A stretch of 64,000 nucleotides of DNA. Source: a virus. Positions 1 to 64,000 of this stretch are shown here, piece after piece (positions within the stretch are counted from its first letter, which is position 1; the number at the start of each line of letters is the position of its first letter). The stretch spans positions 1 to 64,000 of the IMG/VR virus record IMGVR_UViG_3300036820_000010, one strand, 5' to 3'. Below the pieces are notes generated by a model. It saw only the letters and a list, made by a program, of their open reading frames with translations. It was not told the origin of the DNA and ran no database searches. The position numbers and the translations under genes are program-made.

Positions 1-329
1 GTACGGTCTGGTCCGGCTTGTCGGTACGGTCTGGTGTGGATTGTCGGACAGGTCTGGTCTGGATAGTCGGAGAGGTTTGGGAGGGCGAGGTATGTCAGAT
101 GAGGTCTAGAATGGATTGTCGGGGAGATCTGGCGAGGATTGTCGGTGAGGTATGGGCTGTCGGACAGGCTTGGATTGTCGAGAGGGGAGGTGAGGCTTGT
201 CGGGAGGTCTGGGCTGGAAGGTCGGGGAGGCATGGATTGTCAGAAAGGTTCTAGACAGGCTTGTCGGTGCGGCTTGGATTGTCGGTGGGGTATGGAGTGT
301 CGGTGAGGTCTGGATTGTCAGAAAGGCAG
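1..329. repeat. Array of ~55 GG-NNN pentamers grouped 3-5 per unit and separated by GTC; candidate guide-RNA array for the adjacent Cas7-like protein; runs off the left edge
   Basis: GTC separators start at 20,43,66,94,118,141,159,177,199,221,239,263,281,299,317. Unit lengths are mostly 5n+3 (18, 23, 28). Example: ggtac ggtct ggtgt ggatt gtc. Confidence 0.9.
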
Positions 330-343
330 ACTCTTCTTTGTCT

Positions 344-985
344 TCAGTCCCCGATCGGCTCGAACCTCTCTAAAGAATAAGTCCCTGAACCCTGAGAACG
401 GTCGGCACCGATACCGTTGTCCTGTAGGTACTCAAGAATAGTCTTGAGTTGAGACTCCTGGATGACTCCATCGTTGAGGACCCGAATGCGGAAGGAGATA
501 GGAACCTCCAGGGCGTACTCTACACGCTTGATCGAGGTCCGAGGCCCCTGCATCGTCATCACCTGGATAGGACGCTCTTCAACGTGAAAGAAATCCTCAG
601 GGTGGTGGGCCTCTCCGCACCGACACCTGATCTCGCAACCCCCAATACGAGGATCAACGAATACCCTCTCGGCCAGACGAGCACGGAAGTTCTTGACGTC
701 CAGCATTCCCTTGAGGATGTTGGCCCCCTCCTTCAAGGCTGCCTTGAAGGCTCGAGACTCATAGTGAGCAACCAGGTTGCGGTCTCGCCAAAAGACAACC
801 ATGTGGGTCTCTTCGAGATCGATCTCGGCCAGACGCTCGAGTTGAACCTTGGCTGCATCGAGGGCTTCCTTGGGCGCCTTCTTGGACGAAAGCCAAGACT
901 CGATCAACCTAGGATTAGCCGGGAAACCCCCGGTCAACCTAGTGGCCGTGAGTTCTACCTGATACGAATTCCACATGTTGGGCAA
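344..985 (-). CDS. Solo Cas7/Csm3-like RAMP superfamily protein
   Basis: N-terminal strand YQVELTATRLTGG, helix ESRAFKAALKE (like RAMP GSSxKGxxR) and C-terminal Gly-rich loop GIGADRSQGSG. SD AGGAGGAG (993-1000) lies 7 nt before TTG at 985; ATG at 976 is the alternative start. Confidence 0.8.
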   Translation of the reverse strand: MPNMWNSYQVELTATRLTGGFPANPRLIESWLSSKKAPKEALDAAKVQLERLAEIDLEETHMVVFWRDRNLVAHYESRAFKAALKEGANILKGMLDVKNFRARLAERVFVDPRIGGCEIRCRCGEAHHPEDFFHVEERPIQVMTMQGPRTSIKRVEYALEVPISFRIRVLNDGVIQESQLKTILEYLQDNGIGADRSQGSGTYSLERFEPIGD

Positions 986-998
986 TACTAAACTCCTC

Positions 999-1049
999 CT
1001 ACTGATTGATCTGGGGTCGTGTTCCCATGAATATAGTATAACACAGGAA
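999..1049 (-). promoter_or_regulatory. Extended -10 promoter (TGtTATACT) with a leaderless 9-aa uORF MGTRPQINQ whose stop overlaps the SD of the Cas7-like gene
   Basis: TATACT at 1040-1035, ATG at 1028, TAG at 1001-999. A 28-nt block is identical to 4016-4043. Confidence 0.6.
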
Positions 1050-1210
1050 CAGTTTCCTGCACGCCCAGAGAGGAAACGAGGGAGGAGTTTTCTCAACGGT
1101 TAGAAAACACTCGGGGGCCTATATGATTATTGAATACTGACTCAAGTCCAACTATCCGTAAAAGAAATCCACATCTAAGTCAGCATGATCCATAATAAGG
1201 AGAACTCCTG

Positions 1211-2128
1211 ATGGAAACTTACAAATTTCACCCTGCAGCCAACCTTTTCCCGATGATGGATGAAACCCTTACCGAGGAACTTACTGAATCTATCAGGGAC
1301 CAAGGCTATGACGAAACCGAACCCCTCAAGATTTACCAGGGTCAAATCTTGGACGGACGAAATAGGTATCTGGTATGCCAAGCATTGGACATCGAGCCCA
1401 AAGTTGTCGAGTGGGTAGGGAGTGACCCCTGGCATGCCGTGATCCGCTGGAACATGACCAGAAGAGACTTGACCCTGGACCAAAAGACTGCCATTGCTGC
1501 CCAAGCCGCGCCCAAACTTCTAGAAGAAGCAAGGCGGAGGCAAGGAGATAGCCTCCCCCGAGAAGGACAAAGAGGCTTTCAACCCAATGTGCAACAGGAT
1601 CCTGTTGCACATTCTAAGAACCCTACTCGAGATGAACTAGCCAAGACCTTCAACATCAGCACCCACCAAGCAACTCAAGCCATGAAGTTAGCCGACCGGG
1701 AGGAGGATACTGAAGAATCAAGAGAAATCAAAGCCTCCCTAAGAGAAGAAGTCAGGTCGGGAACTAAGAAGGCAGTTGATGCTGTCAAGATACTGACCCC
1801 ACCTACTCCCAGGACTACCCCTGAAGTTCCTGAGTACACGATGAGGGGCCAAGGTTGGAGTTTGTCTACTCCGACTTTGGACACTTCTGGAGTCTGGAAG
1901 TTGATCAGGGATGTAGAACACTCTGTAGAAAGACTCAAGTACTCAGACCAAAGAGACCCCAGGAGAGAAGTTCTTCCCCAAGAGATCCTGGACAAACTTT
2001 TGAGTCTTCTGGACCAGAACGACTTGAGGTCAGAAATCAGTTCCCTGCAGCGTGAAGTAACTTACTTGGAAGACCTCCTCCAGGTCATGAAACAACCAAA
2101 TCGTATGAGGATTTTGAGGAATGGCTAA
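1211..2128 (+). CDS. ParB-like N-terminal domain protein
   Basis: HPAANLFPMM..LTESIRDQG..EPL..ILDGRNR..NMTRRDLT pattern of phage ParB/Srx-domain proteins; SD AAGGAG. Confidence 0.75.
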   Translation: METYKFHPAANLFPMMDETLTEELTESIRDQGYDETEPLKIYQGQILDGRNRYLVCQALDIEPKVVEWVGSDPWHAVIRWNMTRRDLTLDQKTAIAAQAAPKLLEEARRRQGDSLPREGQRGFQPNVQQDPVAHSKNPTRDELAKTFNISTHQATQAMKLADREEDTEESREIKASLREEVRSGTKKAVDAVKILTPPTPRTTPEVPEYTMRGQGWSLSTPTLDTSGVWKLIRDVEHSVERLKYSDQRDPRREVLPQEILDKLLSLLDQNDLRSEISSLQREVTYLEDLLQVMKQPNRMRILRNG

Positions 2129-2597
2129 AAGACTAGGATCACCTACTATAAACCGCCTAGTAAACGAGAAGTTCCAAGCCGATGACTCCTGGCAAACAGA
2201 TGTCTTAATCCGAGAAGCCTTCTTCGAACCTGACTTCCCGCTGACCTGGAAAGAATTCAAGGCTCTTCCTAAGGCAGTCCAAGGTTGGTGCCTAGCAGGC
2301 TTAAATTACCTGCACTCAGGGGCAGTAGGCAAGTACAAGGATGAAAAGGGGCATCGAATCCTGTATTCTATCCCCTTGGCTAAAGGAATAGGGTCTAAGG
2401 GGGGCTTCTACAAGAACATCGACCTTGCTACTGAGAAGGAACTAGAGAAAGTAGCAGAAAAGTTTGGGAACGCACTAATATTCTTCGGGAAGAAAGAAGA
2501 ACCCCTGTCCAAAATGTACAAGGAACTCAAGGAGGCTAAAGAACAGGGACTACCCGTGTCCAACCTGCGAGAACTTCGTAAGTTGAGGATCGCCTAA
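2121..2597 (+). CDS. Hypothetical protein
   Basis: SD GAGGA, overlaps the upstream gene. Confidence 0.7.
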   Translation: MAKRLGSPTINRLVNEKFQADDSWQTDVLIREAFFEPDFPLTWKEFKALPKAVQGWCLAGLNYLHSGAVGKYKDEKGHRILYSIPLAKGIGSKGGFYKNIDLATEKELEKVAEKFGNALIFFGKKEEPLSKMYKELKEAKEQGLPVSNLRELRKLRIA

Positions 2598-2598
2598 G

Positions 2599-2820
2599 GT
2601 GCCTAAGATGAACTACGAACTCGACGAAGACCTTCTCGACAAGGACTCTACCTTGATCAGAGCAAAGTGGACAATGGACGGAGCGAAGACTCTTCACGAG
2701 GCAGCCAAGAACCTCAGGCAAGCAGCAGACAACCTCGAAAAACTAAAGAAGGAGGGTTGGGAACTAATCTCTCCGGTTGAGGATGACTACGGACACATCA
2801 GGAGAGACCCCAAACCTTAG
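2599..2820 (+). CDS. Hypothetical protein
   Basis: Tightly packed in the operon. Confidence 0.65.
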   Translation: MPKMNYELDEDLLDKDSTLIRAKWTMDGAKTLHEAAKNLRQAADNLEKLKKEGWELISPVEDDYGHIRRDPKP

Positions 2821-2823
2821 GCC

Positions 2824-2860
2824 TTGTACCCGGAACTCAAATCTCCTATAATCATAGTTG
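2824..2860 (+). promoter_or_regulatory. Sigma70-type promoter with a leaderless GTG start
   Basis: TTGTAC(2824)-17 nt-TATAAT(2847)-7 nt-GTG(2860). Confidence 0.6.
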
Positions 2861-2922
2861 TGAGTAGTGAACACGAGATAGACCCGAATCCCCCCCTAAT
2901 CTACAAGACAATCCACTAAGAA

Positions 2923-3015
2923 GTGAAATTCACCTGCCTCGTAATCATTTTTGAACTCGGGATCATCATCGGGATCCTATCCGGAATCAGTATTCAGTTA
3001 GCAAGAAAGGGATAA
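2923..3015 (+). CDS. Small membrane protein (30 aa)
   Basis: Translated by hand: MKFTCLVIIFELGIIIGILSGISIQLARKG. Confidence 0.45.
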   Translation: MKFTCLVIIFELGIIIGILSGISIQLARKG

Positions 3016-3020
3016 AGTTA

Positions 3021-3149
3021 GTGTTTCTAGCCATAGTTCACGACGGATTCTCGGGCGGCGTCTCTTGGGGTTGGAGTGGAAACGCTGCGGTCGCCGCAGG
3101 TCTACTCGGACTCTGGGCGCTGTACAACATCGTCGGGGTATTCGGGTAG
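3021..3149 (+). CDS. Small membrane protein (42 aa)
   Basis: Translated by hand: MFLAIVHDGFSGGVSWGWSGNAAVAAGLLGLWALYNIVGVFG; AAAGGGA upstream. Confidence 0.45.
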   Translation: MFLAIVHDGFSGGVSWGWSGNAAVAAGLLGLWALYNIVGVFG

Positions 3150-3258
3150 AAAACAAGTTCTACTCTCGACACCGAGACAGAGGCTACCCGTGGGGTGATG
3201 CTAAGGAGGTGATGCAGAAGTGAACTTTGACTACGTCAACTAGCCCCTAGGCAACAGA

Positions 3259-3288
3259 AAAGGCGCTCAACGGAGCGCCTTTGTTTTT
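3259..3288 (+). terminator. Intrinsic terminator between convergent operons
   Basis: AAAGGCGCTC-AACG-GAGCGCCTTT followed by GTTTTT. Confidence 0.75.
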
Positions 3289-3366
3289 GGTTAGACTTGA
3301 CTTCGCTGGTTGAGTAGGGTGAGCCGTCCGGGTACCCGCCTCGGCCCCTACTCAATCAGGTTCACG

Positions 3367-3606
3367 TTAGTAGACCCTCCTCTTGTACTCTCTCCAGGCC
3401 TTGCGACACCTCTCGCAGTGACAGCGATGGTTGGTGTATCCCCCGATCGTTCCGTGATAGTCGAATGGTTGTCGAGGATGCAGTTTGCCTGCCTTGCGTC
3501 GCCACCCTCGCATGTAGGTAGCGTGAGCTGTCTTGCAGGGAGAGCATTTGCACCCGCACATGTAGCGGGCGTTAGTTCCATGGTCTGCAGTCGAGGGTCT
3601 AGGCAT
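3367..3606 (-). CDS. Small Cys-rich protein with two HGT..Y..CxCxxC repeats
   Basis: HGTNARYMCGCKCSPC and HGTIGGYTNHRCHCERC. Confidence 0.65.
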   Translation of the reverse strand: MPRPSTADHGTNARYMCGCKCSPCKTAHATYMRGWRRKAGKLHPRQPFDYHGTIGGYTNHRCHCERCRKAWREYKRRVY

Positions 3607-4022
3607 TAGATCTTCTTGCCTTGGCTCGAGTTCAACTCCCTCTGCTTCTCGAGCATGCGTTCCTTCTCGTCGTTGAGTTTCTGTTCATCGATCCGGAAGT
3701 ATTCGGCCAGGATACTAGTCGTCTTGAGGAGAGACTCGAAGTAGTAAGGCCCGTAGACCGTCGAGGGCGGTTGCGGAATCCCAAGGGCTATCTCGACACC
3801 CAGTTGCTCAGTCGACTTCTCAGGAGTGCACTTTGGGCAAGTCTTTGCCGTCAGAGGCAGAAGAGTCTCGCAACCAGAACAGGTATTCGACCACTCACAG
3901 ATGGAGTACCTGGACTTCAACCACTCTAAAAAATCTCCAGCCTCGTTGGGTAGACTCCCCAACGCCTTGAGTTTAGCGTGTTCCGGGTACTCTTCCTTGG
4001 TGTCCGTCTTGGTGTTTCCCAT
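3606..4022 (-). CDS. Zinc-ribbon-containing hypothetical protein, leaderless
   Basis: CSGC..CPKC; ATG 6 nt after TATACT (4034-4029). Confidence 0.7.
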   Translation of the reverse strand: MGNTKTDTKEEYPEHAKLKALGSLPNEAGDFLEWLKSRYSICEWSNTCSGCETLLPLTAKTCPKCTPEKSTEQLGVEIALGIPQPPSTVYGPYYFESLLKTTSILAEYFRIDEQKLNDEKERMLEKQRELNSSQGKKI

Positions 4023-4087
4023 GAATATAGTATAACACAGGAAAAAGTTCTTCGCGTGATCGAGTCTTTTCCTGTATAATCATAGAC
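4016..4087. promoter_or_regulatory. Divergent leaderless promoters
   Basis: Minus strand TGtTATACT-6 nt-ATG(4022); plus strand TATAAT(4075-4080)-7 nt-ATG(4088). Confidence 0.65.
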
Positions 4088-4510
4088 ATGGGAACACCTA
4101 CCCAACTTGGAAAGGCAGACTTGATCCCGGACTACGTCCTGCGCCGGATTAGACCCGACAACAGGGTCCAAGCCTTGATCGAGTTCATGGCCAAGGCCGC
4201 CTGGAGGCCGAAATCCGGACCTATCGTCTTCCCATCCAAGATCGCGGCCATCAAGGCAGTCAGGGAATGGACGGGCAAGAACGATACCACAGGTGCTTAC
4301 GATCTCAAGGAGGCGAGAAACTTCGTCGAGAAGCATTGGGCACGAGTCGAGGCAGGTTTGGGTCGAGATGTCCATACCGGGTCTTCCTGGAGTCTACCCG
4401 GAAGATCTCATCTGGGAGTACAGAGAAAACCAGGACAAATCCTCAGGCTTGGTCTTGAGTACTCCCTTCGAGGGGCCTCACTTGACCATATCGGAGAGGA
4501 TTCCTGCTGA
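4088..4510 (+). CDS. IPDY-motif protein with a ribosomal L7/L12 C-terminal-like segment
   Basis: LIPDYVLRR near the N-terminus; KIAAIKAVREWTG..DLKEARNFVE. Confidence 0.6.
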   Translation: MGTPTQLGKADLIPDYVLRRIRPDNRVQALIEFMAKAAWRPKSGPIVFPSKIAAIKAVREWTGKNDTTGAYDLKEARNFVEKHWARVEAGLGRDVHTGSSWSLPGRSHLGVQRKPGQILRLGLEYSLRGASLDHIGEDSC

Positions 4511-4610
4511 CCTAGTCATCAAGATGAAAGAAGACCTTCGATTCGCTAAATTGGCCTTGATGCAGAGGGTACGCCTTCTCTTGTATCGGTTGACCTATGT
4601 TGACCTATGA
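4368..4610 (+). CDS. Hypothetical protein (MSIPG start)
   Basis: Stop overlaps the next gene (ATGA at 4607); overlaps the previous ORF by ~140 nt. Confidence 0.45.
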   Translation: MSIPGLPGVYPEDLIWEYRENQDKSSGLVLSTPFEGPHLTISERIPADLVIKMKEDLRFAKLALMQRVRLLLYRLTYVDL

Positions 4611-4858
4611 TCCCTGATTACATCCTCAACGCCAACCAAGACCAAGACCAAGTCCCGAATCCCCCAGAAACCGAAGAAGGCGACTGGTGGGCCTGGTACC
4701 GCAGGTCCCGCCATACTAGGGTATGGACCCTCATCGGGGTCTACTCTTCTGAGTTAGTAGCTCAGGGAGCAGTCAAAACTTACCTCGACACCACCAGGGA
4801 CCCTTCCCAGTACTCTATCCGCGTCCTCAAGGCGGGAGTCAGGCCCAATGATTCCTGA
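4607..4858 (+). CDS. IPDY-motif small protein
   Basis: Starts MIPDYILN. Confidence 0.75.
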   Translation: MIPDYILNANQDQDQVPNPPETEEGDWWAWYRRSRHTRVWTLIGVYSSELVAQGAVKTYLDTTRDPSQYSIRVLKAGVRPNDS

Positions 4859-5171
4859 CTACATCCTCAACTCGAGTTCTAAGAATACCCCCTGCACGGA
4901 CTCACATCACTTAGAGAATCACCCGGACACTGTCTTCGTGGGTGCCAGACTCCACTCATTCCAGGCCCAATTTCCTGAAGTCGACCATGCCGTCCTATTC
5001 ACCTGCTCTAACTGCAAGTACGCGAGACGAATAATCTACAACCACCTGAGAGAAACCCTCTACTGCGAGATCTACACTTGGCATTTGGGGCCCAAACCCA
5101 GATGGGTTTGGGCAGTCGTCAAAGATACACTCCACATCTCAAAGGCCAAGGCAGTGAGGATCCCTGAGTAA
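4848..5171 (+). CDS. IPDY-motif Cys/His protein, paralog of 5176-5502
   Basis: MIPDYILN; EVDHAVLFTCSNCKY. Confidence 0.75.
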   Translation: MIPDYILNSSSKNTPCTDSHHLENHPDTVFVGARLHSFQAQFPEVDHAVLFTCSNCKYARRIIYNHLRETLYCEIYTWHLGPKPRWVWAVVKDTLHISKAKAVRIPE

Positions 5172-5175
5172 AACT

Positions 5176-5502
5176 ATGATTCCTGACTACTTGTTCCACC
5201 CCGGAGAAGAAAGCAAGGCTTGCACCATCCATTCTTTAGTCTGTCAACCTGACGCTCTACTCACTGGAAGACTCCTGCACAATCCCGAACAGAATTCTCC
5301 CCCGCATGAGGTAGATCATGCTGTCTTGTTCACTTGTCCAAACTGTAAGTACATGAAACGAGTAGTCTTTAATCCTGACGCCCAACCCCTCTACGTCGAG
5401 GAATTCACCTGGTCATTCAAACAACTCAAGTGGATCTGGGTCGTAAGCCTAGACCTCATCGCCCTGAGCAGAGAAGAGTTTAGGGGAGGGGAAAGTCCAT
5501 GA
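5176..5502 (+). CDS. IPDY-motif Cys/His protein, paralog of 4848-5171
   Basis: MIPDYLFH; EVDHAVLFTCPNCKY. Confidence 0.75.
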   Translation: MIPDYLFHPGEESKACTIHSLVCQPDALLTGRLLHNPEQNSPPHEVDHAVLFTCPNCKYMKRVVFNPDAQPLYVEEFTWSFKQLKWIWVVSLDLIALSREEFRGGESP

Positions 5503-5810
5503 CCATCCCTGGGTATGTCTTCAAGCACCAGTGTAGGTGTGCTGGCTGTGACCCAAGACTAGATCCCAATGGACCCAGGCTTGGCCCAAGGCACTTTGCG
5601 GTTCGCTTCGGGGATCATATTCTCCAGGCTTGTTTAGACGGTGAGCCGATCGTGAACTGCTATGAGTTGCACACTGACTTAGAAGTGGGTTGGCTGATCA
5701 ACCTTCCTGCTCACCGCTGTTCCAATTGTGGTCTGGGTGCGTGTTGCAGCATGGTTCAAGGCAAATTCAGTGTGGAGGCCGGGATTCCTGGTTCAGGGGT
5801 CAAGGCATGA
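5499..5810 (+). CDS. IPxY-motif Cys-rich protein
   Basis: MTIPGYVFK; CRCAGC, CSNC; ATGA overlaps at both ends. Confidence 0.7.
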   Translation: MTIPGYVFKHQCRCAGCDPRLDPNGPRLGPRHFAVRFGDHILQACLDGEPIVNCYELHTDLEVGWLINLPAHRCSNCGLGACCSMVQGKFSVEAGIPGSGVKA

Positions 5811-6310
5811 TTCCTGACTACCTGTTCAAACCTTTAGAACCCGAGGAACTTCTAGGCACTGAGTACGTCACTGAAGGCAAGACCAGAAGTCCCCAAAGGA
5901 TAAAGAAGGTAATCAATTTAGTCCCAGAACTTGGCGCTCGCCATCGAGTTGAGACAGCAGTGAGGATATTCTATTTACCTCTAGATATCAGTTGGGCAGT
6001 AGACGCCTTACTTGACTTCTCCAAAACCTGTATGTCCGAGGCAGTAGGAGTTCTGGCCAGGACTAACTTAGACCCAAGTGAGAAAGACAGGATCTATGAC
6101 CTGGCTGCAGTCGAGTACAAGGCAGCCAAGGACCTAGTTAAGGAACTAGAAACTTCAGGTTGGCCAACCAATCAGGCCGCGGACCTGCTCCTGACCCAGA
6201 TCATGCTCCGACGACTCTTGACTTGGATCCTAGATCTGATCGCGCAGACCCAAATCAGAATCCATGATGCCCACATGCCCCAGGAGGAAGCTGACAATGG
6301 AGATTCCTGA
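5807..6310 (+). CDS. IPDY-motif helical protein
   Basis: MIPDYLFK at an ATGA overlap. Confidence 0.75.
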   Translation: MIPDYLFKPLEPEELLGTEYVTEGKTRSPQRIKKVINLVPELGARHRVETAVRIFYLPLDISWAVDALLDFSKTCMSEAVGVLARTNLDPSEKDRIYDLAAVEYKAAKDLVKELETSGWPTNQAADLLLTQIMLRRLLTWILDLIAQTQIRIHDAHMPQEEADNGDS

Positions 6311-6482
6311 CTACATCTTCAAGGAATTTCTGAGAGTAGACCCTTGTACTCACCCCTTTAGAAGAACAGTAGGAGATCCTAGGAGTATTGCTCCCTGGAA
6401 GTTCCTCGTCTGTTCTCAGTGCGGGGCCCGAGTTCACTGGAGTGAGAAGGGAAAGAAGTGGGTAAAGGTCAGAAGTCTGTAA
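6297..6482 (+). CDS. IPDY-motif zinc-finger-like protein
   Basis: MEIPDYIFK; CTH..CSQC; SD AGGAGG. Confidence 0.75.
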   Translation: MEIPDYIFKEFLRVDPCTHPFRRTVGDPRSIAPWKFLVCSQCGARVHWSEKGKKWVKVRSL

Positions 6483-6745
6483 CGGTTCCTGACTATGTCT
6501 TCTGGACTAGTCTTCCCTGTGATCAGCACATCTTGGAGCAAGGCCTGACTCTAGGGATCACAGAGGTTGATTTCCTATACCTGATGGAACCGAAACTCAA
6601 AACCTTAAGGCCAACCCACTTCAAGACATCTAGGTGTACGCAGTGCGACCACAGGTTCTGGGAGTTCCTGAGGTTTGGACAAGTAATCGTCGTCCTAGAA
6701 GAAAACTGTGAAAACTTTGAACTCTTGTGGTCCATTGATTCCTGA
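6458..6745 (+). CDS. VPDY-motif zinc-finger-like protein (start uncertain)
   Basis: TVPDYVFW; CDQH..CTQC. Confidence 0.6.
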   Translation: MGKGQKSVTVPDYVFWTSLPCDQHILEQGLTLGITEVDFLYLMEPKLKTLRPTHFKTSRCTQCDHRFWEFLRFGQVIVVLEENCENFELLWSIDS

Positions 6746-6769
6746 AGTAATTCGTACTATAATCATTGC

Positions 6770-6934
6770 ATGGTACCCGAGTACGTCTTGAAGCGCAAGA
6801 AGTGCGCCCACGACGCAGTCGACTTCGTCCCTCTAACTCCGCAGTCACCTGCGCTAGATGGACAGTACCGCTGCCGGGACTGTAAAGAACTCATGGTCAT
6901 GGAACCCTCGGGCAAGTGGACCCCATATGAGTGA
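6770..6934 (+). CDS. VPEY-motif zinc-finger-like protein (54 aa, not in ORF track), leaderless
   Basis: MVPEYVLKRKKCAH..CRDC..; TATAAT at 6758-6763, 6 nt before the ATG. Confidence 0.7.
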   Translation: MVPEYVLKRKKCAHDAVDFVPLTPQSPALDGQYRCRDCKELMVMEPSGKWTPYE

Positions 6935-7145
6935 CATCCCCGACTACATCTTCCGCAAGAAGACTATTCCCCCTGACGAGTGCTCCCACCTGCGTGTCGA
7001 GCAGGAAGTAGTCAAGGCCCAAAACGGAGAGAAAAGGGTGGAGTTCATCTGCCAGGGTTGTGGGCGCCGGGTCAAACCCGGGGGATGGGTTTACCGGGAA
7101 TCTTCTGGAGTCCAGGACTACTCAAACAGGTGGGTAATCTACTGA
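6927..7145 (+). CDS. IPDY-motif zinc-finger-like protein
   Basis: MSDIPDYIFRK; CSH..CQGC. Confidence 0.75.
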   Translation: MSDIPDYIFRKKTIPPDECSHLRVEQEVVKAQNGEKRVEFICQGCGRRVKPGGWVYRESSGVQDYSNRWVIY

Positions 7146-7396
7146 TGATTCCTGACTACCTATTCAAGAAAAGGAAGGAGGAGTCCCCTCCCGACTCCTG
7201 CCCTCATCGGAGGGTCAAGAAAGTAATCTTTGTACTACCTCCTGACAAGTCAGGCAAAGAATGTGCTGCCTATGAGTACAAATGCGAGTACTGCGGGAAC
7301 TTCCTGAAGCCTAGTCTCACCGAGAACGGTTGGGAGGCCTACGATCCCGGGTATCCCCGAGGTTCTAAAGAAGTCAAAGTCGGGTTCATCCCATGA
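7145..7396 (+). CDS. IPDY-motif zinc-finger-like protein
   Basis: MIPDYLFKK; CPH..CEYC; TGATG overlap. Confidence 0.75.
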   Translation: MIPDYLFKKRKEESPPDSCPHRRVKKVIFVLPPDKSGKECAAYEYKCEYCGNFLKPSLTENGWEAYDPGYPRGSKEVKVGFIP

Positions 7397-7506
7397 TCTG
7401 GACCTTCGGGACAGGAGTCTATAACGGATTCTTAGACTCTGCTTTAGGCCTAAGCCTAGTTCTCTTAGGAGTACGTACCTGGAACAAGAAAAGAAAGAAG
7501 AAATGA
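7393..7506 (+). CDS. Small membrane protein (37 aa) with a basic tail
   Basis: MIWTFGTGVYNGFLDSALGLSLVLLGVRTWNKKRKKK; ATGA overlaps at both ends. Confidence 0.55.
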   Translation: MIWTFGTGVYNGFLDSALGLSLVLLGVRTWNKKRKKK

Positions 7507-7631
7507 TCCCTGACTACATTCTCAGAAATTCTAGGATCCCGGAATGTCTCCACCCCAAACGAGCAGTTCAAAGATACGATGGGTACTTTTTTTTGTTCCG
7601 TAAGGTAGTAAAAGGTCAACAATACCCATGA
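7503..7631 (+). CDS. IPDY-motif small protein (42 aa, not in ORF track)
   Basis: MIPDYILRNSRIPECLH.. Confidence 0.65.
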   Translation: MIPDYILRNSRIPECLHPKRAVQRYDGYFFLFRKVVKGQQYP

Positions 7632-7640
7632 AGACTCTCA

Positions 7641-7826
7641 ATGGATGAGAGCGTAATTCCCGACTACCTGTTCACGAACCGCAAACCCGAAGAATGGGTA
7701 GAAGACGGGCAGGTGTACTGTGCCCATACCCATAGATACAGGATTGGGGAAAGAATGCTCTGTCTACAATGCGGAGAATCTTTACACAAAGACGGGAAGA
7801 GGTGGAAAGCAGCCGGTGATCCCTGA
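7641..7826 (+). CDS. IPDY-motif zinc-finger-like protein
   Basis: VIPDYLFT; CAH..CLQC. Confidence 0.7.
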   Translation: MDESVIPDYLFTNRKPEEWVEDGQVYCAHTHRYRIGERMLCLQCGESLHKDGKRWKAAGDP

Positions 7827-8130
7827 CTATGTCTTCAAGAGGAGAGACCCAGACCAGGAGACTTTAGTCCAGTGGACAAGAGGTGTGCCTCATGGGAGTA
7901 CTATCTGGGAAGTCCTGCCTCCCCCACTGAACTGCCCAGAGTTCTGGGCAATTAGTGCTAAGTGGAAGAACTCAGAGGGAAACAACTCTGAGTACACTCG
8001 ATATATCGACTATCCCTACTTGTTTGGGTGGCAAAACCTCACCGATCTCCTGGGTGAGATCTCTTCTGAGGTTGCTAGAAATCAGCAGATCTCGGAACAC
8101 ACTCCAGTCTGGCCCCTCAACCCGAGTTAA
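7816..8130 (+). CDS. IPDY-motif protein
   Basis: GTG start giving (M)IPDYVFKRR. Confidence 0.7.
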   Translation: MIPDYVFKRRDPDQETLVQWTRGVPHGSTIWEVLPPPLNCPEFWAISAKWKNSEGNNSEYTRYIDYPYLFGWQNLTDLLGEISSEVARNQQISEHTPVWPLNPS

Positions 8131-8139
8131 AGGAGTTTT

Positions 8140-8712
8140 TTGCCTATGCCAGAATCTGAGTTTTTACTCCAGGATGAGTACGTCATACTCAAGAGGAGTA
8201 GGCACTGGGGACAGTTCGGAAGATGGTTCCGACGCCCAGTCTTCCTGATCATTCTAGTCTTAGTTCTGATCACCACTGAACACATCTGGGTTACCTACCT
8301 AACCTGGATAGGCTTCCTGTTCGGAACTGACTTCTTCTCAACCCAGAGGTTCATCCTCTACCTGGTCGGTATCGCACTACTTCTCTTGGCCTTTTCTGGG
8401 TTCTGGATGCTAGAGATATACCTCTACGGGTCGACCACGATCACAGTCACCAACCTGCGCGTGATCAAGGGAGTGACCAAGTGGCCTTACAGGAACAGCA
8501 TCTCCTTGCGCATGATGATGATCATCGATGTCCGCGTGAGTCAAACTGCGATAGGCAGATTGCTAGGTTACGGACGCATCGTCATCAACCCGGGAGACGG
8601 AGTCCTAGACCTAGAGTTCATGCCTAACCCAGACGAGATGTACCGTCAGATACTGGCTCATGCCAAGATGATTCCGAGTCTCAACCCCAACCTAGGCCTG
8701 GTCAAACCTTAG
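8140..8712 (+). CDS. Membrane protein with a bacterial PH (bPH_2-like) domain
   Basis: Two TM helices, then TVTNLRVI..G..IIDVRVSQTAIGRLLGYGRI. Confidence 0.7.
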   Translation: MPMPESEFLLQDEYVILKRSRHWGQFGRWFRRPVFLIILVLVLITTEHIWVTYLTWIGFLFGTDFFSTQRFILYLVGIALLLLAFSGFWMLEIYLYGSTTITVTNLRVIKGVTKWPYRNSISLRMMMIIDVRVSQTAIGRLLGYGRIVINPGDGVLDLEFMPNPDEMYRQILAHAKMIPSLNPNLGLVKP

Positions 8713-8880
8713 ATGATAATCGGAGTATTCTCGGCTATCCTCATCAATGTTTGCCTAGGTTTGGCCTTCCTCAAGTTGGCCAGGGAATTTCCTCCTCCCC
8801 TGTGGGTCAAGGCAGTCCTTCTACTCACCTGGTGGACCTTGACTCTCGGCATTCTATATACTGCCCAACTGGTCTCCTGA
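8713..8880 (+). CDS. Small two-TM membrane protein (55 aa)
   Basis: Translated by hand, hydrophobic; directly follows the upstream stop. Confidence 0.5.
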   Translation: MIIGVFSAILINVCLGLAFLKLAREFPPPLWVKAVLLLTWWTLTLGILYTAQLVS

Positions 8881-8890
8881 GGTAAACCGA

Positions 8891-9445
8891 ATGCACGCAT
8901 CAGTCAAGACCTTTCTCAGACAACTCCCCCAGGATCTTCTCTACAACCGGGAGATCCTAGAAGTCGGGTCCCTCAACGTCAACGGGAGTGCTAGGGATGT
9001 TCTTGCCCAAAACTACAAGAACTACGTCGGAACTGACCTACGTCCGGGACCGAGAGTAGACATGGTCGTCGATGCTTGCGACCTGACCCAGACCTTCGGG
9101 GAAGAAACCTTCGACGCAGTTGTCTCGACTGAAACTTTAGAGCACGTCGAGAGGTGGAGGCCGGCTATCTACAACATGGTCGGGGTGTTGAGAGACAAAG
9201 GAATCCTCATTCTAACGACGAGATCAGTCGGGTTCCCGCACCATGAGTACCCGTACGACTGCTGGAGATTCCAACCGGAGACGATGAGGGAGATCCTTTC
9301 ACGCTTGGGGATGACCAAGGTGAGTGTCGAGGATGATCCGGAAGTCCCGGGGGTCTTCGTGATCGCCTGCAAAGACCAAGATGCCTTCCCTGCTGACGGG
9401 AAGGTCTTGTGGGACATCCATGCCGTCGAGGCCCCTTCCGCCTAA
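8891..9445 (+). CDS. Class I SAM-dependent methyltransferase
   Basis: ILEVGS..YVGTD..VDA..FDAVVSTETLEH..YPYDCWRF. Confidence 0.8.
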   Translation: MHASVKTFLRQLPQDLLYNREILEVGSLNVNGSARDVLAQNYKNYVGTDLRPGPRVDMVVDACDLTQTFGEETFDAVVSTETLEHVERWRPAIYNMVGVLRDKGILILTTRSVGFPHHEYPYDCWRFQPETMREILSRLGMTKVSVEDDPEVPGVFVIACKDQDAFPADGKVLWDIHAVEAPSA

Positions 9446-9535
9446 CCTACCTGTGACATAATCTCAAGTAGGGTTTGGGTGTCTTTCAACCCCTTACCCC
9501 TAAGGTTTAACTTACGCGGGGACTTGGGCGTCGAG

Positions 9536-9566
9536 AGAGGCAAGGCCGGTTAGGTCTTGCCTCTTC
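9536..9566. terminator. Hairpin terminator between convergent genes
   Basis: AGAGGCAAGGCC-GGTTA-GGTCTTGCCTCT. Confidence 0.55.
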
Positions 9567-9875
9567 TCATGAGTGCAGGACCTTATGCAGGTACTCTTCA
9601 TCTAAGTTACTACAGGAAGGCATCAAGTAAAGGAAGAGACCAGAAGTGCCTGAGGGGTGCCCCGGAGGCAAGAAAGTCGTCCCCAAGACCCTCTTGAGTA
9701 CAGTAACTAACTCCTCGTAGGGGGACAACCTGATCGCCTCGACGATCGCCTCATTCAAGCCTGCCTCGAACCCAACCTCATACCCTGCCTCGTACCCGAG
9801 CTCAGAAGCGATGCGTTCTTTCTTGGACCCGTTCTTGGACACTTCCCTGGTATACCAAGTGTCCACGGGCCTCAC
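9567..9875 (-). CDS. Hypothetical protein with a GYEAG repeat
   Basis: GTGA overlap with the upstream gene. Confidence 0.55.
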   Translation of the reverse strand: MRPVDTWYTREVSKNGSKKERIASELGYEAGYEVGFEAGLNEAIVEAIRLSPYEELVTVLKRVLGTTFLPPGHPSGTSGLFLYLMPSCSNLDEEYLHKVLHS

Positions 9876-10258
9876 CTCAAACGCCCAGGTTTGATCTGGT
9901 CCTCGGACAACCTCATGCGGTCCTGGCCCTGAGCCTCAAGTTCATCTTGATCGACTGTCTTCTCGACAATCTCTTCTGCCCACTCTCCAATAGACTTTTC
10001 TTCTACGCCTTCTGCGTTGTAGGGAAGTTCTCTGTTCCCTCCCGTCTTGGGATTCATCTTGCGCAAGGTTGGATGACCTAATCTCGACACCCAGAATTCC
10101 TGGGTTTCGGGCCCGCAGTCTCCGTCATTCCAGATCTTCCAGCCCTGTGCCTTGATGATCTTCTCCGCCTCTTCGCGAGAAGTTGCGACGACGTGGAACT
10201 CTACCCTTCGGGTGAGTTCACCTTGGAACAGTTTGAACTGGTAAGATTCGTCAGGCAT
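9872..10258 (-). CDS. Hypothetical protein
   Basis: SD-like GGAAAGG upstream. Confidence 0.65.
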   Translation of the reverse strand: MPDESYQFKLFQGELTRRVEFHVVATSREEAEKIIKAQGWKIWNDGDCGPETQEFWVSRLGHPTLRKMNPKTGGNRELPYNAEGVEEKSIGEWAEEIVEKTVDQDELEAQGQDRMRLSEDQIKPGRLR

Positions 10259-10391
10259 GACCTTTCCCCTTTGAGAAACTTCACCACCCCCAACCTAGGG
10301 TAGCGTAGGTATACAGGATTATTCCTCCGACGATGGCGATAAAAGAGATCGCGACTACGAGGAGGATGATGTAGTTATCTTCTATGTCCAC

Positions 10392-10667
10392 TCATTTGCC
10401 TTCGAAGGCACGAGGATGATCCTTCTCGGTCTCGACAATCCCACATCGCCAGCACTTGCGGAACTTAGATCCTGGGATCATCTTACCGTTCTGGCGCAGG
10501 ACGTCGTACAACCAGAGGTGATCCCCATTCCTGCACTTCAACCTACCAACTATATCCGTGATCTTGTGGAATACCTTGCCTAGTCCGAGTCTCATGACCC
10601 GATTGAAGATAGGCGGGAAACTCAGAGTAGCCATGACTACTGCAAAAATTGATAGGCGAGAAGTCAT
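10392..10667 (-). CDS. Zinc-finger-like hypothetical protein
   Basis: CRNGDHLW..CWRC. Confidence 0.6.
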   Translation of the reverse strand: MTSRLSIFAVVMATLSFPPIFNRVMRLGLGKVFHKITDIVGRLKCRNGDHLWLYDVLRQNGKMIPGSKFRKCWRCGIVETEKDHPRAFEGK

Positions 10668-10810
10668 CCTGCCTTTAAATCTCGCCTCACCCGCATCTTC
10701 TGCAGGTCTCTTGTTGATCGCGCGTGCATGCGCATTCCGAAGCGCTTCTTGGTAACCTTGCGGTCGCGCCTAGAGATTCGGTTGACCTCAGCGCTGATTT
10801 TGATGCCCAT
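10664..10810 (-). CDS. Leaderless Arg/Lys-rich 48-aa protein (not in ORF track)
   Basis: MGIKISAEVNRISRRDRKVTKKRFGMRMHARSTRDLQKMRVRRDLKAG; preceded by the third copy of the TGtTATACT-ATATTC-ATG promoter. Confidence 0.6.
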   Translation of the reverse strand: MGIKISAEVNRISRRDRKVTKKRFGMRMHARSTRDLQKMRVRRDLKAG

Positions 10811-10902
10811 GAATATAGTATAACAGGTCTACTTAAGTTTCGTCAAGGTGAGGATCCCGAGATTTCTTCTGAGGATCTCGTTATCCTTGATGGACAGAGC
10901 CT

Positions 10903-12324
10903 GTGGCCAACATCTTCAACCCCCCAGTCGCCCTGTACAAGAAGATCCGCCAACTGTGGGGTGGACAGGCTGCAGGAATTGGGGTCTTTTACTTAGGGGG
11001 AGGACCTGGAGGGGCCTATATCGGGCACTCCTGGGATTTCACTCGGATCGCGAACTCCGTCTACGGGAACCCGACCGGATTCCGCTGTGTCGAGGCGATC
11101 TCCTACAACTTCAGTCGGCCCCCGTGGACGATCTACCCCTCGATCTCCAACTGGCCGCACGCTGCCGAGCCTTCGCGCGCGATCACTGATCATCCCCTCC
11201 TGCAACTCCTCAACCACCCGAATCCCTCGACGTCAGGGACGATGATGCAGCGTCTGATGGCCCGGGACCTTGAACTCACGGGTAAGACCTTCTGGTTCAA
11301 GGAAGCCCCTAAACCGACCGAACGTAATCCCAAGCCTAAACCTACTGCCCTACGGAGGCTCCCGTCCCAACGGGTCACCGTAGTCGGCAACCAGGATGAC
11401 GAACTACTCGGCTTCGTCTACACCGACCGGGCAGGCAACCAGGTCCCGATCCTGCCTGAAAACCTACTGTATCTGCGCTTTCCTCATGTCGACCGGGTAT
11501 ACGACGGGATCGCTCCTGCTCTAGTCGCCGGCCTCCCGGCCGAGACAGACACTGCTGGATCCCAGTTCAACCGGGAGTTGCTTCGGAATGACACTGCACT
11601 CCCAGGTTACCTGGTCATCGACAACTTGAGTGTTTCTGAGTTCGCAGAATGGAAGAGTGAGTGGGAAACCCAGTCTCAACCCGGGAAGACTCGCTTTATC
11701 GGGGGCCAGAACTCTAAATACTTCAAAGTTGGGCAATCTAACCAAGAATTGACCTACTCTGAGCTCAGGTCGGATTCCCAAGACGACATTCTGAGAGGGT
11801 TTGGAGTCCCGCCTGCTGCAGCATTTAAGTTGACTCACGAAACTTATGCTAATGCTGCTGCAGAACAAGCAATGTTCATGCAGCAGGGAATCTTGCCCAA
11901 ATGGATCCTCGCCTGTGACGAGATGACACTTCAGTTCGCCCCTGACTTTCCTGAGACCTCGATCAAGGTCGCTCTTGACCTGACCGGAATCGACGAGTTG
12001 CAGGATAGCAGGGACGCGGTCGTCGAGCGAGGGGTCAAACTCATGCTCGTCCAGGCCAAGACGATCAACGAGTTTCGAGCCGAACAAGGCCTGCCTCCAG
12101 TTGCCTGGGGTGATACACCTCAAGTTCCACTGCAGCAAATGTCTGCTGTACCGATGGAACCTCCGGGTTCGGAGGGGACTCCTGGGAACTCGCCTGCCCC
12201 AGAGTCTCCTCCTAACCCGAAGCAAGTTCCTCCCCCAGAAGACAACTCATCCCGGTACAGGCTCTTGGGTCCACCTGGGGATACGGCTAGTCGTCTCCCC
12301 CAGAATTCGTCCAATGGTCGGTAG
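10903..12324 (+). CDS. Phage portal protein (HK97-like)
   Basis: LLQLLNHPNP..LELTGKTF..LRRLPSQRV..ILRGFGVPP..TINEFRAEQGLPP. Confidence 0.9.
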   Translation: MANIFNPPVALYKKIRQLWGGQAAGIGVFYLGGGPGGAYIGHSWDFTRIANSVYGNPTGFRCVEAISYNFSRPPWTIYPSISNWPHAAEPSRAITDHPLLQLLNHPNPSTSGTMMQRLMARDLELTGKTFWFKEAPKPTERNPKPKPTALRRLPSQRVTVVGNQDDELLGFVYTDRAGNQVPILPENLLYLRFPHVDRVYDGIAPALVAGLPAETDTAGSQFNRELLRNDTALPGYLVIDNLSVSEFAEWKSEWETQSQPGKTRFIGGQNSKYFKVGQSNQELTYSELRSDSQDDILRGFGVPPAAAFKLTHETYANAAAEQAMFMQQGILPKWILACDEMTLQFAPDFPETSIKVALDLTGIDELQDSRDAVVERGVKLMLVQAKTINEFRAEQGLPPVAWGDTPQVPLQQMSAVPMEPPGSEGTPGNSPAPESPPNPKQVPPPEDNSSRYRLLGPPGDTASRLPQNSSNGR

Positions 12325-12351
12325 AAACCTGATAAATTGAGGAGACAGACG

Positions 12352-14001
12352 ATGGGACGGTACACTGCCCATGTAGGGCACCTCGAGGTTATCAGGGGTG
12401 TAGTCAAGGCAACTCAGGTAGCCAAGGTCAACGGGAAGTACCAGTTCTCTGGGGTAGCGACTTCAATCGGAAACACCGATCGCATGGGCAGGGTGTTCTT
12501 GCCTGGAGCCTTCGCCTCACTCCCACCCCAAGTCCCACTACTCGCCTACCACGACGACACTCGCCCGATCGGAATCTCTGCCCTCAAGAAGCAGGGGGAC
12601 CAGGTTCTGCACTCCTCGACACTCAGTAACGGCCCGGCAGCCGCTGAACTCGAGGAACTCATCCATGATGGAGCAGTCCCTGCTACTTCGATCGGATGGT
12701 TGTCTGACCAGCGCTACAACGGGTCGGGAGCACTCGAGCGTGCAGATCCTGACTTCGCTGAACAGTGCTGGGCGATGGGTATCGAGAAGGCAGAAGACAT
12801 CACCTACTTCGGGAAGGGTGAGATCCTAGAGAACTCGATCACCCCGATTCCGGCTAACCCGCAGGCACTGATCTCAGTTGCCTCTCTTCTAGGCACTGAC
12901 CGGGGGTACATCGAGTCGATGCGCGAAGTCGCGAGGGAGTCTGATCCCCACTTCTTCTTCATGTCGAGCGATGAAGTCGCTCCCCCAGGATCTGACCTAG
13001 GCAGTACTGCCTACGAGCCTGAGGCCTACTCCAAGGGACCGGGCGAGAACGTCAAGTGCCCGCAGTGCCAGAAGTACAACGAACCCGATGCTTCTTTCTG
13101 CGACCAGTGTGGTCTGAAGTTGGTCGGGCGGGACGACGTCCAAACTTCTGTTGTCGAGGGAATGGACATCTCTGACCGGTCACTCTTGGATCTGGTCGGG
13201 GGAGCAGCGACCATCCTCGCTGATGTCATGCGGATCCGCGAGGACGCGTCGATCCCTGACTACGTGACTCGACAGCAGATGATGGCCGAGTCGGTCGCCC
13301 AACTGGGTGACCTCGCTGCCGTCTGGTCGAGCGCCTACGTCAACAACCTCCCTGACAGCGCTTTCGCCTACATCACGCCTGGGGGAAAGGCAGACTCTTC
13401 TGGAAAGACCACTCCCCGCTCGTTGCGGCACTTCCCCCACCACGATGACACAGGGAAACCCGATGAGGCGCATGTGCGCAACGCACTCGCCCGCATCCCC
13501 CAGTCGAACGTCCCGGAATCGGCCAAGGCATCTGCTCTCGCCCATATCGAGAAGCACGCGAAGGCGATGGGCATCGACGTGTCTGACAAGAAGGCAGCCG
13601 CTGCCCAGCCTGATGCTCCTGGCAATACCGACGATGACGCACCAGTCAACGCAGGTCCGATGCCGACCAAGCCTGCGACCGCGGTCAAGCATCTGATGAC
13701 CGCGAAACCTAGTGGTCATGGGATGGCTCGCGCTGACATCCCTGACAACCCAGTCAAGGCTCACAACGCGATGCACGGTGAAGACGGATCGAAGGAGAAG
13801 GACGGACACGTCCATTCCAAGGCCCCGGCTGCCTCAGATATCGATCCCGACCTCGTTCTTTCAGAACTCGAGGCACTCACCCAGCGAGGCCCAGTCGGGA
13901 ACCAACCATCAGTATGGTCAGAGGTCCTAGCTGCTGAGCCCAGGTTCAAGAATGTCAGGTCGGGTGTCCAGCCTGAGTGGGGTCTCGTCGACCTAGGCTA
14001 A
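12352..14001 (+). CDS. Prohead protease (HK97-type) with C-terminal extensions
   Basis: FSGVATSIGNTDRMG..LLAYHD..RPIG..TSIGW..ENSITPIPANPQA; then CPQC..CDQC and an LPDSAFAY domain. Confidence 0.8.
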   Translation: MGRYTAHVGHLEVIRGVVKATQVAKVNGKYQFSGVATSIGNTDRMGRVFLPGAFASLPPQVPLLAYHDDTRPIGISALKKQGDQVLHSSTLSNGPAAAELEELIHDGAVPATSIGWLSDQRYNGSGALERADPDFAEQCWAMGIEKAEDITYFGKGEILENSITPIPANPQALISVASLLGTDRGYIESMREVARESDPHFFFMSSDEVAPPGSDLGSTAYEPEAYSKGPGENVKCPQCQKYNEPDASFCDQCGLKLVGRDDVQTSVVEGMDISDRSLLDLVGGAATILADVMRIREDASIPDYVTRQQMMAESVAQLGDLAAVWSSAYVNNLPDSAFAYITPGGKADSSGKTTPRSLRHFPHHDDTGKPDEAHVRNALARIPQSNVPESAKASALAHIEKHAKAMGIDVSDKKAAAAQPDAPGNTDDDAPVNAGPMPTKPATAVKHLMTAKPSGHGMARADIPDNPVKAHNAMHGEDGSKEKDGHVHSKAPAASDIDPDLVLSELEALTQRGPVGNQPSVWSEVLAAEPRFKNVRSGVQPEWGLVDLG

Positions 14002-14069
14002 GTCCACTCTTCCGTCTCGTGTTATCGTCGTAGTCGCAGGCCTAAACTTTAGGAACAGAGGATGTACTG

Positions 14070-15470
14070 ATGGAGCCTTGGCAGGAGAAAGCTGAGAAGG
14101 CGAGGACCTTGATCGAGCAGATCAAGATCGCCAAGAACAACGTCAGTTCTGCCGAGGAAGCGATGAAGCTTCGGAAGCAGTTCGACGACGCCCGCAAACT
14201 CGCTCAGGAAGCCCACACCGAGAGAACTTCTCTAGAGAAGGCTCGCCTCGACGAGGTCCTAGGTGAGTTCGAGAACGAGAAGGCTTCGGAGGAGAAGAGG
14301 ACTGCTTCTTCTGAGATGTACCGCATCGCTCCTCCTACCTCTGACGGGCGGTCGATGACTGCTTCGGGTCGCATGCAGACCCTGGGTGAAAGGATGCGGG
14401 CTGACAAGGCTCGGGTCATGTACACCGAGAGGGCAGTCAAGTCGATCCCCGACCTTCACCAGGCTGCTCTCGCTGAGGGAACTGGTTCGAGTGGTGGATA
14501 CCTGGTCGTTCCTCAGTACCTCCAGGACCTGTTCGCTGAAACTCGTCGCCAGGGAAACGCCCTTCGCGCCTATGGGTGGATGAACGTCCATCCAGTCGAG
14601 TCGAACCAGGTCTACATCCCTAAGGGATCGGGTTCTGCTTCGGTCACCATGATCGGTGAAAACGTGCAGAAGCCCAGCGCAGACCAGTCCTACGCCCAGA
14701 TCTCAGTGGCCATCTTCACTGCGGCCGGCATCTCGAAGCAGTCGAAGCAGTTGGTCATGGACTCGTCCCCGACCGTCCTTGACCTGTCCACCCGAGAACT
14801 CGGAACTCTCTTGGGCAACTTGGAAGAGGGCAAGGTCATCAATGGGTCTGGGTCCTCAGAACCCTTGGGCATCCTGGGCACTTCTGGTCTGGCCATCACC
14901 CCGCAGACGGCCAGTGATTCGGTTGTCGGAACGGTTGCTGCCTCGGCTACGCAGCAGGATGTGATCGATCAGATCCTGAACGCGGTCGTGGCCGTCACCT
15001 CGTCCTACTACGCTCCCCCGAACGGGTGTCTGATGCACCCCCGGCGCCTAGGGTGGCTCCTGCAGGGTAAGGACACGAACAACAACTACCTGTTCAACCG
15101 GAACGGAACCTTCCGCCAGCCCAACTTCGATCCCGCGATGCAGACGGTCAACTCGATGTCGACCGCGATCAACACCCCTCCGTACGACCTCTTCGGCCTT
15201 CCGATCGGGACCTCGACCAACATCCCGACCGACTCCAACTACGGAGTCTCGGGCAACTCCGACCAGGACGTGATCATCGTCGGCGCCTGGCAGGAGGCCC
15301 ACTGGTTCCAGCGTCAGGACGTGACCGTTGACACGACCGACGTTGCGGGTGAGTCCTGGGAGTACAACCAGGTCTGGATCCGCGCTGAGGAGAGGTTCGG
15401 ATTCACTGCAGCCCGATACCCGAACGCCTTCGCCGTCGTCTCGGGTAAGGGCCTTTCTGCTCCTGCTTAA
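14070..15470 (+). CDS. Major capsid protein (HK97 fold with delta domain)
   Basis: Coiled-coil N-terminus; SGGYLVVPQ; INGSGSSEPLGI; IRAEERFGF. Confidence 0.92.
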   Translation: MEPWQEKAEKARTLIEQIKIAKNNVSSAEEAMKLRKQFDDARKLAQEAHTERTSLEKARLDEVLGEFENEKASEEKRTASSEMYRIAPPTSDGRSMTASGRMQTLGERMRADKARVMYTERAVKSIPDLHQAALAEGTGSSGGYLVVPQYLQDLFAETRRQGNALRAYGWMNVHPVESNQVYIPKGSGSASVTMIGENVQKPSADQSYAQISVAIFTAAGISKQSKQLVMDSSPTVLDLSTRELGTLLGNLEEGKVINGSGSSEPLGILGTSGLAITPQTASDSVVGTVAASATQQDVIDQILNAVVAVTSSYYAPPNGCLMHPRRLGWLLQGKDTNNNYLFNRNGTFRQPNFDPAMQTVNSMSTAINTPPYDLFGLPIGTSTNIPTDSNYGVSGNSDQDVIIVGAWQEAHWFQRQDVTVDTTDVAGESWEYNQVWIRAEERFGFTAARYPNAFAVVSGKGLSAPA

Positions 15471-15473
15471 GTC

Positions 15474-15959
15474 ATGATCAGTGACAACCGGATCGGAGAT
15501 CCTCCGGCCACTGTCTCTGACAACCGCATCGGGGATCGTCTCGCTGACGGCCACGAGGTGGGTGAGGTCGATACCTCACCCGGCCTCACCGATGCCGAGA
15601 AAGCCCAGAGGGAAAGTCAGCCTGGTCCCCAGGACCCGCAAGAGGAAGTTAGACGCCAAGAAGACGTCAAGGGTGACGCTGCGAGGAACTCGCAGATTGC
15701 GGCTGAGAAGTCTGATGACAAGACCTCGGACGAAGACGAGGAACCGGAGAGACCCGAAGAGACTGGTTCCCAAGGTGGGTCTGAGGACGAGACCGAGAAC
15801 ACAGATGGAACTACCGACGCATCAGGGGTCGTTGCTACTCCAGGTGCTGTCGAGCATGCCCAGACCTTAGGAGTCGATATCTCCGAGGTCCAGGGAACCG
15901 GCCGAGGTGGGCAGGTCACTAAGGCTGACGTTGAGTCCCACGTAACGAACAACCAGTAA
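15474..15959 (+). CDS. Acidic protein with a C-terminal E3-binding (PSBD-like) domain
   Basis: ATPGAVEHAQTLGVDISEVQGTGRGGQVTKADV. Confidence 0.7.
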   Translation: MISDNRIGDPPATVSDNRIGDRLADGHEVGEVDTSPGLTDAEKAQRESQPGPQDPQEEVRRQEDVKGDAARNSQIAAEKSDDKTSDEDEEPERPEETGSQGGSEDETENTDGTTDASGVVATPGAVEHAQTLGVDISEVQGTGRGGQVTKADVESHVTNNQ

Positions 15960-15968
15960 GGAGACCCC

Positions 15969-16709
15969 GTGGGCGACTGGTTCGAGTCGGGAGAATACGC
16001 CTGGTGGTCGTCGTGGGACTGGAACCCAGCAACCCTACCTTGGTTGACTCCACCTCCCCCGGGAATCATGAGGTGGTCGGTCACTCGTACTGTTGAACCC
16101 ATCTCAGATCCTGTCTTCTTAGAGGATGTCAAGATGCACCTGCGTGTTGACAACACCGAAGAGGACGCTTACATCCAGGACCTGATCACAGGTGCAGTCG
16201 AGTACATCGAACAGAACTACCAGGTCGCCTACCTAGCTCAGACCAATCGCCTGACCTTGGACCACTTCCCGATGCGCTGGAGGCTAGAAAAGTGGCCGTG
16301 GTCAGGTACTCCTTACGGGTCTATCTTGCTCCCAGGAAAACCAGTAACTGGAGTAGTTTCAGTCAACTACCTCGACACCAATGGGGATGTGCAGGTCGTC
16401 GACTCGACAATCTATGCTCCTGCCTTGCAGGCATCTCCTTTGTCTAAGATAGTCCTGAAACCCGGGAACAACGATTGGCCTCGCCTTCTCCTGGGTCAGC
16501 CTTCAGGTGGGGTCTACGTTGACTACACCTTGGGTTACACGAACCTAGCCAAGGTACCCAAGCGCTGGAAGCAAGCCTTGTATCTCCTGGTTGCCTCCTG
16601 GTATGAGAACCGCGAAGAAGTTGGTGTCGAGTACAGGACAGCGATGACTCAGCCTCCGTTGGGCATGCGTGACATCATGGGTCACGCACTACCTCCTCTG
16701 GTAGGCTGA
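15969..16709 (+). CDS. Head-tail connector (gp6-like)
   Basis: VKMHLRVD..EEDAYIQDLI..KQALYLLVASWYENRE. Confidence 0.85.
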   Translation: MGDWFESGEYAWWSSWDWNPATLPWLTPPPPGIMRWSVTRTVEPISDPVFLEDVKMHLRVDNTEEDAYIQDLITGAVEYIEQNYQVAYLAQTNRLTLDHFPMRWRLEKWPWSGTPYGSILLPGKPVTGVVSVNYLDTNGDVQVVDSTIYAPALQASPLSKIVLKPGNNDWPRLLLGQPSGGVYVDYTLGYTNLAKVPKRWKQALYLLVASWYENREEVGVEYRTAMTQPPLGMRDIMGHALPPLVG

Positions 16710-16713
16710 GACC

Positions 16714-17073
16714 ATGCCTCTTGTCCTCGAAGACAAACCCCAACGCGCAGGAGTACTCAACCGGAGAGTTCAGATCCAGAAGCAGGTCAAGGACCCGATC
16801 ACAGGCAAGACCAAGTTCATCAACTTTACTCGGGCCTGGGTTGGATTCTCTGCCCAGTTGGCTACTGAAACTCCAGGATCTGCTGCCTCGTCTGGGGGAA
16901 CCTATCTGAAACCCCCTGACATCCTAGCCGAGTCAGTCCAGATGCGCTTCCAGCGAGGGATCAACCCACGCATGCGCATCCTGTACGGGCAACGTACTCT
17001 AGAGATCGTCGGAGTCGTAGACGTAAATGAAAAACATAACGTTCTGGTCATGGCCGTCAGAGAAGTCATCTGA
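16714..17073 (+). CDS. Head closure/adaptor protein
   Basis: AGVLNRRVQIQ..MRFQRGINPRMRILYGQRTLEI. Confidence 0.8.
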   Translation: MPLVLEDKPQRAGVLNRRVQIQKQVKDPITGKTKFINFTRAWVGFSAQLATETPGSAASSGGTYLKPPDILAESVQMRFQRGINPRMRILYGQRTLEIVGVVDVNEKHNVLVMAVREVI

Positions 17074-17603
17074 TGGCCTACCAGGATATCCTGAACGCAC
17101 TTGCACGTTTCGTCGGGGGCACCCAGCCGACTGCGGATCAAATCGCAGCAGGGTCCCAGGTACCTTCCAAGATCCAACCGTGGTGGTACTCGGGTTCTGA
17201 CACAGGCGATGATTCTGGGGTAGCAGGGTTGGTTGGGTGCTTCTCTCTTCCAGTCGAGGCAATCGATCAGACACCAGTCGGGATGGTTTTGCCTGCTCTC
17301 TGGAAACCAGACGGACAACCCTCACCTAGAATGGGCCTGAAGTTGACTTTAGAGGAGTTCCGTCTCCGTCTCTTGACCGGGCACGACGACCTGACCCAGA
17401 ACATGGCCGACCTGGTCAACTTCAGGGATTCAATCGAAGAGATGATCGCCTCACACATGACTTTAGGGTCTCAACCTACAGTCGAGACAACCGACTGCCG
17501 CCAGGGAGAGTTCCTAGAAATCGAACTCGGAGGGGAAGTTTACCTCTCTATCGAGTTCGCAGTATTCATCCACAGGGCCTCAACCGTACAATATAGTGGG
17601 TAA
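17073..17603 (+). CDS. Putative tail terminator
   Basis: Position and size only. Confidence 0.55.
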   Translation: MAYQDILNALARFVGGTQPTADQIAAGSQVPSKIQPWWYSGSDTGDDSGVAGLVGCFSLPVEAIDQTPVGMVLPALWKPDGQPSPRMGLKLTLEEFRLRLLTGHDDLTQNMADLVNFRDSIEEMIASHMTLGSQPTVETTDCRQGEFLEIELGGEVYLSIEFAVFIHRASTVQYSG

Positions 17604-17826
17604 GGAACAGGAGTTAAGGGAAGTGTACAGGTACAAGTTCGAAGGCGACTCACCCAGAGTCTTCCCTAGCCTAGGGGTCACTCTCAAACCAGGAGAGGAA
17701 TTCGACTACCCGGTCAAGTTGGACCTGACGTCTACCCCTCTCCTGTCTCTGGTCACTGCCCCTGCCCAAGACAAGACTTCGGCTGAGACTGAGAAGTCCG
17801 ATACTACCTCTAAGGAGAGCAAATAG
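17596..17826 (+). CDS. Small structural-region protein
   Basis: Coupled between the terminator and tail tube genes. Confidence 0.55.
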   Translation: MGKEQELREVYRYKFEGDSPRVFPSLGVTLKPGEEFDYPVKLDLTSTPLLSLVTAPAQDKTSAETEKSDTTSKESK

Positions 17827-18995
17827 TGCCTCAACCAAACTGGAAGGTAGTCGTCGGGATGGGCAAGGAGTCTGTCTGGGGAACAGCAGTTGCCCCAACT
17901 GTCTTTCTCTCTACCGACAAACCCGCCTTCGACGAGAAGATCACTCCTGTCCTAGATCAGGGCTTGAGAGGGATTCGGGCCAAGACCCACGCTCTGTCCC
18001 CTGCCCAAGGCATGACCGACGTAGATGTCCCGGATATGCCCTTCTATGGGGATGACTCAGGAAATCTCCTGATGGCCCTGATGGGGGTCGATACGTTTTC
18101 TGGAGGAACCCAGAAAACCGGTACGATCGCTGCCTCGGCTAAAGGGGCAACCTCGCTCACCTACACCATCGTCGGGGGAACTACTGCCCCAGTCATCGGG
18201 GACACCTTCAAGATCATAGACGCTGTCAACGGCAACGAGTTGGTCACCTTAACCGGAGTGACCGGGGCAGGACCTTACTCCCTCACGGTTGCCGCGACCA
18301 AGTACCTGCACCCAGCAGCGACCGTCGCAGACTCTCTGTTCTCCCACGTCTTCACACTTCTCAACACTGCAGCACCCCCGTCCTACACGTTCACCAAGTA
18401 CGACGCGTTGGTCTCGACCATGCGTCAGTTCCCCGGGTGCTATCTGACTTCTCTCAACCCGAAGTTCTCCAACCCAGGCTCCCTGACCTGTGATGCCAAA
18501 GGCTTAGGCCTACTCGGATCTGAGACTACTAACGGAACTGCCTCCTACTCTGCCGAACCCTTCTACGTCCCGTGGCAGACCTCCTTCATGCTGGCTGGAG
18601 TAGCCAACGCCCGCATCATCGATTTCGACTTCACGATCACCGGAGACTCGTCCCAGGTGTTCGGGATGAACGGGACTCAAAACCCGACCGCAGCAGTTGC
18701 CGGGATGTTCTCGGTGACTGGGACCTACACAGTAGTCCCAGACGACTACACCGAGTTCAACTACTACCTGCAAAACACCCAACCCCCTGTGATTGCGACT
18801 GTAGACAACGGGTCTACTCGATTCATCATGCAGATGTCGGAGTGTGCTTTCGAGGATCCAGTCACCTTCGACCATTCCGGAGACTACACCCAACTCTCGG
18901 TCGCCTTCGAGGCGATCGCCAACGCTACCGACGGGGGTACTGGATTGTCTCCCTTCAAGGCCACCCTTCTGAACCAAAAGGCGTCTGCATACTAA
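17826..18995 (+). CDS. Major tail tube protein
   Basis: GMGKESVWGTAVAPT N-terminus; SHVFT..PSYT..FPGC. Confidence 0.8.
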   Translation: MPQPNWKVVVGMGKESVWGTAVAPTVFLSTDKPAFDEKITPVLDQGLRGIRAKTHALSPAQGMTDVDVPDMPFYGDDSGNLLMALMGVDTFSGGTQKTGTIAASAKGATSLTYTIVGGTTAPVIGDTFKIIDAVNGNELVTLTGVTGAGPYSLTVAATKYLHPAATVADSLFSHVFTLLNTAAPPSYTFTKYDALVSTMRQFPGCYLTSLNPKFSNPGSLTCDAKGLGLLGSETTNGTASYSAEPFYVPWQTSFMLAGVANARIIDFDFTITGDSSQVFGMNGTQNPTAAVAGMFSVTGTYTVVPDDYTEFNYYLQNTQPPVIATVDNGSTRFIMQMSECAFEDPVTFDHSGDYTQLSVAFEAIANATDGGTGLSPFKATLLNQKASAY

Positions 18996-19490
18996 ATGCC
19001 AGGTTACTTTGATCGATCGACCCAGGAGGACATCACCCGCCTCTACTTGCCTTCGACCGCGACCGAGTGGGAAGAAAAGAAGGACTCCAAGACAGGAATC
19101 ATTTCTTCTGGGGACCCGATCGCAGGAGAAGAGTGGGTCGATCTGAGAAAGCCTCGCTATGGAGATCGCCTCAAAGCCCAGACTTCAGTTGCGATCGTCA
19201 AGCCTGACCCGATGAAGGGGGGTCAGGTCATCCAAGACATCGACTCCAACCGCTATATGACCACCCTGATGACTCGTCTCATCGTCAAGTGGTCGTTGAC
19301 CGAAGACGGACAGGCAACGGCTGATCTTCTCCTAGAACTCGAACCCGAAGATGGAGACTACCTCGCCAACAAGGTCAACGGGATGATGGGAGGTAGTCCG
19401 AAACCCGAGGATCTAGCCCCTTTCACGAACGGCTCTGGGCAGCACTTAGTTCAGGAAGGACCGAAGACGAAGAAGTCCTCCGCTTCCTGA
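18996..19490 (+). CDS. Tail assembly chaperone (G)
   Basis: Position after the tail tube gene; IVKWSL motif; slippery site at 19418. Confidence 0.75.
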   Translation: MPGYFDRSTQEDITRLYLPSTATEWEEKKDSKTGIISSGDPIAGEEWVDLRKPRYGDRLKAQTSVAIVKPDPMKGGQVIQDIDSNRYMTTLMTRLIVKWSLTEDGQATADLLLELEPEDGDYLANKVNGMMGGSPKPEDLAPFTNGSGQHLVQEGPKTKKSSAS

Positions 19491-19669
19491 ATCGAGCCGT
19501 CCTGTACAAAACCTACGGGTGGTCTCCTGATACTGTCAACGAACTCGAACTTGAGGAAGCGGATAACCTAGTCCTCCACCTAGAATACATCCAAAAGATC
19601 GAGGATAGGGAACGCAAGAGGGCAGAAGCCAAAGGTCCCAAACGCCCGCCTAACTCAAGGAGGATGTAG
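19418..19669 (+). CDS. -1 frameshift extension of the tail chaperone (GT)
   Basis: C_CCT_TTC heptamer at 19418-19424; -1 frame open to TAG 19667-19669 and encodes YGWSPDTVNEL. Confidence 0.75.
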   Translation, partial: PFHERLWAALSSGRTEDEEVLRFLNRAVLYKTYGWSPDTVNELELEEADNLVLHLEYIQKIEDRERKRAEAKGPKRPPNSRRM

Positions 19670-20055
19670 TGCCAGAGTACGTTGACATGGAAGGCTTCGA
19701 CGAGGCCAATGAAGCCCTTGCTTCTCTGCCTGACCTCCTCCGCGAAGCCATCTCTGATTCAGCGGGCGAGGGTACTTCTATCCTGTTGAACGCACTAGAG
19801 TCCCAGACCCCAGTCAGATCAGGCCGCTTGATCCGAGGGTGGAGAACTTCTGTCTCGACATCAGGGGACGAGGCGACAGGCAAAGTCTTCAACGAGACTC
19901 CCTATGGTCCGTATGTCGAGGCTGGCCGACATCCCCACCACCGCATGCGGTCAAACCCGTTCACCAAGAGAGGAATCTCTCTAGCCTCGGGTACCGTCCT
20001 GTCTCTCGCTGAGGCTAACGTCCAGGCAGTCGTCGATACCCTGAACCGAGAGTAA
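19669..20055 (+). CDS. HK97 gp10-like neck/tail completion protein
   Basis: TPVRSGRL..YGPYVEAG..MRSNPF. Confidence 0.8.
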   Translation: MPEYVDMEGFDEANEALASLPDLLREAISDSAGEGTSILLNALESQTPVRSGRLIRGWRTSVSTSGDEATGKVFNETPYGPYVEAGRHPHHRMRSNPFTKRGISLASGTVLSLAEANVQAVVDTLNRE

Positions 20056-23012
20056 TGGACCTCTCAGTCATCATCAAACTCGCAGCAGAAAACTTGGCTG
20101 CTGCGCAGCAGGTCCAGGCTGCCCTCGGGAGTATCGAGGCCCAGGGTTTAGGTGCTAACTCCTCTCTCGGTGACGTATCCAAGACATCTTCTGACACTGA
20201 CGCTTCCCTGAAGGCAGTTTCCTCTTCGACCATAGATGTGTCTGCCCGCCTAGCCGAGGCGAGAGTGTCGTCTGATTCTTTCAAAGACTCTCTGATCTCC
20301 CAAGGAGTAGCCACCAAAGTCGCTGACGACGCGGCCAAGGGATTGACGACTACTCTTGCTTCTAATCTAGTTTTCCAAGACCTAGCTCAATCAGCAACCG
20401 ACGCTGGGATGGCACTCGAGACAGTCTCTCCTGCCCTGAAGTCAACGGCCAACGACATGGTCACGGCCCAGGTGAATTCTGAGACTACTGCAGATGACAT
20501 GAACGTCTTGCAGTCGGCACTGATGAACCTGAACAATACCTTCTCGTCATCTAACTCCCATCTTGGAGCCTTTCCTAACCTACTGATCATGGGTGCGGTC
20601 GCGGCTGCTCCTCTGATCTTCGCCTTAAGCTCAGTTGCCATCGTCCTAGCTACCTTCACTGCAGGTCTGATCGCGGCTATGGCCGTGATGGCAATCGGGT
20701 TCGGGGGCCTTGCCCTACTCGCGGGCGGATTCACTTTCCTAGCCGTATCCATGGGCCATACTGCTGCAACTGCCCAGCAAGTGCAACAGGCCCAGTCGAA
20801 TTTGACTTCGGCCCAAGCATCTGCTGAGTCAGCCCAGAACTCCTACAACAGTGCAGTCAAAGCCAACGGAGCGAGTTCCTCCCAGGCCGAAATCGCCCTG
20901 CAAAGACTCCAAGTCGCCCAATCTAACGTCACCTCGGCCCAGAAGACCCTCAACTCAACTCTCGCCTCCCAGAAGGAAGGGACTTCTCCTGCTATCCTAG
21001 CCTTCAAACAATTGCAGGAGGCCTACAAGGGAGTAGCAACTTCCCTGGCCTTGATGAGCCAGGGCCCAGCAGCAGAGATCATCAACTTCTTGACCACCCT
21101 TGCCCCGATGATCGAACAAACTGGCCAAGACCTGGTCACCTGGTTCGGGCCTCGGGTCACTCCCCTGATCAACGCTCTCGGGGTCGGGTTCGAGATACTG
21201 CAGAACACTCTAGTCAACCTTGGAAACGTGGTCGGACCCTTCTTCGACCAGGTCCTGTCCGAAACCCCACAATTCTCTGCACTCCTAGTTGATATGTCGA
21301 ATATCGGGGTGTCGGCTGTCTCTGGACTTCTAACTAATCTTCTCAACCTCAGCAACTGGTTCATGCAAGAACTGCCTGTCTTCGGACCGATCGTCTCCCA
21401 GATCTTCGGAGGGGTAGGGACGATCCTCCAGAATGTCGGTCAGGCCTTCGGACAGATCTCTCTCCAGGTGATCGCCAACTGGCCTCAAGTCGTCAAGACC
21501 TTCCAGGAGGTCGGAGATGTCTTAGGCCCGGTTCTCAAGACCATCGGGGGCCTCGGAGACTTCGCTCTCCAACACCTGTCGGTCGTCACCCCGATCGTCC
21601 TCGGATTGGTCGGAGCACTCGTCATCTTGAAGACTACTGTGGCTGCCGTCCAGGCAGGCCAAGCTATCTACAACGCCTACCTCGTGATCGCTAAGGTAGC
21701 GACCTCCGCCTGGACCGTCGCCCAGGCAGTCTTCAACGGGGTCATGGCACTCGACCCGATCACTCTGATCATCATCGGGATCATCGTTCTGATCGCGATC
21801 ATCATCCTGGTCATCACTCACTGGAAAGAGTTTACTGCTGCTCTCCAAGTCGCCTGGACCTGGTTCACCAACGTCGCCTCAGTTGTCGAAGATTTCATCA
21901 AGACCCACTGGCCTCTGTTTGCTGCTGGACTGGTCACCGTCTTGGGCCCAGTTGGGGCACTGATCGATCTGATTATCTTGACTGTAACCCACTTCAACCA
22001 ACTTAAGACTACTGTTGAGAACGTCATGAGTTCCATGGGTTCTGCGATCGGGGGAGCCTTCTCCCAAATCGGGACCTTCATCCACAACGGACTGAAGGAC
22101 GCCCGCACAGTTTTAGTCGACTTCATCAAGATGGTCGACAATATCCCGGTCATCGGAGGGGCTATCTCGGGAGCGGGATTGACTCCCTCATCAGTACCTG
22201 CCTTCGCCCAGGGAGGATACGTCTCTCAGCCTACTCTCGCTGTAGTTGGAGAGGGAGGTGGCGGAGAGTACATGATCCCGACCGGAGCAGGAGCGGGATC
22301 TCGTGCTGTCGAATTGTGGAAGAAGGCAGGCGAGGCCTTAGGCATGGGCGCCAACATGACCGTAGGCAGCATCGGTGGACAGTGCCTGCAATGGGTATCT
22401 GACGTGACCGGATTGTTCTACGGGATTCCCATGGCAAGTGGACTTGCTCCCTACATCAACTCGGCTAGTGCTACTCCGGGAGAAGTCTTCGTCAGCATGA
22501 TTCCTCCCTATGGGCATACAGGATTTGTCTTGGGTACTGGGCCTTCTGCTAGTGTCGAGGACTCGAACTGGGTCGCCCCTTTGACCATCGGGATCCACAA
22601 ACTCAGCGACATTCCTGACATCGCAGGTTACATCAACCTAGGTAAGTCAGTATCAGGCCTCGCTAGTGCGACCAGCGCTACTGGTATCTTCGACATTCCT
22701 GCTCTGGTCAAGGGAGTAGTCACTTCTGCCCTTGGAGGCCTAGGCGGATGGGAGGGGGCAGTCGCTAAGGGTGTCGTCAACATCAGCGCTGACACCCTGA
22801 TCAAGAAGTTCGACCGCGGAGGTTCACTGCCTCGAGGCGCATCGATTGCGGTCAACGGGACAGGGTCTGCAGAATCTGTACTAGGCCCTCCTGCCGAACA
22901 GAAGTTGACGACCATAAACCAACTCCTCACTAGCATCGATAAGACTTTGAAGATGATCTCAGGCCAATCTCCCGCGGGCTCGAACGAGGCCCAGAAGGCA
23001 TACGGTGGCTAA
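20055..23012 (+). CDS. Tape measure protein with a C-terminal CHAP-like domain
   Basis: 985 aa with helical/TM repeats; FAQGG..VVGEGG.E; GQCLQWV..YGHTGFV..EDSNW. Confidence 0.88.
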   Translation: MDLSVIIKLAAENLAAAQQVQAALGSIEAQGLGANSSLGDVSKTSSDTDASLKAVSSSTIDVSARLAEARVSSDSFKDSLISQGVATKVADDAAKGLTTTLASNLVFQDLAQSATDAGMALETVSPALKSTANDMVTAQVNSETTADDMNVLQSALMNLNNTFSSSNSHLGAFPNLLIMGAVAAAPLIFALSSVAIVLATFTAGLIAAMAVMAIGFGGLALLAGGFTFLAVSMGHTAATAQQVQQAQSNLTSAQASAESAQNSYNSAVKANGASSSQAEIALQRLQVAQSNVTSAQKTLNSTLASQKEGTSPAILAFKQLQEAYKGVATSLALMSQGPAAEIINFLTTLAPMIEQTGQDLVTWFGPRVTPLINALGVGFEILQNTLVNLGNVVGPFFDQVLSETPQFSALLVDMSNIGVSAVSGLLTNLLNLSNWFMQELPVFGPIVSQIFGGVGTILQNVGQAFGQISLQVIANWPQVVKTFQEVGDVLGPVLKTIGGLGDFALQHLSVVTPIVLGLVGALVILKTTVAAVQAGQAIYNAYLVIAKVATSAWTVAQAVFNGVMALDPITLIIIGIIVLIAIIILVITHWKEFTAALQVAWTWFTNVASVVEDFIKTHWPLFAAGLVTVLGPVGALIDLIILTVTHFNQLKTTVENVMSSMGSAIGGAFSQIGTFIHNGLKDARTVLVDFIKMVDNIPVIGGAISGAGLTPSSVPAFAQGGYVSQPTLAVVGEGGGGEYMIPTGAGAGSRAVELWKKAGEALGMGANMTVGSIGGQCLQWVSDVTGLFYGIPMASGLAPYINSASATPGEVFVSMIPPYGHTGFVLGTGPSASVEDSNWVAPLTIGIHKLSDIPDIAGYINLGKSVSGLASATSATGIFDIPALVKGVVTSALGGLGGWEGAVAKGVVNISADTLIKKFDRGGSLPRGASIAVNGTGSAESVLGPPAEQKLTTINQLLTSIDKTLKMISGQSPAGSNEAQKAYGG

Positions 23013-25791
23013 TCCAAATCCCCCGACCCTCAACCAACCATCCCAAGACGGGTTGTTGAGCAACACACTAGGTTCAACGACGACGATCGCTGGGAGCAAC
23101 TCGATCGTCTTCTCGAGTCACTACAAGAACGCAGCAGGATCTTCTGACCCGATCGCCTGTATCCGCGCGATTGTCAAGCAGACAGCTCAACTCAACTATG
23201 ACCCGATGTCAGAAGTCATCCTGTGGGACTCAGGCTGGACTGGAATTCCCCCAGTCCAAAGCATTCCGACTGCTTCCAGCGAGGCAGGCACTCCAATTTC
23301 CGGAACTTACAAAGACCGGGTCTACATCATGTTCTCGGGCCAATCAGGGTCGAACGTGGGATCTGGGAACGTCTGGAGTGCTTCAGTCAAGGGGGGAATG
23401 GTTGGGACCTGGAGGCAGGAAAACTCCTTAGGCCCGACTTCTAACTGGTTTCCAACTGGAGCACTCGGGACCTCTACCTACCTAGCCGGATGTACTCAAC
23501 TCGTCGGGTACAAAGGCTGGTTGTACGTCTGTGTAACCCCCCAGGGATCTCCTGGGACTACAGCAGTTCTTCTAGGCGCACCCATCAACCTGAACGGGTC
23601 CTTGGGCAACTGGGAATTTCTGGCTACCGCACCCTACAACTTGCACTCCAACGGTATGATGTGCGTTGGGCGACCTAACCGAACGTCTCCATCCCCAACC
23701 ACAGCACCCGGAAACCTGTTCATCATGGGCGGGTACAACACTTCCGGAAACCAAGTTTCCAACTGTTCATCTTGTTACTTGAACTCTGATGGAACGTTAT
23801 CTGCAGGAACCACCGGATCCTGGTTCGCCCAGAGCGCGATGCCAATTGCCCGTCAGAACGGGCAGGTCTACTACGACAACAACTACCCTTACATCTACAT
23901 AGTCGGAGGAGATTCTGGCGCAACTCCGGCCAACCTGACTATCGGGGGTTCGATCAACAACTCCGATATTGTGACCTGGTCTTCCAACATCACCAACGGA
24001 ACTTTGGTCGCTAACAAGACCCTAGGCGCACTCGTCGTCACCCTAGGCCCTGACTACGCTACCCACTTCTGGTACCTAGGCGGGTGCGCGACGACCGCCG
24101 GCGCCCAGACATCAACTGTCTACCACACGCAACTAACTTCTCCTGGAGCCTGTACAGGTTGGACTACTGCAGCATTCTCTCTGCCTCAAGTTCCTACAGC
24201 GACCAACTGGGCTCCCCAACTCTGTGCCTGGTCAGGCTCGACACCTGGGGCCTCGGCACCTGGAATCAACCAGTTGGCCTCACCAGGGACAGTAGGTATC
24301 GGAGGAGAGACTGTCTCTGGAGCCTTCCCGGCGACGATCGGGGAAACTGGAGACGCGTCGGGTACGACAGGTGCTCTTCCCTGGATCGCTTACATGTACC
24401 AGGGGTCTACTGTCGAGTCAAACTCTCCCCACTCAACTGTTCCTGCTTCTTGGAAATCAGGCAACGCTCCGGGTTTAGCAGTCTCAGACCTAGGTGGGTC
24501 GACCAAAGCCTCGATTACCAGTAACCTAGATGGGTCGCAAGATATCGAGTTCTGCTTTAGGGGTTGGGGAGGAATCCAGGCCTTAAGTTCAAACGCTGCC
24601 TATGCTGGGGGAGTCCAAGCCCAGAACGGGTACCAGATAGAACTTGAAGTTCAGTATATCTCGATCCAAGGAGGAATCTCCTCGATCGGGTACGCAATGC
24701 TCAACTGCGGGCAAGGCCCAACCCTGTCCAACGTCACCCCAACTGGAACGGTGACCAATGCCCAGCCTACCCTTGGTTTTGCCTTCATCCAAGGCATCGG
24801 GGGCAAGGGTGAGTACACCTACGACATCCAGGTGAAGAATCCCTCAGGCACAGTCATCTTCGACACCGGACTTCTCCACGATAACGTCAACTCAATTCAG
24901 TTGAAACTAGCCCAGTTACTGGCCAAGTCGACCACCTATACCCTGGTCATCTCTGTCTTCTCCCAGGATACTGTTTACCCTGGATCCTACAACTACGTTG
25001 TCTCAAGTACGACGTTCACGACATCTGCATTCTCGACACCCAGTGCACCGACCGGGTTCACTGCTGTCAAGACCGACACCAACGGAAGCGTAGCCCTCAA
25101 CTGGTCGTCGGTCTCAGGGGCCTCCTACTACCGGGTTTACTGGAACCCAGCAAGTACCGGATGGCTACTCTACGCTGACAACGTGAGTGGAACCTCCTAC
25201 ACAGCCATGGACAGGCTCCCAGTTGGAATGTCAGTCCAGTGGGCGGTGTCGGCAGTCAATGCAGTCCCAGGCGAGGGTTCGATGTCTTCGACAGTAACTA
25301 CTCAACTCTCGCCTGGGTACTGGTCTGCCTACTTGCACGTCGTGGGCAAGGGAACTACTTACGGGATCGCCTCCCAGATCCAAGACACTCCCAACATCAC
25401 CGAAACCATCGATTCGACATCTCTCTTGGCCATGGGCCAGGGTGCCCCGATCACCCGCTATGGCGAGAACGACTATCGACAGGTCCAAGGCAACGTCCTC
25501 CTGATCGACGCTACACCTGCCTCGATCCAGTCTTTTCAGGCAATCATGGACCAGGTCAAGGCAGGAGGGGTTTGCTACTACCGAGACGCTATCGGAGGCT
25601 GTCTCCCCTGCACCTTCGACAACTCCCAAGGACTGACCATAGTCGGACCTTGGAACCGTCAGATAGCAGTCAAACTCACCGAAGTAGCCGACCTTTCTGG
25701 TCCGTATATCGGGACTGGATACGCAGTCGGGTACCAGACTCTAGTCAACGGAAGAGTCCCACCCATTGCTACTGTCGAGAGACTACTCTGA
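23005..25791 (+). CDS. Large tail protein (kelch-like repeats, FN3 domain)
   Basis: Repeated [LI][FY]x[MVL]GG..W motifs; PSAPTG..LNWSSVSGASYYRVY. Confidence 0.7.
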   Translation: MANPNPPTLNQPSQDGLLSNTLGSTTTIAGSNSIVFSSHYKNAAGSSDPIACIRAIVKQTAQLNYDPMSEVILWDSGWTGIPPVQSIPTASSEAGTPISGTYKDRVYIMFSGQSGSNVGSGNVWSASVKGGMVGTWRQENSLGPTSNWFPTGALGTSTYLAGCTQLVGYKGWLYVCVTPQGSPGTTAVLLGAPINLNGSLGNWEFLATAPYNLHSNGMMCVGRPNRTSPSPTTAPGNLFIMGGYNTSGNQVSNCSSCYLNSDGTLSAGTTGSWFAQSAMPIARQNGQVYYDNNYPYIYIVGGDSGATPANLTIGGSINNSDIVTWSSNITNGTLVANKTLGALVVTLGPDYATHFWYLGGCATTAGAQTSTVYHTQLTSPGACTGWTTAAFSLPQVPTATNWAPQLCAWSGSTPGASAPGINQLASPGTVGIGGETVSGAFPATIGETGDASGTTGALPWIAYMYQGSTVESNSPHSTVPASWKSGNAPGLAVSDLGGSTKASITSNLDGSQDIEFCFRGWGGIQALSSNAAYAGGVQAQNGYQIELEVQYISIQGGISSIGYAMLNCGQGPTLSNVTPTGTVTNAQPTLGFAFIQGIGGKGEYTYDIQVKNPSGTVIFDTGLLHDNVNSIQLKLAQLLAKSTTYTLVISVFSQDTVYPGSYNYVVSSTTFTTSAFSTPSAPTGFTAVKTDTNGSVALNWSSVSGASYYRVYWNPASTGWLLYADNVSGTSYTAMDRLPVGMSVQWAVSAVNAVPGEGSMSSTVTTQLSPGYWSAYLHVVGKGTTYGIASQIQDTPNITETIDSTSLLAMGQGAPITRYGENDYRQVQGNVLLIDATPASIQSFQAIMDQVKAGGVCYYRDAIGGCLPCTFDNSQGLTIVGPWNRQIAVKLTEVADLSGPYIGTGYAVGYQTLVNGRVPPIATVERLL

Positions 25792-25905
25792 TGGACCGTC
25801 TAGGATCAGATCTCTTCAAGATCATGACTTGCGGAACGATCCTTGTAGTCATCTTAGTCTTGATCATCATCGGCCTTGGGATCACGTTAGTCGCTGTCCA
25901 CTGAG

Positions 25906-27075
25906 ATGCTGCAGATCGGACCGGTTACTTCACTCGCTGGGACCTCGTACTCTCAATCCCAAATCCTCCAGGCAGTCTTCGGGCCTTCACTTAAACTCGG
26001 GTGGAGATTCGACCTACTCTACCCTGACCTGTCCTACAAGGCAGACCTGACTGCATTAGTCGATCCCTCCCTACAACCCCCGACGATCACCTACGACTCG
26101 ACCCAAGCCGTCAAAGAGTCACTCTCGATCCAGATGCGACCCTCCCCGGTCGCCAACGTCTTGCAGGACCTAGTCAGGGTCAGATTCTTGGTTTTTACTC
26201 AAGATGGATCCCACTGTGAGTGGCCGATCGGGATCTATTCTCTAGTCCCCCCAGTCAAGAACATCTACGACGGCTACACCTGGTGGCAGATGTCCTGTCC
26301 TGACCTGTCTCAGGTCTTGGCTGACGCCGCATTCTCTGTCTCAACAGCAGTTGATGCTGGAGTGTCTTACTCGACTGCGATCGCCATCTTCTGTGCTACT
26401 TATGGAGGCTTGACCCCACTCTCTACCTACATCCCGAATCCCAGCGTAGGGTTGCCATCATCGCAGACCTGGACCTCAGGAACATCCTACCTCACCGCGA
26501 TCAACAACCTACTGACTGCAGTCAACTACAAGAACGCCTGGTTGGAAGGCAACATGCTGACCGCGAGTGTGATGCCCGATTACAACACCGCATCTCCGGT
26601 CTTGCTGTTGGACGCTACCGCGGCCGGGAACACCAACGCGCGGATACCCATCTTCGCCCCTCTGAAAGAGACTCCGGACCTCAGTAACGCCTACAACCAG
26701 ATCTTGGTCACCGGACAGGATCCTTCCAACAACCCTATCTCCGCCTACTACGAGAACAACCGCCCTGACTCCGAGATCTCGACCGTCAACTGGCATCCCC
26801 GCCTGCAGGTCATCAACAACTCCGCGATCGCTAACCAAGCAGCCGCCTACGCTATGGCCATCACCCAAGCCCAACTCGCTGCCCAGGTCTACTCCCAACT
26901 GCAGGTCGAGACAGTACCCTTCCCTTTCTTCGGAGACCTAGATGTCATTCAGTTCACCTACAACTCCCAGGATGAGGGAACTGTACAGTACAACTACGTA
27001 GTCGTCAAAGCCTCCCACGTCTGTGCTGCGAGTCAACCGACTACTTTGACCCTGCAGAGGATAGTCAACGCATGA
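25906..27075 (+). CDS. Putative baseplate hub/minor tail protein
   Basis: Position; PIGIY..DLS..AYNQILVTG. Confidence 0.6.
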   Translation: MLQIGPVTSLAGTSYSQSQILQAVFGPSLKLGWRFDLLYPDLSYKADLTALVDPSLQPPTITYDSTQAVKESLSIQMRPSPVANVLQDLVRVRFLVFTQDGSHCEWPIGIYSLVPPVKNIYDGYTWWQMSCPDLSQVLADAAFSVSTAVDAGVSYSTAIAIFCATYGGLTPLSTYIPNPSVGLPSSQTWTSGTSYLTAINNLLTAVNYKNAWLEGNMLTASVMPDYNTASPVLLLDATAAGNTNARIPIFAPLKETPDLSNAYNQILVTGQDPSNNPISAYYENNRPDSEISTVNWHPRLQVINNSAIANQAAAYAMAITQAQLAAQVYSQLQVETVPFPFFGDLDVIQFTYNSQDEGTVQYNYVVVKASHVCAASQPTTLTLQRIVNA

Positions 27076-27752
27076 ACCCTCTGACTAACTCGAAGGCAGT
27101 ATCCCGGCAGTTCCTAGACAAACGGGATAAGATCAAAAACAACCTGAATGCTGGGCGCTTCTTTCAGGGAATCATCGCTGGAGTAAACTACTCAGCATCA
27201 CCTTTCCTAGTTCAAATTCAGCACATCGGTGAACCTGCAGTCGCCAAAGGTTGGCACGCTGTTGGAAGCACAACCTACTACCCGATCGTTGGAGACAGGG
27301 TACAGATGGTCTGGCAGGACGAAGAAAAGGCCCAAGCCGTATGGCCGATCGGGAACCCGGGCAGAACATCAAGGATGTTCAAGACGAGTGCCCAAGTTCT
27401 TGCCTCTGGGGAAAACTTCGTTCAGTTTGATTCCGTAAGTACCGACCAGATGGGCATTGCCTCGACCATTTCCTCTGGGTTCATCATTGTTGCCCCAGGA
27501 CAGTACAAAGTTGCCGGGGCCTGTGCAAGTGCGACAGGATCATCAAGATGGTTGGTCTCTATCTACCAAAACGGAACTGAGGTTGCCCGCCTACAGGACG
27601 TCGGGTCTTCAGCGTTCAACGCAGGATCTGGAACTGCAACCTTGATCTGCCAGACAGGTGACCTCATCCAACTCGGGATCTATTCTGGGACATCAGTTAA
27701 CCTGCAAACAGCATCTGGAACCAACTTCTTCGAGATCATCTGGGCACCTTAG
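27072..27752 (+). CDS. Tail fibre/receptor-binding protein with a C1q/TNF-like C-terminal domain
   Basis: VQFD..FIIVAPGQYKV..LICQTGDLIQL. Confidence 0.6.
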   Translation: MNPLTNSKAVSRQFLDKRDKIKNNLNAGRFFQGIIAGVNYSASPFLVQIQHIGEPAVAKGWHAVGSTTYYPIVGDRVQMVWQDEEKAQAVWPIGNPGRTSRMFKTSAQVLASGENFVQFDSVSTDQMGIASTISSGFIIVAPGQYKVAGACASATGSSRWLVSIYQNGTEVARLQDVGSSAFNAGSGTATLICQTGDLIQLGIYSGTSVNLQTASGTNFFEIIWAP

Positions 27753-27761
27753 AATGAAGGC

Positions 27762-28094
27762 ATGTCCGCAGGCACCTGGTCCCTATACCTAGATCCCAGG
27801 AACCGAGCAGTTGTCACTGCAGGCCCCCCAGGGTCTGACTTTCTCAACACCCAAGACCTGGTCGAATTCGACACAGATTCTGAGACCTTCAGGGTAGAGT
27901 ACCAAGAATCTTGGGCAGAAGCCCAAGCCTCAGGCCAGGACCTGTCAGTAGCCGAAGACGGGACAACGACTATAGTCCCCCACCTCCCGACTGCTTCTGA
28001 CCTCAAGGTCGCCCGCCTGAGAAACTTCCTGAATCACCCTAACCCGCAGTTGGGAGATGTCATCTCGATACTCAAAGATCAGTTAGGAGGTTGA
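27762..28094 (+). CDS. Hypothetical tail-region protein
   Basis: Operon position. Confidence 0.6.
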   Translation: MSAGTWSLYLDPRNRAVVTAGPPGSDFLNTQDLVEFDTDSETFRVEYQESWAEAQASGQDLSVAEDGTTTIVPHLPTASDLKVARLRNFLNHPNPQLGDVISILKDQLGG

Positions 28095-28095
28095 G

Positions 28096-28404
28096 ATGGC
28101 ATCTGGAGATTGGGTGACTGGATCCTACATCGTCATCTTGAGTGGATCCTTGCCCGAACTAGCCGCAGGTGAAGCAGGCGCTGCCGAAGTAACCTACAAC
28201 ATCGTCCTGCCTTCTGGGGGAACTGTCCTGAACGGAGGCTCCTCCGGACTAGCCCCCTTCTCATACCAGGCTGACGACACCCAACCCATCTCATCAGGAG
28301 CCATGGCACTCGTCGTCGCCTTAGCCCAGCATGAGAACCTACCTGTCCACCTGACGACCACCATTGTCAACCCTGACGGGACGACTTCCCCGATCACGTC
28401 ATGA
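28096..28404 (+). CDS. Hypothetical tail-region protein
   Basis: SD AGGAGG. Confidence 0.6.
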   Translation: MASGDWVTGSYIVILSGSLPELAAGEAGAAEVTYNIVLPSGGTVLNGGSSGLAPFSYQADDTQPISSGAMALVVALAQHENLPVHLTTTIVNPDGTTSPITS

Positions 28405-28826
28405 ACTCGACAGTTATCTCGTCTGCTATCTTTGCTGCAGCGGCTGTCGTTATGGGACTTGCTACTACTCTTGAAGCGTATCGAGCGGTGGTCATCACTG
28501 ACCCGTTCCGGGGCCTAGCCTCACTCGCCTTTCTGGTCTTAACTGTAACCCTGGGCTACGAAGCCTTCGCCATCGACGAGAACAAACCCAAGATCTTCCC
28601 AACCATCTCAAGGGAAACTGCACTTGCCTTCGCCAAGTTCCCGGGTATCGGACTGGTAATTATCGGGGTGGTCATGATCACTGCGGGAGCACTCTTCAAG
28701 CACTTCACCCAGCAAGACACGAAAGTCTTAGGTCAGTACACAGGCTGGATCGTCATTGGGGTAGCATGCGTCGAGATCATCGTCGGAGGAATTCTGACAA
28801 CTGTAACCCATTGGCAGGCACTGTAG
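28401..28826 (+). CDS. Four-TM membrane protein
   Basis: Hydrophobic segments. Confidence 0.65.
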   Translation: MNSTVISSAIFAAAAVVMGLATTLEAYRAVVITDPFRGLASLAFLVLTVTLGYEAFAIDENKPKIFPTISRETALAFAKFPGIGLVIIGVVMITAGALFKHFTQQDTKVLGQYTGWIVIGVACVEIIVGGILTTVTHWQAL

Positions 28827-28836
28827 GTGAACGCGG

Positions 28837-29184
28837 ATGCCGGAAGCCCTGAACTTAACTGGACTGATCAACGATGGGGGGTGGGTCTTCGCGACCATGG
28901 AGGCTATGGTCCTCCTGTATGCCTTCCTGAATGGACGAGTCGTCCAGGGGAGACTGTTCGATAGATCCCAAGGCCAGATCGACAAGATTCTGCCCGCCTT
29001 GACTTCTGTAACAGCTACACTCAAGGACGCGACTCAACTCCTCTCCCAAGTCTCTACTAGACTAGCAGCACTCGAAGCCCGAATGACGGGGACAGAAAAG
29101 AACCTCGCCAACCTAGACGGTGATATAGGCGATATGAGAGTGAACGCCGACCTGCCTTATCGAGGCCCCAGGCGAGGTGACTGA
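28837..29184 (+). CDS. TM plus coiled-coil protein (lysis region)
   Basis: N-terminal TM helix and heptad pattern. Confidence 0.6.
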   Translation: MPEALNLTGLINDGGWVFATMEAMVLLYAFLNGRVVQGRLFDRSQGQIDKILPALTSVTATLKDATQLLSQVSTRLAALEARMTGTEKNLANLDGDIGDMRVNADLPYRGPRRGD

Positions 29185-29342
29185 TGGGACTCTTCTCTTG
29201 GTGGAAGGAGTTGACTAAAGATCTCCAGTCCAACAGGGAGCAGTCCCTAGAAGAACATGAGAAGAAGATCTCGTCTGCCTTATCCCAAGCAGACAGGGTA
29301 GCCAAAGAATACCGTGAGATGGAAGAGGCACTTAAGAGATGA
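29184..29342 (+). CDS. Small coiled-coil protein (52 aa)
   Basis: MGLFSWWKELTKDL..; overlaps both neighbours. Confidence 0.5.
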   Translation: MGLFSWWKELTKDLQSNREQSLEEHEKKISSALSQADRVAKEYREMEEALKR

Positions 29343-29728
29343 GCAAGAGGATCATCTGGCCGACAGGGATCTTACTCCTGTCCTCGATTGTTCTCCTTAC
29401 CATCTACAAGTATCTAGGAGCAGTCCTAGTCGACCACGTTGTTGGAGGGATGATCATCATCATTGCCCTCGCTGACATCGTCATCTGGATTCTCTACTAC
29501 ATCACCTGGAGACAGCATCGAGACGTCGCCTTCCTAGAAGGTGAAGTCGCCCGTTTGACCTTGACCGTAGAAGGGGCGATTATGTTGGGTGGAGTAGGGG
29601 TGAACATCTATTTTCAGCATATCCTTCCCCCAGGTCTATCAGGAGTTTTGCTAGTACTAGGCCTGATCGCGATGAGCTACGCTCCCCTATTCCTCCTCAT
29701 CCAGTACGTGAGGGCGGGGTGGGCGTGA
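29339..29728 (+). CDS. Four-TM membrane protein
   Basis: Hydrophobic segments. Confidence 0.65.
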   Translation: MSKRIIWPTGILLLSSIVLLTIYKYLGAVLVDHVVGGMIIIIALADIVIWILYYITWRQHRDVAFLEGEVARLTLTVEGAIMLGGVGVNIYFQHILPPGLSGVLLVLGLIAMSYAPLFLLIQYVRAGWA

Positions 29729-29925
29729 CTCTGACCATGAACTTCAAACGCATCCTACTGCGAGTTTCAGGTAGACAGATGAGGACGAAGTTAGATGAGA
29801 ATGATAGAAAAGCCCAGGAAGCAATCAAGGAAGCCAAGAGAGTAGAAGCACTCTACAACCAATTCAAACTAGAACAGTTAGTCCAAGAAGTTCGTCGGAA
29901 TGCGGACAAAGGGAATTTTGAGTGA
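29719..29925 (+). CDS. Small coiled-coil protein
   Basis: Operon position. Confidence 0.5.
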   Translation: MGVTLTMNFKRILLRVSGRQMRTKLDENDRKAQEAIKEAKRVEALYNQFKLEQLVQEVRRNADKGNFE

Positions 29926-29931
29926 ACTAGC

Positions 29932-30330
29932 ATGGGATTCCCTCAAATCTTCATCGACGTCTTTACGGTCATATTCCTGATTGCAGTCATTTCTCTGATC
30001 ATCTTCTCTTCTGCTGAAGTCTATGATGGAACCAAGACTCTGTATGCCATAGTCAAGACAAAAGCAGAATATTCCCTCTCTGATTTTCATGGAATGATCT
30101 GGTGGTGCCGAGTTCTACGCTGGGGAGGAGTATCCAATCTAGCCTCTACCTTCCTCATGATCCTAGCCGGGATCCTAGATGCTAGGATCGCCGACAGCGT
30201 GCCCCTAGCCGACACCTTCCCTATTGTCTTATCCAACTTTTCACTAGAACTGTTCATGCTGATCATGGCCGGACGCTCTGCCTTGTTCGTGATCGCGCGG
30301 CGGATACTGTACCCAGTAAAGGAGAAATAA
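29932..30330 (+). CDS. Three-TM membrane protein
   Basis: Hydrophobic segments. Confidence 0.6.
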   Translation: MGFPQIFIDVFTVIFLIAVISLIIFSSAEVYDGTKTLYAIVKTKAEYSLSDFHGMIWWCRVLRWGGVSNLASTFLMILAGILDARIADSVPLADTFPIVLSNFSLELFMLIMAGRSALFVIARRILYPVKEK

Positions 30331-30387
30331 CTGATATGGGTTTTCCATGGTGGTGGTTCTTGACCGTGATGATGAGGGAATGGTCGT

Positions 30388-31314
30388 TTGGCTAACCTGA
30401 GTGCAGGCAGAATCAAGCCTGAGGACGTCTACACCCCTCCCACCGACGTCCTCGAGACAATCCTGAAGCCTAGAATCCAGATCCCAAGTTACCTTCTCCG
30501 CAAGATAGGGGACACCTCGACGATAAGAACTGGGTACGACTCGATCACGGCTAAGAACATCCCGGCCAACGCTTCAATCGCTATGGGCTACGGGGATGGG
30601 TTGTACCAGTGGTCGGCCGCTGACTGGGCACGGTTCTCTCAAATCACCGTCGAAATCGCAGTCAACCCGACCCACAACCTAGGTAAGGTCTACGACTGCG
30701 AGACGGGCAACGGAGAACCCGCAGATGCTGTGCCTTGGGTGAAGATGCGCAGAGCAGCAGGCATCGACCCGACCATCTACTGTGGGCAGAACTCATGGTG
30801 GGAACAGATCATCCAAGCCTTTGTGTCTGCTGGAGTCGAGCAACCCCACTACTGGGTAGCCAACTACGACGGGGTGCAAACCATCCCTGCAGGAGCGATC
30901 GCCAAGCAGTATGCGGATCCTGGGCAGTATGACCTGTCTTGCGTCGCTGCTTACTGGCCTGGGGTAGATCCGACTCCTCCCCCTACACCCACCAACAAGT
31001 CAGGAGACGAGATGAGGACCTTCATCTTCACGACTACCGGCCAGCCTGCGATCGAAGTCGACGACCGGGGAGCAACTGGAATCCCTGACCAGGTCACCTA
31101 CAAGGCGATTCTCGCCTCCAACGACGTTGATCTCTGGACCAACGTCAACCCGTCCTTCTTCACTGCAATGCTCAAGAAGTGGGCAGTAGCAACTACTCCT
31201 GCTACCGCCTCGGCTACTACCCTGACAGAGCACATCAAGGCCCTGTTCGCCAACCACGACGAGGAAGCAAACGGCCCTCTGCAGAACTGGGACCCGTCTT
31301 GGGACACCAAGTAG
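30388..31314 (+). CDS. Putative endolysin (GH25-like muramidase fold)
   Basis: DCETGN..PTIYC..YWVANYDG..AKQYA..YDLS; followed by a holin-like gene. Confidence 0.65.
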   Translation: MANLSAGRIKPEDVYTPPTDVLETILKPRIQIPSYLLRKIGDTSTIRTGYDSITAKNIPANASIAMGYGDGLYQWSAADWARFSQITVEIAVNPTHNLGKVYDCETGNGEPADAVPWVKMRRAAGIDPTIYCGQNSWWEQIIQAFVSAGVEQPHYWVANYDGVQTIPAGAIAKQYADPGQYDLSCVAAYWPGVDPTPPPTPTNKSGDEMRTFIFTTTGQPAIEVDDRGATGIPDQVTYKAILASNDVDLWTNVNPSFFTAMLKKWAVATTPATASATTLTEHIKALFANHDEEANGPLQNWDPSWDTK

Positions 31315-31317
31315 GCA

Positions 31318-31566
31318 GTGCCTGACTACTCCCCCTATATCGCAGCCGTGATCGGATTCTTGAATCTGGTTCTCGCTGCCCTCGCTGCCTTCGGGGTCAT
31401 GACTTTGACTCCGACCGAGCAGACAGCACTCTCGGCCATCTTCGCCTCACTCGGATCAGGAGCACTCCTGTTCATCCCCGTCTTCATCCACGTCAAGGCG
31501 GTAACCATGATCAAGGCGAAGAACGGAGTCTACCAGATGCCCAAGTCTTCAACCTCAGGCAAGTAG
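31318..31566 (+). CDS. Putative holin
   Basis: Two TM helices, LTPTEQTAL, basic C-terminus, after the endolysin. Confidence 0.6.
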   Translation: MPDYSPYIAAVIGFLNLVLAALAAFGVMTLTPTEQTALSAIFASLGSGALLFIPVFIHVKAVTMIKAKNGVYQMPKSSTSGK

Positions 31567-32352
31567 ATGCTAGTCACCTCAGGTACCCTGGTCAGGAGAT
31601 ACCAAGAACTCGACACCAATCCCTATGGACTAGGCAGGCACATGGTCCTAGACGCCCGCTCACTCGACTACACAGTCGAGAGAGATGAAGACAAGATGGC
31701 GACTTCGGTCAAGCCAGTTACCTGGTTGCCCTCTATCCCGATCCTTAACCAAGGCCAAGTCGGATCCTGCACCGGAAACGCCTCGACCTACCACCTGTCC
31801 AACCTGTATACCAAGAACCTACCCAAATGTGTCCTAAGCAAGGACACCCTGTCTACCTCGACACCCAACCAGAACGAGAAGTTCGCCCTAGAGGTCTACC
31901 ATGAGGCGACCACCGACGACGGCCTAGGCCCCCCTTACCCACCCAACGATCGCGGGTCATCGGGCCTCGGAGCCTCGAAGGCTATGCTCTCGGCCAAGTT
32001 GATCACCCAGTACACCTGGGCGACCACACTCGAAGGCTGGATGGTCCTGATGCAGACTAGGGGGACCATCATCGGGACTCCCTGGTACCAGGCCTTCTTC
32101 GAGCCTGACTCTAACGGGTTCATCGACTCTGACCCGTCTTGGGAGCAATCAGGCATCGCAGGTGGGCATGAGATCTACATCTGCTCTCTAGAGGCTTGGA
32201 ATCCAATAGACCCGTCTAAGTCGGTAGTCGCCTTCCCCAACTCCTGGGATACTTCCTGGGGAGACCAAGGCTATGGGAGGCTCCACCTCTCGACCTACCT
32301 CAAACTGCAGTCCCAGATAGACGTCAAGCAGTTTGAACTGACCCCTGCCTGA
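31567..32352 (+). CDS. Papain-like (C1) cysteine peptidase
   Basis: QGQVGSCTG, GGHE, NSWDTSWGDQGYG. Confidence 0.85.
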   Translation: MLVTSGTLVRRYQELDTNPYGLGRHMVLDARSLDYTVERDEDKMATSVKPVTWLPSIPILNQGQVGSCTGNASTYHLSNLYTKNLPKCVLSKDTLSTSTPNQNEKFALEVYHEATTDDGLGPPYPPNDRGSSGLGASKAMLSAKLITQYTWATTLEGWMVLMQTRGTIIGTPWYQAFFEPDSNGFIDSDPSWEQSGIAGGHEIYICSLEAWNPIDPSKSVVAFPNSWDTSWGDQGYGRLHLSTYLKLQSQIDVKQFELTPA

Positions 32353-32358
32353 GAATCC

Positions 32359-32697
32359 ATGCTAGCAGAACTCTTTCGTTGGGTTCTGCACTATACCGGG
32401 TCGGACAACGTGTCCGGACCTTGGTATGGATTCTTCTCGGGATTCGGGAGCGACCTAAGCGAAATCACTCTAGTTGGGGCAGTCGTCGCCTTCTACTGGA
32501 AACATACTTGCCACGTCGGAGGATGCTGGAGGCTAGGTCGCCTCAAGGTCGAAGGCTCAGAGTGGACTGTCTGCCACAAGCATCACCCAGAAGGTCCCCC
32601 CTCCCATCATGACATCCTGAGGCATTTTCACCAGAGGCAGGAAGAAAAGTACAAGGCCCAAGCTCACTCCAACCTAACAGGACGAGCCGAGAACTGA
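32359..32697 (+). CDS. Membrane protein with a Cys/His C-terminus
   Basis: WYGFFSGFG..CHVGGCWR..CHKHHP. Confidence 0.65.
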   Translation: MLAELFRWVLHYTGSDNVSGPWYGFFSGFGSDLSEITLVGAVVAFYWKHTCHVGGCWRLGRLKVEGSEWTVCHKHHPEGPPSHHDILRHFHQRQEEKYKAQAHSNLTGRAEN

Positions 32698-32835
32698 AAC
32701 GTACTCAACCTGCCAAGAACGGCCCCCGGCAGAGCAGGTGCTCCCTGCCGACCGGAACCTCCGGTTAAGGAGGCTGGACATCCCTGACTAGGTGTTTCCA
32801 GTTTCGACTCGACTCGCCCTGTCAAGCAGGAGATC

Positions 32836-33093
32836 CTAAACTGCGATCCCGTGGATGTCGAGGAGAACCTCGTCCCAAGGCCGCATCAGGTCCCGGGCCA
32901 TGATCTCGAGGTCGATCTCTAGGATCTCAAGAATCGCCTCTGCCTTCGAGGCCGGGATCTTCACGTTCCCTGCCTCCCACGAAGCGACATCAGGCTGAGA
33001 AGTGCGCGCGAGTGCGAGGGCCAGGGTCTCCTGGGTCATTCCTGCCCTCTTACGAAGGACAGTCAGAGTAAGAATCTCGCGTCCACGTACCAT
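32836..33093 (-). CDS. XRE-family HTH regulator
   Basis: LRKRAGMTQETLA..SQPDVASWEAG; TATAAT just upstream. Confidence 0.8.
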   Translation of the reverse strand: MVRGREILTLTVLRKRAGMTQETLALALARTSQPDVASWEAGNVKIPASKAEAILEILEIDLEIMARDLMRPWDEVLLDIHGIAV

Positions 33094-33370
33094 CTTACCA
33101 TGATTATAACACAAATATCAGGCAGCACTTAACCAGAGTTTCAGGAAGGCAGAAGTCGAATCGTGACCTAGACAACGTAGGCAAACGTTATCAGGCTCGG
33201 CTATGACCTCCTCGGCACCGAGGCAGGTCGCCCCAAAGGTCATGTTCCCGCATCGAAACATGCAGCAGTAGTGGGTCTCGTAGATATGCACTCCGCCTAC
33301 CCGGTGGAAACGAAACCCCCGTCGAGTTGATCGGACCCACGGGCCTGCCTCGAAGAAGAGTTCGCTAGGA

Positions 33371-35956
33371 CTAGTGGACGAGTCTTGGTTTCCTGTAAGC
33401 AGAGTCATTTCTTCGCTTAGAATTCGCTTCTGACTTCTCTTCTTCTGCGTCCTTCTCCTGCAAGTAAGCAGAAGAGTTCCAGGACTTCGCTTCACCCCAC
33501 CTGAGGCCCACCTTCAATTTACTGTCAAAAGGAACTCCTGTCCCAGGCAAGATCTTTTGGCCTGCCTCACTCATCGTCTTCTTGATGTAGGGGATGAGGT
33601 CTTCAACCAGGTCGTTCCTGACTTCCAAGTAAATCGCGTCATGGATAGAAAACAGGACGTAGGCCCCCTTAGGCAAGTTCTGGTGCAGGTCGATGAGGGC
33701 CCGAATACAAATGTCAGAAGCAGTACCTTGGATAGGAGAATTGAACGCCTGCCTCTCGATCGAACCTTTGTCCTTGCGTTGGACTAGGGGGAATCTGCGC
33801 CTGCGACCTAGGGGGGATTCGACCATCTTATCCCGCAAGGCCTTCGCCTTGACTGAAACCATGTAGTCCCGCAAAACAGGAAACCCGTCTAGGAACTGCC
33901 TCAAAAAGAACTCTGCCTCTTGAATCGTCCACCAATGCTTACCCGGGGGCAAGAACTCAAACTCAGACCCCTCAACTAGAGCCTTTGCTGTTCTACCGTA
34001 GAGAATCCCGAAGTCAGCCCGCTTAGCAAGGTCCCGGTCAAAATCATCGACGTCTTCTGGAGGCTTGGAAAACATCATGGCCGCAACTTCTCGGTGCACA
34101 TCCCGCCCCTCAACAAAGGTAGCTATGAGTTGAGGATCTCCGCAAAGGGCTGCTGCAACCCTGAGTTCGAGTTGCGAGAAGTCAGACTCCACCCAGGTAT
34201 ACCCTGGAGTAGGCACAAACGCCTTGCGAATCTCTGTCCCTAAGAGTTGGGGGATGTTTTGGAGATTGGGATTTGAACTTGAGATGCGTCCAGTTGCGGT
34301 CCCGATGATCCTGAAATCTGAGTGGATTCTCCCATTGTCTCCAACCCGGGCGAGGATCCCGTTGATGTAGGTCTTGAGAGTCTTTTGGCGCTCCCGGTAA
34401 TGAATGATCGCCTGGAGACCCGCCTTGACCTCAGGATCCTGGGCAGTAGTAGAAAGTGCATGCAGCACCGTCCTGTTGGTGGTCGTCGCGGATTTGGCCC
34501 GTGAACCCGATACATCACCAGTGACTTTTGCCTTAGCCGACCTCCACGTCTCGTAGACAAGTTTCTTGACCTGCAGAGGAGATCCTGGGTTGAAGTCGTC
34601 AAACCCGTACTTCTTACCTAAGACCTTGAGGTCCTGGAGTCTCTTCTCGACATCGAGTTCAACTTCCTTCTGCAGGGACTCTAAATAGGGGATATCGACC
34701 TGGACACCTCGCAACTCGATGTCAGAAAAGGCCAAGGTCGCCGGAAGAAGAAGGTCCTCGGCTACCGCGAGGAGTTTAGGGGATTCTTCTTCGACTTCAT
34801 GGCGTAACTTGGCTGCGAGTTGTGCAGTATAGTAGACATCCTTTGCCTGGTAAGCGTAGAGTTCAGGCAAGGCCACCTTCTGGTCCGCGGGCGTCATCTT
34901 GTAGTAAGCAGGAAAGTCGAAGTCATACCCGTCATCGTCGTAGTGGACCCTAGCCAAGGCCTTCAACCCATGGATCTTGAAGCGCCCAATCGGCCTTTCG
35001 TCTAGGCAGTACGACCAGGCCATGGTGTCGGCTAGACGGGGGGGATGCAAGTATTCCCCAAACAGAATATCAAGGAACTGCAGATCAAACTTCATGTTGT
35101 GCAGGACCAGAGTGCCTCTCTGCACTCCACCCATCAGAACCGCGTGCATGACGCGGAGAGAACGCGGATCTGACAAGAGGTCAGGGGGGACGATGACAGC
35201 CTGGTTCCCCGCACAGAACCCAACTGAGATGATCTTGTCTCGCAACGCCTCGACACCCATCGTCTCGATGTCACAGGACAAATAACCTGTCTGCACCGAA
35301 GACTCGACTAAGCCCGGAGGATGCCCTGAGACTCCGAGTAGAAAATCTTCTACTCCCTTCCCGGTCGCTGGAACTGTCAACTGAATATTGGGTTCTGGGA
35401 GAGGAGAATCATTCGCCAACCACTTCTCGATGTCGTTGGCGAAGTCCCGGAAGACATCAGGATCACGTAAAACGGCAGAGGGATGGTAAGTCGGGACAGT
35501 ATAGATCTGTCGCCCACCCCAAGTCGTATAGATCCCCCTGCCTCTCTGCGTCGTGATCGTGGCCATACGCGACAGACGAGTCGCTGCCGTCAACCCAACA
35601 CCCCCGACAGTCAGGATCTTCTTGGGGTTGACCAGGCAAACCTCACTCTCTAGACGGGATGCGCAAACCTGAATCGCCGAGATCCCAGGAAACTTGTTTC
35701 CTGGGGGATAACAGAGGATAGTATTAGTGAAGTAGACCTCATCGAGATCAACTCCATGCCCCTTGAGTGTCGAGCGCAAGAGTTCTCCCGCGGGTCCGAC
35801 AAAGGGAAAACCCCTAGCCGCCTCGATACCTCCTGGAGCCTCCCCTAAGATCAAGAGACCATCCCCTGACCCGTTTCCCTGGACCAGAGGACTATCCTTG
35901 AGGACACAATTCTCACATCTTGCAGGTAGGTCTGGGTTGAGTTCTCGACGAGGCAT
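33371..35956 (-). CDS. polA: Family A DNA polymerase with an N-terminal uracil-DNA-glycosylase-like domain and 3'-5' exonuclease
   Basis: CENC..GEAPG..PFVGPAG..TYHPS (UDG family 4); DIET, HNMKFD; TATGRISSSNPNLQNIP, DFSQLELR, KRADFGILYG, IQGTASD, IHDAI. Confidence 0.93.
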   Translation of the reverse strand: MPRRELNPDLPARCENCVLKDSPLVQGNGSGDGLLILGEAPGGIEAARGFPFVGPAGELLRSTLKGHGVDLDEVYFTNTILCYPPGNKFPGISAIQVCASRLESEVCLVNPKKILTVGGVGLTAATRLSRMATITTQRGRGIYTTWGGRQIYTVPTYHPSAVLRDPDVFRDFANDIEKWLANDSPLPEPNIQLTVPATGKGVEDFLLGVSGHPPGLVESSVQTGYLSCDIETMGVEALRDKIISVGFCAGNQAVIVPPDLLSDPRSLRVMHAVLMGGVQRGTLVLHNMKFDLQFLDILFGEYLHPPRLADTMAWSYCLDERPIGRFKIHGLKALARVHYDDDGYDFDFPAYYKMTPADQKVALPELYAYQAKDVYYTAQLAAKLRHEVEEESPKLLAVAEDLLLPATLAFSDIELRGVQVDIPYLESLQKEVELDVEKRLQDLKVLGKKYGFDDFNPGSPLQVKKLVYETWRSAKAKVTGDVSGSRAKSATTTNRTVLHALSTTAQDPEVKAGLQAIIHYRERQKTLKTYINGILARVGDNGRIHSDFRIIGTATGRISSSNPNLQNIPQLLGTEIRKAFVPTPGYTWVESDFSQLELRVAAALCGDPQLIATFVEGRDVHREVAAMMFSKPPEDVDDFDRDLAKRADFGILYGRTAKALVEGSEFEFLPPGKHWWTIQEAEFFLRQFLDGFPVLRDYMVSVKAKALRDKMVESPLGRRRRFPLVQRKDKGSIERQAFNSPIQGTASDICIRALIDLHQNLPKGAYVLFSIHDAIYLEVRNDLVEDLIPYIKKTMSEAGQKILPGTGVPFDSKLKVGLRWGEAKSWNSSAYLQEKDAEEEKSEANSKRRNDSAYRKPRLVH

Positions 35957-35960
35957 ACCT

Positions 35961-36290
35961 TCACTCAGGTTTCGGCATAGACGACGTCTCCGAGACAGCA
36001 GTTAGGTTCTGCAACCATGCCTCTGCTCGAGGATCCGGGATCAACTGCCAAATGCATACCGGATGAATAGATTTGACGATCTGTCCATCAACTGCACATC
36101 CAGGAGACAACTCGCAGTGCCCATCTTCCGTCCAGGCACGCAATAATTTACGCCCCTTGGTGTTCTCGACACCATCAGGGTCCTGGCATTCACCCCCGAC
36201 CAGATGGCAATCAAAGGCAGCCAACCCATGAAAATGCCGTCCACAAGACCCACAGTGATCAGTGCACGTCTGGCGTATGACTCTTGGCAT
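35961..36290 (-). CDS. FDxH-type zinc-binding phage protein
   Basis: HCGSCGRHF.GLAAFDCH. Confidence 0.6.
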   Translation of the reverse strand: MPRVIRQTCTDHCGSCGRHFHGLAAFDCHLVGGECQDPDGVENTKGRKLLRAWTEDGHCELSPGCAVDGQIVKSIHPVCIWQLIPDPRAEAWLQNLTAVSETSSMPKPE

Positions 36291-36474
36291 GTCCCCTCAC
36301 CAACTTTAAGTCTGACATCGGAAAGTCCTGGGGATAAACCAACCCCTCGACCTTGACCCGTGCCCAGGTCTTGAACACTCTCCTGACTATCCCAGGACGC
36401 GGCCTAGTAATCCCATGCCTGATCGCCAACTTCGAGTTGACGATCACCTCGTCACCTGCTTTGAAGTCTTCCAC
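36259..36474 (-). CDS. Small SH3/KOW-like protein
   Basis: FKAGDEVIV..GIVRRV. Confidence 0.5.
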   Translation of the reverse strand: MEDFKAGDEVIVNSKLAIRHGITRPRPGIVRRVFKTWARVKVEGLVYPQDFPMSDLKLVRGHAKSHTPDVH

Positions 36475-36483
36475 TTAAAGTCT

Positions 36484-36753
36484 TCAGATTAAAGGCCTCA
36501 GAGATATCTCTAGGATTTCTCGGTCAAACTCCATGTGCAGGACCTTCCCCGGGTAGTCGATGTAGACAGTCTTGAGTTCAGATCCTTCCGGTACCCCTTC
36601 GATAACTTGGGCACTGATCACACTGCCTTGAGTCAACATCCCAACCAAGAAATCGATCGAGACCAGGACTTCATTAGAACGGGGACCCTTAAAACCTGCG
36701 AACGGGGCGGTCTTGGGTTTCGGTCTCCTGACGATGTAGTCCGGAACTCGCAC
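36484..36753 (-). CDS. VPDY-motif protein
   Basis: MRVPDYIVRR; SD AGGAGG. Confidence 0.7.
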   Translation of the reverse strand: MRVPDYIVRRPKPKTAPFAGFKGPRSNEVLVSIDFLVGMLTQGSVISAQVIEGVPEGSELKTVYIDYPGKVLHMEFDREILEISLRPLI

Positions 36754-37573
36754 CGGGACCTCCTTGGGCTAGAGTAGCAAAAACAGACGCATTTGCCTTG
36801 GCCAAGGCCAGTTCCTCCTCGGTCAGGACCCAAGAAAAGTAATTTAGAGGACGAGTCGGGTACTCTGGAACCTTACCCCCTGCCTTGAGCCTGATCCCTG
36901 CCTTTGCATAGCAGAAGGGCTTTGCACTGTCAGTCGATCGAATCCACGGAAACTCACTAGCCATGTCGCCCAAGACCCAGAGTTGCCTCCCCCAGCCTAG
37001 AAGGTGCACCTCGACACCATCATTTTCGACCAAAGGCAAGATGTCATCGCGGAGAATCTTAGGAACCCCACCTTCCCATATCTCGTAGTCCTTAGACACT
37101 CCGACGGTCGGGGGTTGGGTGAAGATCTCAGGGTAGACCTTGTGATGTCGGGCCCACTGCATCATCAAACCGAAGAGGCAGGACTTGTAGTCCTTGTAAT
37201 CCTCGCCCTGCGGGACCAGCATCAACTTCGGGACAGGAAGTTCTGTCTTCGCGGCAAAAGTAAAGAACTCCTTAGCCTTGGACAGGGTCTCCATGCTCTT
37301 GAACAAGTGATCAGGAACAACTACCTCGTTGGACTTGACTTCACTCGCATGCTTGAGTAGATTAGTTGCCTGGGCCCCTGCAGTAAATTCGTGGGCACTG
37401 TTGTCAAGTATTAAGTAAGCCCCCTCTTTCTTCTCCCGCATGTAGTGATCCCGGTACGCCTTGCGGTTCATCATGTGATCGAGTAGAAGGTGGTACTTAG
37501 AGTGCCCGAATCGATCTAGATGGGCAGTAGGCGGGATCAGAGCAACGAACATTCTAGGAGCGTCTCCATACAT
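36689..37573 (-). CDS. TGT-fold transglycosylase, DpdA-like (7-deazaguanine insertion into DNA)
   Basis: ILDNSAHE..VVPD..VPQG..VHLLG..RSTDSA; lies within the preQ cluster. Confidence 0.65.
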   Translation of the reverse strand: MYGDAPRMFVALIPPTAHLDRFGHSKYHLLLDHMMNRKAYRDHYMREKKEGAYLILDNSAHEFTAGAQATNLLKHASEVKSNEVVVPDHLFKSMETLSKAKEFFTFAAKTELPVPKLMLVPQGEDYKDYKSCLFGLMMQWARHHKVYPEIFTQPPTVGVSKDYEIWEGGVPKILRDDILPLVENDGVEVHLLGWGRQLWVLGDMASEFPWIRSTDSAKPFCYAKAGIRLKAGGKVPEYPTRPLNYFSWVLTEEELALAKANASVFATLAQGGPGASSGLHRQETETQDRPVRRF

Positions 37574-38357
37574 ATAAGGTCGTCGTCGGGAACTCGCGGT
37601 CGTAGGTGATGTAGTTGGTAAATTGTCCGATCAGTTTCGGGAGAACCGTTTCGATGCCCAGGTACTCGGCCCAATGATTATAGCGGATGAGGAGTTGCAG
37701 ATCGGATTTGAGGGCCTTGACTGTCGAGGCGTGGTCGACATCGTGAAACTCACACTGCATCTTAGTCGGGAAGTTCCAGCCTCGCCCAAAAGGTTTCTTC
37801 ATGATCATGGTGTGCGGGTCACCTTCTGACCCCCCACCCGCGTAGTGCATAAAGGTAACCTGAGGCGCAGATGCGCACTCTAGGGGTTGCTTCGGCCACA
37901 GGGAGCACCCTTTACCTCCATTAGGCCTCTCTGCCGTCAGGTAGGGGCAAAACGGATAGGGACTCTGGTTGACCGAAACTATAGTACTCGCTTTCCCATT
38001 GACGATGATCTCACGCTCTTCCCAAGGCACTAACTTTTTCTTAGACTCTTCCATCTCCGCGAATTCTTCCGGGAGAAAGTCGAGAGTGACCGCGATCGCA
38101 CAGCAAGCGTGGCACCCATCGACGCAGACGAACTGCCGGAAGACAGAAGGTCCGATCCCAACCCATTCTGGAATCTTCTTCAAGACCGGCCTGTTCTTCT
38201 TACCCCAGTAGACAGGTTTCGGAGACAGGCAGGCCAACTGATGAGTCATCTTGAAAATCGAGTCGGGGTAGGTAGATGACGGATTGCGCTTCAGGCGAGA
38301 GTCGTGAGGATCTACATCGTCGAAGAACCCGGGCAGAGTCGGAAGTTCCTTCCTCAT
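37554..38357 (-). CDS. Cys-cluster (CxxxCxxCC) putative Fe-S/Zn protein
   Basis: FVCVDGCHACC..CPYL..CSLW..PLEC (YkgJ/FliB-like pattern). Confidence 0.65.
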   Translation of the reverse strand: MRKELPTLPGFFDDVDPHDSRLKRNPSSTYPDSIFKMTHQLACLSPKPVYWGKKNRPVLKKIPEWVGIGPSVFRQFVCVDGCHACCAIAVTLDFLPEEFAEMEESKKKLVPWEEREIIVNGKASTIVSVNQSPYPFCPYLTAERPNGGKGCSLWPKQPLECASAPQVTFMHYAGGGSEGDPHTMIMKKPFGRGWNFPTKMQCEFHDVDHASTVKALKSDLQLLIRYNHWAEYLGIETVLPKLIGQFTNYITYDREFPTTTLYVWRRS

Positions 38358-38662
38358 TTCATTTTCCTATTGATGAACTCGACGATCTGAATAGCAACTG
38401 CAGCAGTGTGCACACACTCCTCAACAACATTGTCCAGGAGTTCATTCCAATGGTCGGAATCAGACTGAGTATCGAAGTCAAGTATTGCCTTGGACACTTC
38501 TCCGAACTCCTCGCCTAGGATCAATCCCCACTTGTCTAGTGGATGATTCTGCTCACCCCATAAGCCTTGTTGTCTTTCCCTCTCCTCCAGGACCAGTTGC
38601 ATACTGTCTTCAGTAGACTTGAGATCGAAGTCAGACTTTACAGGCGCCATGGAGTTCTCCAC
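38354..38662 (-). CDS. MazG-like nucleotide pyrophosphohydrolase
   Basis: ERERQ..WG..LGEEFGEVSKA..EECVHTAAV. Confidence 0.75.
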   Translation of the reverse strand: MENSMAPVKSDFDLKSTEDSMQLVLEERERQQGLWGEQNHPLDKWGLILGEEFGEVSKAILDFDTQSDSDHWNELLDNVVEECVHTAAVAIQIVEFINRKMK

Positions 38663-38931
38663 TCAGGCAAGGCCTCGGGTGTGATGTACTCTTGGGGAAG
38701 CGTATCTTCTAAGGGTTTCAGGTCCTCTGTGAGATTGGAAACTTTCCCCTGAACCTCACCCATACCCTTGCCCAGACTAAACAGAAAGGCAGAGAAACTC
38801 CTCAACCCCCTAGTGATCTCTTCTCCCAACTCTTGGCCTGACTGGAAAGCAGGATCGACCACTTCGACAACCAGGGGTGGGTCTAGTCGGTCAGCAAGAT
38901 TGCGCAAGACCCCACCTAGTTTATGCCTCAC
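38638..38931 (-). CDS. Hypothetical protein
   Basis: GTGA overlap with the queC stop. Confidence 0.5.
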   Translation of the reverse strand: MRHKLGGVLRNLADRLDPPLVVEVVDPAFQSGQELGEEITRGLRSFSAFLFSLGKGMGEVQGKVSNLTEDLKPLEDTLPQEYITPEALPEWRTPWRL

Positions 38932-39632
38932 AAATTGATTCCCCCGACCGCAAGGGATCTCTCTAAGGAGACTTGGTACAAAGTCGGGTCCTTGATCCCA
39001 GCCAGATGAAACGCCTCGCGCCTCTCGACACAAGTAGCACAGAGACCGCAGTGCTGGGATCCGCCTTCGTAACACGACCAAGTCAGGTCCCAAGGGACCT
39101 TGGCTTCCTGGCCCCTCTTGGCGATTTCTGCCTTAGTGTTGTGGATGAAAGGAGCAGTTACCCGGAAGTCATCCCTGTAGAACCCTGAGTTCCCGATCCT
39201 CGCGGTCCGGTTGAACTCGTCGATGAAGGCAGGACGGCAGTCAGGGTAGATAGCATGGTCACCCGCGTGGACCGCAGTAACCACCCGATCTGCCCCGAGG
39301 GCTACTGCCCACCCGACCGCGATCGAAAGGAGGATCATGTTTCGGTTAGGGACCACCGTCGCCTTCATACTCTCTTCGGTGTAGTGACCATGAGGAACTT
39401 CTTTGTCTGAAGTCAGAGCTGACGTTGACAGGAGTTCCCGCAAAGGCTCCATGTCGACCACTCTCCACTCAGAGAAGAGTCGCTGCGCGCACATGTTGGC
39501 GAACTTGAGTTCCTTACTGTGCTTCTGGCCATAATTTACTGAAAGGCAGTACAGTTTGTCCCCGTTGCCTTTGAGGATGTGGGCCAAGGCAACACTGTCC
39601 ATGCCTCCCGACAGTAGTACTACACTCTTCAT
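38928..39632 (-). CDS. queC: 7-cyano-7-deazaguanine synthase
   Basis: LLSGGMDS, YGQKH, VPNRN, YPDCR, TWSCY..HCGLCATC. Confidence 0.95.
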   Translation of the reverse strand: MKSVVLLSGGMDSVALAHILKGNGDKLYCLSVNYGQKHSKELKFANMCAQRLFSEWRVVDMEPLRELLSTSALTSDKEVPHGHYTEESMKATVVPNRNMILLSIAVGWAVALGADRVVTAVHAGDHAIYPDCRPAFIDEFNRTARIGNSGFYRDDFRVTAPFIHNTKAEIAKRGQEAKVPWDLTWSCYEGGSQHCGLCATCVERREAFHLAGIKDPTLYQVSLERSLAVGGINL

Positions 39633-39826
39633 AGATAAGTTTGTTCTCCCGCCTTGTAACGAACTGCGTCGATCGCGTCCATGACTCGGTCAATCGGTTC
39701 AGTCCAGAGTGTACTGAGTTCGCCTAGAGTCATCTTCTTCTCGTCATCGGACATAGACTCTACAGTTTCCATGAGTCTCTGGAAAGGCATACTGCGTAGA
39801 GTACGTCTAGAGTCCTCAAGCATCAC
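39629..39826 (-). CDS. Hypothetical protein
   Basis: Coupled between folE and queC. Confidence 0.55.
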   Translation of the reverse strand: MMLEDSRRTLRSMPFQRLMETVESMSDDEKKMTLGELSTLWTEPIDRVMDAIDAVRYKAGEQTYL

Positions 39827-40392
39827 CTAGATCCCCTCAACGCTAAGAACTCAGCACGGGCCTCAGGTTCCCTAAGAAAGTCCCCCCTGACCGCAGAAGT
39901 CACTGTCCTAGACCCTGTCGCCTGGATCCCCCTGATGGTCATGCACGCGTGTTCTGCTTCGAGGACGACCATGCAATTTTTACTTAGGTTCTCCTCGATG
40001 CAGTTAGCAACCTGGGTCGTGATTCTTTCCTGCATGGTCAACCGTCTAGAGTAAATATAGACGATGCGAGCCAGTTTCGACAACCCGATGACCCGACCTT
40101 GGGGAATGTACCCGACATGAGCAACTCCCAAGAAAGGCAGTAAGTGATGTTCACACAAGGAGACTAGAGGAATGTCCTTGACCAGGACCATCGAATTGTA
40201 GCCATCAGCCTCGAAGTGAGTGAACAGGTCTTTGGGGTTTAGAGAATACCCTCGAGTCATCTCCTGGTACATCTCGATGACGCGGCGAGGCGTCTCCTTC
40301 AGGCCTTCCCGCGTCGGGTCCTCCTTGATGTACTTGAGGATATCCTCGACAGCACGCAGACCCCCGGGATGAACTTCCCTACCCGACACCAT
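39823..40392 (-). CDS. folE: GTP cyclohydrolase I
   Basis: REGLKETPRRV, SLCEHHLLPF, GLSKLAR, QER, HACM. Confidence 0.95.
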   Translation of the reverse strand: MVSGREVHPGGLRAVEDILKYIKEDPTREGLKETPRRVIEMYQEMTRGYSLNPKDLFTHFEADGYNSMVLVKDIPLVSLCEHHLLPFLGVAHVGYIPQGRVIGLSKLARIVYIYSRRLTMQERITTQVANCIEENLSKNCMVVLEAEHACMTIRGIQATGSRTVTSAVRGDFLREPEARAEFLALRGSR

Positions 40393-40918
40393 CTTCCTCC
40401 CGGTGAATCAGGAACCGCAGGTACCAGAGGGCCTTCTTCAAGTCGTCAACTCCCCCCTTCTTCGACCAACGGGTGACGTACTTGACGATGTTGCCTTCCG
40501 CGTAAGGCAGGTTGTTGGCCGCTATATACTGAATGGGCTCGATCTCGAACCCGCCTCGGTAGTGCCCACCCTGGTGCGATGTCGAGAAGAGTTCAGTCCC
40601 CTGCTCCTGACGCAAGGCCTCGAGTTTCTCAGGATTGAGTTCTTCTGGGATCTCGTCATCAGGTAGATCCTGCCTTGCCCCTGGGTCCCCGGGAATCTTG
40701 ATCTCACTCAGATCCCTACCTAGAGACTCCAGAACATCTTCATCTGCCTCGGGTTCTGGTCCAGGATAAAAATCAGATTCTGGGGGAGACGGGTTACGGT
40801 TAGCCATTTCAGCAACTATCGAGTTTTGGGGAGTGACGACCATCTTCGATCCCCCGACATTAGACTCAGTTGACTCTGCCTTGGGTTTCTTGTCGTCAGA
40901 TGTATTTGTCTTGCTCAC
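40379..40918 (-). CDS. DUF3310-like (T7 gp1.7-type nucleotide kinase) protein
   Basis: GGHY..IEPI..GNIVKYVTRW.KKGGVDDLKKALWYL. Confidence 0.8.
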   Translation of the reverse strand: MSKTNTSDDKKPKAESTESNVGGSKMVVTPQNSIVAEMANRNPSPPESDFYPGPEPEADEDVLESLGRDLSEIKIPGDPGARQDLPDDEIPEELNPEKLEALRQEQGTELFSTSHQGGHYRGGFEIEPIQYIAANNLPYAEGNIVKYVTRWSKKGGVDDLKKALWYLRFLIHREEDGVG

Positions 40919-41267
40919 TCAAGTCCACCAGTAGATAGTCGTGGATCAGGACGTGGTTCTGGGCCCAAGAATTCTTCTTGGCTACCTCGCAGACCCTTTG
41001 GTGTACTGCTTGGTAGTTCGCCCAGTCGTCAAAAGTCAGATTACCTTTGGTCAAAGCCCAGACTCGAAGAGACTCCATGTGGCGAAACCCGAGTTTCCGT
41101 AGATCTACGCGCAGGCGATTCCATCCACTTCTTTCAGTGTTCAAGCCCATGCCTCGGGCTTCCTTCTCGTACTCCTTCTCGTTGAGTTCTCGGAAGAACT
41201 CCATACTTGGCTGTTTCTCCACCCTACGCCGCCTCCTACGTTCCCCTCGTGTTTCCAAAGATCTCAA
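40896..41267 (-). CDS. Hypothetical protein
   Basis: Operon position; start uncertain. Confidence 0.55.
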   Translation of the reverse strand: MRSLETRGERRRRRRVEKQPSMEFFRELNEKEYEKEARGMGLNTERSGWNRLRVDLRKLGFRHMESLRVWALTKGNLTFDDWANYQAVHQRVCEVAKKNSWAQNHVLIHDYLLVDLSEQDKYI

Positions 41268-41955
41268 CCTGCAGACGGGGGGATAGGTTCCACCCTTCTA
41301 AGAGAACCGACTTCGCTACTGCCTGCATATGCTCTTGTAAGGCCTCGACATCGATACCTTCTGGCATGATGTAGACAGGGTGAAGATCATGCTTGGTCAC
41401 CAGGTACTTGACCTCGGCCAGATCATCATCAGAAGTGACCACGAACTTCCAACAGGTCTTGTGAGTATCCTGCAGAATATCCAAGGCCTCGGGATTGTAA
41501 CGCTTCGCCTTCTCGTTGCCTGAGTTCTCGAGTTTCGGAGAGCAGTTGAACTGGGTCACCCGCGTGACCAACTCCCGGGTCGGAGTGATCGTACCTGCTG
41601 TCTCGACCTCGACTCGAACCGCAGAAGACAGGGTGTTGAGGTACTCAGCCAAGACCTTCTGCTGCAGGAGAGGCTCACCCCCAGAGACGACCAACATAGG
41701 CACCCTCAAGTTGAAGAGGCCCAAGGTCTTGAACTGAGCAGTGATCTCCTCGAAGGTCATCCGGGTGAGTTCGACCTTAGGATCGTACTTGACCCCGTTA
41801 CGTCCTGTCCAGTCCCATGTATAAGGAGTATCACACCAGGAACAGTGCAAGTTGCATGCCCCTAACCTCAAGAAGCAGCAAACTCTACCTGCGGACGAGC
41901 CTTCACCTTGGAAGGTAGGCCCGAACTGTTCACTGACCAAGAGTTCCTCCCTCAT
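41236..41955 (-). CDS. queE: 7-carboxy-7-deazaguanine synthase (radical SAM)
   Basis: TFQGEG..FLRLGACNLHCSWCDT..SGGEPLLQ..SPKL..PRLQ. Confidence 0.95.
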   Translation of the reverse strand: MREELLVSEQFGPTFQGEGSSAGRVCCFLRLGACNLHCSWCDTPYTWDWTGRNGVKYDPKVELTRMTFEEITAQFKTLGLFNLRVPMLVVSGGEPLLQQKVLAEYLNTLSSAVRVEVETAGTITPTRELVTRVTQFNCSPKLENSGNEKAKRYNPEALDILQDTHKTCWKFVVTSDDDLAEVKYLVTKHDLHPVYIMPEGIDVEALQEHMQAVAKSVLLEGWNLSPRLQVEIFGNTRGT

Positions 41956-41958
41956 CTG

Positions 41959-42339
41959 TCAGATCGTGATCTCAACCCAGGTGTTAGCCGTCTCCGAGAC
42001 AGCAACCTGGACTATTCCCCACTCAGAATCTGGATACTCGGTGCGCACAGTGTCCTGGAGTTGAGTCAGAATCCACTGACCAATGCGTTCTGCCGTCGGA
42101 ACCTGGATGAAGGCGTTGAGGTCCTGGTGATCGAACTTATGCAAGACCGGGTGCATGATCGAAGTCAGAGTAGCAAAGTCGACAACCATCCCCTCCTCGG
42201 ACTGGCCTTGAGAGGGTTGGACTGGACCCTCAACTGTCACCCGAACTCGGTAGGAGTGACCATGGGGGCGGCGACATTTTCCCTCATGGTTAGGTAGATG
42301 GTGAGCAGCCTCAAACCCGTACTCCTTCGAAATCCTCAT
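41959..42339 (-). CDS. queD: 6-carboxytetrahydropterin synthase
   Basis: FEAAHHL..CRRPHGHSY..DF..FDHQDLN..PTAE..SET. Confidence 0.93.
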   Translation of the reverse strand: MRISKEYGFEAAHHLPNHEGKCRRPHGHSYRVRVTVEGPVQPSQGQSEEGMVVDFATLTSIMHPVLHKFDHQDLNAFIQVPTAERIGQWILTQLQDTVRTEYPDSEWGIVQVAVSETANTWVEITI

Positions 42340-42349
42340 GTGCTCCACC

Positions 42350-42790
42350 TCACAGGATCTCCAGTTGAGCAGGATAGGCAGCAACCGACGTGATCTCGAT
42401 CCCACCTCGACGCTTCTGGGTCACCTCAACTCGAATCGCCCGTGGGTGCAACTCGAGTTTGATCGTGCGCAGGATAATTGCTGGAAGAGCCTCACAAAAG
42501 ACTCCCTGGGTGCGGAACGACTCCAGATAGAGTTTAAGACTCTTACTCTCTAGAATATGATCTGCAGGCCGGTAGCGAATCGTGACCCGGTACATGTCAG
42601 GCTGCAGAGTAACCGGACAGATCGCGGTCACCTCGTCCGACTGCATCTCGACCATCGAGGGTCGATCGTCCTCTGGGATCTGGATCGCGTCTAGGCGGGT
42701 GAACTTCCTGCCTCGATGACCCAGGTATAGGCGGCTTGAGTCAGGTTCCCCTGCCTCCGTCTCAGAACTTGCCTTCTCGGTTTCGTTCAT
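42350..42790 (-). CDS. queF: preQ0 reductase (type I QueF)
   Basis: CPVTLQPD, QueF motif ESKSLKLYL, RGGI. Confidence 0.85.
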   Translation of the reverse strand: MNETEKASSETEAGEPDSSRLYLGHRGRKFTRLDAIQIPEDDRPSMVEMQSDEVTAICPVTLQPDMYRVTIRYRPADHILESKSLKLYLESFRTQGVFCEALPAIILRTIKLELHPRAIRVEVTQKRRGGIEITSVAAYPAQLEIL

Positions 42791-43046
42791 CTACCTTTTC
42801 TTCTATTAGCTTGAGAACTTCTTCGACCGCGACGATAGTATAGATCTTGTTCAGGAGATCCTCAGGAATCCTCCTGAAGAAGTACAACCAACGCTCCCTC
42901 TCCTGGACTATTCCCAACTCTAGTCCAGAAGAGAACCCCTCCTCGTAACCGGAACTTCTATACCCACTAGAATCCATGACCCACTCGGGCCCAGGTAGGC
43001 CTGAGTTAGTCACCTCGAAGTTCCAACCGAGTCTCCTCTTCCCCAT
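42762..43046 (-). CDS. Hypothetical protein
   Basis: Operon position. Confidence 0.5.
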   Translation of the reverse strand: MGKRRLGWNFEVTNSGLPGPEWVMDSSGYRSSGYEEGFSSGLELGIVQERERWLYFFRRIPEDLLNKIYTIVAVEEVLKLIEEKVDERNREGKF

Positions 43047-43054
43047 GTCGGGAC

Positions 43055-43540
43055 CTACTTGAACGACCGCCTGACCTGCTGATTCCCCTTGAACGGGGAG
43101 GCAGCATCACCTCCCGCAGGAACTGCCTCCGCGACCTGAGGCGTTTCTCCAACCGGGACCAAATCCTCGACCCGAGAGGTCATCCGCCCCTGGTACTTCT
43201 CGTTGCGGACCGAGGCAACCGCAGGCAACCCATCGAAGGACGGATCAAGGAGCATCCCTGTCCCATCGTCGAAGTCGAGGTCCAACGACTGCGCCTCGAT
43301 CCCGAAGTTCTGGAAGACTGCCTGCAACCGGAACAGGGCCTTAGGCGAGAAGGAAGTCATCATGTACAGGGTTCGGCCTTCGAACTCACCTGACACGATG
43401 GTCAACTTCCAGTTGAGGTAAGGAAATTCAGACCCCTCCGACTGCCTCTGCTCGACCGAGTCGATCAGGACCTCGTACTTGCCGGGTTTGACCGGGGTCT
43501 GAACCTCGACACCAGAGAAATCGAGAGTATACTTAGACAC
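43055..43540 (-). CDS. DUF669-like putative ssDNA-binding protein
   Basis: LDFSGVE..PGKYEVLI..YLNW..GEFEGR; follows the AAA/exonuclease pair. Confidence 0.7.
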   Translation of the reverse strand: MSKYTLDFSGVEVQTPVKPGKYEVLIDSVEQRQSEGSEFPYLNWKLTIVSGEFEGRTLYMMTSFSPKALFRLQAVFQNFGIEAQSLDLDFDDGTGMLLDPSFDGLPAVASVRNEKYQGRMTSRVEDLVPVGETPQVAEAVPAGGDAASPFKGNQQVRRSFK

Positions 43541-43742
43541 TGGCTTTCGCCTCCTCGTGAGCCGGGAGCAACAGAAGATTGCCCCGTGGGTACTGCGCCG
43601 ACTTGAGTCTGAAGACCCAGTACTGGGCCATGACGTCCCCATACTGCACTCCTCCAAACTCCCCCGGCGGGTTCTTGGCCACCGCAATCTGCTCGATGGC
43701 GAGGGAGTTGACCATTTTCTCCCAGGTTACCCGAGACAACAT
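43533..43742 (-). CDS. Hypothetical protein
   Basis: TGATG overlap. Confidence 0.5.
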   Translation of the reverse strand: MLSRVTWEKMVNSLAIEQIAVAKNPPGEFGGVQYGDVMAQYWVFRLKSAQYPRGNLLLLPAHEEAKASV

Positions 43743-44596
43743 CAGGCCTTGACCTTCTGCTTCTTGAGGACTTCATCGGCGAGGGCACCTGCCTCTTGGG
43801 GAGTCATCTTCTCGATGGGTTGGACAGCATCACCATCTTCTGCGCGGACAGCCGGAGTCTCCGCGGGCGGGCCCCCAGGGAAGTGTAGAACGTCGAGCAA
43901 CTTGGTCACCGTCGGATCATCCAAGTACTCTGGGATCACATCTCCCCAACGGGTCCGTGCCTTGACTCGGAACTGCGAGAACCCGGACAGGAGAAGAGAC
44001 CTAGTCTCTTGCATGGTCCCATCAGACCCTCGTTCCTGAGAGATAGCGAAGTACCCCGCGACATCGAACAGCCCAGGAAGTTCCTCGGCCAACTGCCCTG
44101 CGAGAGCAGGAACCTTAACTGCTCCTACTCTCGGTTCGACGACTTCTTTAGACAAAGAAGTCATGAAGACGTGCATCGGAAGGTCACGGAAGGACCTGAC
44201 GAAGCGCCTCATCTGGACAGTTGCCTTACCGTAGTCCTGCTGCTGCAGAGCGTTCGGGTCGTTGCGTCTCGCCTGCTCCCCTTCTAGGATGTCGAGGAGG
44301 GTGAAGATGTGAGTTTCTGATAGAGAGTCGATGCAGATCGATTGGTAGGGAAGATTCGATCGCGGCGACTCGAGCTCAGAATAGACTTGAGAGTACGTAT
44401 CCCAATCCCGAATCTCGACCATGTCGATGTCGAGACCAGCGAGAGTTTGAGATCCCCCCTCAAAGTCCAAGAACAAGACGGGAGACGTCCTCGGATCGAG
44501 TTGAGCAGTACCTAAGAAATGGGTCTTGCCTGCTCCTGCGGGCCCAAAGATCAACGCCTTCAAGAAGCGCCCCTGGTCGGGTTTGATTATCTTCAA
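43742..44596 (-). CDS. Sak4/AAA_24-like ATPase (recombinase)
   Basis: ALIFGPAGAGKT, LDFEGG, ICIDSLSE. Confidence 0.85.
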   Translation of the reverse strand: MKIIKPDQGRFLKALIFGPAGAGKTHFLGTAQLDPRTSPVLFLDFEGGSQTLAGLDIDMVEIRDWDTYSQVYSELESPRSNLPYQSICIDSLSETHIFTLLDILEGEQARRNDPNALQQQDYGKATVQMRRFVRSFRDLPMHVFMTSLSKEVVEPRVGAVKVPALAGQLAEELPGLFDVAGYFAISQERGSDGTMQETRSLLLSGFSQFRVKARTRWGDVIPEYLDDPTVTKLLDVLHFPGGPPAETPAVRAEDGDAVQPIEKMTPQEAGALADEVLKKQKVKA

Positions 44597-44657
44597 GTCT
44601 TGGATCTCCAGACTTACGAATGAACGAAGGGACGGGCCTCAATCATTATAGATGGAG

Positions 44658-45695
44658 TTACCATCTCCTGTCAGGGTTGATCTTGAAGTTCGCCCCAAGT
44701 AAGTGCTGATGGTCGGACCCGTCTTCCATCGCCTGGCAAACCTGCAAGAAATCACACCTGGGACAGTGCAAAGCAGACGGGGAAGGATACGCCTTCTCTG
44801 GATACTTAGAAATATCCAACATGTCCTTGAAGACATAGAAGAGATGTTCTTCATAAGCCTTGATTTGAGCGAGGTTGCGAGACGTAACTTCTCTGTGGAA
44901 GAAGGGATCCCACCCACGAGTCTTGAGAGCGTTCAGGGCCTGGATATGCTTGCTCGATCGAGTCAAGTCGAGTTCGACCATCTTCGAGTAGTACCACCCG
45001 TGCAAGGTGAGTTGATCCTTGGCTGTCGAGAGAGACCCGTCTTTCAGGAGGCGGGGGAGGTTCGGGACCTTCTTCAAGAGTGTCTCGTAGACCACACCCT
45101 TGAACAGTTCCCCAGTCAGGCGCCAGAAGGAGTAGTAGTACCCAGTCACCTGGTCGTCGAGGTCTAGGCCTCGGCCTTGGGTCCAAACTTGCGCCCCTGT
45201 CTTGTAGTCGACCAGGTACAAGTCTGAACCTTCAGAAGCAATCCGGTCCATCCTCGCCGTCAACCTAGGTCTTGACTTGAGAGTTGCTCTCCCCGTCGAG
45301 GTTCTGATCGGGACCCACACTCTCCGTTCCAAAGAAACCGTCCTGAGTTGCAACGAGGTCCCCCGGTCGAAGGCAGCGTAGTTGCGCAACATCTCGACAC
45401 CAAGCGGTTTGTAGGCGTAGATGTCGTTCTCTACCCACCCCCACAGGCCCCCATACTCCTGCTGCAAGTCGACGATCGACGAATCAAACTCCTTCTCGAA
45501 CTCGTCGATCGTGGCTTGCATCGAGTAGGATCGCCCGTACTCCTCTAACGCATGGTGGATCAAGGTCCCGAACCACAGACGGTCATCCGGTTTCTTGAGT
45601 TGGTATCCAAGATAAGAACCTAGATACCACTGGCGCCTGCACTCCTTGAACTGACCGACTTCGGTCACCGAAACTTCATCAAGAGACCTTGGCAT
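44658..45695 (-). CDS. PD-(D/E)xK Cas4/RecB-like exonuclease
   Basis: CRRQW..GTLIH..MD..VDYKT..Q..CPRCDFLQVC. Confidence 0.85.
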   Translation of the reverse strand: MPRSLDEVSVTEVGQFKECRRQWYLGSYLGYQLKKPDDRLWFGTLIHHALEEYGRSYSMQATIDEFEKEFDSSIVDLQQEYGGLWGWVENDIYAYKPLGVEMLRNYAAFDRGTSLQLRTVSLERRVWVPIRTSTGRATLKSRPRLTARMDRIASEGSDLYLVDYKTGAQVWTQGRGLDLDDQVTGYYYSFWRLTGELFKGVVYETLLKKVPNLPRLLKDGSLSTAKDQLTLHGWYYSKMVELDLTRSSKHIQALNALKTRGWDPFFHREVTSRNLAQIKAYEEHLFYVFKDMLDISKYPEKAYPSPSALHCPRCDFLQVCQAMEDGSDHQHLLGANFKINPDRRW

Positions 45696-46113
45696 CTTCT
45701 AGGCCTGGAAACTCATCCTTGAGTTTCTTGACGATGAAGTAGAGTCCGATGCAGGCAGCATCCCTCTCATGAGAACTCTTGAAGTGGTGTTGAGGAAACA
45801 GGCCTCTCAACCAACGAGTCTGGAAGTACGGTTTCCAATCTGCGGGTTTGATCATAGTTGCTGCAGGAAAGACCCCCCTGAGGGCTGCCTCGATGGCCAG
45901 GAGTTCCCGTCCGAGTTTGCCCATTCCTCCATGAGCAGCCGTCATCTCTAAGATGACAAACTTCTGCTGCATCGGGAGGTCTAGATAAATCTGGGGCTCC
46001 TTCCTAGATTCAGTCCTGAGGAGTCTCCACTCTTGGCCTAGAACAGTGTTCTTCTGCTCGAAGATCGCCCAACCAGACGTGATCCCGACGTCAATGGCTA
46101 GGAGTCTCGACAC
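45679..46113 (-). CDS. RuvC-like Holliday junction resolvase
   Basis: LLAIDVGITSGWA..VILE..PADWK..HERDA. Confidence 0.7.
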   Translation of the reverse strand: MSRLLAIDVGITSGWAIFEQKNTVLGQEWRLLRTESRKEPQIYLDLPMQQKFVILEMTAAHGGMGKLGRELLAIEAALRGVFPAATMIKPADWKPYFQTRWLRGLFPQHHFKSSHERDAACIGLYFIVKKLKDEFPGLEDAKVS

Positions 46114-46489
46114 CGAACTTCTCCCGGTTGACAGGTTCACCGTTGAGGGTATAGACGAGGAACAGGCCTCCCTTGCAGTGACAAGGGGAGAACATGGACT
46201 TGTCCTCGGTGTAAGCAACGGTCTCGCACCCGCAGTCAAAGCACTTCATGACTGCGTTGCAAGGAGTAGGAGCCTCAGATCCCGGGGATGACCCCTCAGT
46301 TGTGATCCCGACCACTCCATCGTCAGGTAGAGATAAGACCATGATCAAGGCCTGCCTCATCTTAGAACCCATGTTCAGGATACGAACTGCCTGATCTTCT
46401 CCTGGATGCTCCTCGTCTAGAAAAATCAGGTTCTTCTTACCCGCAGTAGTCTCAACCCAGATGTATCCGTTCCTATCTAAATCAATCAT
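46091..46489 (-). CDS. Hypothetical zinc-ribbon protein
   Basis: CFDC..CHC. Confidence 0.55.
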   Translation of the reverse strand: MIDLDRNGYIWVETTAGKKNLIFLDEEHPGEDQAVRILNMGSKMRQALIMVLSLPDDGVVGITTEGSSPGSEAPTPCNAVMKCFDCGCETVAYTEDKSMFSPCHCKGGLFLVYTLNGEPVNREKFGVETPSH

Positions 46490-48189
46490 GGGACTCCTGT
46501 CAAATTTCTCAGAATAGACGCTAGGTCAGCATTCGAGATCTTCGAGATCGAAGGCAACTTTCCGGCTAGGTTACTCTCGACTAAATCATCAATCGTGTTC
46601 ATCGCCTTGAGGGTGATGATCAAGGGAGAATGCTTCAGTCCGATTCTCAACACCCGGTGCAACGACTGCACATAGTCGTCAGCCGCCCAGGTCTTGTCCA
46701 AATAGACCATGGTCCTGGTGTTCTGCAAGTTTTGCCCGAAGCGCCCAACTGGGATCGACAGGATCAAGATGTCTGTCTCACCTGCCTTGTAGCGGGCGAG
46801 TTTCTCCTCGTTCTCACGAGACCCCTTGTCTGAAGTCGCTCCGTGTACCCAGTCTACCCGCAGGGACATCCCTTTCCAGCCTAGCTTGGTCGCAACGTCG
46901 GACTGAAGAAGACGCTCCTTCAAGGCCCCGGCTGACGGAAGCCAATTCGTCCAGATGACACAAGGAAAGTCGAAACTGCGAGCAGTGATCATGTCCACGA
47001 TCGCGTCCGCCTTGCAAGACGAGTGCTCTCCCCCGATGTTGATCGTGTCAGTAGTAATCTGCTGCAAGCGGATGAGCTGAGCCAGGACAGTCGAGGCTTG
47101 GACCTTGACCCCGTTGTCCAAGGTAGCCGTGAACTTGGTCAACATGTCTGAGTACGCGTCTAACTGCTTGCGAGTCAGAGTAACCTCGACCAACTGCGGG
47201 ATCGCCTGTGGGAGTTGGGAGTACACCTCTGCCTGATTCCTAACAAACATCAGGTCTGAGAAATCAGCATTCAAGTCTCGGTCCTCCCTCGACCCCTCGA
47301 TCACGGTCCCCCAGATGCCTTGGTCAACCCAGGTGTAGCGATTCGCAAACCTCCAGAAGGAGCGCAAACCCCCAGGTTCACACAGGTGCAGTTGCGTCCA
47401 CAGGTCGTCAGCATATCTGGTCGAAGGAGACCCCGTCAGTTCCCACCATCTGTCAGCAAAAGGCCTGAGTTTCAGAAGAGACTTGAACCTGCGTGTCTGG
47501 CGATTCTTGACCAAAACCGACTCATCGACGATGACCAGATCCCAATGCCGCAGGAAAGTATCTAAACGTTTTCCGACGACAGTGTCCCAGTTGGTCACGT
47601 ACCAGCCTTCTTCTAAGGGAGGATCCTTCTCTAGACGAACCAAACGAGTATCAGGAGCAAACCACTTCTGTTCCTCGGTTACCCACTGGGAGACTAGATC
47701 CTTAATCGTGAAGACCAGTACTGACTTGAGACGAAGGCGCCTACCCGACAGGAGCGAGACGAGAGTCTTGCCTAGACCAGGACTCAAGACCAACATCTGA
47801 CCTGGCTTGGGATCCTGCACCAACCTGTCCGAAGCCTCCTTCTGGAAGTCGTACAGACGGGAGTAAACTGCACGGAGAGACGCGATCTCTCCGGTAGACC
47901 CCATCTTCTCGACATCTTGTGCAGGGGTATAGATTTTCGTGGAGAGACGACGTCTCGCTGCGTCAGTGACTTCCATCCGGGGAAAAATCTCTAGGGCAGT
48001 CAATGCGTAAACCTGCAGGTCTGGCATCGTGTACTCACCACGAGACTTGTTCCAGGTCACCTGCAACCTGTCCCGAATCAATTTGGGAGTTGTCGCAGGT
48101 GGACGGAACCGAAAGAGTTTCCCGTCATGGTCAAGGCGCCCGGTGAAGGGGAGGGTGGGCACTTTGCCCACCCCAGGTGCTACCCCCAC
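46486..48189 (-). CDS. SNF2-family helicase
   Basis: LYDFQ, PGLGKT, VIVDES, LTGSP, GQNLQ, Q..HRVLRIG. Confidence 0.88.
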   Translation of the reverse strand: MGVAPGVGKVPTLPFTGRLDHDGKLFRFRPPATTPKLIRDRLQVTWNKSRGEYTMPDLQVYALTALEIFPRMEVTDAARRRLSTKIYTPAQDVEKMGSTGEIASLRAVYSRLYDFQKEASDRLVQDPKPGQMLVLSPGLGKTLVSLLSGRRLRLKSVLVFTIKDLVSQWVTEEQKWFAPDTRLVRLEKDPPLEEGWYVTNWDTVVGKRLDTFLRHWDLVIVDESVLVKNRQTRRFKSLLKLRPFADRWWELTGSPSTRYADDLWTQLHLCEPGGLRSFWRFANRYTWVDQGIWGTVIEGSREDRDLNADFSDLMFVRNQAEVYSQLPQAIPQLVEVTLTRKQLDAYSDMLTKFTATLDNGVKVQASTVLAQLIRLQQITTDTINIGGEHSSCKADAIVDMITARSFDFPCVIWTNWLPSAGALKERLLQSDVATKLGWKGMSLRVDWVHGATSDKGSRENEEKLARYKAGETDILILSIPVGRFGQNLQNTRTMVYLDKTWAADDYVQSLHRVLRIGLKHSPLIITLKAMNTIDDLVESNLAGKLPSISKISNADLASILRNLTGVP

Positions 48190-48737
48190 TACGCAGAGTC
48201 AATCTTACGGTAGTGGGTGTCGAGACGATACCCAACCGGCTGTTCCTCTGTCCGCCTCCCAAACGGGGACACCCCAACTGAGTGCGAGCAGTGGGGGCAA
48301 CGAATCCTCTTCTTGCGATAGTCCCAAGGGTTCCTGTCCCTCAGGACTGCTCCGTGCAGGATCTCAAGGCTTTCCTCCTCGACATCGAGGCCTGATCCCT
48401 CACACTTGACATGGTTCGGGTGCTCGCGCAGGAACTTCCCCCGAGCAGGATTGTCCTCGTCTATCTCTTCCGACTCGGACTCGTCCTCACCCCCGTCAGA
48501 CTCTGACTCTCCTTCGTCGAGGTCGACTTCAGTCTCATCGTCGACCAGGTCGGAGTCCTCCCCGTCTTCGGTTTCAGGATCTAGGTCGTCGTCACGCTCT
48601 TCTGCCATCGAGTCCTCCTCAGAAGTTTGATCTCCCGGAGGAACTATGGCCGGGGCGGCCGCTATCTCCTCTACTCGCGCCCGTCGCCTTTCTTCTGCCC
48701 TTCTCGCCTTCTCCTCCGGGGACAGTGCTTTTGTCAT
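48189..48737 (-). CDS. Acidic protein with a C-terminal zinc ribbon
   Basis: D/E tract; CEGSG..CPHC..H. Confidence 0.6.
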   Translation of the reverse strand: MTKALSPEEKARRAEERRRARVEEIAAAPAIVPPGDQTSEEDSMAEERDDDLDPETEDGEDSDLVDDETEVDLDEGESESDGGEDESESEEIDEDNPARGKFLREHPNHVKCEGSGLDVEEESLEILHGAVLRDRNPWDYRKKRIRCPHCSHSVGVSPFGRRTEEQPVGYRLDTHYRKIDSA

Positions 48738-49054
48738 CCTAACAGCTCCTGACTGTTTACTTGACGGGAATCCTCGAGGCGTTTCTGTTCCTCAACTGCG
48801 ATTCGACGCAGGTCCTCGAACACCACCTCAAGTTCAAGTTCTAGGTCCATATACTTGTGGGCGACTGCTTTCGGGGACAACTCCATCACGGACATCCACT
48901 TCTGGATCGTCCCCCGTGACAAGTCGAGTTGGTCTCCTACCTCCTGGTAAGTCAAACCCCGCTCCCAGTACAAACGCCTCAACACCCACTCGATTGGGCC
49001 TCGACGTCTCTCAACCTCCAGCATGGCTTGGGTCTTCGGGTACTCGGGCATCAC
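48734..49054 (-). CDS. HTH protein
   Basis: LRRLYWERGLTYQEVGDQLDLSRGTIQKWM. Confidence 0.7.
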   Translation of the reverse strand: MMPEYPKTQAMLEVERRRGPIEWVLRRLYWERGLTYQEVGDQLDLSRGTIQKWMSVMELSPKAVAHKYMDLELELEVVFEDLRRIAVEEQKRLEDSRQVNSQELLG

Positions 49055-49253
49055 CCGACTTCCCAGCCTAGAGCCTGCTCAGGGGATACTGCTGACTGCA
49101 CTCGAACTCCGGGATACCTAGCATTACGAGACTTTTTGTACTTCCGACGAATCTCATCCCCAACCTCTTTGCCTGAAGTAGCAGTTCGAAAGGGACCGAT
49201 CGGAGGAGACTCATGCCCCTCCTTATCCCAGATCATGGTCAAAACGTAGACGG

Positions 49254-50600
49254 TCACCTCCGAATCATCTCCTTCTGGACGGGCCCGACCACTTGCCCGA
49301 AAGTCGGAGTACGACGCGCACCGTGAATCTCCTCGGTCGTCAACCACAGGGTCGGAATCTTCGGGTCAACTGCTTGAGAAACACTCCACTCCATGTCAGT
49401 GACGATGATGAGCCACTCGTAGTTACCTTCCTTGGCTATCTCGGCGATCGAGGGAGACAGGTCAGTTCCACCACGCCCTTGCCACTCTAGGGGAATCTGC
49501 ATCGGGAAGTCAAAACGACTGAAGGTACGATCAGCACCCACGATCGTCCGCGTATCCGCCTGGCGCATGCGCACCTTGCAGTCAGGAAAGATCTGAAGCG
49601 CCCTCTCGATGAAGGTAATAGCCACCTGGCAGTCAGAAGAGTCCATCGACCCTGACGTGTCCACCAAGACCATACCCTCGCCCAATTCTCTAGCCCGAAG
49701 AGACGGAAGTATCACGTCACTCCGGTAGACACTCCTCCGGTTAGGCCGAGAGTACGAGGTGCGGGTCGGCGCGTACCGAGTCATGAACTGCTTCAAGAGA
49801 GACTCAACATCGATCTTCGCCTCGGTCTCGACCCTCGAAACTTCCTTAACCCAACCCGGAAGGTTCCCGCAGTTCTTCGAGGTCATCACCCCAGTCGCGA
49901 CCCGGTCTTCCCACTCCTCCTTGGCCTGGGCGACGTTCTTCTTCTTCTGCGCGTCAGATCGATTGTCCTCGCCTGACTGAGACGACTCTGAACCCGGAGT
50001 AGTACTTTGGGCCTGACTCGTCTGCCCCTGCCTGTCACCCTCTCCCTCGGCCTTGCCTGAGATCGAAGGGTGCGGCATGACTTCTCCGACCGAGACAGGA
50101 GTACCCTGGCCCTGGCCTTGGCCTTGACCTTGACCTTCCTGGCCTTTCATCTCCTCGGCTATCTTCTGCAAGAGATCCTTCAACTGCTCGTAGTACCACT
50201 CGGCCGAACGACCTGCCTCGACATCCCGGAACCTACCTACCTCGGGTACACAACCCAACCGCATCACGATTCCGGTCGGGTCGCAGTACTCCTTGATGTA
50301 GTAGTTCAGGGCGAGGTCAGCGGCCAGGTTCCACTCCTGGGCCGGGATCTGCCCGAACCTGAAGTGATGACCTAGGAACAGGTGACCCGCCTCATGCAGG
50401 ATGATCTCCTGGACATCTCGAATCGACATCTTGTCGATGAAATCCGAGTTGTAGTACAGGTGAACTCCATCGGTCGCAGCCGTCGTGATCACGAGACTCC
50501 TGATCTCGACAACTTGCAACGCTGAGATCATGGCCGCGAAGTACGGGTGATGGTCGTAGACGTGATCGAAGCCTCTACGGATTTTATCTCGTGCCTTCAT
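49254..50600 (-). CDS. Metallopeptidase-like (HExxH) plus VWA domain protein (DUF2201-like), leaderless
   Basis: TAATDG..YN..HEAGH..WNLAAD..N; GQ-repeat linker; RPNRR; VDTSGSM; GRGGTD. Confidence 0.85.
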   Translation of the reverse strand: MKARDKIRRGFDHVYDHHPYFAAMISALQVVEIRSLVITTAATDGVHLYYNSDFIDKMSIRDVQEIILHEAGHLFLGHHFRFGQIPAQEWNLAADLALNYYIKEYCDPTGIVMRLGCVPEVGRFRDVEAGRSAEWYYEQLKDLLQKIAEEMKGQEGQGQGQGQGQGTPVSVGEVMPHPSISGKAEGEGDRQGQTSQAQSTTPGSESSQSGEDNRSDAQKKKNVAQAKEEWEDRVATGVMTSKNCGNLPGWVKEVSRVETEAKIDVESLLKQFMTRYAPTRTSYSRPNRRSVYRSDVILPSLRARELGEGMVLVDTSGSMDSSDCQVAITFIERALQIFPDCKVRMRQADTRTIVGADRTFSRFDFPMQIPLEWQGRGGTDLSPSIAEIAKEGNYEWLIIVTDMEWSVSQAVDPKIPTLWLTTEEIHGARRTPTFGQVVGPVQKEMIRR

Positions 50601-50708
50601 GCTTTAATTATAGTACATGCAGGAGGGGCCTGCACAGTTTTTCTAACTTAAATTGAGAAGAAGGAGACCCTCCTAGAGAAGGCCCCCCTCCTGAATTCTT
50701 AAGAAAAA

Positions 50709-51269
50709 CTACGGAGCAGTCGTCGTCCAAACTCCAGGCGTCGAGTCGAACCCCGAGTCGGCAGTCCAGTGAACGGTACTGACACTGACTCCGTTGGGCA
50801 GTTCGAAGGCGACTAGACCCTTCAAGGAAGTACCGGGCGTGAGGTTGAAGTCACCCCCATCGAAGTTGGTTCCCTCAGACAGAGACCCGATATACTCCTG
50901 GTAGACCTGACCGTTGCTCCCGATTATCGTAGCGTCGTTGTTGGCATCGTCGTTGACGGTACCCGAGACCCCGGTCAGGGTGAACATAGCACCCACGAAC
51001 CTATCTCCATTGTCAGGAACAGTGAACTCATCCGCTCCCTGGGCAGGATCGATGACCTGGGTGAGCTGCACGGTGTAGACGTTCCCCTGGCTATCGGTCA
51101 CCTGGAAGGTTCCACCGATTTGCTGGGGACCTGCGGGCGGAGTTGGAGTCGACTTGGCCTGAGACCCTGACTTAGGCGGGTTGACAGAAGCCGTCGGACT
51201 CACCGTCCCGCACCCGGCCACGAACAGGGCAGCGACAAAGGCTACCGCAATCACGATTATCTTGGTCAT
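50709..51269 (-). CDS. Lipoprotein (DUF4352-like), possible superinfection exclusion
   Basis: Signal peptide ending VAGC; LTPG..GLVAFELP. Confidence 0.7.
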   Translation of the reverse strand: MTKIIVIAVAFVAALFVAGCGTVSPTASVNPPKSGSQAKSTPTPPAGPQQIGGTFQVTDSQGNVYTVQLTQVIDPAQGADEFTVPDNGDRFVGAMFTLTGVSGTVNDDANNDATIIGSNGQVYQEYIGSLSEGTNFDGGDFNLTPGTSLKGLVAFELPNGVSVSTVHWTADSGFDSTPGVWTTTAP

Positions 51270-51341
51270 TCGCTTTCGACCTCCTAGGGTCATTCCGAGG
51301 TTACCTGGGCCAGAACTGTTCAAGAGGGGAAGCGAGGCCCC

Positions 51342-52208
51342 TTAGGCCTCGCTCTTGTCCCACCCACTGATGTCGTCGAGGATAGATCCTGCCTTGGACT
51401 GGAGACGCTCCTTGCCTCCCTCCTCCGACCGAACCTCCTCGGCCGTCATCCCGCCGAGTTCCTTCGAGACCTTCTGGATCAGAGCGGTGATCTTGGGGTC
51501 GTTGGTCAGGTTCAGGGCGGGCGCCTGCTCCAGAAGAGCGTTCAGGGACTCAAGAGTCGTCTTGTGAACCCTCTCCCCCTTCGCGATCTTCGAGACAGCG
51601 TCGACCAGACGGTGGACGATGTCAGACGTCGCCTGCGCGATCTGCTTCTGGGTGTTGGCCACGACCCGGTCGCGAATCTCGTCCTGCACTTCCTGGGACA
51701 CGTGACGTAGACGAAAGTCCTTGGACGGAAGAGGGGTCTCTTCGGTCTCGAAGGCAAAAGCGCTATCCATCTTCTCGACACTCGGGAAGGGAACATCTTC
51801 AGCGACCGAGGGTCCGACCCTCTCAAGGTAGTTCTGGACCAGCTCGTCCCGCTGCGAGATGACCTTCTGCGCCTCGTCCAGATACTCCTGTTCGTACTTG
51901 CGCATCTCCGACATGAACTCTTGGTAAGAAGTAATCGGGAGGATCCGGAAGTCCTCGGACCAGGGGAGAGTCTTCTCCTTGAAGTAAGCCTTGGCCGCAG
52001 TGTAGACCCGGTTCAAGGGCCCGAGAACCGTCCACTGGATTACCTGGACGTACCCCTTGACCGAGGCCTTGTCCGCCTCCAACGACTCCGCCGCCGCCGA
52101 GGTGACCGTCTTGCTCGAGGTCAGGACTCCAAGTTGCGTGATCCTGAGGCGAACCAGGATCGCATCCCGAGACAGATCGAACGAAGAAGGCGAGTTCTGC
52201 ACGTACAT
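51342..52208 (-). CDS. Conserved helical phage protein (DUF3150-like)
   Basis: KTLPW..FRILP..LNLTNDP; own promoter TTGCAG-17-TATAAT (52271-52243). Confidence 0.6.
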   Translation of the reverse strand: MYVQNSPSSFDLSRDAILVRLRITQLGVLTSSKTVTSAAAESLEADKASVKGYVQVIQWTVLGPLNRVYTAAKAYFKEKTLPWSEDFRILPITSYQEFMSEMRKYEQEYLDEAQKVISQRDELVQNYLERVGPSVAEDVPFPSVEKMDSAFAFETEETPLPSKDFRLRHVSQEVQDEIRDRVVANTQKQIAQATSDIVHRLVDAVSKIAKGERVHKTTLESLNALLEQAPALNLTNDPKITALIQKVSKELGGMTAEEVRSEEGGKERLQSKAGSILDDISGWDKSEA

Positions 52209-52304
52209 GACTCCTTTTCTAGAATTCCGCTTAACATCTATTATTATAAGGCACTCAGGAAGAAACTGCAAGCAAAATCCTGACAAATTTAAGGAGAAAA
52301 TAAA

Positions 52305-52333
52305 GAGACCGGACCCCCTAGGGGCCCGGCCTC
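52305..52333 (-). terminator. Probable intrinsic terminator
   Basis: GC-rich hairpin around CTAG followed by a T-rich tract on the minus strand. Confidence 0.45.
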
Positions 52334-52349
52334 CTTGTGATGGGGGGTC

Positions 52350-52811
52350 CTAGTTAGCCGGGTGTCCAGTATCCGGGAAACCCGGAACCACAGGCGCTGT
52401 CTGCACCTGAGACCCGACAACTGCAGGAGTTCCCCCACCCGAGCCGGTTCCCGTCGTCTGCGTTGACGGGGGAGTCGGCGTCGAGGTCGGAGTTGGAGTA
52501 GAAGTTGGGACAGGCGTCGGAGTCGGAGTAGGCACAGGAGTTGGAGTAGCCGTCGGGGATGGGCAAGGGGTGGGCTTGACGCAGTCGTGGTTGTTCCCAC
52601 CCTGGTCATTTCCACCCTGCAGAATCACCCCATAAGTCTGACCCCCACAGTTCTTACCCCCGTTGCCTCCATTACCTCCCTGGCCACCGTTCCCCTGGTT
52701 GTTATTCCCACCGGAGAAGTTAGCACTCGCCGAGATAGAGAAGACAACTAAACCGACCAGGATTGCGGCCACCCCCAGGATGACCTTGATTGACTTGAGA
52801 CCTCTGATCAC
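52350..52811 (-). CDS. Secreted Gly/Asn-rich protein with PT linker and FPDTG motif
   Basis: Signal peptide (ASA), (PT)n tract, C-terminal FPDTG; SD AGGAGG. Confidence 0.7.
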   Translation of the reverse strand: MIRGLKSIKVILGVAAILVGLVVFSISASANFSGGNNNQGNGGQGGNGGNGGKNCGGQTYGVILQGGNDQGGNNHDCVKPTPCPSPTATPTPVPTPTPTPVPTSTPTPTSTPTPPSTQTTGTGSGGGTPAVVGSQVQTAPVVPGFPDTGHPAN

Positions 52812-52859
52812 TGCAACCTCCTCAGGTTTTCTATTCCGTACTGCCCCAGGATGATATCG

Positions 52860-53551
52860 GATCCACCAACTTAGATTTTAAGGAGGGCACCCAAGATTTT
52901 TAGGCCTTGGGCGCCCGGAAGGAAGGGAGTCAACCTTGGTTAGGACCTCGACACCGAGATCTTCGATCAGGCCCGTCTGCCTAGGCACTAAGTGAAAAAC
53001 AGTCAACCCTTAACGCAGAGTGCACTTCCGACTGGGGGTGTATAGTTTCACTCCTAGACCTGCTGCAGCATTTCAGCAGAAAGGCCCGATCGAAGTAGAC
53101 AGTAAGAAGCGGGGAGCGAGATTCCTGAAAGCCAGAAAGTTAAGGAAAGGCAGTGTTTCGGGGTGAGAGTCCCCCCTACTAAGGGCCTTTCCCCGTCCCA
53201 ACTCTACTCAATCTCAGCCGGACGACAGTGACCCCTAACTTCATCACCTGCCCGGGACTCCCCTGAGGCAGCTCGAGCTTACCTCTTGCTGTCTACCTAC
53301 CGGATTGACTTGTCACCTATTTCGGTTGGATAGACAGGCCTACTCATCCTCCCCGGGACACTCAAGTTGTAAACTAAGTCAACCCTAGATACCTGAGTAA
53401 GGGGGGAGTTTCGACACTTTCAGACTATCTACCCAACCCATCCGCAATCGAACTCGCGGACAAGGTGGAGGAAGCGCGGGTCCTATGACCAAAGACCCAA
53501 GCATGGGAACCTACCTTGCCTCCCCCACCTTGTCCGCGTATTCAACTGACA
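52860..53551 (-). ncRNA. Candidate large structured noncoding RNA (or long structured leader)
   Basis: No long ORF; several 8-14 bp stems, some nested; TTGCAT-17-TATAAT promoter at 53586-53558. Confidence 0.5.
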
Positions 53552-53595
53552 ACTATGATTATAGCGCCACCAAGCCTCGAATGCAACCGAAATCC

Positions 53596-53862
53596 TCAAC
53601 TCTTTTCGTGGGCGCCCAAGGCCTTAAGACTACCCTGAGGCAAAGACTCGATATCGATGATCGGACCTGCCTCACCCGCGGCAGAGATATCAGGCACTCC
53701 CTCAGCAATGACCAGAATCTCGTAGTCTAGCCTCATCCTCTGACCCACAGACACCCAAGCCTCACCCCCGCCTATCACCTTGACCAGAACTCGAGAGCCT
53801 TCGATCTTACGGATCTCGACTTCTGCGACCGCATGCAACTCCCCTGAGACCCCAGACCTCAT
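53596..53862 (-). CDS. Hypothetical protein
   Basis: TGATG overlap. Confidence 0.5.
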   Translation of the reverse strand: MRSGVSGELHAVAEVEIRKIEGSRVLVKVIGGGEAWVSVGQRMRLDYEILVIAEGVPDISAAGEAGPIIDIESLPQGSLKALGAHEKS

Positions 53863-54143
53863 CAGGACCTCCCGCTGTCAAGACTTGGAATATCAGGATG
53901 TCTTGAGAAGAACTCCTCGGAAGAGATCCTCAACAAGTGGAAGGAGACTACATCCTCGAGAAGGGAATAGTACCTGAGCATCCATTCTTCTTGCCCGACA
54001 GCGATACCTTCCTCAACACCCTCCCGGTACCTCATCTCCTGGACTGTCTCGGGCCTCCTGATGACCAACTCATAATAGACCTCAGGGTCAACCTCAACTA
54101 CCCTGCCTGAGGAAAGATGCACAAAGTCTTTGTCCAGGGTCAT
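53862..54143 (-). CDS. Hypothetical protein
   Basis: ATGA overlap (MTLDKDF start). Confidence 0.55.
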   Translation of the reverse strand: MTLDKDFVHLSSGRVVEVDPEVYYELVIRRPETVQEMRYREGVEEGIAVGQEEWMLRYYSLLEDVVSFHLLRISSEEFFSRHPDIPSLDSGRS

Positions 54144-55138
54144 CGCCTCAGTTTGAACACCTGATCCTTGACCAGTAGGGGCTTGTCCTCTGGACCCTTG
54201 ACGAACGGATCGATCCAGATCTGACGATGATCCTGCAGTGATGGGTACCACTGCTGCCTCCAGAATCCGCCTGTCGCACCCCCGACGATCCAGCGATGAT
54301 CCCAGTTGACCCCGATCGGGTCATGGTCAGAATGGGGTCTCTTGGGAACTGCTCGACGCAGAGTGACCACTTGGATTTCCTGGACCTTAGACTTAGTCTT
54401 CCTCTCGATGCCCCTTCTGATCTGACGAGGCAAATGAGCAGTCTCACGGACTGCCACCCTCTGCTGGCACATAGCGAAGAATGCCACCAAGACCAAGTAG
54501 TCTGGCTTAACTGACTCTTTCTGCCCCTCTTCCCTCTCACTCTCCTTTAGGGTCTTCCCGAATTCGAAGGCAGTAAAATGCAGGAGAGACAAACGAGGAA
54601 GTTGACCCAACATATCCGAGTGCCTCTCTAGGACATCCCGAAAGATCCCCTGGTTGACCTCGTCCAACGGGTCTTGCATGTCCGACCAGAACCCGACCAA
54701 GACCCCAAAACGTCCGTCTACCTCAGGGTACTGAACTGACTTCCAAGACATAGCGCAGGTCCTGCAAGTCTTTCCATGGACCTCTTTGAAGGTCAAGTAC
54801 TCTGACAGGATCATCACCCCGTCAGGAGAAGGCAAGTCTGACTCTAAGAGACGCTGGTCGTCCATCGACTCTGCCGCCTTCAAGAGGAGGTTAGACATCT
54901 CGCGAGTAACCAGATAGACAGGAGCGTCCCGAAAGGGACCTAAGACTCCCCCTGCCCAGGACTCGAAGTTGAAGTTAGTACCTATCTTCGTGTTGAGAGA
55001 ATCCAAAAACCCCTGGAAGACCCTGTGACCCAAAGAAGTCTTAGACCAAGAATAGAGATTAGTAACCAACGAAATCCCGTCAGCGGCCGTCCCCCACAAG
55101 GGGGGAGGCCCACTAACCAGAGAAGGCTTCTGACTCAT
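54140..55138 (-). CDS. Conserved phage hypothetical protein
   Basis: LPSPDG..HRWIV.G.WRQQWYPS..H..IWIDPFVKGP. Confidence 0.7.
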   Translation of the reverse strand: MSQKPSLVSGPPPLWGTAADGISLVTNLYSWSKTSLGHRVFQGFLDSLNTKIGTNFNFESWAGGVLGPFRDAPVYLVTREMSNLLLKAAESMDDQRLLESDLPSPDGVMILSEYLTFKEVHGKTCRTCAMSWKSVQYPEVDGRFGVLVGFWSDMQDPLDEVNQGIFRDVLERHSDMLGQLPRLSLLHFTAFEFGKTLKESEREEGQKESVKPDYLVLVAFFAMCQQRVAVRETAHLPRQIRRGIERKTKSKVQEIQVVTLRRAVPKRPHSDHDPIGVNWDHRWIVGGATGGFWRQQWYPSLQDHRQIWIDPFVKGPEDKPLLVKDQVFKLRR

Positions 55139-55139
55139 G

Positions 55140-56252
55140 TCAGAACTGCTCAACCTTCTTCTGTCCAAAGTCGACCGACACCCTAGATGCAGAAGGCCTG
55201 TTGTTCTTGGTCTTCCACAAGTGGTACTGAGGAGCAGTCAGAGTGCGCGGGATGTCTTCGACCAGACGGCGGACCAAGTAGGTCGAGGGCTCTTCTGGCC
55301 AGCGCATCCCGTAGACCAGAATTGCGTTAACTGCGTCCTCGTTACCCTTAGCGTAGTTGACCAGAGACAGAGTCAGAGAGTACAGGAGGGAAGGTTCCTT
55401 CGGGATCTTGACCGACTCAGGGGAGTCCAGGATCTCTTGAATCTGAGGGACCTCCTCGAACATCTTCTTGTACTGTAGAAACTCGGTCGCCGCACCCTCA
55501 CCGATGCAACCCGCCATCAGCGCCTTGGTGATGTCCTTGGTCTCGAACTTACCTTCTAAGGAGAGTTCCTCGGCTACCCCCAGGATCCTATCCGCGTACT
55601 CGAAGGACCGTGGAGTAGCGTAGGCCATGTCGGTAACGTCTGGCTTCTCCTTCGCTGCCCCGTTCGCCCAGACCTCCTGACGAAAGGCAGCAAACCCCTG
55701 CAGTAAAGGAGAAACATCGCCCAACTTCTGGGCCCAAGCAAGAAAAGAGCGAAGAGCATCCTGGGACCCAATCTCGATGTAGAGGTGACACATGCGGTTG
55801 GCCGCCGCCTTCGACAGAGGAGTAGTCCCGATGTCAGAAGTCGAGTTCCCAGCCAAGATCACGAAGGCGTTCTTGGAGAGTTCGTGCCCATTCAACTTCC
55901 GGTCCAGGATCAACTGCAGGGCAGTATTCTGAACGTCGAGGCGAGCCCGGTCGAACTCATCGAGGAACACGATCGCCTTCTCGTCAGTATCGAAGGGGAG
56001 CGTCTGAGGCATGAGGTACGTGAGGACCTTGTGCCCATCCTCCGCATCCTGGGGATAGGGAATCCCGCCTAAGTCAGAAGGTTCCTTGTCCGAGAGTCGG
56101 TAGTCGTAGATCTTGTAGTCCAGACGCTCCGCGATCTGCCTGACTACCGAGGACTTCCCGATCCCAACCGGACCCCACAGGGCAACCGGGACCTGAGCGA
56201 CGAAACAAGTCACCGTCGCACGCTCCGCCTGCTCCAAGGTGATGAACTGCAT
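55140..56252 (-). CDS. MoxR-like AAA+ ATPase
   Basis: GPVGIGKS, SDLGGIP, FLDEFDRA, AGN, NRM, ATPRS; promoter TTGCGT-17-TATAAT (56339-56311). Confidence 0.88.
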   Translation of the reverse strand: MQFITLEQAERATVTCFVAQVPVALWGPVGIGKSSVVRQIAERLDYKIYDYRLSDKEPSDLGGIPYPQDAEDGHKVLTYLMPQTLPFDTDEKAIVFLDEFDRARLDVQNTALQLILDRKLNGHELSKNAFVILAGNSTSDIGTTPLSKAAANRMCHLYIEIGSQDALRSFLAWAQKLGDVSPLLQGFAAFRQEVWANGAAKEKPDVTDMAYATPRSFEYADRILGVAEELSLEGKFETKDITKALMAGCIGEGAATEFLQYKKMFEEVPQIQEILDSPESVKIPKEPSLLYSLTLSLVNYAKGNEDAVNAILVYGMRWPEEPSTYLVRRLVEDIPRTLTAPQYHLWKTKNNRPSASRVSVDFGQKKVEQF

Positions 56253-56373
56253 ATTTGAACTCCTGCCCTGGACTCGAGCGGGCTTCTCGCCGGGTTCCTT
56301 GATATCTATTATTATAGGCACTCAGACACAGGAACGCAAGGTCCTAGGGTAGAAATTTTCAGGAAAACCTAGA

Positions 56374-56733
56374 CTAGGAAGATTTCTCTCCCGGACCACT
56401 GACTACCTCGACATGAACTAGGCCTCGAGGCTTCGGCTGGGCCAGGACTTGGTCCGAGATGAGGAAAGCAGCATCCGCAACATCCACCGCAGCAACTGGA
56501 ATCTCAGTTTCTAGGGTCAAGCGCAACTTACGCCCATCTTGAAGAAGGACAGCATTAACGACGCGCGCGCGCGTAGTCTTCCCATCCTCTCCACGGACTA
56601 CAGTAGACGTCCCGGGCAGTTTGGAAACTGACCCCTCTGCCCAGATCGAGTTACCTTTAGGTCCGACTTCTAGAGTCCAACGCATCCTTTTCTGCTCTCC
56701 TCTTGGCTGCTCGGTCTCGGTTACGCTGGGCAA
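56374..56733 (-). CDS. Hypothetical protein
   Basis: Operon position; start uncertain. Confidence 0.5.
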   Translation of the reverse strand: MPSVTETEQPRGEQKRMRWTLEVGPKGNSIWAEGSVSKLPGTSTVVRGEDGKTTRARVVNAVLLQDGRKLRLTLETEIPVAAVDVADAAFLISDQVLAQPKPRGLVHVEVVSGPGEKSS

Positions 56734-57007
56734 GATTCCGACTCGCGTTGGCCCTACCTTTCAGGCGGGCTCGGTTAGTGTAAAAGACCTCACGCGTAAT
56801 CTCCCACTCCAACCCTCCCTCGACAACCAGGTCACGGTGATAGACAAGAATCGGGACTCCCTTCTCGATCTTAGGTATGATCACGGCCGTGTTCTTGAGG
56901 CACGCCTTCATCACCCAGGCTTCACCCTGGTACAAGACATCCTGCATAGGCTTGGGTTGGTGATCAAGAGTAGGCCGGCCTTCTAGTGCTGCTGGGAGAG
57001 TCTTCAA
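56657..57007 (-). CDS. Hypothetical protein
   Basis: TTGA overlap. Confidence 0.5.
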   Translation of the reverse strand: MKTLPAALEGRPTLDHQPKPMQDVLYQGEAWVMKACLKNTAVIIPKIEKGVPILVYHRDLVVEGGLEWEITREVFYTNRARLKGRANASRNLAQRNRDRAAKRRAEKDALDSRSRT

Positions 57008-57225
57008 CCTTGCTCCTTCGATGCGTTAATCCGATTCTTAACTGCTGCCGGAGGATGCCCGATATGGTACTTGTGGCAAAAACTGCAGGAATAAGGAATC
57101 AGACCTCCTCCCTGCCCGTTGTTCCTGATCGACTCTATGGCTGCTAGGGCTTCTTCATGGGTGTCGAACTGCCTCTTGCCTTGACACGCAGACCGACGGA
57201 GTCTTCGCTTCGATGACATATTCAC
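57004..57225 (-). CDS. Small zinc-finger-like protein
   Basis: CQGKRQF..YSCSFC..YHIGH. Confidence 0.65.
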   Translation of the reverse strand: MNMSSKRRLRRSACQGKRQFDTHEEALAAIESIRNNGQGGGLIPYSCSFCHKYHIGHPPAAVKNRINASKEQG

Positions 57226-57482
57226 TTTACTCCCGGCTTATTGATGACTTTTGAACTCAAAGTCCCCTGGATCGAAAACCTCCTGAGTTGGGAACTTTCA
57301 CCCCGAGGAACAGGAGAAGGCGAACCCGAGTAGAAGAACTCTATCTCAGCATCAACTGACTCGAGTTCAACCCAACTCCCATTCCCGAAGAAAACTTGGA
57401 CTTTAGTCAGAGGGTTCGAGAGTTCACTGAAGTCGTCCAGGGGTTCCTCCTGCCTGACCACATAGTCAGGAACAGAAATCAT
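57222..57482 (-). CDS. VPDY-motif protein
   Basis: MISVPDYVVRQ; ATGA overlap. Confidence 0.65.
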   Translation of the reverse strand: MISVPDYVVRQEEPLDDFSELSNPLTKVQVFFGNGSWVELESVDAEIEFFYSGSPSPVPRGESSQLRRFSIQGTLSSKVINKPGVK

Positions 57483-57769
57483 CCCGCCTTCTTCTTCTGA
57501 CACCATACACAAACCATGTCTCGGCCGAGGGGCCCAGCACAAGACCTACAGGTCCCATGCGGACGGATCAAGTTCAGACGGTAGACGGTGAGGGACGCTT
57601 GTAGATCTGCGAGAACACTCAGAGACTCTGCGCGTGGAATATGGGCCTTGACGGCTCGACAAGATGGGAGGGAAATGATCCTGTCCAACTCGCTAGACTC
57701 CGCCTCTAGAACCAACTCTACGGTCGAGGCAGGGAGTCCCTTTGGGGGTCGCACCATCAAATCCATCAT
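57479..57769 (-). CDS. Hypothetical zinc-ribbon protein, leaderless
   Basis: CRSC..CVWC; TATAAT 7 nt before the ATG. Confidence 0.6.
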   Translation of the reverse strand: MMDLMVRPPKGLPASTVELVLEAESSELDRIISLPSCRAVKAHIPRAESLSVLADLQASLTVYRLNLIRPHGTCRSCAGPLGRDMVCVWCQKKKAG

Positions 57770-57979
57770 GTCTATCATTATAGTAGGTCTTGCGGGAGCG
57801 TGCGGGTTTTCCCTCCCTCAAGGGACTAGAAAGAAGACCAGTCCGACAAAGGCCAGTCCGATCCCGAACGGGAGCAACTGCAGAGACCCGACGGCTACCC
57901 CGAAAGTAACCAAGAACTCCGCGATCGCTCCGAGAATCAATAGAACTGCTCCAACGACGGCGCGAGTCGATCTCGGCAC

Positions 57980-58225
57980 CTAAGACTTCTCCTCGTTGTC
58001 TTCATTGTCTGATGAAGGCGTGCCCATTTCCTCAGGGAAGAACCACAACCCACAGGTCTTGCACAGAGTCTGCACAATCCCCTTCTTCGCCTGCTCCTCT
58101 GCCCACGCATGCCAACCTAAGTAGTCATGGGCAGGCACGACGTCTATGTGCCAGGAGCATTTCTTGGGTTGAGAGTACGCATCTTGGCCACGAGAGGCCC
58201 GGTAGCGATGACTCTTACGTCGCAA
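57980..58225 (-). CDS. Hypothetical zinc-binding protein
   Basis: CSWH..CKTCGLW. Confidence 0.55.
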   Translation of the reverse strand: MRRKSHRYRASRGQDAYSQPKKCSWHIDVVPAHDYLGWHAWAEEQAKKGIVQTLCKTCGLWFFPEEMGTPSSDNEDNEEKS

Positions 58226-58236
58226 TTCTAAGAGCC

Positions 58237-58479
58237 TTAAAATACCCGAGAAGTCTTAGTTCTGATCTCCCCGCCGACTGAACCTCGGTCAAAAAGAGAA
58301 TCCCCCGGAAAGGCAGACTTCTCAGTCAACCCTGCCCAGTCTTGGCCTAGGACCAAGATCAAAGCCTCTTCTAGACGGTCGACCTTGTGAGCTAGGACCT
58401 CGACCGCAGACTCTGCCTTGCTCAGGCGCTGGGCCAGGGAAGGTCTAGTCTCGACAACTTGGTTCACACCTTGGTCCAC
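58237..58479 (-). CDS. Hypothetical coiled-coil protein
   Basis: SD AGGAGG. Confidence 0.55.
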   Translation of the reverse strand: MDQGVNQVVETRPSLAQRLSKAESAVEVLAHKVDRLEEALILVLGQDWAGLTEKSAFPGDSLFDRGSVGGEIRTKTSRVF

Positions 58480-58752
58480 CTACACATCCTCCTTACTCGC
58501 TGAGATCGACTCGATCGCAGTATCCCGAATCAACTTCTGGTCCCTCCTCAACATGTCGAAGAGTACTCTCCGCGCGACTACCGGCTTGGACTGAACTTCG
58601 ACGAACTTCCCGCCTCGCGTATGCAGGACGATCGCCCTCGCTACCCACCTTTCCTGGGTCGTGCCTAGAAGTTTGCCATCAGCATCGAAGGCCTGGTAGA
58701 AGGTCAGGTCAAGTGCTGCTGGCAAATCAAACCTTTTGTCCTTCATGTCCAT
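58480..58752 (-). CDS. Hypothetical protein
   Basis: Operon position. Confidence 0.55.
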   Translation of the reverse strand: MDMKDKRFDLPAALDLTFYQAFDADGKLLGTTQERWVARAIVLHTRGGKFVEVQSKPVVARRVLFDMLRRDQKLIRDTAIESISASKEDV

Positions 58753-58997
58753 CTATAAGTATATAGGGTCCGATCAAGAAGTGCGCAGTGAGAAATTGAT
58801 ATAGATAGGCAACCCCATCCGATATACAATCCTAAGCACCTCGGGTGGTCGCTCCCGAAAGTCGATAGGAGAAAGGGGACTCTTGGACCTGTCCCGGTTA
58901 TACAGGTCTGCCTCCAGTCATTGAGTACCCTAGAGGGCCCGAGGTACATCAAAACAAGGAGGCAGCCAGGACATGGGCCAGGCGCTAACGTCTATCG

Positions 58998-60890
58998 GTG
59001 AGTAAGTTTCGGCTCACCCATCTTCCTCAAATCACCTACGACTATGTACGCGCAGTCAGAGCAGATGGGTTGGTCGAATGCGGGGACAGGGAGTGTAAAG
59101 TCTTATGCCCTGCCCATCCCGACGTCAAACCGTCACTGTCAGTCAAGGACCTGGGCAAAGATGGCCTTCTCCTGCACTGCCATGCTGGGTGCCTGTACTC
59201 CCAGATCATCGAGGCCTTAGGTGCCCTCGAAGTCTCTGCCCCTCAACCCGCAGTCAAACTGCAGTTGAAACCAGAGACTGAAGAAACTCAAGCCTTCTCG
59301 CCCGACACCCTAGAATGGTTCTCGACCTACACTGGGGTACCTACAAGTTTTCTCTTGAGCCTAGGCAGGAACATCGCCTTCGCCCAGAAAGAAATTCGCT
59401 TCTTATTTCCAGGCGTCAAGGCAGCCAAGTACCGGAAGGCGAGAGCCAAAGAGTTCTGGTGGATCCAAGACGGGGGCGACCGACCCCCATTCTGGCCACT
59501 CCCGCCCAAGACACTCCCTACCCGCATCTTTCTAGCGACCGGAGAGACAGACTGCATCTCACTCAAGTCTTTGGGCTATGACGCCTTCGCCTTGACTGCA
59601 GGCGAGGGGGCGATGCCGGAACTCGCGGCACTCCGCGTTCTCTACGACCGAGGAGTACGCGAGATCGTCTATGTCCCAGATCTAGACGAGGCGGGCCAAA
59701 GAAAGATCCCGATTCTTCAGGAAAGAATCGAAGACGCCGAGATCTCGTTCTTAGAGATCAACCTAGCATCCCAAAGAGATCCCCTGATCGGGGAGAAAGA
59801 CGCAAAAGGCGTAGTCTCTAGACTCCTCGACAGCATCGAGGCGGGAGACATCAAGAAGATTCTGGACTCGTTGGTTGCTCAACCAACTCAACTCGAAGAA
59901 CGCTTTCCTACTGTCGATCTAGGCGCCTTGATGCTGGCCGGGATTCCGCCTCGCCCCTTCCTGATCCCAGACCTCATCTACAAAGACAGGTGCATGGTTC
60001 TTCATGGACCTTCAGGTGATGGAAAGACGATGATCTCCCTGGCCTTGTGTTCCGAAATGATCAAAGCAGGAGAAACTGTCTTCTACTGCGACGAAGAAAA
60101 CGGGGAAGACGAGATAGCCAAACGCCTGATGGGTTTGGGCCTAACTCCAACCCAAGTTACCAACCAGTTCCTATACTTTCCTCTAACATCGCCTTCCCTC
60201 AAAGAAGCCGACTCCCTCCTCAGGAGAATAGTAGGATTCAACCCAGTCTGGGGAGTCTTTGATTCAGGGGCTGACTTCTACACAGCAGCAGGCCTCAAAG
60301 AGAATGACAATGACGACATGGTCACCTGGTTCAAGGCCTTTGTTCAGCCCCTGTCTCGAACTTACCAGATAGGCTCACTTCTCTTAGACCACGAAAATGC
60401 AGTTGGAGAAGAAGGTAAACCCAGAGGAGCATCTTCGAAGAAACAGAAAACTGATGCCTCCTGGCATATCAAGGTAACCAAACCTTTCGACCAGGATACT
60501 ATTGGAGAGGTAGAATTCGAGAGAAAGAAGAACAGACACGGAAGCCTACCCCCCCTACGCAAGGCTAGGATAGGTGGAGATGGACAGGGAAACATTGATT
60601 TCCACCTCTACCCCACAGTAGTAACTCCTACTGTATCTCAACAGCAGGCACACGCTAATGCTAAGAGGATGCAGTACTGGTGGACCGAAGTCGACAAGGT
60701 ACTTCGCCAGGCAGGATGCGTCGATGCTTCTTCGGGGCTGAGTCAATCGAAGCTGTTTTCTGCTCTTCCCTCAGGCCTAGGTCAAGCAGACAAGACCCAA
60801 ATGATGCAGGATTGCGCAGACTCTCCTCTGTCTAAGGTCAAGCGTCAAGTCTTCGGGCCTAGGAAGACAATTACTTACTGGGTAGTGTAG
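58998..60890 (+). CDS. Primase-helicase (zinc finger + TOPRIM + AAA/SF4-like helicase)
   Basis: CPAH.D.KPSLSV..HCHAGC; TGETD..PDLDEAG; GPSGDGKT, DEEN, LLDH, RGAS. Confidence 0.85.
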   Translation: MSKFRLTHLPQITYDYVRAVRADGLVECGDRECKVLCPAHPDVKPSLSVKDLGKDGLLLHCHAGCLYSQIIEALGALEVSAPQPAVKLQLKPETEETQAFSPDTLEWFSTYTGVPTSFLLSLGRNIAFAQKEIRFLFPGVKAAKYRKARAKEFWWIQDGGDRPPFWPLPPKTLPTRIFLATGETDCISLKSLGYDAFALTAGEGAMPELAALRVLYDRGVREIVYVPDLDEAGQRKIPILQERIEDAEISFLEINLASQRDPLIGEKDAKGVVSRLLDSIEAGDIKKILDSLVAQPTQLEERFPTVDLGALMLAGIPPRPFLIPDLIYKDRCMVLHGPSGDGKTMISLALCSEMIKAGETVFYCDEENGEDEIAKRLMGLGLTPTQVTNQFLYFPLTSPSLKEADSLLRRIVGFNPVWGVFDSGADFYTAAGLKENDNDDMVTWFKAFVQPLSRTYQIGSLLLDHENAVGEEGKPRGASSKKQKTDASWHIKVTKPFDQDTIGEVEFERKKNRHGSLPPLRKARIGGDGQGNIDFHLYPTVVTPTVSQQQAHANAKRMQYWWTEVDKVLRQAGCVDASSGLSQSKLFSALPSGLGQADKTQMMQDCADSPLSKVKRQVFGPRKTITYWVV

Positions 60891-60907
60891 AGGACCCCCA
60901 ATCCGTC

Positions 60908-61141
60908 TATAATTACGACCGCCTCGCCACCGTCTCGAGATGGTGTGAGACAGCATGACCCGGTCCATGTCCGACGACCGCCTCGTGGGGGGCCATAAGA
61001 ACGAAGTTCTGGCCCCTAGCGAGACGGTCGGAGTGGACCCTGAATGACCGGCGAGGTGGTCACTAGCGACCGTAGCGACCGCCTCACTCCGGTCGCAACG
61101 GTCGCAGAAATTTAAGGAAACTCCCCAAAACCGACCGCCTC
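60908..61141. repeat. CGACCGCCTC direct repeats plus a long hairpin; putative replication origin
   Basis: Copies at 60916, 60975, 61076 and 61132; inverted partial copies; hairpin 60975-61030. Confidence 0.5.
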
Positions 61142-61155
61142 GTCAGGAGAAAACC

Positions 61156-61812
61156 TTGAAGACCAGCCTCTATCGGTTTTTCGACAGACAGGGAAACCTA
61201 CTCTACATCGGGATTTCAAAGGCCCCCCTCCAACGCCTCCTGCAGCATCGGGAGGAAAAACTTTGGTGGGAAGAAATCGGAACCATCAAACTTGAGTTTT
61301 TCGAGACCCGAGAAGAAGCCCTCTTCCAAGAATTTACCGCAATTCAAGCAGAACAACCCAGGTACAACATCCACAGTAAAAAACTTAGGCAAGTTTCCCC
61401 CAAACTAGGGAATGCACTACCTTCTTCCCTTCTGCCTACTGAACTCATATTCGAAGGGGAATCCAAATTAGGGTGGAATCTACCTGACGACTGTCCCCAC
61501 TGTGAACTTCCAGTGTCTCCGGTCAAGATTGATCTCCTAACCGGAGAATGTTTCTACTCCTGTCCTACCTCCCAACTCACCTGGACCTGCCGTTGGGGAC
61601 TCGAATACAACTTGGGTAAAAGGACCTTCTCAAACCTGAAAAACTTAACTAGAGGAATGAGCAAAGTAATCCAAGTCCCTGGAGGCTATGCCTGCACCCA
61701 AGAAGACCTCAGAGAACTTAAGACCCTCAACCTAAAATTTCCTTCTCCCCTTAGAAGATGCTGGAAAGGTTGGGATGGGAAGTTTTATGGGTTCACTCAA
61801 AACCTCCTATAA
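61156..61812 (+). CDS. GIY-YIG nuclease domain protein
   Basis: LYRFFD..LLYIGIS..RL.QH..E..AI..EQPRYN. Confidence 0.8.
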   Translation: MKTSLYRFFDRQGNLLYIGISKAPLQRLLQHREEKLWWEEIGTIKLEFFETREEALFQEFTAIQAEQPRYNIHSKKLRQVSPKLGNALPSSLLPTELIFEGESKLGWNLPDDCPHCELPVSPVKIDLLTGECFYSCPTSQLTWTCRWGLEYNLGKRTFSNLKNLTRGMSKVIQVPGGYACTQEDLRELKTLNLKFPSPLRRCWKGWDGKFYGFTQNLL

Positions 61813-61845
61813 TGATGGAAAGATCGATCATAGGAGAACTCAAGA

Positions 61846-62151
61846 GTGCACCCGAAAGACATCGTCGTCGACCAGTTGTACAGTCGAACTTGGCAAGCAG
61901 TCGAGACAACCCCTGAGGCCCAGGAAGCCCACCGGGAGTTCATCAAGTTCTGGGTCGACTGGCTGACCGAAGAAAGCAACGGCGAATTCAGGCATCAGCG
62001 GGCAGAACCTTTGATGGCACTCCCCTCGATCATCGGGCAACACCAGGAGATCAAGGCACTCCCTCCGCGGACAAACCCGGAAAACAACCCTATAGCCCAA
62101 CCGCCCTCGGTGTCGAGGCGACAGCGTAGCCCGAAGGCGAAAGCAGAGTGA
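61846..62151 (+). CDS. Hypothetical protein
   Basis: SD AGGAG, TATAAT upstream, GTGA overlap. Confidence 0.55.
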   Translation: MHPKDIVVDQLYSRTWQAVETTPEAQEAHREFIKFWVDWLTEESNGEFRHQRAEPLMALPSIIGQHQEIKALPPRTNPENNPIAQPPSVSRRQRSPKAKAE

Positions 62152-62498
62152 AGTACGCCTCAACCGTCGATGAAGCAGCAGGTATCCTGAAGGTCTCCTC
62201 GCCTACCGTCAGGCGTTGGTGCATTTCAGGAAAACTCAAAGCAGTCAAGTTTGGAGACTCCTGGATGATTGATCTGAACCCGAGCCCGTCCAAGGATCAT
62301 CCCGTCTACCGCAAAGTCAAGGACGACTCGAGGGGAGTAACTCCTGTCTACTTCATCGTCTGCGACGAGGGCTACCGGGAGTCGATTGTCTGCGATGGGA
62401 TGTACGAGTGGGCAGCCGATTGGTTGCTCGAGGTTTTGGGCCGACGACCTTATGCCCCAAGACATCGGCCTCAGGAGTCGGTCCATAGTGGGACCTGA
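62148..62498 (+). CDS. Excisionase-like (HTH_17) DNA-binding protein
   Basis: TVDEAAGILKVSSPTVRRWCISGKLKAVKFGDSWMI. Confidence 0.8.
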   Translation: MKYASTVDEAAGILKVSSPTVRRWCISGKLKAVKFGDSWMIDLNPSPSKDHPVYRKVKDDSRGVTPVYFIVCDEGYRESIVCDGMYEWAADWLLEVLGRRPYAPRHRPQESVHSGT

Positions 62499-62793
62499 AC
62501 TCAACTTTTCTGGTGTCGAGAACACCCCGGGCGAACACTTCTCTGGGCGTCCTAAGGCCTGGTGCTGTGACTGCCGCGAATGGTGCTACCCTGATCCTGA
62601 ACTGCACTGCGGTTGCTGCACCGACTACCTGAAGTCCATCGCCAGGCGCCCCTCGATGAGTTTTCGTTGGTATGACCTGTGGGTAGGGGCCTACTTCGAT
62701 CAGGAGTACCAGCGCCTGTTCATCTGCCTTCTTCCGACCTGGGTCCTACGCATCGACCTGCGCTGGTTTGCGAGGCGACACCAGAAAGGGTGA
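62488..62793 (+). CDS. Cys-rich hypothetical protein
   Basis: AWCCDCREWCYP..CGCC..WYDLWVGAYFD. Confidence 0.55.
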   Translation: MGPELNFSGVENTPGEHFSGRPKAWCCDCREWCYPDPELHCGCCTDYLKSIARRPSMSFRWYDLWVGAYFDQEYQRLFICLLPTWVLRIDLRWFARRHQKG

Positions 62794-63405
62794 TTCTGCC
62801 TCCTTGGTGTCGAGAGGCTGTCACGAGAAGGGTAGGGTACGGTACTTTCGGTGAGGATCAAAACTTAACTCTGCTAGGCATTAGCAAGAGGAGGTTTCGG
62901 GTCGGGGGCGAGAGATCAAAGACCCCTCGCTCCCTTTGACCCAACACGAGTTCGAAACTCAAGCACACGGGATCAACCCTGTGTGTGTGTGAAGTCTAGT
63001 GCACGTGCGGTACTCGCGCGTACTAGAACCTTCCCTTTTCTTGCCTTCTTTTGTGGTGTCGAGATTGAAAACTTCCTCTGCCTTCCAAGCGAGTTCTGCA
63101 GTTTTTGACCAAGAACCTCATCCAACCCGAGGACTTTGTCTTGTTCTCGTAGGCGACTTTACTCCCGCAACTACTCAGCCTTATAACCTCAGGTTAGATG
63201 CCATGAGTTATCAACCCGGAAATTAATACAGAATCTTCCCCGATTGCGCAGATGATCATTATCAGACCAAAACTCAAGGGTACTCGAGCATAAGGTCCTA
63301 GTCTTGCCCAATGTCTAAGAACAACGTACCCTTCCCACATAAGGCAAAGGGATGATCCTAGGATAACTCCTCGAATAACCCAGGGTCATAAGGTTTGTAG
63401 AGGCC

Positions 63406-63960
63406 TCACCCACCACTCCCCTCCTCGGGCAGTTTGGACTGCTCCCTCAGCGCGGAGACGATGGGCTCTGGGATGTGGCCGTCCTGATACTTCACGCGGA
63501 GCCAGTCGGCGGTTTCGTCCGGTTCCCAATACATATCCTTGTCAAGCTGTGCCGCCAGCGCCTCATACCGCTCCTGCTCCCGAACGAGGAGGGGCTGGAC
63601 GGCGGTGGCGATGTACCCAGCCATGAGGTCCCACTTATGTCGCTCGATACGGTCTACGAAGAATCCCCGGCCATGATCAGTCGCCTCATCCTCCAGTGCC
63701 TTCAGGATCACTTCGGTCAGGCCAGCGGCCCCCGGCACCACCCGTTCCCGCTCTGCGCGGGCTCCGTAGGCCAGAATCCACCTGGCAAGCTCAGGGTTGC
63801 AGCCGATCAACGGCTTCCCGGCTGATTCCGGGTTCGTGAACTTCTCTTCTTCGTAGCGAGCACTGGCTTCGGCCCGGAGGCGTTGCATCTCGGCCTGAAG
63901 CGCCGTCGCGAAGTCGTCGGGCTGGCTGGTTTGGTTAGGCATGACCGACTGCTCCCACAA
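63406..63960 (-). CDS. Hypothetical protein
   Basis: Long ORF; start uncertain. Confidence 0.55.
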   Translation of the reverse strand: MWEQSVMPNQTSQPDDFATALQAEMQRLRAEASARYEEEKFTNPESAGKPLIGCNPELARWILAYGARAERERVVPGAAGLTEVILKALEDEATDHGRGFFVDRIERHKWDLMAGYIATAVQPLLVREQERYEALAAQLDKDMYWEPDETADWLRVKYQDGHIPEPIVSALREQSKLPEEGSGG

Positions 63961-64000
63961 GCAGGGTGCCGAGACCGGTGATGAGCATGACTACGGCTAG

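What the first reader, a model, noticed from the sequence alone, without database searches (positions are those of the whole stretch)
1..1049. Solo Cas7-like RAMP gene abutting a non-CRISPR GG-NNN repeat array: candidate minimal RNA-guided system
Seen: a ~210-aa protein with RAMP hallmarks (N-terminal strand, KAAL helix, terminal GIGADRSQGSG loop, small CRC..HH insert). Its stop (344) lies 14 bp from a highly periodic array. No cas1/2/3/5/6/8/10 gene and no canonical CRISPR occur in the 64 kb. Established: Cas7/Csm3 proteins oligomerise along guide RNA with a fixed per-subunit footprint. Inference: each GG-NNN pentamer may be one subunit footprint, with GG as the protein-bound anchor and the variable bases reading a target non-contiguously, for example to silence competing phages or host genes without a nuclease. 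From memory and unverified, this resembles recently reported viral Cas7-like 'VIPR' systems with GGY/NN RNAs; here the third base is often A or G and the array has GTC punctuation.
Basis: partly seen in the sequence, partly recalled or inferred. Interest (0 to 1): 0.95.

Follow-up and report, generated by a model that had tools for sequence, protein, structure and literature searches.

The report
Phage VIPR system with comma-punctuated guides
A soil phage carries a small Cas7-like protein gene next to a five-base-periodic array. This is a real copy of the VIPR RNA-guided DNA-silencing systems published in 2026, in a little-studied form whose guide strand and targets are still unknown.

Summary
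Gene 344-976 (minus strand, 210 aa) folds with high confidence as a single-domain RAMP/Cas7 protein. It is a distant but significant homologue of the characterised SUSP1 Vipr (PDB 36pp): profile-profile probability 94%, E 9e-8. Fourteen bases past its stop begins a GG-NNN pentamer array. The array runs off the window and continues at the other end of the 84.6-kb phage contig, about 610 nt in all.

The grammar is GTC + (GGNNN)3-6. The same grammar sits beside homologues in most of about 60 phage and MAG loci, down to 30% protein identity. No cas genes, CRISPR array or conserved accessory gene are present.

However, VIPR is already published (bioRxiv 10.64898/2026.04.26.720920), and this scan has already noted it on other DNA (115 notes, at least 97 genomes). 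This locus is therefore a new member of a known kind.

Three things remain open:
- The GG strand is antisense to vipr throughout the family, and transcription signals do not settle which strand is the guide.
- The units are unusually short.
- No target was found.

Interest is moderate.

The parts
1..316 (+). Window part of the vrRNA array. It holds 15 units of the form GTC + (GGNNN)3-5, written here on the GG strand, which is antisense to vipr. It continues at the other contig end (contig 84253-84580).
   Evidence: Lag-5 GG periodicity is about 6 sd above shuffles. The same grammar is found in homologue loci.
94..117 (+). Irregular 24-nt unit (GTCAGATGAGG..TCTAGA..). It is a possible boundary between longer guides. 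A similar unit lies at 239-262.
   Evidence: parse, read directly from the sequence. Its function is not tested.
239..262 (+). Second irregular 24-nt unit (GTCAGAAAGG..TCTAGA..).
317..343 (+). Terminal irregular element (GTCAGAAAGG plus a weak 4-bp hairpin) between the last regular unit and the vipr stop. No terminator-like site was found here.
344..976 (-). vipr, a 210-aa single-RRM RAMP (Cas7-like) protein. An alternative TTG start lies at 985.
   Evidence: AF2 pLDDT 93.3. Foldseek hits type VII Cas7, Cmr4 and Csm3 at E 2e-8 to 1e-5. VIA-align gives Z 12.6 to Csm3, and the top 30 hits are all RAMPs. hhalign against the SUSP1 Vipr family gives 94.4% probability, E 9.3e-8. Between two soil samples there are 9 synonymous and 4 non-synonymous changes.
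999..1028 (-). Nine-codon leaderless mini-ORF that starts at the promoter module's ATG. The Shine-Dalgarno sequence and the vipr start follow it.
   Evidence: read directly from the sequence. Whether it is translated is inferred, not shown.
1022..1047 (-). vipr promoter module (extended -10, TGTTATACT, with ATG about 7 nt downstream). It is one of three leftward copies in the phage (1022, 4016, 10804).

Best explanation
This is a VIPR (Viral Interference Programmable Repeat) system carried by a soil siphovirus-like phage, probably of an actinobacterial host. It has two parts: vipr (344-976, minus strand) and a vrRNA array of about 610 nt that begins 14 nt after the vipr stop and spans the contig junction.

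The mechanism below is inferred by homology to the SUSP1 system. Vipr protomers bind one pentamer each along the array RNA. They sequester the constant GG (plus the third base) and present the remaining bases. These pair discontinuously with double-stranded DNA of a competing mobile element and block its transcription. No nuclease or accessory gene is present.

Clade-specific anatomy, shown here:
- The RNA is written as GTC + (GGNNN)3-6 units.
- The unit-terminal pentamer is semi-constant (GGATT before the comma).
- There is no 3' tail and no ribozyme, so the array is of the 'staggered/contiguous' kind.

I take the GG strand (window plus strand, convergent with vipr) as the guide, at about 55-60%. 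The basis is protein homology to a GG-binding Vipr.
For: Fold. The AF2 model has pLDDT 93 and pTM 0.87. The best PDB matches are all CRISPR RAMPs: Foldseek E 2e-8 and VIA Z 12.6/12.2 to Csm3/Cmr4. The best viral match is a phage 'RAMP superfamily protein', E 6e-12.

Homology to a tested Vipr. I located SUSP1 Vipr in KT454805.2 at 28474-29061, with H17, R138, D177, W178 and R179 as in the paper. It equals PDB 36pp. Family profiles align over helix-1, thumb and G-loop at 94.4% probability, E 9.3e-8 (78% with the smaller profile).

Array. Periodicity is far above chance and unique in the contig.

Co-occurrence. In 51 IMG/VR loci and 8 MAG loci, most homologues have a 5-nt GG array directly downstream or upstream. 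GTC commas persist down to 30% protein identity, and the variable bases differ between loci.

Minimal locus. There was no Cas1 or Pfam RAMP match in the contig, no CRISPR-like repeat in the window and no conserved neighbour gene.

Viral setting. The contig has portal, protease, MCP, tape measure and PolA genes. The ESM Atlas neighbours are 89-100% viral.

Selection. Between two soil samples vipr shows 9 synonymous and 4 non-synonymous changes, while the array has an 84-nt segment replaced and about 150 nt that do not lay at 85% identity or more.

Against: - No RNA data: no RNA run holds the locus.
- No target was found in the phage's own genome or in about 390 kb of related loci, under seven pairing rules and comma gaps of 0-6 nt.
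- The GG strand is antisense to vipr, unlike SUSP1.
- In this locus the clear signals lie on the vipr strand. These are a strong promoter and a hairpin plus T-run 170 nt past the array. No sigma-70-like promoter was found on the GG strand.
- Units are very short (seven of 25 are 18 nt) and low in diversity. GGTGA-GGTAT-GGGCT occurs twice, and TRF sees 18-nt tandem copies. Individual units therefore cannot specify a unique site.
- GGA pentamers are common, and the SUSP1 paper tested a GGY>GGA substitution among changes that perturb silencing.
- Only one of the G-contacting residues of SUSP1 is clearly conserved: the R of the G-loop, plus possibly the D.
Confidence: 0.85

Rival explanations
1. 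Same VIPR family, but in this clade the guide is the vipr-sense, C-phased strand, 5'-(NNNCC)n-GAC-3'. It would be made as the 3' UTR (or, in some relatives, the 5' leader) of the vipr mRNA and then cut at the commas. That would be a mirror-image code.
For: In nearly all loci the CC strand is the vipr strand, whether the array lies downstream or upstream of the gene.

Own locus: promoter (1022-1047), then vipr, then the array with only a 14-nt gap and no terminator, then a hairpin plus T-run on that strand 170 nt past the array. No promoter-like site was found on the GG strand.

L031: the array fills the whole space between an upstream same-strand gene and the vipr RBS.

In six loci a same-strand gene starts within 120 nt of the array's far end.

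Mae-JY09: the array lies at the right genome end after an all-rightward gene block and is followed by a 12-bp hairpin.

An earlier scan note on another phage reached a similar reading (unchecked).
Against: The only characterised Vipr binds GGY, and the proteins are homologous.

In L023, L033, L035, L036, L044 and L054 a strong 10-14-bp GC hairpin stands between the vipr stop and the array, as expected for two convergent units.

In 8 of 18 loci the far-side neighbour is on the GG strand. This includes the closest relative, L060, where a GG-strand gene ends at the array.

Downstream same-strand genes can have their own leaderless promoters, so read-through is not required (my reading of L007 and L011).

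L011 has a small array in the opposite orientation.
Confidence: 0.3
2. The locus is a decaying or idle VIPR copy. The gene is intact, but the window-proximal array is a recent tandem amplification of 18-nt units with too little information to guide anything.
For: Units are 18-nt and low in diversity. TRF reports period 18 with 82% matches. There is an 80% duplicate block between the two contig ends. No target was found.
Against: vipr is under purifying selection between two samples. All family-invariant residues are present. Short units of 18-28 nt also occur in relatives at 42-44% identity, so they are a clade habit and not decay. The distal half of the array has longer, more diverse units of 28-33 nt.
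Confidence: 0.1
3. The repeats act as DNA. They would be iterons or a centromere bound by the neighbouring ParB-like protein (1211-2128), or part of the replication origin near the contig junction. The RAMP protein would be unrelated to them.
For: A ParB-like gene lies 235 nt from vipr. A large palindrome and an AT-rich stretch lie about 600-800 nt beyond the array.
Against: The same array grammar travels with vipr homologues in dozens of unrelated genome contexts that have no ParB-like neighbour. The 5-nt GG period is the published Vipr RNA footprint.
Confidence: 0.03
4. The gene is an orphan Cas7 that plugs into, or poisons, a host type III/IV/VII CRISPR complex (an anti-CRISPR decoy). The adjacent repeats would be incidental.
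For: The best solved-structure matches are Csm3, Cmr4 and type VII Cas7.
Against: Sequence homology is closest to the Vipr family, not to any Cas7 family. There is no Pfam RAMP hit, and only a G-loop match to Csm4 at E 0.14. The protein lacks CRISPR-RAMP elaborations. Its conserved linkage is to pentamer arrays, not to CRISPR loci.
Confidence: 0.03

Closest known systems
Type II VIPR of Escherichia phage SUSP1 (Vipr = KT454805.2 28474-29061, PDB 36pp; bioRxiv 10.64898/2026.04.26.720920 and .720927)
   Same: Both have a protein of about 200 aa with a single-RRM RAMP fold, helix-1, thumb and G-loop, and the two are homologous by profile. Both have 5-nt tandem repeats with constant GG next to the gene. 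Both are phage-encoded, and neither has cas genes or a CRISPR array.
   Different: - SUSP1 has discrete vrRNAs of about 100 nt, each with 9-16 GGY-NN repeats, its own promoter and a structured 3' tail. These lie on the same strand as vipr, and a vap1 gene is present.
- Here the array is one contiguous block cut by GTC commas into 3-6-pentamer units. The third base is not restricted to Y.
- Here there is no tail and no vap, and GG is on the strand opposite vipr.
- Protein identity is only about 15%.
- Of the G-contacting residues H17, R138, D177 and W178, at most the G-loop D/R are retained.
VIPR types with 'staggered' vrRNA arrays and NNNGG-type repeats (same preprint, Results, Methods 'VIPR type classification', fig. 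S18 legend)
   Same: Both have contiguous arrays in which one guide ends where the next begins. Both have an NNNGG consensus rather than strict YNNGG and lack an interspersed ribozyme.
   Different: I could not see the figures or tables. Whether this clade is one of the seven types, and whether the 3-nt GTC comma and the antisense orientation are described, is therefore unknown. The paper's text says staggered arrays were not confirmed by sRNA-seq.
CRISPR class 1 backbone RAMPs: Csm3/Cmr4 (type III) and type VII Cas7
   Same: These are the best structural matches (Z 11-12.6, 134-162 aligned residues). In both cases one subunit binds per fixed RNA step, with a thumb that disrupts pairing periodically.
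   Different: The step is 6 nt on a contiguous spacer, against 5 nt here with only 2-3 read bases. Class 1 systems need Cas5/Cas10 or Cas8 partners, Cas6 processing and CRISPR repeats, none of which is present here. Sequence identity is 10-18%.

Membership tests
VIPR system (Vipr + vrRNA) | Vipr protein: a small single-RRM RAMP with a glycine-rich loop and a thumb | tested here: met
   AF2 pLDDT 93. Foldseek and VIA top hits are all RAMPs. The GIGADRSQGSG loop lies between the last helix and the last strand, and there is a long beta-hairpin at 131-167.
VIPR system (Vipr + vrRNA) | Sequence homology to an experimentally characterised Vipr | tested here: met
   hhalign of the family profile A3 against the SUSP1-family profile A2 gives 94.4% probability, E 9.3e-8, over 132 columns. 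SUSP1 Vipr was identified by the paper's residues and by PDB 36pp.
VIPR system (Vipr + vrRNA) | Adjacent tandem pentanucleotide repeats with a conserved GG(Y) and variable remaining bases, at least 4 repeats | tested here: met
   GG is invariant in 62-65 of 65 in-register pentamers. Lag-5 periodicity is about 6 sd above shuffles. However, Y at position 3 is found in only 54% of pentamers overall, so this is the NNNGG variant that the paper lists.
VIPR system (Vipr + vrRNA) | Array linked to the vipr gene across relatives, with hypervariable read positions | tested here: met
   A strain-level array difference is seen.
VIPR system (Vipr + vrRNA) | Minimal non-CRISPR locus, mostly in phages | tested here: met
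   The contig is a phage. No Cas1 or Pfam RAMP match in the contig and no CRISPR-like repeat in the window.
VIPR system (Vipr + vrRNA) | Accessory vap gene | tested here: not met
   No conserved neighbour was found across 52 loci, and none in this locus. The paper says some Viprs are stand-alone, and it names six vap genes for seven types, so this feature is not obligatory.
VIPR system (Vipr + vrRNA) | vrRNA is expressed, processed and bound by Vipr | not testable with these tools
   No RNA run holds the locus. Promoter and terminator scans are ambiguous about the strand.
VIPR system (Vipr + vrRNA) | Guides match DNA of rival elements under the 1-nt-skip rule | tested here: inconclusive
   Nothing rose above shuffled controls in the phage's own genome or in about 390 kb of fetched loci. 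The best hit was 16/18, which is expected once in about 400 shuffles and about 245 tests were run. No large database could be searched with degenerate guides.
CRISPR-Cas type III / VII effector | Cas7 accompanied by Cas5/Cas10 (or Cas14), Cas6 and a CRISPR array of 24-40-nt repeats and spacers | tested here: not met
   There was no Cas1 and no second RAMP in the contig, and no CRISPR-like repeat in the window. Neighbouring genes are unrelated phage genes.
Hammerhead-interspersed VIPR arrays | Self-cleaving ribozymes between guides | tested here: not met
   No Rfam match at E up to 10 in the array region. No gathering-level match in 20 relatives' loci.

The most novel reading that the evidence does not exclude
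In this large Vipr clade the functional guide would be the C-phased, vipr-sense strand. It would be co-transcribed with the gene and cut at 8-nt constant commas (GACAATCC here; AATGCGAC and GTCACGAC in relatives) into very short guides that each begin with a fixed tag, crRNA-like. That would be a mirror-image VIPR code and a closer formal bridge to CRISPR crRNA architecture. The resemblance of AAUGCGAC to 8-nt crRNA 5' tags is from my memory only. A literature search did not confirm it.
Probability: 0.25. Interest if true: 0.75.

Novelty: new member of a known kind. Interest (0 to 1): 0.4.

Why it matters
VIPR was described only in 2026, and experiments cover types II, III and V. This locus belongs to a large branch that has not been characterised: 2104 clusters at 50% identity at E 1e-3 or better.

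The branch's arrays have a conserved three-base comma, very short units, no accessory gene, and a GG strand fixed antisense to the protein gene.

Working out which strand is the guide, and how the comma is read, would show how far the pentamer code can vary. It would also show whether arrays of short guides can act together on one target. The locus is compact, about 1.7 kb with its promoter, so the question is easy to test at the bench.

Tried and rejected
1. Sequence libraries. Pfam, PHROGs and PDB sequence searches with the protein alone gave nothing. The A1 profile hits only the Csm4 G-loop, at E 0.14.

2. Ribozymes. There is no hammerhead or other Rfam family in the array or in 20 relatives' loci.

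3. Target search. Decoded guides were tried under NN or NNN read positions, target periods 2-5 and comma gaps 0-6. They were searched against the phage's own genome and, for 33 guide runs from 12 loci, against about 390 kb of fetched loci. Nothing exceeded shuffled controls. The single 16/18 self-match at 7610-7636 is not significant after multiple testing.

5. IMG/VR-wide pattern search. I did not run an IMG/VR-wide search with decoded guide patterns. It would have meant typing a changed sequence, and patterns with variable gaps must start with 4 plain bases.

6. Close relatives of the phage as a target database. Only one 50%-identical MCP contig and one identical fragment exist in IMG/VR.

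The loci of the 60-64% identical homologues P0004-P0006 were therefore not seen. L060 (61%) came from genome contigs instead.

8. RNA evidence. No RNA holder is listed.

9. blastn of the array against GenBank phages gave no match.

10. The strand of the guide was not settled by promoter and terminator scans, hairpin surveys or neighbour-gene orientation.

11. vap candidates. Downstream genes of relatives are unrelated to one another (NeuB, epimerase, SLOG, an intein-containing gene, unknowns).

12. The ORF beside L011's mini-array is not a second Vipr.

Full report
WHAT IS THERE

The window is the first 64 kb of an 84,580-bp IMG/VR phage contig. On the minus strand an ORF ends at 344 and starts at ATG 976 (210 aa), or at TTG 985, which lies 9 nt after an AGGAGG.

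The gene is driven by a promoter module, TGTTATACTATATTCATGGG. This is an extended -10 with an ATG about 7 nt downstream. It occurs three times in the phage, always leftward, at 1022, 4016 and 10804. At the other two copies the ATG is the start of a leaderless gene. Here it opens a 9-codon mini-ORF ahead of the vipr Shine-Dalgarno sequence.

THE ARRAY

From position 1 to 316 the plus strand is a chain of GG-NNN pentamers broken by GTC. There are 15 units of 18, 23 or 28 nt (3 + 5n), two irregular 24-nt units that contain TCTAGA (94-117, 239-262), and a terminal irregular element (317-343) that abuts the vipr stop.

The GG lag-5 count is 30, against 11.4 +/- 2.9 in dinucleotide shuffles. The whole contig has no other such region except its far end. 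There, at contig 84253-84580, the same grammar continues with longer, more varied units of 28-33 nt.

The last 35 nt of the contig repeat the first 35 nt, with errors, after an 18-G run. An independent assembly of the same run breaks at the same G-run. I infer a circular or permuted genome with one array of about 610 nt and roughly 28 units.

Within units the first pentamer tends to GG-N-G-A. Internal pentamers are GG-Y-N-T (Y in 81%). The last pentamer is mostly GGATT.

THE PROTEIN

Sixty-six homologues were found by word-indexed search and none has a Pfam domain. A profile search of 1.84 billion representatives finds 2104 clusters at E 1e-3 or better and 1325 at E 1e-10 or better.

With a 61-sequence alignment AlphaFold2 gives pLDDT 93.3 and pTM 0.87. 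Foldseek's best PDB hits are type VII Cas7, Cmr4 and Csm3 (E 2e-8 to 1e-5). An exhaustive VIA-align run puts only CRISPR RAMPs in the top 30 (Csm3 Z 12.6, Cmr4 12.2). The best viral model is a phage 'RAMP superfamily protein' (E 6e-12). ESM Atlas neighbours are 89-100% viral.

The Cys/His insert (C114, C118, C120, H124, H125, H131) occurs in the query and, among the aligned relatives shown, in P0005.

LINK TO VIPR

Two 2026 preprints describe VIPR. A Vipr RAMP polymerises on vrRNAs made of GGY/NN pentamers and binds dsDNA by a one-nucleotide-skip code. The systems sit mostly in phages and aim at rival elements. The preprints define seven types, some with NNNGG-type repeats, 'staggered' contiguous arrays or hammerhead-separated guides.

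I located the SUSP1 locus in KT454805.2. The 195-aa gene at 28474-29061 has H17, R138, D177, W178 and R179 as published and is PDB 36pp.

Profile-profile comparison of my family with the SUSP1 family gives 78% probability (E 1.9e-5) with 61 sequences. With 142 sequences it gives 94.4% (E 9.3e-8) over 132 columns that cover helix-1, the thumb and the G-loop. The protein is therefore a distant Vipr, not of type II.

CO-OCCURRENCE WITH ARRAYS

Fifty-one IMG/VR loci and eight MAG loci encode relatives. The MAGs are Acidimicrobiaceae, Dormibacteria, Actinomycetes, Anaerolineaceae, Betaproteobacteria and Nanopelagicales.

Most loci have a 5-nt GG array directly after the gene. In one subclade the array lies directly before it.

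The comma is conserved across the family. It is GTC alone in the near relatives. In distant relatives it is GTC plus a semi-constant pentamer (GTCGCATY, GTCGTGAC, GTCGAATG), with units of 28-48 nt.

The cultured Microcystis phage Mae-JY09 has the same arrangement. No neighbouring gene is conserved across the family and this locus has none, so there is no vap. No hammerhead is present. There was no Cas1 or Pfam RAMP match in the contig, and no CRISPR-like repeat in the window.

STRAIN COMPARISON

A second soil sample holds a near-identical phage. In vipr it differs at 13 sites, 9 synonymous and 4 non-synonymous.

In the array, a contig replaces 84 nt (207-292) with 7 other letters, and the first 150 nt or so do not lay at 85% identity or more. 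The contigs there are short, so this is a hint of fast array turnover and not proof.

THE OPEN QUESTION: WHICH STRAND IS THE GUIDE

In SUSP1 the GG strand is the vipr strand. Here, and in nearly every relative, it is the opposite strand, whether the array is downstream or upstream.

Evidence for the GG strand:
- The protein is homologous to a GG-binding Vipr.
- A 10-14-bp GC hairpin stands between the vipr stop and the array in L023, L033, L035, L036, L044 and L054.
- GG-strand genes lie on the far side in 8 of 18 loci, including the closest relative L060.

Evidence for the vipr-sense (CC) strand:
- In this locus a strong promoter, no terminator between gene and array, and a hairpin plus T-run 170 nt past the array all lie on the vipr strand. 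No promoter-like site was found on the other strand.
- In L031 the array fills the gap between an upstream gene and the vipr RBS.
- In six loci a same-strand gene starts within 120 nt of the array's far end.

I put the GG strand at about 55-60% and the sense strand at about 30%.

TARGETS

None was found. Close relatives of the phage are almost absent from IMG/VR. The nearest cultured phages are actinobacteriophages at 24% MCP identity.

VERDICT

The system class is published, and this scan has already logged many VIPR loci on other DNA (115 notes in at least 97 genomes). This is therefore a new member of a known kind.

Three features are worth noting:
- a family-wide three-base comma with very short units;
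- no accessory gene;
- a fixed antisense relation between gene and GG strand that leaves the guide strand unresolved.

Noticed in passing
contig 83437-83522 (L002:481-566), outside the window: There is a large near-perfect palindrome built of TTCCAAG/CTTGGAA blocks. An AT-rich stretch (L002:640-700) follows it. Both lie in a non-coding region of about 1.1 kb between the array and the next gene. This is a candidate origin or packaging site.
   Followed up: no
contig 80653-80696, 81060-81103, 81728-81771 (outside the window); window 1022-1047, 4016-4041, 10804-10829: There are two classes of phage promoter-start modules that place an ATG about 7 nt after the -10, giving leaderless genes. Three are identical 44-bp rightward modules (TTGACA-17-TATATT-ATGGGAAC). 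Three are leftward TGTTATACT modules. This points to an actinobacterial-type host.
   Followed up: partly
contig 84529-84546 (L002:1573-1590): An 18-G run lies inside the array at the contig end. Two assemblies both break there. It could be a real homopolymer or a sequencing artefact.
   Followed up: partly
window 1211-2128 (+): A ParB-like protein (phrog_4715, E 2e-8) is transcribed divergently from vipr. It is not conserved next to vipr homologues.
   Followed up: partly
window 52453-52575: A second GG-rich repeat has a 6/18-nt period (GGAGTN units). Its period is a multiple of three, so it is probably coding and is not a VIPR array.
   Followed up: no
window 4607-5810: A run of small ORFs all begin M-I-P-D-Y-[IL] (MIPDYILN, MIPDYLFH, MTIPGYVF). 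They share an N-terminal tag on otherwise different small proteins.
   Followed up: no
L011:1866-2026: A relative carries a small three-unit GTC-punctuated array about 1 kb upstream of vipr, in the opposite orientation to its main array.
   Followed up: partly
L014:1034-2852 and 4964-6065: A relative has about 3 kb of array blocks on both sides of vipr. All have GG antisense to the gene and a constant 8-nt comma (GTCGTGAC on the GG strand).
   Followed up: partly
window 586-636 (protein residues 114-131): A Cys3/His3 insert in Vipr is seen in the query and, among the aligned relatives shown, in P0005. It may be a small zinc site in the loop ahead of the thumb hairpin.
   Followed up: no

Follow-up and report, generated by a model that had tools for sequence, protein, structure and literature searches.

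A GTC-punctuated pentamer array beside a lone Cas7-type gene in a tailed phage is probably the guide array of a variant VIPR system

RESULTS

A lone Cas7-type RAMP gene lies beside a pentamer array

The window (the whole stretch of DNA analyzed here, 64,000 nucleotides) is the start of an 84,580-bp IMG/VR phage record, which is classed as linear and belongs to a tailed phage of 84.6 kb with portal, capsid, terminase, and DNA polymerase genes. Close to the left end of the window, on the minus strand, lies a gene (positions 344 to 976), here called vipr, whose 210-amino acid product is a lone Cas7-type RAMP with an RRM core, a thumb hairpin, and a C-terminal glycine loop (GIGADRSQGSG), which lies between the final helix and the final strand. 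An AlphaFold2 model of the protein (35 homologues) reached a pLDDT of 91.8, and the best whole-length structural matches of this model (residues 1 to 210) were all Cas7-type RAMPs, with VIA-align Z scores of 12.4 for Csm3 (9g9a_D), 11.9 for a Cmr subunit (6s6b_I), and 10.9 for type VII Cas7 (8yhd_A); Foldseek matched the model to another type VII Cas7 structure (8z4l_F) with an E value of 6e-8. The predicted fold agrees with the original prediction, made from the sequence without database searches, that the gene next to the array is Cas7-like. The product matched no family in Pfam or PHROG, and a search for exact peptide words in IMG/VR found no close relatives. Among isolate phages, the DNA of the record had no match, and tblastn returned one distant match only, to Microcystis phage Mae-JY09 (27.5%). 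Sixty-six homologues shared words with the vipr product, and the family comprised 2,051 cluster representatives (50%-identity clusters) at E ≤ 0.001.

No Cas family was found among the approximately 23 open reading frames scanned with Pfam and PHROG. Divergent from vipr lies a ParB-like gene (window 1211 to 2128, plus strand; PHROG 4715, E 2e-8), and the other flanking genes scanned were small open reading frames and not cas genes. Since the ParB-like gene is not conserved beside vipr in relatives, it is probably not an accessory gene of the system. An all-versus-all BLASTP comparison of the open reading frames of 89 loci, looking for an accessory (vap) gene, found no neighbor family in more than eight loci. 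Elsewhere in the record, the PHROG terminase profile matched two separate stretches of the 904-amino acid large terminase (genome 72704 to 75418, minus strand), which suggests an inserted element, e.g., an intein, or a fused N-terminal domain.

The array has a two-level grammar

Downstream of vipr, beyond a 14-nt junction (positions 330 to 343) without a recognizable terminator or promoter, almost the whole tract from position 329 back to position 1 could be tiled as GTC followed by three to seven GGNNN pentamers. This tract, the left part of a putative guide-RNA (vrRNA) array, holds 15 GTC-delimited units, with GG on the plus strand and the C-rich complement (NNNCC and GAC) on the strand of vipr, so that the GG strand is antisense to the Cas7-like gene, as had been claimed. 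The GTC trimers lie at positions 20, 43, 66, 94, 118, 141, 159, 177, 199, 221, 239, 263, 281, 299, and 317, and their spacings (23, 23, 28, 24, 23, 18, 18, 22, 22, 18, 24, 18, 18, and 18) exactly reproduced the 15 separators and 14 distances first read from the sequence. Ten of the 14 spacings equaled 5n+3 (binomial P = 5e-5); the exceptions (24, 22, 22, and 24) were single-base slips.

The tiling was done by dynamic programming with GG-pentamers, GTC trimers, and penalized single-base skips. It scored 93.5 in the window against 7.3 ± 5.5 in shuffles, and 93 at each of the two record ends (see below) against 7 to 12 (standard deviation about 5) in shuffled sequence. The autocorrelation of G at lag 5 was 0.34 to 0.40 in the array (0.34 for window 1 to 329), and G made up 45% of the plus strand in window 1 to 329, compared to 26% genome-wide. 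Over 100 pentamers, the first position was G in 92% and the second in 90%, positions 3 and 4 were near random (0.07 and 0.02 bits), and position 5 was A or T in 80%. In interior pentamers of this array, position 3 was a pyrimidine in 73%. The claim that substitutions in GG stay purine fared less well, with A in just 8 of 18 departures from GG.

The boundaries of the units were conserved. The final pentamer was GGATT in 8 of 24 units and had T at position 5 in 75%, while the initial pentamer ended in A in 67%, in keeping with the unit ends (GGATT or GGCTT) and unit starts (ending in GA or CA) described originally. The resulting boundary consensus is GGATT-GTC-GGNRA, and read on the C strand a unit is GAC-AATCC-(NNNCC)n, i.e., a conserved 8-nt start followed by variable pentamers. 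GG(A/C)TT-GTC had been proposed as a processing or boundary signal; the conserved boundary stood, while processing at this site belongs to the model discussed below. Two periods coexist in the array, 5 nt inside units and 18 to 33 nt from separator to separator, and the units differ from one another in sequence. A period of 18 nt appears solely as the size of a three-pentamer unit. Units were short in this phage (median of four pentamers), and those of relatives mostly had five to seven.

The array continues at the other end of the record

The original prediction proposed retrieving the sequence left of position 1, and there, at the other end of the record (genome 84253 to 84528), the array resumes with the same grammar and in the same orientation, all 11 GTC spacings being 5n+3. 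With both record ends pooled, 21 of 25 spacings were 5n+3 (P = 1e-11), and only 13 of 25 were divisible by 3. The two halves carry different units, their sole similarity being 80% over about 80 nt. The record terminus itself (genome 84529 to 84580) consists of an 18-nt poly-G followed by 34 nt resembling window 2 to 35; the alignment matched at 28 positions, and C stood in the window at five of the six mismatches. A poly-G run with an error-ridden copy behind it is what two-colour Illumina artifacts typically look like, and repeat arrays commonly break short-read assemblies. The terminus looks like an artifact of sequencing or assembly, formed where a circular or permuted map closes on itself; despite its classification as linear, the record is probably circular or permuted. 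Two sequencing runs, both of DNA, contain the sequence: the Logan assembly of the source run likewise begins at position 8, and in the other run with this phage positions 1 to 150 were uncovered. As the array breaks both assemblies of the source run, end-to-end continuity is drawn from the 28/34 overlap only. Read in this way from the sequence, the two halves would belong to a single array, about 26 units long and spanning some 600 bp or more, that was split by linearization.

The array is bordered on its left by a non-coding stretch of about 800 bp with two further features. At genome 83436 to 83516, at least five TTCCAAG...CTTGGAA palindromes lie within 80 bp; they gave only sub-threshold, miRNA-like matches in Rfam and could be operator, iteron, or partition sites. 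At genome 83596 to 83666, a sharply AT-rich tract (tatattataattataatgtaatagaaattttcaaaaactgcaaaaattttttttt) in this genome of 55% GC contains a near-consensus minus-strand promoter, TTGAAA-N19-TATAAT, and is possibly a replication-origin unwinding element or a strong promoter.

Arrays of this kind accompany vipr in relatives

A profile-guided scan of IMG/VR gave 98 confirmed loci, of which 79 were kept. Arrays were detected by excess identity at lag 5 and not by a Fourier measure of period 5, whose signal is lost when the 3-nt punctuation resets the phase. In 73 of the 79 loci, the gene was directly adjoined by a strand-skewed array of 120 to 2,000 bp with 5-nt periodicity, usually 0 to 200 bp downstream of vipr, sometimes upstream, and sometimes on both sides. 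When the same detector was applied to the 84.5-kb genome of the window phage, it found the two end regions and two marginal matches only. The closest relative, on a contig of an Acidimicrobiaceae MAG (61% identity), has a GTC-punctuated array of 1,150 bp in the same place and orientation, internal to its contig. A scan of IMG/VR with the pattern TGTCGGNNNGGNNNGGNNTGTCGG gave 93 loci, mostly chance matches or collagen-like coding repeats, and only a handful of true arrays.

When arrays were tiled with inserts of any length allowed, the phase breaks in the branch of the window phage were overwhelmingly 3 nt long and read GTC (10/10 breaks in locus L104, 15/17 in L112, and 13/13 in L132). A few sub-lineages had other breaks, namely TCG with NNNTG pentamers (L124 and L134), TTA (L144), or breaks of 4 or 2 nt. 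In a sister branch, the units were (G-Y-A-N-N)4-6 followed by a single G, i.e., 5n+1. Short pentamer runs closed by phase-breaking punctuation are thus a trait of the family. Some arrays were very long, at 1.1 to 2 kb (L107, 954 to 2912 and 4922 to 6044; L113, 3787 to 4981; L142, 3729 to 4918), those of L107 flanking vipr on both sides, and five or six loci had a second vipr-like open reading frame nearby.

Arrays differ between close relatives

Between L100 and L104, the vipr DNA was 88% identical, while the arrays (about 680 and 365 bp, respectively) aligned no better than shuffled sequence. The phages L100 and L101 are near-identical, and three substitutions set their arrays apart, each of them at a free position in one of two adjacent pentamers. 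In a second soil run, whose flanking sequence was about 98 to 99% identical to that of the window phage, 7 nt stood in place of 84 nt of the array. Invariance of the variable positions among related phages had been named at the outset, together with a lack of RNA, as an outcome that would speak against the original reading, and in all three comparisons the arrays differed. Such hypervariability between close relatives is the behavior expected of guides.

The locus fits the published definition of VIPR

VIPR (Viral Interference Programmable Repeat), a CRISPR-like system with which phages silence DNA, was first reported in 2026 (bioRxiv 10.64898/2026.04.26.720920, 10.64898/2026.04.26.720927, and 10.64898/2026.10.15.759431) and has been proposed as the ancestor of CRISPR. 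As set out in the text of these preprints, Vipr, a lone RAMP, binds vrRNAs that are built from GGY/NN units of 5 nt, with one protomer per unit; GGY is sequestered and NN is presented, pairing with double-stranded DNA such that every third target base is skipped. Binding silences transcription, and the natural targets are rival phages and satellites. The same text distinguishes seven types, mostly viral, with varied array architectures, including "staggered" tail-less arrays and NNNGG repeats in which only GG is fixed; these two appear in the text and the legend of fig. S18 of the discovery preprint, where they were not confirmed experimentally, and the later preprint adds further non-canonical scaffolds. 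The only type studied at the bench, as described there, is the GGY/NN, tailed, gene-sense one.

The locus in the window has the elements of this published definition, i.e., a lone RAMP, flanking 5-nt repeats, a mostly viral distribution, and varied architecture, and hence fits a VIPR system; we put the probability that the tract is the vrRNA array of a phage VIPR system at roughly 0.87. As this kind of system has been known since 2026, the locus is not categorically new. A structured 3′ tail of 40 to 60 nt was absent, the units being separated by 3 nt only, and this makes it VIPR but not type II; Rfam found no family and no hammerhead at the locus. The locus represents a variant branch, with no tail, GTC/GAC punctuation, 5n+3 units, and an antisense GG strand correlated with a change in the base-reading loop. 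The text of the preprints does not describe tail-less 3-nt GTC punctuation, an antisense GG strand together with a different glycine loop, or a C-rich co-transcript.

The link to the bench-studied Vipr of Escherichia phage SUSP1, for which a PDB chain (36pp_D) is named "SUSP1 Vipr protein", ran through the sister branch. The family profile did not match SUSP1 Vipr significantly in a direct hhalign comparison (0.5% probability). The branch of the window phage matched the sister branch with an E value of 3e-48. Between the sister branch and SUSP1 Vipr, the match covered 47 C-terminal residues (86% probability, E 5e-6), where the sister loop GLGQWRN..GRF aligned with GVGDWRP.FGRF of SUSP1.

A search for targets of 149 units under 12 pairing rules in 1.6 Mb, which was underpowered, gave counts equal to those of shuffled guides. 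Units of three to seven pentamers provide only 6 to 14 (or 9 to 21) informative bases, compared to 18 to 32 in SUSP1 guides. An excess over shuffled guides under one rule ("NNN + 1 skip") was due to duplicated loci and was discarded.

The orientation of arrays favors a C-rich guide transcribed with vipr

The original prediction offered two possible RNAs, a G-rich transcript convergent with the Cas7-like gene or the C-rich read-through of its mRNA. These are also the two that remain, and the evidence leans toward the latter: we somewhat favor the view that the transcript is the C-rich strand, (NNNCC)n-GAC, made together with vipr. The strand of the array was strictly linked to the glycine loop of the protein. 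Where the loop was GxGx[DS]R[SG][QR], the C-rich strand lay on the gene strand (34/34 loci), and where it was GLGQ[FW]RN (or GGERGMG), in the sister branch, the G-rich strand did so (26/26). The loop thus switches with the strand: it is GxGxDRSQGxG here, while the sister branch has GLGQ[FW]RN and SUSP1 has GVGDWRP. The orientation relative to vipr was fixed for upstream and downstream arrays alike. Four loci have the array upstream of vipr; there, the preceding co-directional gene ended where the array started, and within 20 nt of the last pentamer came AAAGGA and the start codon (ATG) of vipr. Such arrays, ending about 20 nt before the vipr ribosome-binding site, leave no room for a promoter, and the vipr mRNA of these loci must therefore carry the C-rich array as its leader. 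In 24 of 29 cases, flanking genes ran in the direction of vipr, and the distance was often no more than 40 to 100 nt.

In the window phage, sequence signals point to a probable vipr promoter and leader at positions 1001 to 1065 (minus strand), with an extended -10 element (TGTGTTATACT). A 28-nt module in this region (1022 to 1049), which recurs at 4016 to 4043 and 10806 to 10825, reads TGTGTTATACTATATTCATGGGAAC on the vipr strand and comprises a -10 box and a leaderless ATGGGAAC start; this ATGGGAAC opens a 9-codon mini-ORF, after which come AGGAGGAG and the start codon of vipr (ATG, 976). The module is styled like strong TTGACA-N17-TATATT-ATGGGAAC cassettes seen at genome 77971, 80653, 81060, 81728, and 82409. 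No terminator was found between vipr and the array, nor any terminator-like site in window 1 to 1300. An intrinsic terminator on the minus strand (CGGGGGGCTTTTCTCCCCG then TTTGATTTTG) lies at genome 84081 to 84063, 170 nt beyond the array, and the only minus-strand gene upstream of it is vipr. A C-rich RNA would thus run from a promoter at about 1035 to 1065 to the terminator at genome 84081 to 84063 and contain units of GACAAUCC-(NNNCC)n. This strand is predicted to be open: over 329 nt, it folded at −26 kcal/mol (z +2.5), with 99 of 100 shuffles folding at least as well; the G strand reached −108 kcal/mol. Only three intrinsic terminators turned up in 22 high-GC relatives, too few for terminators to decide between the strands.

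Several observations count against a C-rich guide. Long untranslated C-rich RNA is expected to invite Rho termination. GG is 91% conserved on the plus strand, and the published scaffolds all contain G, as the text of the VIPR preprints has it. A weak plus-strand promoter candidate, with an extended -10 element (TCGAGA-N18-TGTGATTAT), is present at genome 84158 to 84187, about 65 nt before the first unit. The conserved GG and the promoter candidate speak for the alternative, a VIPR array with a G-rich guide convergent to vipr, for which transcription would start at a separate promoter left of the array and cleavage would occur at GGAUU-GUC. Pentamers that are also present in SUSP1 vrRNAs (GGTCT, GGTGT, and GGTAT) and the pyrimidine bias at position 3 also fit such a guide, and the discovery preprint lists NNNGG repeats as a known alternative. 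The bias was, however, not branch-wide (0.04 bits over 1,310 pentamers). A G-rich guide would also need an antisense orientation in 34/34 loci and, for upstream arrays, a promoter inside the vipr coding region; no plus-strand terminator lies between the array and vipr, and the G-strand RNA is predicted to pair heavily with itself. We regard a G-rich guide as possible but doubtful.

Reading the C strand as a canonical "fixed-fixed-semi-NN" scaffold fitted the array of the window phage, with A or T at position 5, and failed across the branch. We give an even chance to a more specific reading of the C-rich guide, in which the branch with the GxGxDRSQGxG loop switched its scaffold from GG to CC and its guides are (NNNCC)n cut from the vipr transcript, with an 8-nt GACAAUCC handle; all three free bases of each unit might then take part in target reading.

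A 9-mer, GGTGTCGAG, or its complement occurs in 32 copies (13 plus, 19 minus) in the 84.5 kb, e.g., at window 3173, 16623, 48216, and 62109. An 8-mer copy (GTGTCGAG) lies at genome 84155, inside the weak plus-strand promoter candidate, and a similar sequence, TTGTCGAG, forms the array boundary at window 174 to 181.

The array is unlikely to be a DNA element or a coding repeat

A DNA-level element, whether an origin or R-loop primer site, pac repeats, a telomere-like end, or a G-quadruplex tract, is very unlikely. The array does occupy both ends of the record, the Logan assembly from the source run starts within it, it borders the non-coding stretch with the palindromes and the AT-rich tract, and its G/C strand asymmetry is strong. 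However, the two ends are in direct orientation and carry different units rather than copies, the poly-G and error-ridden copy look artifactual, and repeat arrays commonly break assemblies. The arrays of many relatives lie inside long contigs (37 to 200 kb), which argues against a genome terminus or packaging site, and they follow the RAMP gene rather than terminase or replication genes, the terminase here being 9 kb away. The two-tier G-quadruplex and the genome-end or packaging element, which the original prediction had listed as alternatives, are thus disfavored by contig-internal arrays that always accompany the RAMP gene.

Least probable of all is a low-complexity coding repeat or a C-rich, Rho-dependent vipr terminator without guide function, even though open frames of 77 to 83 codons cross the tract on both strands and the C-strand RNA is C-rich, G-poor, and unstructured, as in the rut sites on which Rho loads: 5n+3 units shift the frame at nearly every unit, and with only 13/25 spacings divisible by 3 an in-frame coding repeat is excluded, as the original prediction had held; the collagen-like coding repeats met in the pattern scan (L096 and L007) look quite different; and a Rho terminator needs neither 600 to 2,000 bp, strict 5-nt phasing, conserved punctuation, nor hypervariable positions, and would not lie upstream of the gene. 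Overall, the origin, packaging-site, telomere, and coding-repeat readings are unlikely.

DISCUSSION

We describe a locus that resembles the type II VIPR of phage SUSP1 in having a phage-borne, lone, small RAMP with a thumb and a G-loop and, beside its gene, 5-nt units repeated in tandem, each combining a fixed doublet with hypervariable bases, in arrays that differ between close relatives. The two also differ. According to the text of the preprints, SUSP1 vrRNAs consist of 9 to 16 GGY/NN units and a pseudoknot tail of 40 to 60 nt on the gene strand, and the SUSP1 locus indeed showed, on that strand, runs of GGTNN and behind them a tail of about 45 nt. The array in the window has units of three to seven pentamers, GTC as the only "tail", a GG strand antisense to the gene, and variation at all three bases after GG. 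The loop of its Vipr, GxGxDRSQGxG, lacks the aromatic residue described as stacking on G2 in SUSP1, and no vap partner was recognized beside its gene (BLASTP, 89 loci). The "staggered" VIPR arrays, which have 1-nt overlaps according to the legend of fig. S18, differ from the 5n+3 GTC units of the window, while the sister branch, (GYANN)4-6 + G with a spacing of 5n+1, probably corresponds to this published form.

Other guide systems share some features with the locus. Like Csm3, Cmr4, and type VII Cas7, Vipr would be a RAMP that polymerizes on a guide RNA, each subunit covering a fixed number of nucleotides. In type III systems, the lengths of mature guides step by 6 nt; here, the period is 5 nt, the scaffold is sequence-specific, and, unlike for type III and VII Cas7, there is no CRISPR repeat-spacer array. 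The repeat-spacer period of CRISPR-Cas is about 60 to 79 nt, compared to the 5 and 18 to 33 nt found here. As a handle on C-rich guides, the conserved 8-nt unit start would be reminiscent of the 8-nt 5′ tag of CRISPR RNAs. TIGR-Tas systems also have compact tandem guide arrays in phages; they are characterized by an 18-nt period and a Nop-domain Tas protein, and the window has neither as such, the adjoining protein being a RAMP.

By analogy with SUSP1, Vipr would be expected to polymerize along the repeat RNA with one protomer per 5-nt unit, holding the fixed doublet and exposing the variable bases to double-stranded DNA, and the outcome may be silencing of rival mobile elements or host genes. 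Three nucleotides of punctuation, which read GTC or GAC depending on whether the G or the C strand is taken, close each unit, and this break in the 5-nt phase may end each protein filament and mark a processing site. A doublet spacing of 8 instead of 5 would interrupt the cooperative filament and leave the linker exposed for cleavage.

The apparent genome end of the record is probably an assembly break inside a repeat array. The locus and its family of roughly 2,000 protein clusters show an architecture that lacks tails, is punctuated by 3 nt, and has units growing in steps of five; the strand of the array and the base-reading loop of the protein are strictly linked. This raises the question of which strand is the guide, and whether this branch reads CC instead of GG. 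If it does, it would constitute a second, differently coded family of VIPR guides; the VIPR scaffold code would then be evolvable, and the branch would provide a second, orthogonal guide chemistry for programmable silencing.

What the first reader, a model, noticed from the sequence alone, without database searches (positions are those of the whole stretch)
4088..8130. Cluster of 14 mostly unrelated small proteins sharing an N-terminal [IV]PDY[ILV][LF] tag
Seen: ORFs at 4088, 4607, 4848, 5176, 5499, 5807, 6297, 6458, 6770, 6927, 7145, 7503, 7641 and 7816 carry IPDYIL/IPDYLF/IPDYIF/VPDYVF/VPEYVL/IPGYVF at or near the start, often followed by K/R. The bodies differ, although many have CxH..CxxC and two are clear paralogs. 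Codons vary synonymously (ATT/ATC, CCT/CCC/CCG, GAC/GAT, TAC/TAT), so the peptide rather than the DNA is conserved. Genes are mostly coupled by overlapping stop/start. Inference: a shared docking or sorting peptide (capsid-targeting signal for injected effectors, adaptor tag recruiting one host protease or scaffold, or assembly motif) fused to a library of variable target-binding domains such as anti-defence proteins. I know of no named family like this. The motif loosely resembles the FtsZ C-terminal IPxFLR peptide.
Basis: partly seen in the sequence, partly recalled or inferred. Interest (0 to 1): 0.82.

Follow-up and report, generated by a model that had tools for sequence, protein, structure and literature searches.

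The report
Shared N-terminal tag on phage proteins
In an uncultured soil phage, 14 neighbouring small genes (and probably two more elsewhere) all begin with the same short peptide (Ile/Val-Pro-Asp-Tyr plus two hydrophobic residues), kept by selection on the protein; it most likely works as an address label that plugs different small proteins into one still-unidentified partner.

Summary
In the whole 84.6-kb virus record, [IV]P[DEG]Y[ILV][LF] occurs 14 times in six frames. All 14 are at the starts of 14 consecutive + strand ORFs (4088-8130); shuffles give 0.1. Conservation is at the peptide level: codon positions 1-2 are fixed and position 3 varies. "Mostly unrelated" overstates it. About ten of the 14 form one fast-diverging family of small CxH...CxxC zinc-ribbon proteins, found nowhere else among 1.84 billion representative proteins. 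Four cluster proteins and two tagged ORFs elsewhere have other bodies. The shared module is about 13 residues: tag, then K/R, then Pro, then acidic residues. [IV]P[DE]Y is also about 15-fold enriched, in frame, in proteins outside the cluster. A second soil metagenome holds a close variant with all tags intact. Candidates are the phage's own MoxR AAA+ / metallopeptidase-vWA pair (present in this genome, rare in phages), the procapsid (as with the T4 capsid targeting sequence), or a host hub. The main rival is an ordinary paralogue family whose N-terminus is structural. This scan has noted similar shared end-tags, with other peptides, on other phage DNA; this peptide is new to it.

The parts
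4040..4087 (+). Leaderless promoter of the cluster: TATAAT at 4076-4081, then 6 nt, then ATG 4088 (ATGGGAA module). It faces a twin module for the minus-strand gene that starts at 4022.
   Evidence: eight such TATAAT-N-ATGGGAA modules in the genome
4088..4510 (+). T01, 140 aa, tag IPDYVL at residues 13-18. Helical body with a sub-threshold L7/L12 C-terminal-domain-like stretch. A soil variant ends it after about 95 aa.
   Evidence: orthologue P0016: first 28 residues identical, 85% overall
4607..4858 (+). T02, 83 aa, MIPDYIL, no Cys motif
4848..5171 (+). T03, 107 aa, MIPDYIL, C..H...CSNC; paralogue of T04
   Evidence: E 4e-22, 41% over 82 aa
5176..5502 (+). T04, 108 aa, MIPDYLF, CxxH...CPNC
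5499..5810 (+). T05, 103 aa, MTIPGYVF (Gly in place of Asp), 9 Cys
5807..6310 (+). T06, 167 aa, MIPDYLF, acidic body with no Cys motif and no relatives
6297..6482 (+). T07, 61 aa, MEIPDYIF, CTH...CSQC zinc ribbon
6458..6745 (+). T08, 95 aa, tag VPDYVF at residues 10-15, CxxH...CTQC
   Evidence: the variant SNP at 6496 is synonymous within the tag
6735..6763 (+). Internal promoter TTGATT-17-TATAAT, 6 nt before the ATG of T09 (leaderless). Its -35 region (TTGATTCCTGA) looks like a relic tag start.
6770..6934 (+). T09, 54 aa, MVPEYVL, CAH...CRDC
6927..7145 (+). T10, 72 aa, MSDIPDYIF, CSH...CQGC
   Evidence: orthologue P0004: first 14 residues identical
7145..7396 (+). T11, 83 aa, MIPDYLF, CPH...CEYC. 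In the AF2 model the beta core (residues 24-78) has block-mean pLDDT 70-80 up to about residue 70, the tag is at about 54, and the linker 8-17 is below 50.
   Evidence: (P0003, 87%)
7393..7506 (+). Untagged 37-aa ORF with a hydrophobic stretch, inside the cluster
7503..7631 (+). T12, 42 aa, MIPDYIL, CLH only: a truncated or decayed member of the family
7641..7826 (+). T13, 61 aa, tag at residues 6-11, CAH...CLQC
7816..8130 (+). T14, 104 aa, GTG start, IPDYVF, Trp-rich body without Cys motif. In the single-sequence AF2 model the tag region is a strand (4-9), at low confidence.
8140..8712 (+). Protein with hydrophobic stretches and a bacterial PH domain (bPH_2, just below cut-off), next gene in the operon
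36484..36753 (-). Possible tagged ORF outside the cluster: GTG start after AAGGAGG, MRVPDYIVRR. The public gene call starts later (51 aa), so the tagged start is unconfirmed.
57222..57482 (-). Tagged ORF outside the cluster: MISVPDYVVRQ, with its ATG overlapping the upstream stop; about 0.9 kb upstream of the MoxR gene
13252..13272 (+). Internal IPDYVTR at residue 306 of the prohead protease-scaffold fusion (12337-14001)
   Evidence: this part is not conserved in the two relatives found
55140..56321 (-). MoxR-type AAA+ ATPase: candidate reader component
   Evidence: AAA_5 3e-10, bpMoxR 1.5e-8, phrog_1297 1.9e-71
49254..50600 (-). Metallopeptidase-vWA protein (DUF2201_N + DUF2201): candidate reader component

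Best explanation
The first roughly 13 residues of these proteins are a short linear address or docking motif: [IV]-P-[DE]-Y, two hydrophobic residues, then K/R, a Pro about five residues on, then acidic residues. The motif is kept by selection on the peptide while the rest of each protein evolves fast.

Shown. (a) The motif is restricted to gene starts. (b) The constraint is at the peptide level. (c) It sits on one expanded family of about 10 small Cys-His-Cys-Cys zinc ribbons and on at least 4-6 proteins with other bodies. (d) Host-type leaderless promoters precede T01 and T09. (e) The tag is intact in a second soil population.

Inferred. The invariant Pro and Tyr, the acidic residue and the two hydrophobic residues fit one pocket of a single shared partner. 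The variable bodies then bring different targets or activities to that partner, or are delivered, processed or timed by it.

Favoured reader (probability about 0.2-0.25, not shown). This is the phage's own MoxR AAA+ ATPase (55140-56321) with the metallopeptidase-vWA protein (49254-50600). The tag's Asp/Glu would complete the vWA metal site, and the fused peptidase might trim the N-terminal tag.

Other readers. The inside of the procapsid, as for the T4 capsid targeting sequence (about 0.15). A host hub such as a sliding clamp, a division-protein partner or an AAA+ protease adaptor (about 0.15).
For: Specificity. There are 14 of 14 hits at ORF starts in one 4-kb operon against 0.1 expected.

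Peptide-level constraint. Codon positions 1-2 are fixed and position 3 is free. Outside the cluster the DNA pattern is not enriched (14 found, about 10 expected), yet half of those copies are in frame 0 of real genes. [IV]P[DE]Y occurs 7 times in proteins outside the cluster against 0.47 expected, and 0 of 1000 shuffles reach that.

Different bodies. T01, T02, T06 and T14 show no similarity to each other or to the zinc family beyond the tag. They still share the extended module: K/R at +1 in 11 of 16, Pro at +5 in 7 of 16, acidic residues at +6/+7.

Orthologues in other soil contigs keep the N-terminus while the bodies differ by 10-15%. P0016 has its first 28 residues identical, P0004 its first 14, P0003 its first 10. 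Of 23 listed SNPs in tagged genes, 13 are non-synonymous. The only one inside a tag is synonymous.

Structure. In the AF2 model of T11 the tag is separated from the zinc-ribbon core by a low-confidence linker and is not confidently packed.

Candidate reader. The MoxR ATPase and the DUF2201 metallopeptidase-vWA are both encoded. Only 238 of 50,697 phage records match the latter. Iyer et al. proposed this pair as a chaperone/co-chaperone with peptidolytic processing in virion assembly (PMC7824862).

Precedent. T-even internal proteins are diverse defence proteins that share only an N-terminal capsid targeting sequence (PMC3012670).
Against: No binding, localisation or processing has been tested and no reader is shown.

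About ten of the 16 carriers are paralogues, so common descent alone explains much of the sharing.

ATT (6 of 12 Ile codons against 16% in the genome) and CCT (10 of 14 Pro codons against 36%) are over-used in the tags. That fits recent duplication.

The single-sequence AF2 model of T14 makes the tag a beta-strand (residues 4-9) that could belong to the fold. Both models are of low confidence.

T05 has Gly where the acidic residue should be, which fits a metal-site ligand poorly.

The MoxR and vWA genes lie 41-48 kb from the cluster.

No relatives exist for a co-variation test: only one lineage in two soil metagenomes carries the tag.

The tagged start of the ORF at 36753 is not the public gene call.
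Confidence: 0.5

Rival explanations
1. Ordinary lineage-specific paralogue family. One small zinc-ribbon gene duplicated in tandem many times. The N-terminal peptide is a structural element of the fold, for example an edge beta-strand packing on the ribbon, and is conserved for folding. The 'other' bodies are members that diverged or were partly replaced and kept the ancestral 5' end.
For: About ten of the 14 share IPDYxF...CxH...CxxCG...W, with invariant P3, Y5, C19, H21, C47, C50 and W63 in the core alignment. Three paralogue pairs are detectable. The genes are tandem and translationally coupled. Codon bias in the tag fits recent common ancestry. In the T14 model the tag is a strand next to a beta-hairpin. 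T12 is a decayed member.
Against: T01, T02, T06, T14 and the ORFs at 57482 and 36753 have no Cys/His motif and no detectable similarity, yet keep the whole 13-residue module. In the T11 model the tag is detached from the core (pLDDT 54, linker below 50). The tag's distance from the first Cys varies from 3 to 20 residues, which is odd for a packed strand. The motif is also enriched in unrelated larger proteins.
Confidence: 0.27
2. N-terminal degron or timer, or a co-translational signal. The tag makes all these host-promoter-driven small proteins short-lived through a host or phage protease, or it tunes early elongation or initiation of the coupled genes.
For: The motif is strictly N-terminal (residues 2-13). 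Host-type leaderless promoters and tight coupling point to one co-regulated set. Aromatic/hydrophobic residues followed by basic residues are typical of chaperone and protease recognition peptides (general knowledge, not tested here). The phage encodes a metallopeptidase-vWA and an AAA+ ATPase.
Against: The tag can sit up to 12 residues from the start (T01, T08), so a free N-terminus is not required. In-frame internal copies exist in large proteins. No known bacterial degron has this sequence, and the hexapeptides appear in no paper of the library. Nothing bears on half-life.
Confidence: 0.12
3. A DNA- or RNA-level element: a recombination or cassette boundary, a binding site or a translation-initiation box that happens to be translated.
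For: A 25-nt direct repeat family with 12 copies coincides with the tags. ATT and CCT are over-used. A deletion in the second soil population ends exactly at the ATG of T02. The -35 of the T09 promoter resembles a tag start.
Against: Information content has a strict period of three, with the third positions free. There is no conservation upstream or downstream. The pattern is never found on the other strand. Outside the cluster the DNA pattern is at chance level overall but biased to frame 0. The tag position relative to the start codon varies.
Confidence: 0.04

Closest known systems
Capsid targeting sequence (CTS) of phage T4 internal proteins IPI-III and Alt (PMC3012670)
   Same: A short N-terminal peptide is the only thing shared by a diverse, fast-evolving set of small phage proteins. 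The T4 set includes anti-restriction proteins. The gene cluster here lies next to the head module, and a copy of the motif lies in the protease-scaffold protein.
   Different: There is no sequence similarity. No conserved protease cleavage site follows the tag. This phage has an HK97-type protease-scaffold fusion and a siphovirus-like tail module, not a T4-type core. The cluster has host-type leaderless promoters like the other small-gene cassettes. Presence in the virion is untested.
MoxR AAA+ ATPase with metallopeptidase-vWA co-chaperone of 'group 2.2' jumbo phages (Iyer et al. 2021, PMC7824862)
   Same: This genome encodes both parts: AAA_5/bpMoxR, and DUF2201_N + DUF2201. vWA metal sites typically bind an acidic residue of a client, and the tag has a nearly invariant Asp/Glu. 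One tagged ORF lies about 0.9 kb from the MoxR gene.
   Different: No client or recognition peptide has been described for this pair. The genome is 84.6 kb with a siphovirus-like tail module, not a jumbo phage. The pair is not next to the cluster. T05 lacks the acidic residue. The link is an inference.
Hub-docking peptides: T4 gp45 clamp-binding tails, the bacterial beta-clamp motif QL[SD]LF, and the FtsZ C-terminal peptide (D-I-P-x-F-L-R/K)
   Same: These are short acidic-aromatic-aliphatic peptides at protein ends, followed by basic residues, shared by otherwise unrelated proteins that meet at one hub.
   Different: The tag lacks the Gln of the clamp motif. It is N-terminal where the FtsZ and T4 tails are C-terminal. 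It has an extra hydrophobic residue compared with the FtsZ peptide. The host is unknown and no phage clamp was found. These resemblances are recalled, not tested.
Small zinc-ribbon proteins (e.g. Pfam Zn_ribbon_8)
   Same: There are two metal-binding knuckles (CxH and CxxC), 15-30 residues apart, on predicted beta-hairpins in proteins of 54-108 aa.
   Different: Only a sub-threshold Pfam hit (E 0.013). The ligand set is Cys-His-Cys-Cys. There are no relatives outside this lineage among 1.84 billion representatives, and no fold match (best Z 3.7).

Membership tests
T4-type capsid targeting sequence | Short peptide at the extreme N-terminus of otherwise unrelated proteins | tested here: met
   The tag lies at residues 2-13 of 14-16 ORFs.
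T4-type capsid targeting sequence | Prohead-protease cleavage site (Leu/Ile-x-Glu) closing the peptide | tested here: not met
   No conserved site follows the tag. Residues +1 to +14 show only K/R, Pro and acidic trends. [IV]-P-[DE] itself resembles such a site, but cutting there would remove only 3-4 residues in most members.
T4-type capsid targeting sequence | T4-like scaffolding core and gp21-type protease | tested here: not met
   The protease is a protease-scaffold fusion matching phrog_80/3270. The capsid protein is distantly like those of Mycobacterium, Nocardia and Propionibacterium phages.
T4-type capsid targeting sequence | Carriers are found inside the virion | not testable with these tools
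   Needs virion mass spectrometry; the phage is uncultured.
Client tag of a MoxR AAA+ / metallopeptidase-vWA pair (proposed, not an established family) | Both genes are present in the same genome | tested here: met
   A match to the vWA-peptidase occurs in only 238 of 50,697 phage records.
Client tag of a MoxR AAA+ / metallopeptidase-vWA pair (proposed, not an established family) | Tag and pair co-occur and co-vary across related genomes | not testable with these tools
   No related genome with either feature was found.
Client tag of a MoxR AAA+ / metallopeptidase-vWA pair (proposed, not an established family) | Invariant acidic residue for the vWA metal site | tested here: inconclusive
   Asp or Glu in 15 of 16 carriers; T05 has Gly.
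Zinc ribbon | Four metal ligands in two knuckles on beta-hairpins | tested here: met
   C19, H21, C47 and C50 are invariant in the core alignment. The AF2 model has strands 24-31, 40-47, 53-56 and 63-66. Metal binding itself is not tested.
Zinc ribbon | Match to a curated zinc-ribbon model above its cut-off | tested here: not met
   Zn_ribbon_8 scores 16 bits against a cut-off of 34.4.
Bacterial beta-clamp binding motif | Gln at position 1 of Q-L-[SD]-L-F | tested here: not met
   No Gln precedes the tag in any of the 16 carriers.
FtsZ C-terminal peptide mimic | C-terminal position and a D-I-P-x-F-L-[RK] pattern | tested here: not met
   The tag is N-terminal. The pattern matches only I-P-x-aromatic-aliphatic, with an extra hydrophobic residue before the K/R.
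RiPP precursor peptides | Long conserved leader and adjacent modifying enzymes | tested here: not met
   The shared part is about 13 residues. The operon neighbours are a bPH protein and a small-molecule-type methyltransferase, and no RiPP enzyme family matched.

The most novel reading that the evidence does not exclude
The IPDY peptide is the N-terminal version of an undescribed class of phage tag-and-reader systems. A phage-encoded MoxR AAA+ / metallopeptidase-vWA machine recognises a short acidic-aromatic peptide on a changing library of small effector proteins, many of them zinc ribbons. It then loads, processes or activates them.
Probability: 0.2. Interest if true: 0.85.

Novelty: new variant of a known kind. 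Interest (0 to 1): 0.62.

Why it matters
Roughly one gene in eight of this phage starts with the same peptide. That is a strong hint that many 'hypothetical' small phage proteins are organised around a common partner.

It would also give a function to the phage MoxR/peptidase-vWA pair, for which no client is known, or reveal a second kind of capsid-loading signal outside the T4 group.

The tag could serve as a portable label for delivering or co-locating proteins in phage-infected cells.

If it is only a structural strand of a paralogue family, the finding reduces to a lineage-specific expansion of an orphan zinc-ribbon protein.

Tried and rejected
Family searches: Pfam and PHROGs on all tagged proteins found nothing above cut-off.

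Homologue searches:
- Profile search of 1.84 billion representatives. Beyond the phage's own proteins and one orthologue, the eight further hits were longer proteins, seven of them 408-1877 aa, with several matched stretches each. I read these as spurious.
- Word-indexed searches of 5.8 billion proteins with the zinc family, T01 and the ORF at 36753 found only close orthologues on 1-2.3 kb soil contigs.

Searches for related loci:
- Two IMG/VR DNA scans for the tag gave 47 and 22 single chance hits and no multi-tag locus.
The T11 query gave nothing. The portal query gave two high-GC relatives without the region upstream of the portal and without the motif.
- The genome-contig scan with the portal gave nothing.
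- IMG/VR scans with the vWA-peptidase and the MoxR protein gave nothing.
- blastn of the cluster against phage records gave no match.

Structure and feature searches: fold searches of the T11 and T14 models gave nothing clear. The ESM Atlas gave no usable lead for T06 or T01.

Literature: none of the six hexapeptide variants searched occurs in any paper of the library.

- One alignment was too diverse for a locus scan, and one pattern had too few fixed bases.
I repeated the analysis from genome coordinates.
- No RNA holder is listed for the cluster, so nothing can be said on expression.

Rejected readings:
- Sec, Tat or lipoprotein signal: no hydrophobic core and no lipobox.
- RiPP leader.
- Polyprotein junctions: the frames differ and stops are present.
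- A vWA role for the gene next to the MoxR gene (54140-55168): it has no Pfam match and no visible metal-site motif.

Full report
**What the DNA is.** The window is the first 64 kb of an 84,580-bp linear IMG/VR virus record, estimated 88% complete.
- It encodes a portal, a prohead protease-scaffold fusion, a major capsid protein, a tape-measure protein, a family A DNA polymerase and helicases.
- The terminase large subunit lies at 72.7-75.4 kb.
- The capsid protein is only about 24% identical to those of Mycobacterium, Nocardia and Propionibacterium phages.
- No phage record matches the cluster at the DNA level.
- The same sequence occurs in two soil metagenomes from two studies. One is probably the source. 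The other holds a close variant.

**The observation.** The regex [IV]P[DEG]Y[ILVM][LFIM] hits 14 times in six frames.
- All 14 hits are on the + strand between 4124 and 7819. There are no others in the window or in the whole record, where shuffles give 0.1.
- Each hit lies at residues 2-13 of one of 14 consecutive ORFs, here called T01-T14, spanning 4088-8130. In eight of them the tag follows Met directly.
- The public gene calls have the same starts for T01, T07, T09 and T10.
- Most ORFs overlap the next by 1-25 nt.
- A leaderless promoter (TATAAT, a few bases, then ATGGGAA) precedes T01. It belongs to a set of eight such modules in the genome. A second promoter precedes T09.
- The operon continues with a bPH-domain protein and a methyltransferase.

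**Peptide or DNA?** The evidence favours the peptide.
- In the 14 tags, codon positions 1 and 2 carry mostly 2.0 bits and position 3 carries 0.6-1.4 bits. Flanks are not conserved apart from the start codon and a weak K/R codon after the tag.
- The pattern never occurs on the other strand.
- Outside the cluster the DNA pattern CCNGAYTAY is at chance level (14 found, about 10 expected). Half of those copies lie in frame 0 of real genes.
- ATT and CCT are over-used in the tags relative to the genome. I read this as a trace of recent duplication. It is the only point in favour of a DNA-level reading.
- The one direct-repeat family that spans the cluster (12 copies of 25 nt) is the tag itself.

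**Are the bodies unrelated?** Only in part.
- With the tag removed, three pairs are still detectable: T03/T04 (E 4e-22), T10/T11 (3e-7) and T07/T13 (5e-5).
- Alignments show a common plan in about ten members: IPDYxF, a basic/Pro linker, CxH, 15-30 residues, CxxCG, then Trp. In the five compact members P3, Y5, C19, H21, C47, C50 and W63 are invariant.
- This is a Cys-His-Cys-Cys zinc-ribbon layout. The AF2 model of T11 gives a beta core at residues 24-78, with block-mean pLDDT 70-80 up to about residue 70.
- T12 is a truncated member.
- T01, T02, T06 and T14 have no Cys/His motif and no detectable similarity to anything, each other included.
- T01 has a sub-threshold stretch like the ribosomal L7/L12 C-terminal domain.

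**The tag is longer than six residues and is not confined to the cluster.**
- Anchoring all carriers on the tag shows K/R at +1 in 11 of 16, Pro at +5 in 7 of 16, and acidic residues at +6/+7. This holds for zinc and non-zinc bodies alike.
- Following an earlier first-stage note (e1-6106840), I checked the rest of the genome. An ORF at 57482 (minus strand) starts MISVPDYVVRQ, with its ATG overlapping the upstream stop. An ORF at 36753 (minus strand) starts MRVPDYIVRR after a strong AAGGAGG. The public gene call for the second one starts later, so its tagged start is unconfirmed.
- In proteins outside the cluster, [IV]P[DE]Y occurs 7 times against 0.47 expected, and 0 of 1000 shuffles reach that count.
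- Those copies include residue 306 of the protease-scaffold fusion, residue 221 of an AAA_24 ATPase, and the extreme N-termini of an HK97-gp10-like tail protein and of an 82-aa protein.

**Conservation in the second population.**
- Orthologues on short soil contigs keep the N-terminus unchanged while the bodies differ by 10-15%. P0016 (T01) has its first 28 residues identical, P0004 (T10) its first 14 and P0003 (T11) its first 10.
- Of 23 listed SNPs in tagged genes, 13 are non-synonymous, so these genes evolve fast. The only SNP inside a tag (6496) is synonymous.
- The numbers are too small for a formal test.
- A 239-bp deletion in that population ends T01 after about 95 residues, exactly at the ATG of T02.

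**How isolated the system is.**
- A profile of the zinc family found only the phage's own proteins and one orthologue among 1.84 billion representatives. The other hits were longer proteins with several matched stretches each, which I read as spurious.
- Two DNA scans of IMG/VR for the tag gave only single chance hits.
- Scans with the portal, the T11 family, the vWA-peptidase and the MoxR protein found no related genome that could be compared.
- No co-variation test is therefore possible.

**What could read the tag.** None of the following readers is shown.
- *MoxR/vWA pair.* Prompted by earlier notes of this scan that link shared end-tags in other phages to a MoxR AAA+ / metallopeptidase-vWA pair (e1-6058358, e1-6058371; unchecked AI notes), I looked for that pair here and found it.
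  - A MoxR-type ATPase lies at 55140-56321 (AAA_5, bpMoxR, phrog_1297 E 2e-71).
  - A DUF2201_N metallopeptidase fused to a DUF2201 vWA-like domain lies at 49254-50600.
  - Only 238 of 50,697 phage records match the latter, mostly N4-like and jumbo phages. Its presence in an 84.6-kb genome with a siphovirus-like tail module is therefore not trivial.
  - Iyer et al. described this pair and proposed a role in virion assembly with peptidolytic processing (PMC7824862).
  - A nearly invariant Asp/Glu flanked by Pro and Tyr is a plausible ligand for a vWA metal site.
  - Against this: T05 has Gly at that position, the pair lies 41-48 kb away, and I could test neither binding nor co-variation.
- *Procapsid.* T-even internal proteins share only an N-terminal capsid targeting sequence (PMC3012670). 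The motif copy in the protease-scaffold protein and the cluster's place beside the head genes fit that reading. The lack of a cleavage site, the host-type promoters and the non-T4 head module do not.
- *Host hubs.* A clamp, FtsZ partners or protease adaptors remain possible. Their defining features are not met (no Gln; N-terminal rather than C-terminal position).

**The rival that matters.** The tag may simply be a structural strand of one diverging family. The single-sequence AF2 model of T14 makes residues 4-9 a strand. The T11 model leaves the tag detached behind a low-confidence linker. Both models are weak (mean pLDDT 62-67). The variable spacing between tag and first Cys (3-20 residues) and the presence of the full module on unrelated bodies argue against this rival, but they do not exclude it.

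**Verdict.**
It is a peptide-level, N-terminal, shared module on several kinds of body, but most carriers are paralogues and no function is shown.
- My estimates are: address or docking tag 0.5 (MoxR/vWA reader 0.2-0.25, procapsid 0.15, host hub 0.15); structural element of a paralogue family 0.27; degron or co-translational signal 0.12; DNA-level element 0.04.
- In kind it resembles the T4 capsid targeting sequence and the shared end-tags this scan has noted on other phage DNA. The peptide, the zinc-ribbon family and the kind of phage are new.

Noticed in passing
window 4022(-), 4088(+), 1028(-); genome 78007(+), 80688(+), 81095(+), 81763(+), 83129(-): Eight leaderless promoter-start modules (TATAAT-like hexamer, a few bases, then ATGGGAA). 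All the genes concerned begin Met-Gly-Thr/Asn. This shared N-terminus is imposed by the DNA module, in contrast to the IPDY tag.
   Followed up: partly
window 49254-50600(-) and 55140-56321(-): A metallopeptidase-vWA protein (DUF2201_N + DUF2201) and a MoxR-type AAA+ ATPase, with a DUF3150 gene (51342-52286) between them. The pair is rare in phage records (238 of 50,697) and is otherwise seen mostly in N4-like and jumbo phages.
   Followed up: partly
genome 72704-75418(-) (L081:8704-11418): The terminase large subunit is 904 aa. It carries a LAGLIDADG_3 domain at residues 322-377, just upstream of the TerL ATPase match (470-593): a probable intein or homing-endonuclease insertion.
   Followed up: no
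window 6735-6745: The -35 region of the promoter in front of T09 reads TTGATTCCTGA, nearly the same as the ATGATTCCTGA that opens many tagged genes. It may be a relic tag start turned into a promoter.
   Followed up: no
window 4368-4606: A second soil population carries a 239-bp deletion that shortens T01 to about 95-99 aa and ends exactly at the ATG of T02. It also has in-frame indels at 4231 (+9), 4635 (-6) and 7100 (+3).
   Followed up: partly
window 3367-3606(-) and 3606-4022(-): The genes transcribed divergently from the cluster are also small Cys-rich proteins. One has two HGT..Y..C.C..C repeats. The other has a CxxC...CxxC double zinc-ribbon-like stretch (PF12773 E 0.005).
   Followed up: no
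window 4238-4357 (T01 residues 50-90): A sub-threshold match to the ribosomal protein L7/L12 C-terminal domain (PF00542, E 0.004, 17.9 bits).
   Followed up: no
window 19669-20055(+) and 31318-31566(+): Two proteins outside the cluster start (GTG)Pro-Glu/Asp-Tyr: an HK97-gp10-like tail component (MPEYVDM) and an 82-aa protein (MPDYSPYI). These are partial tag-like N-termini of uncertain meaning.
   Followed up: partly
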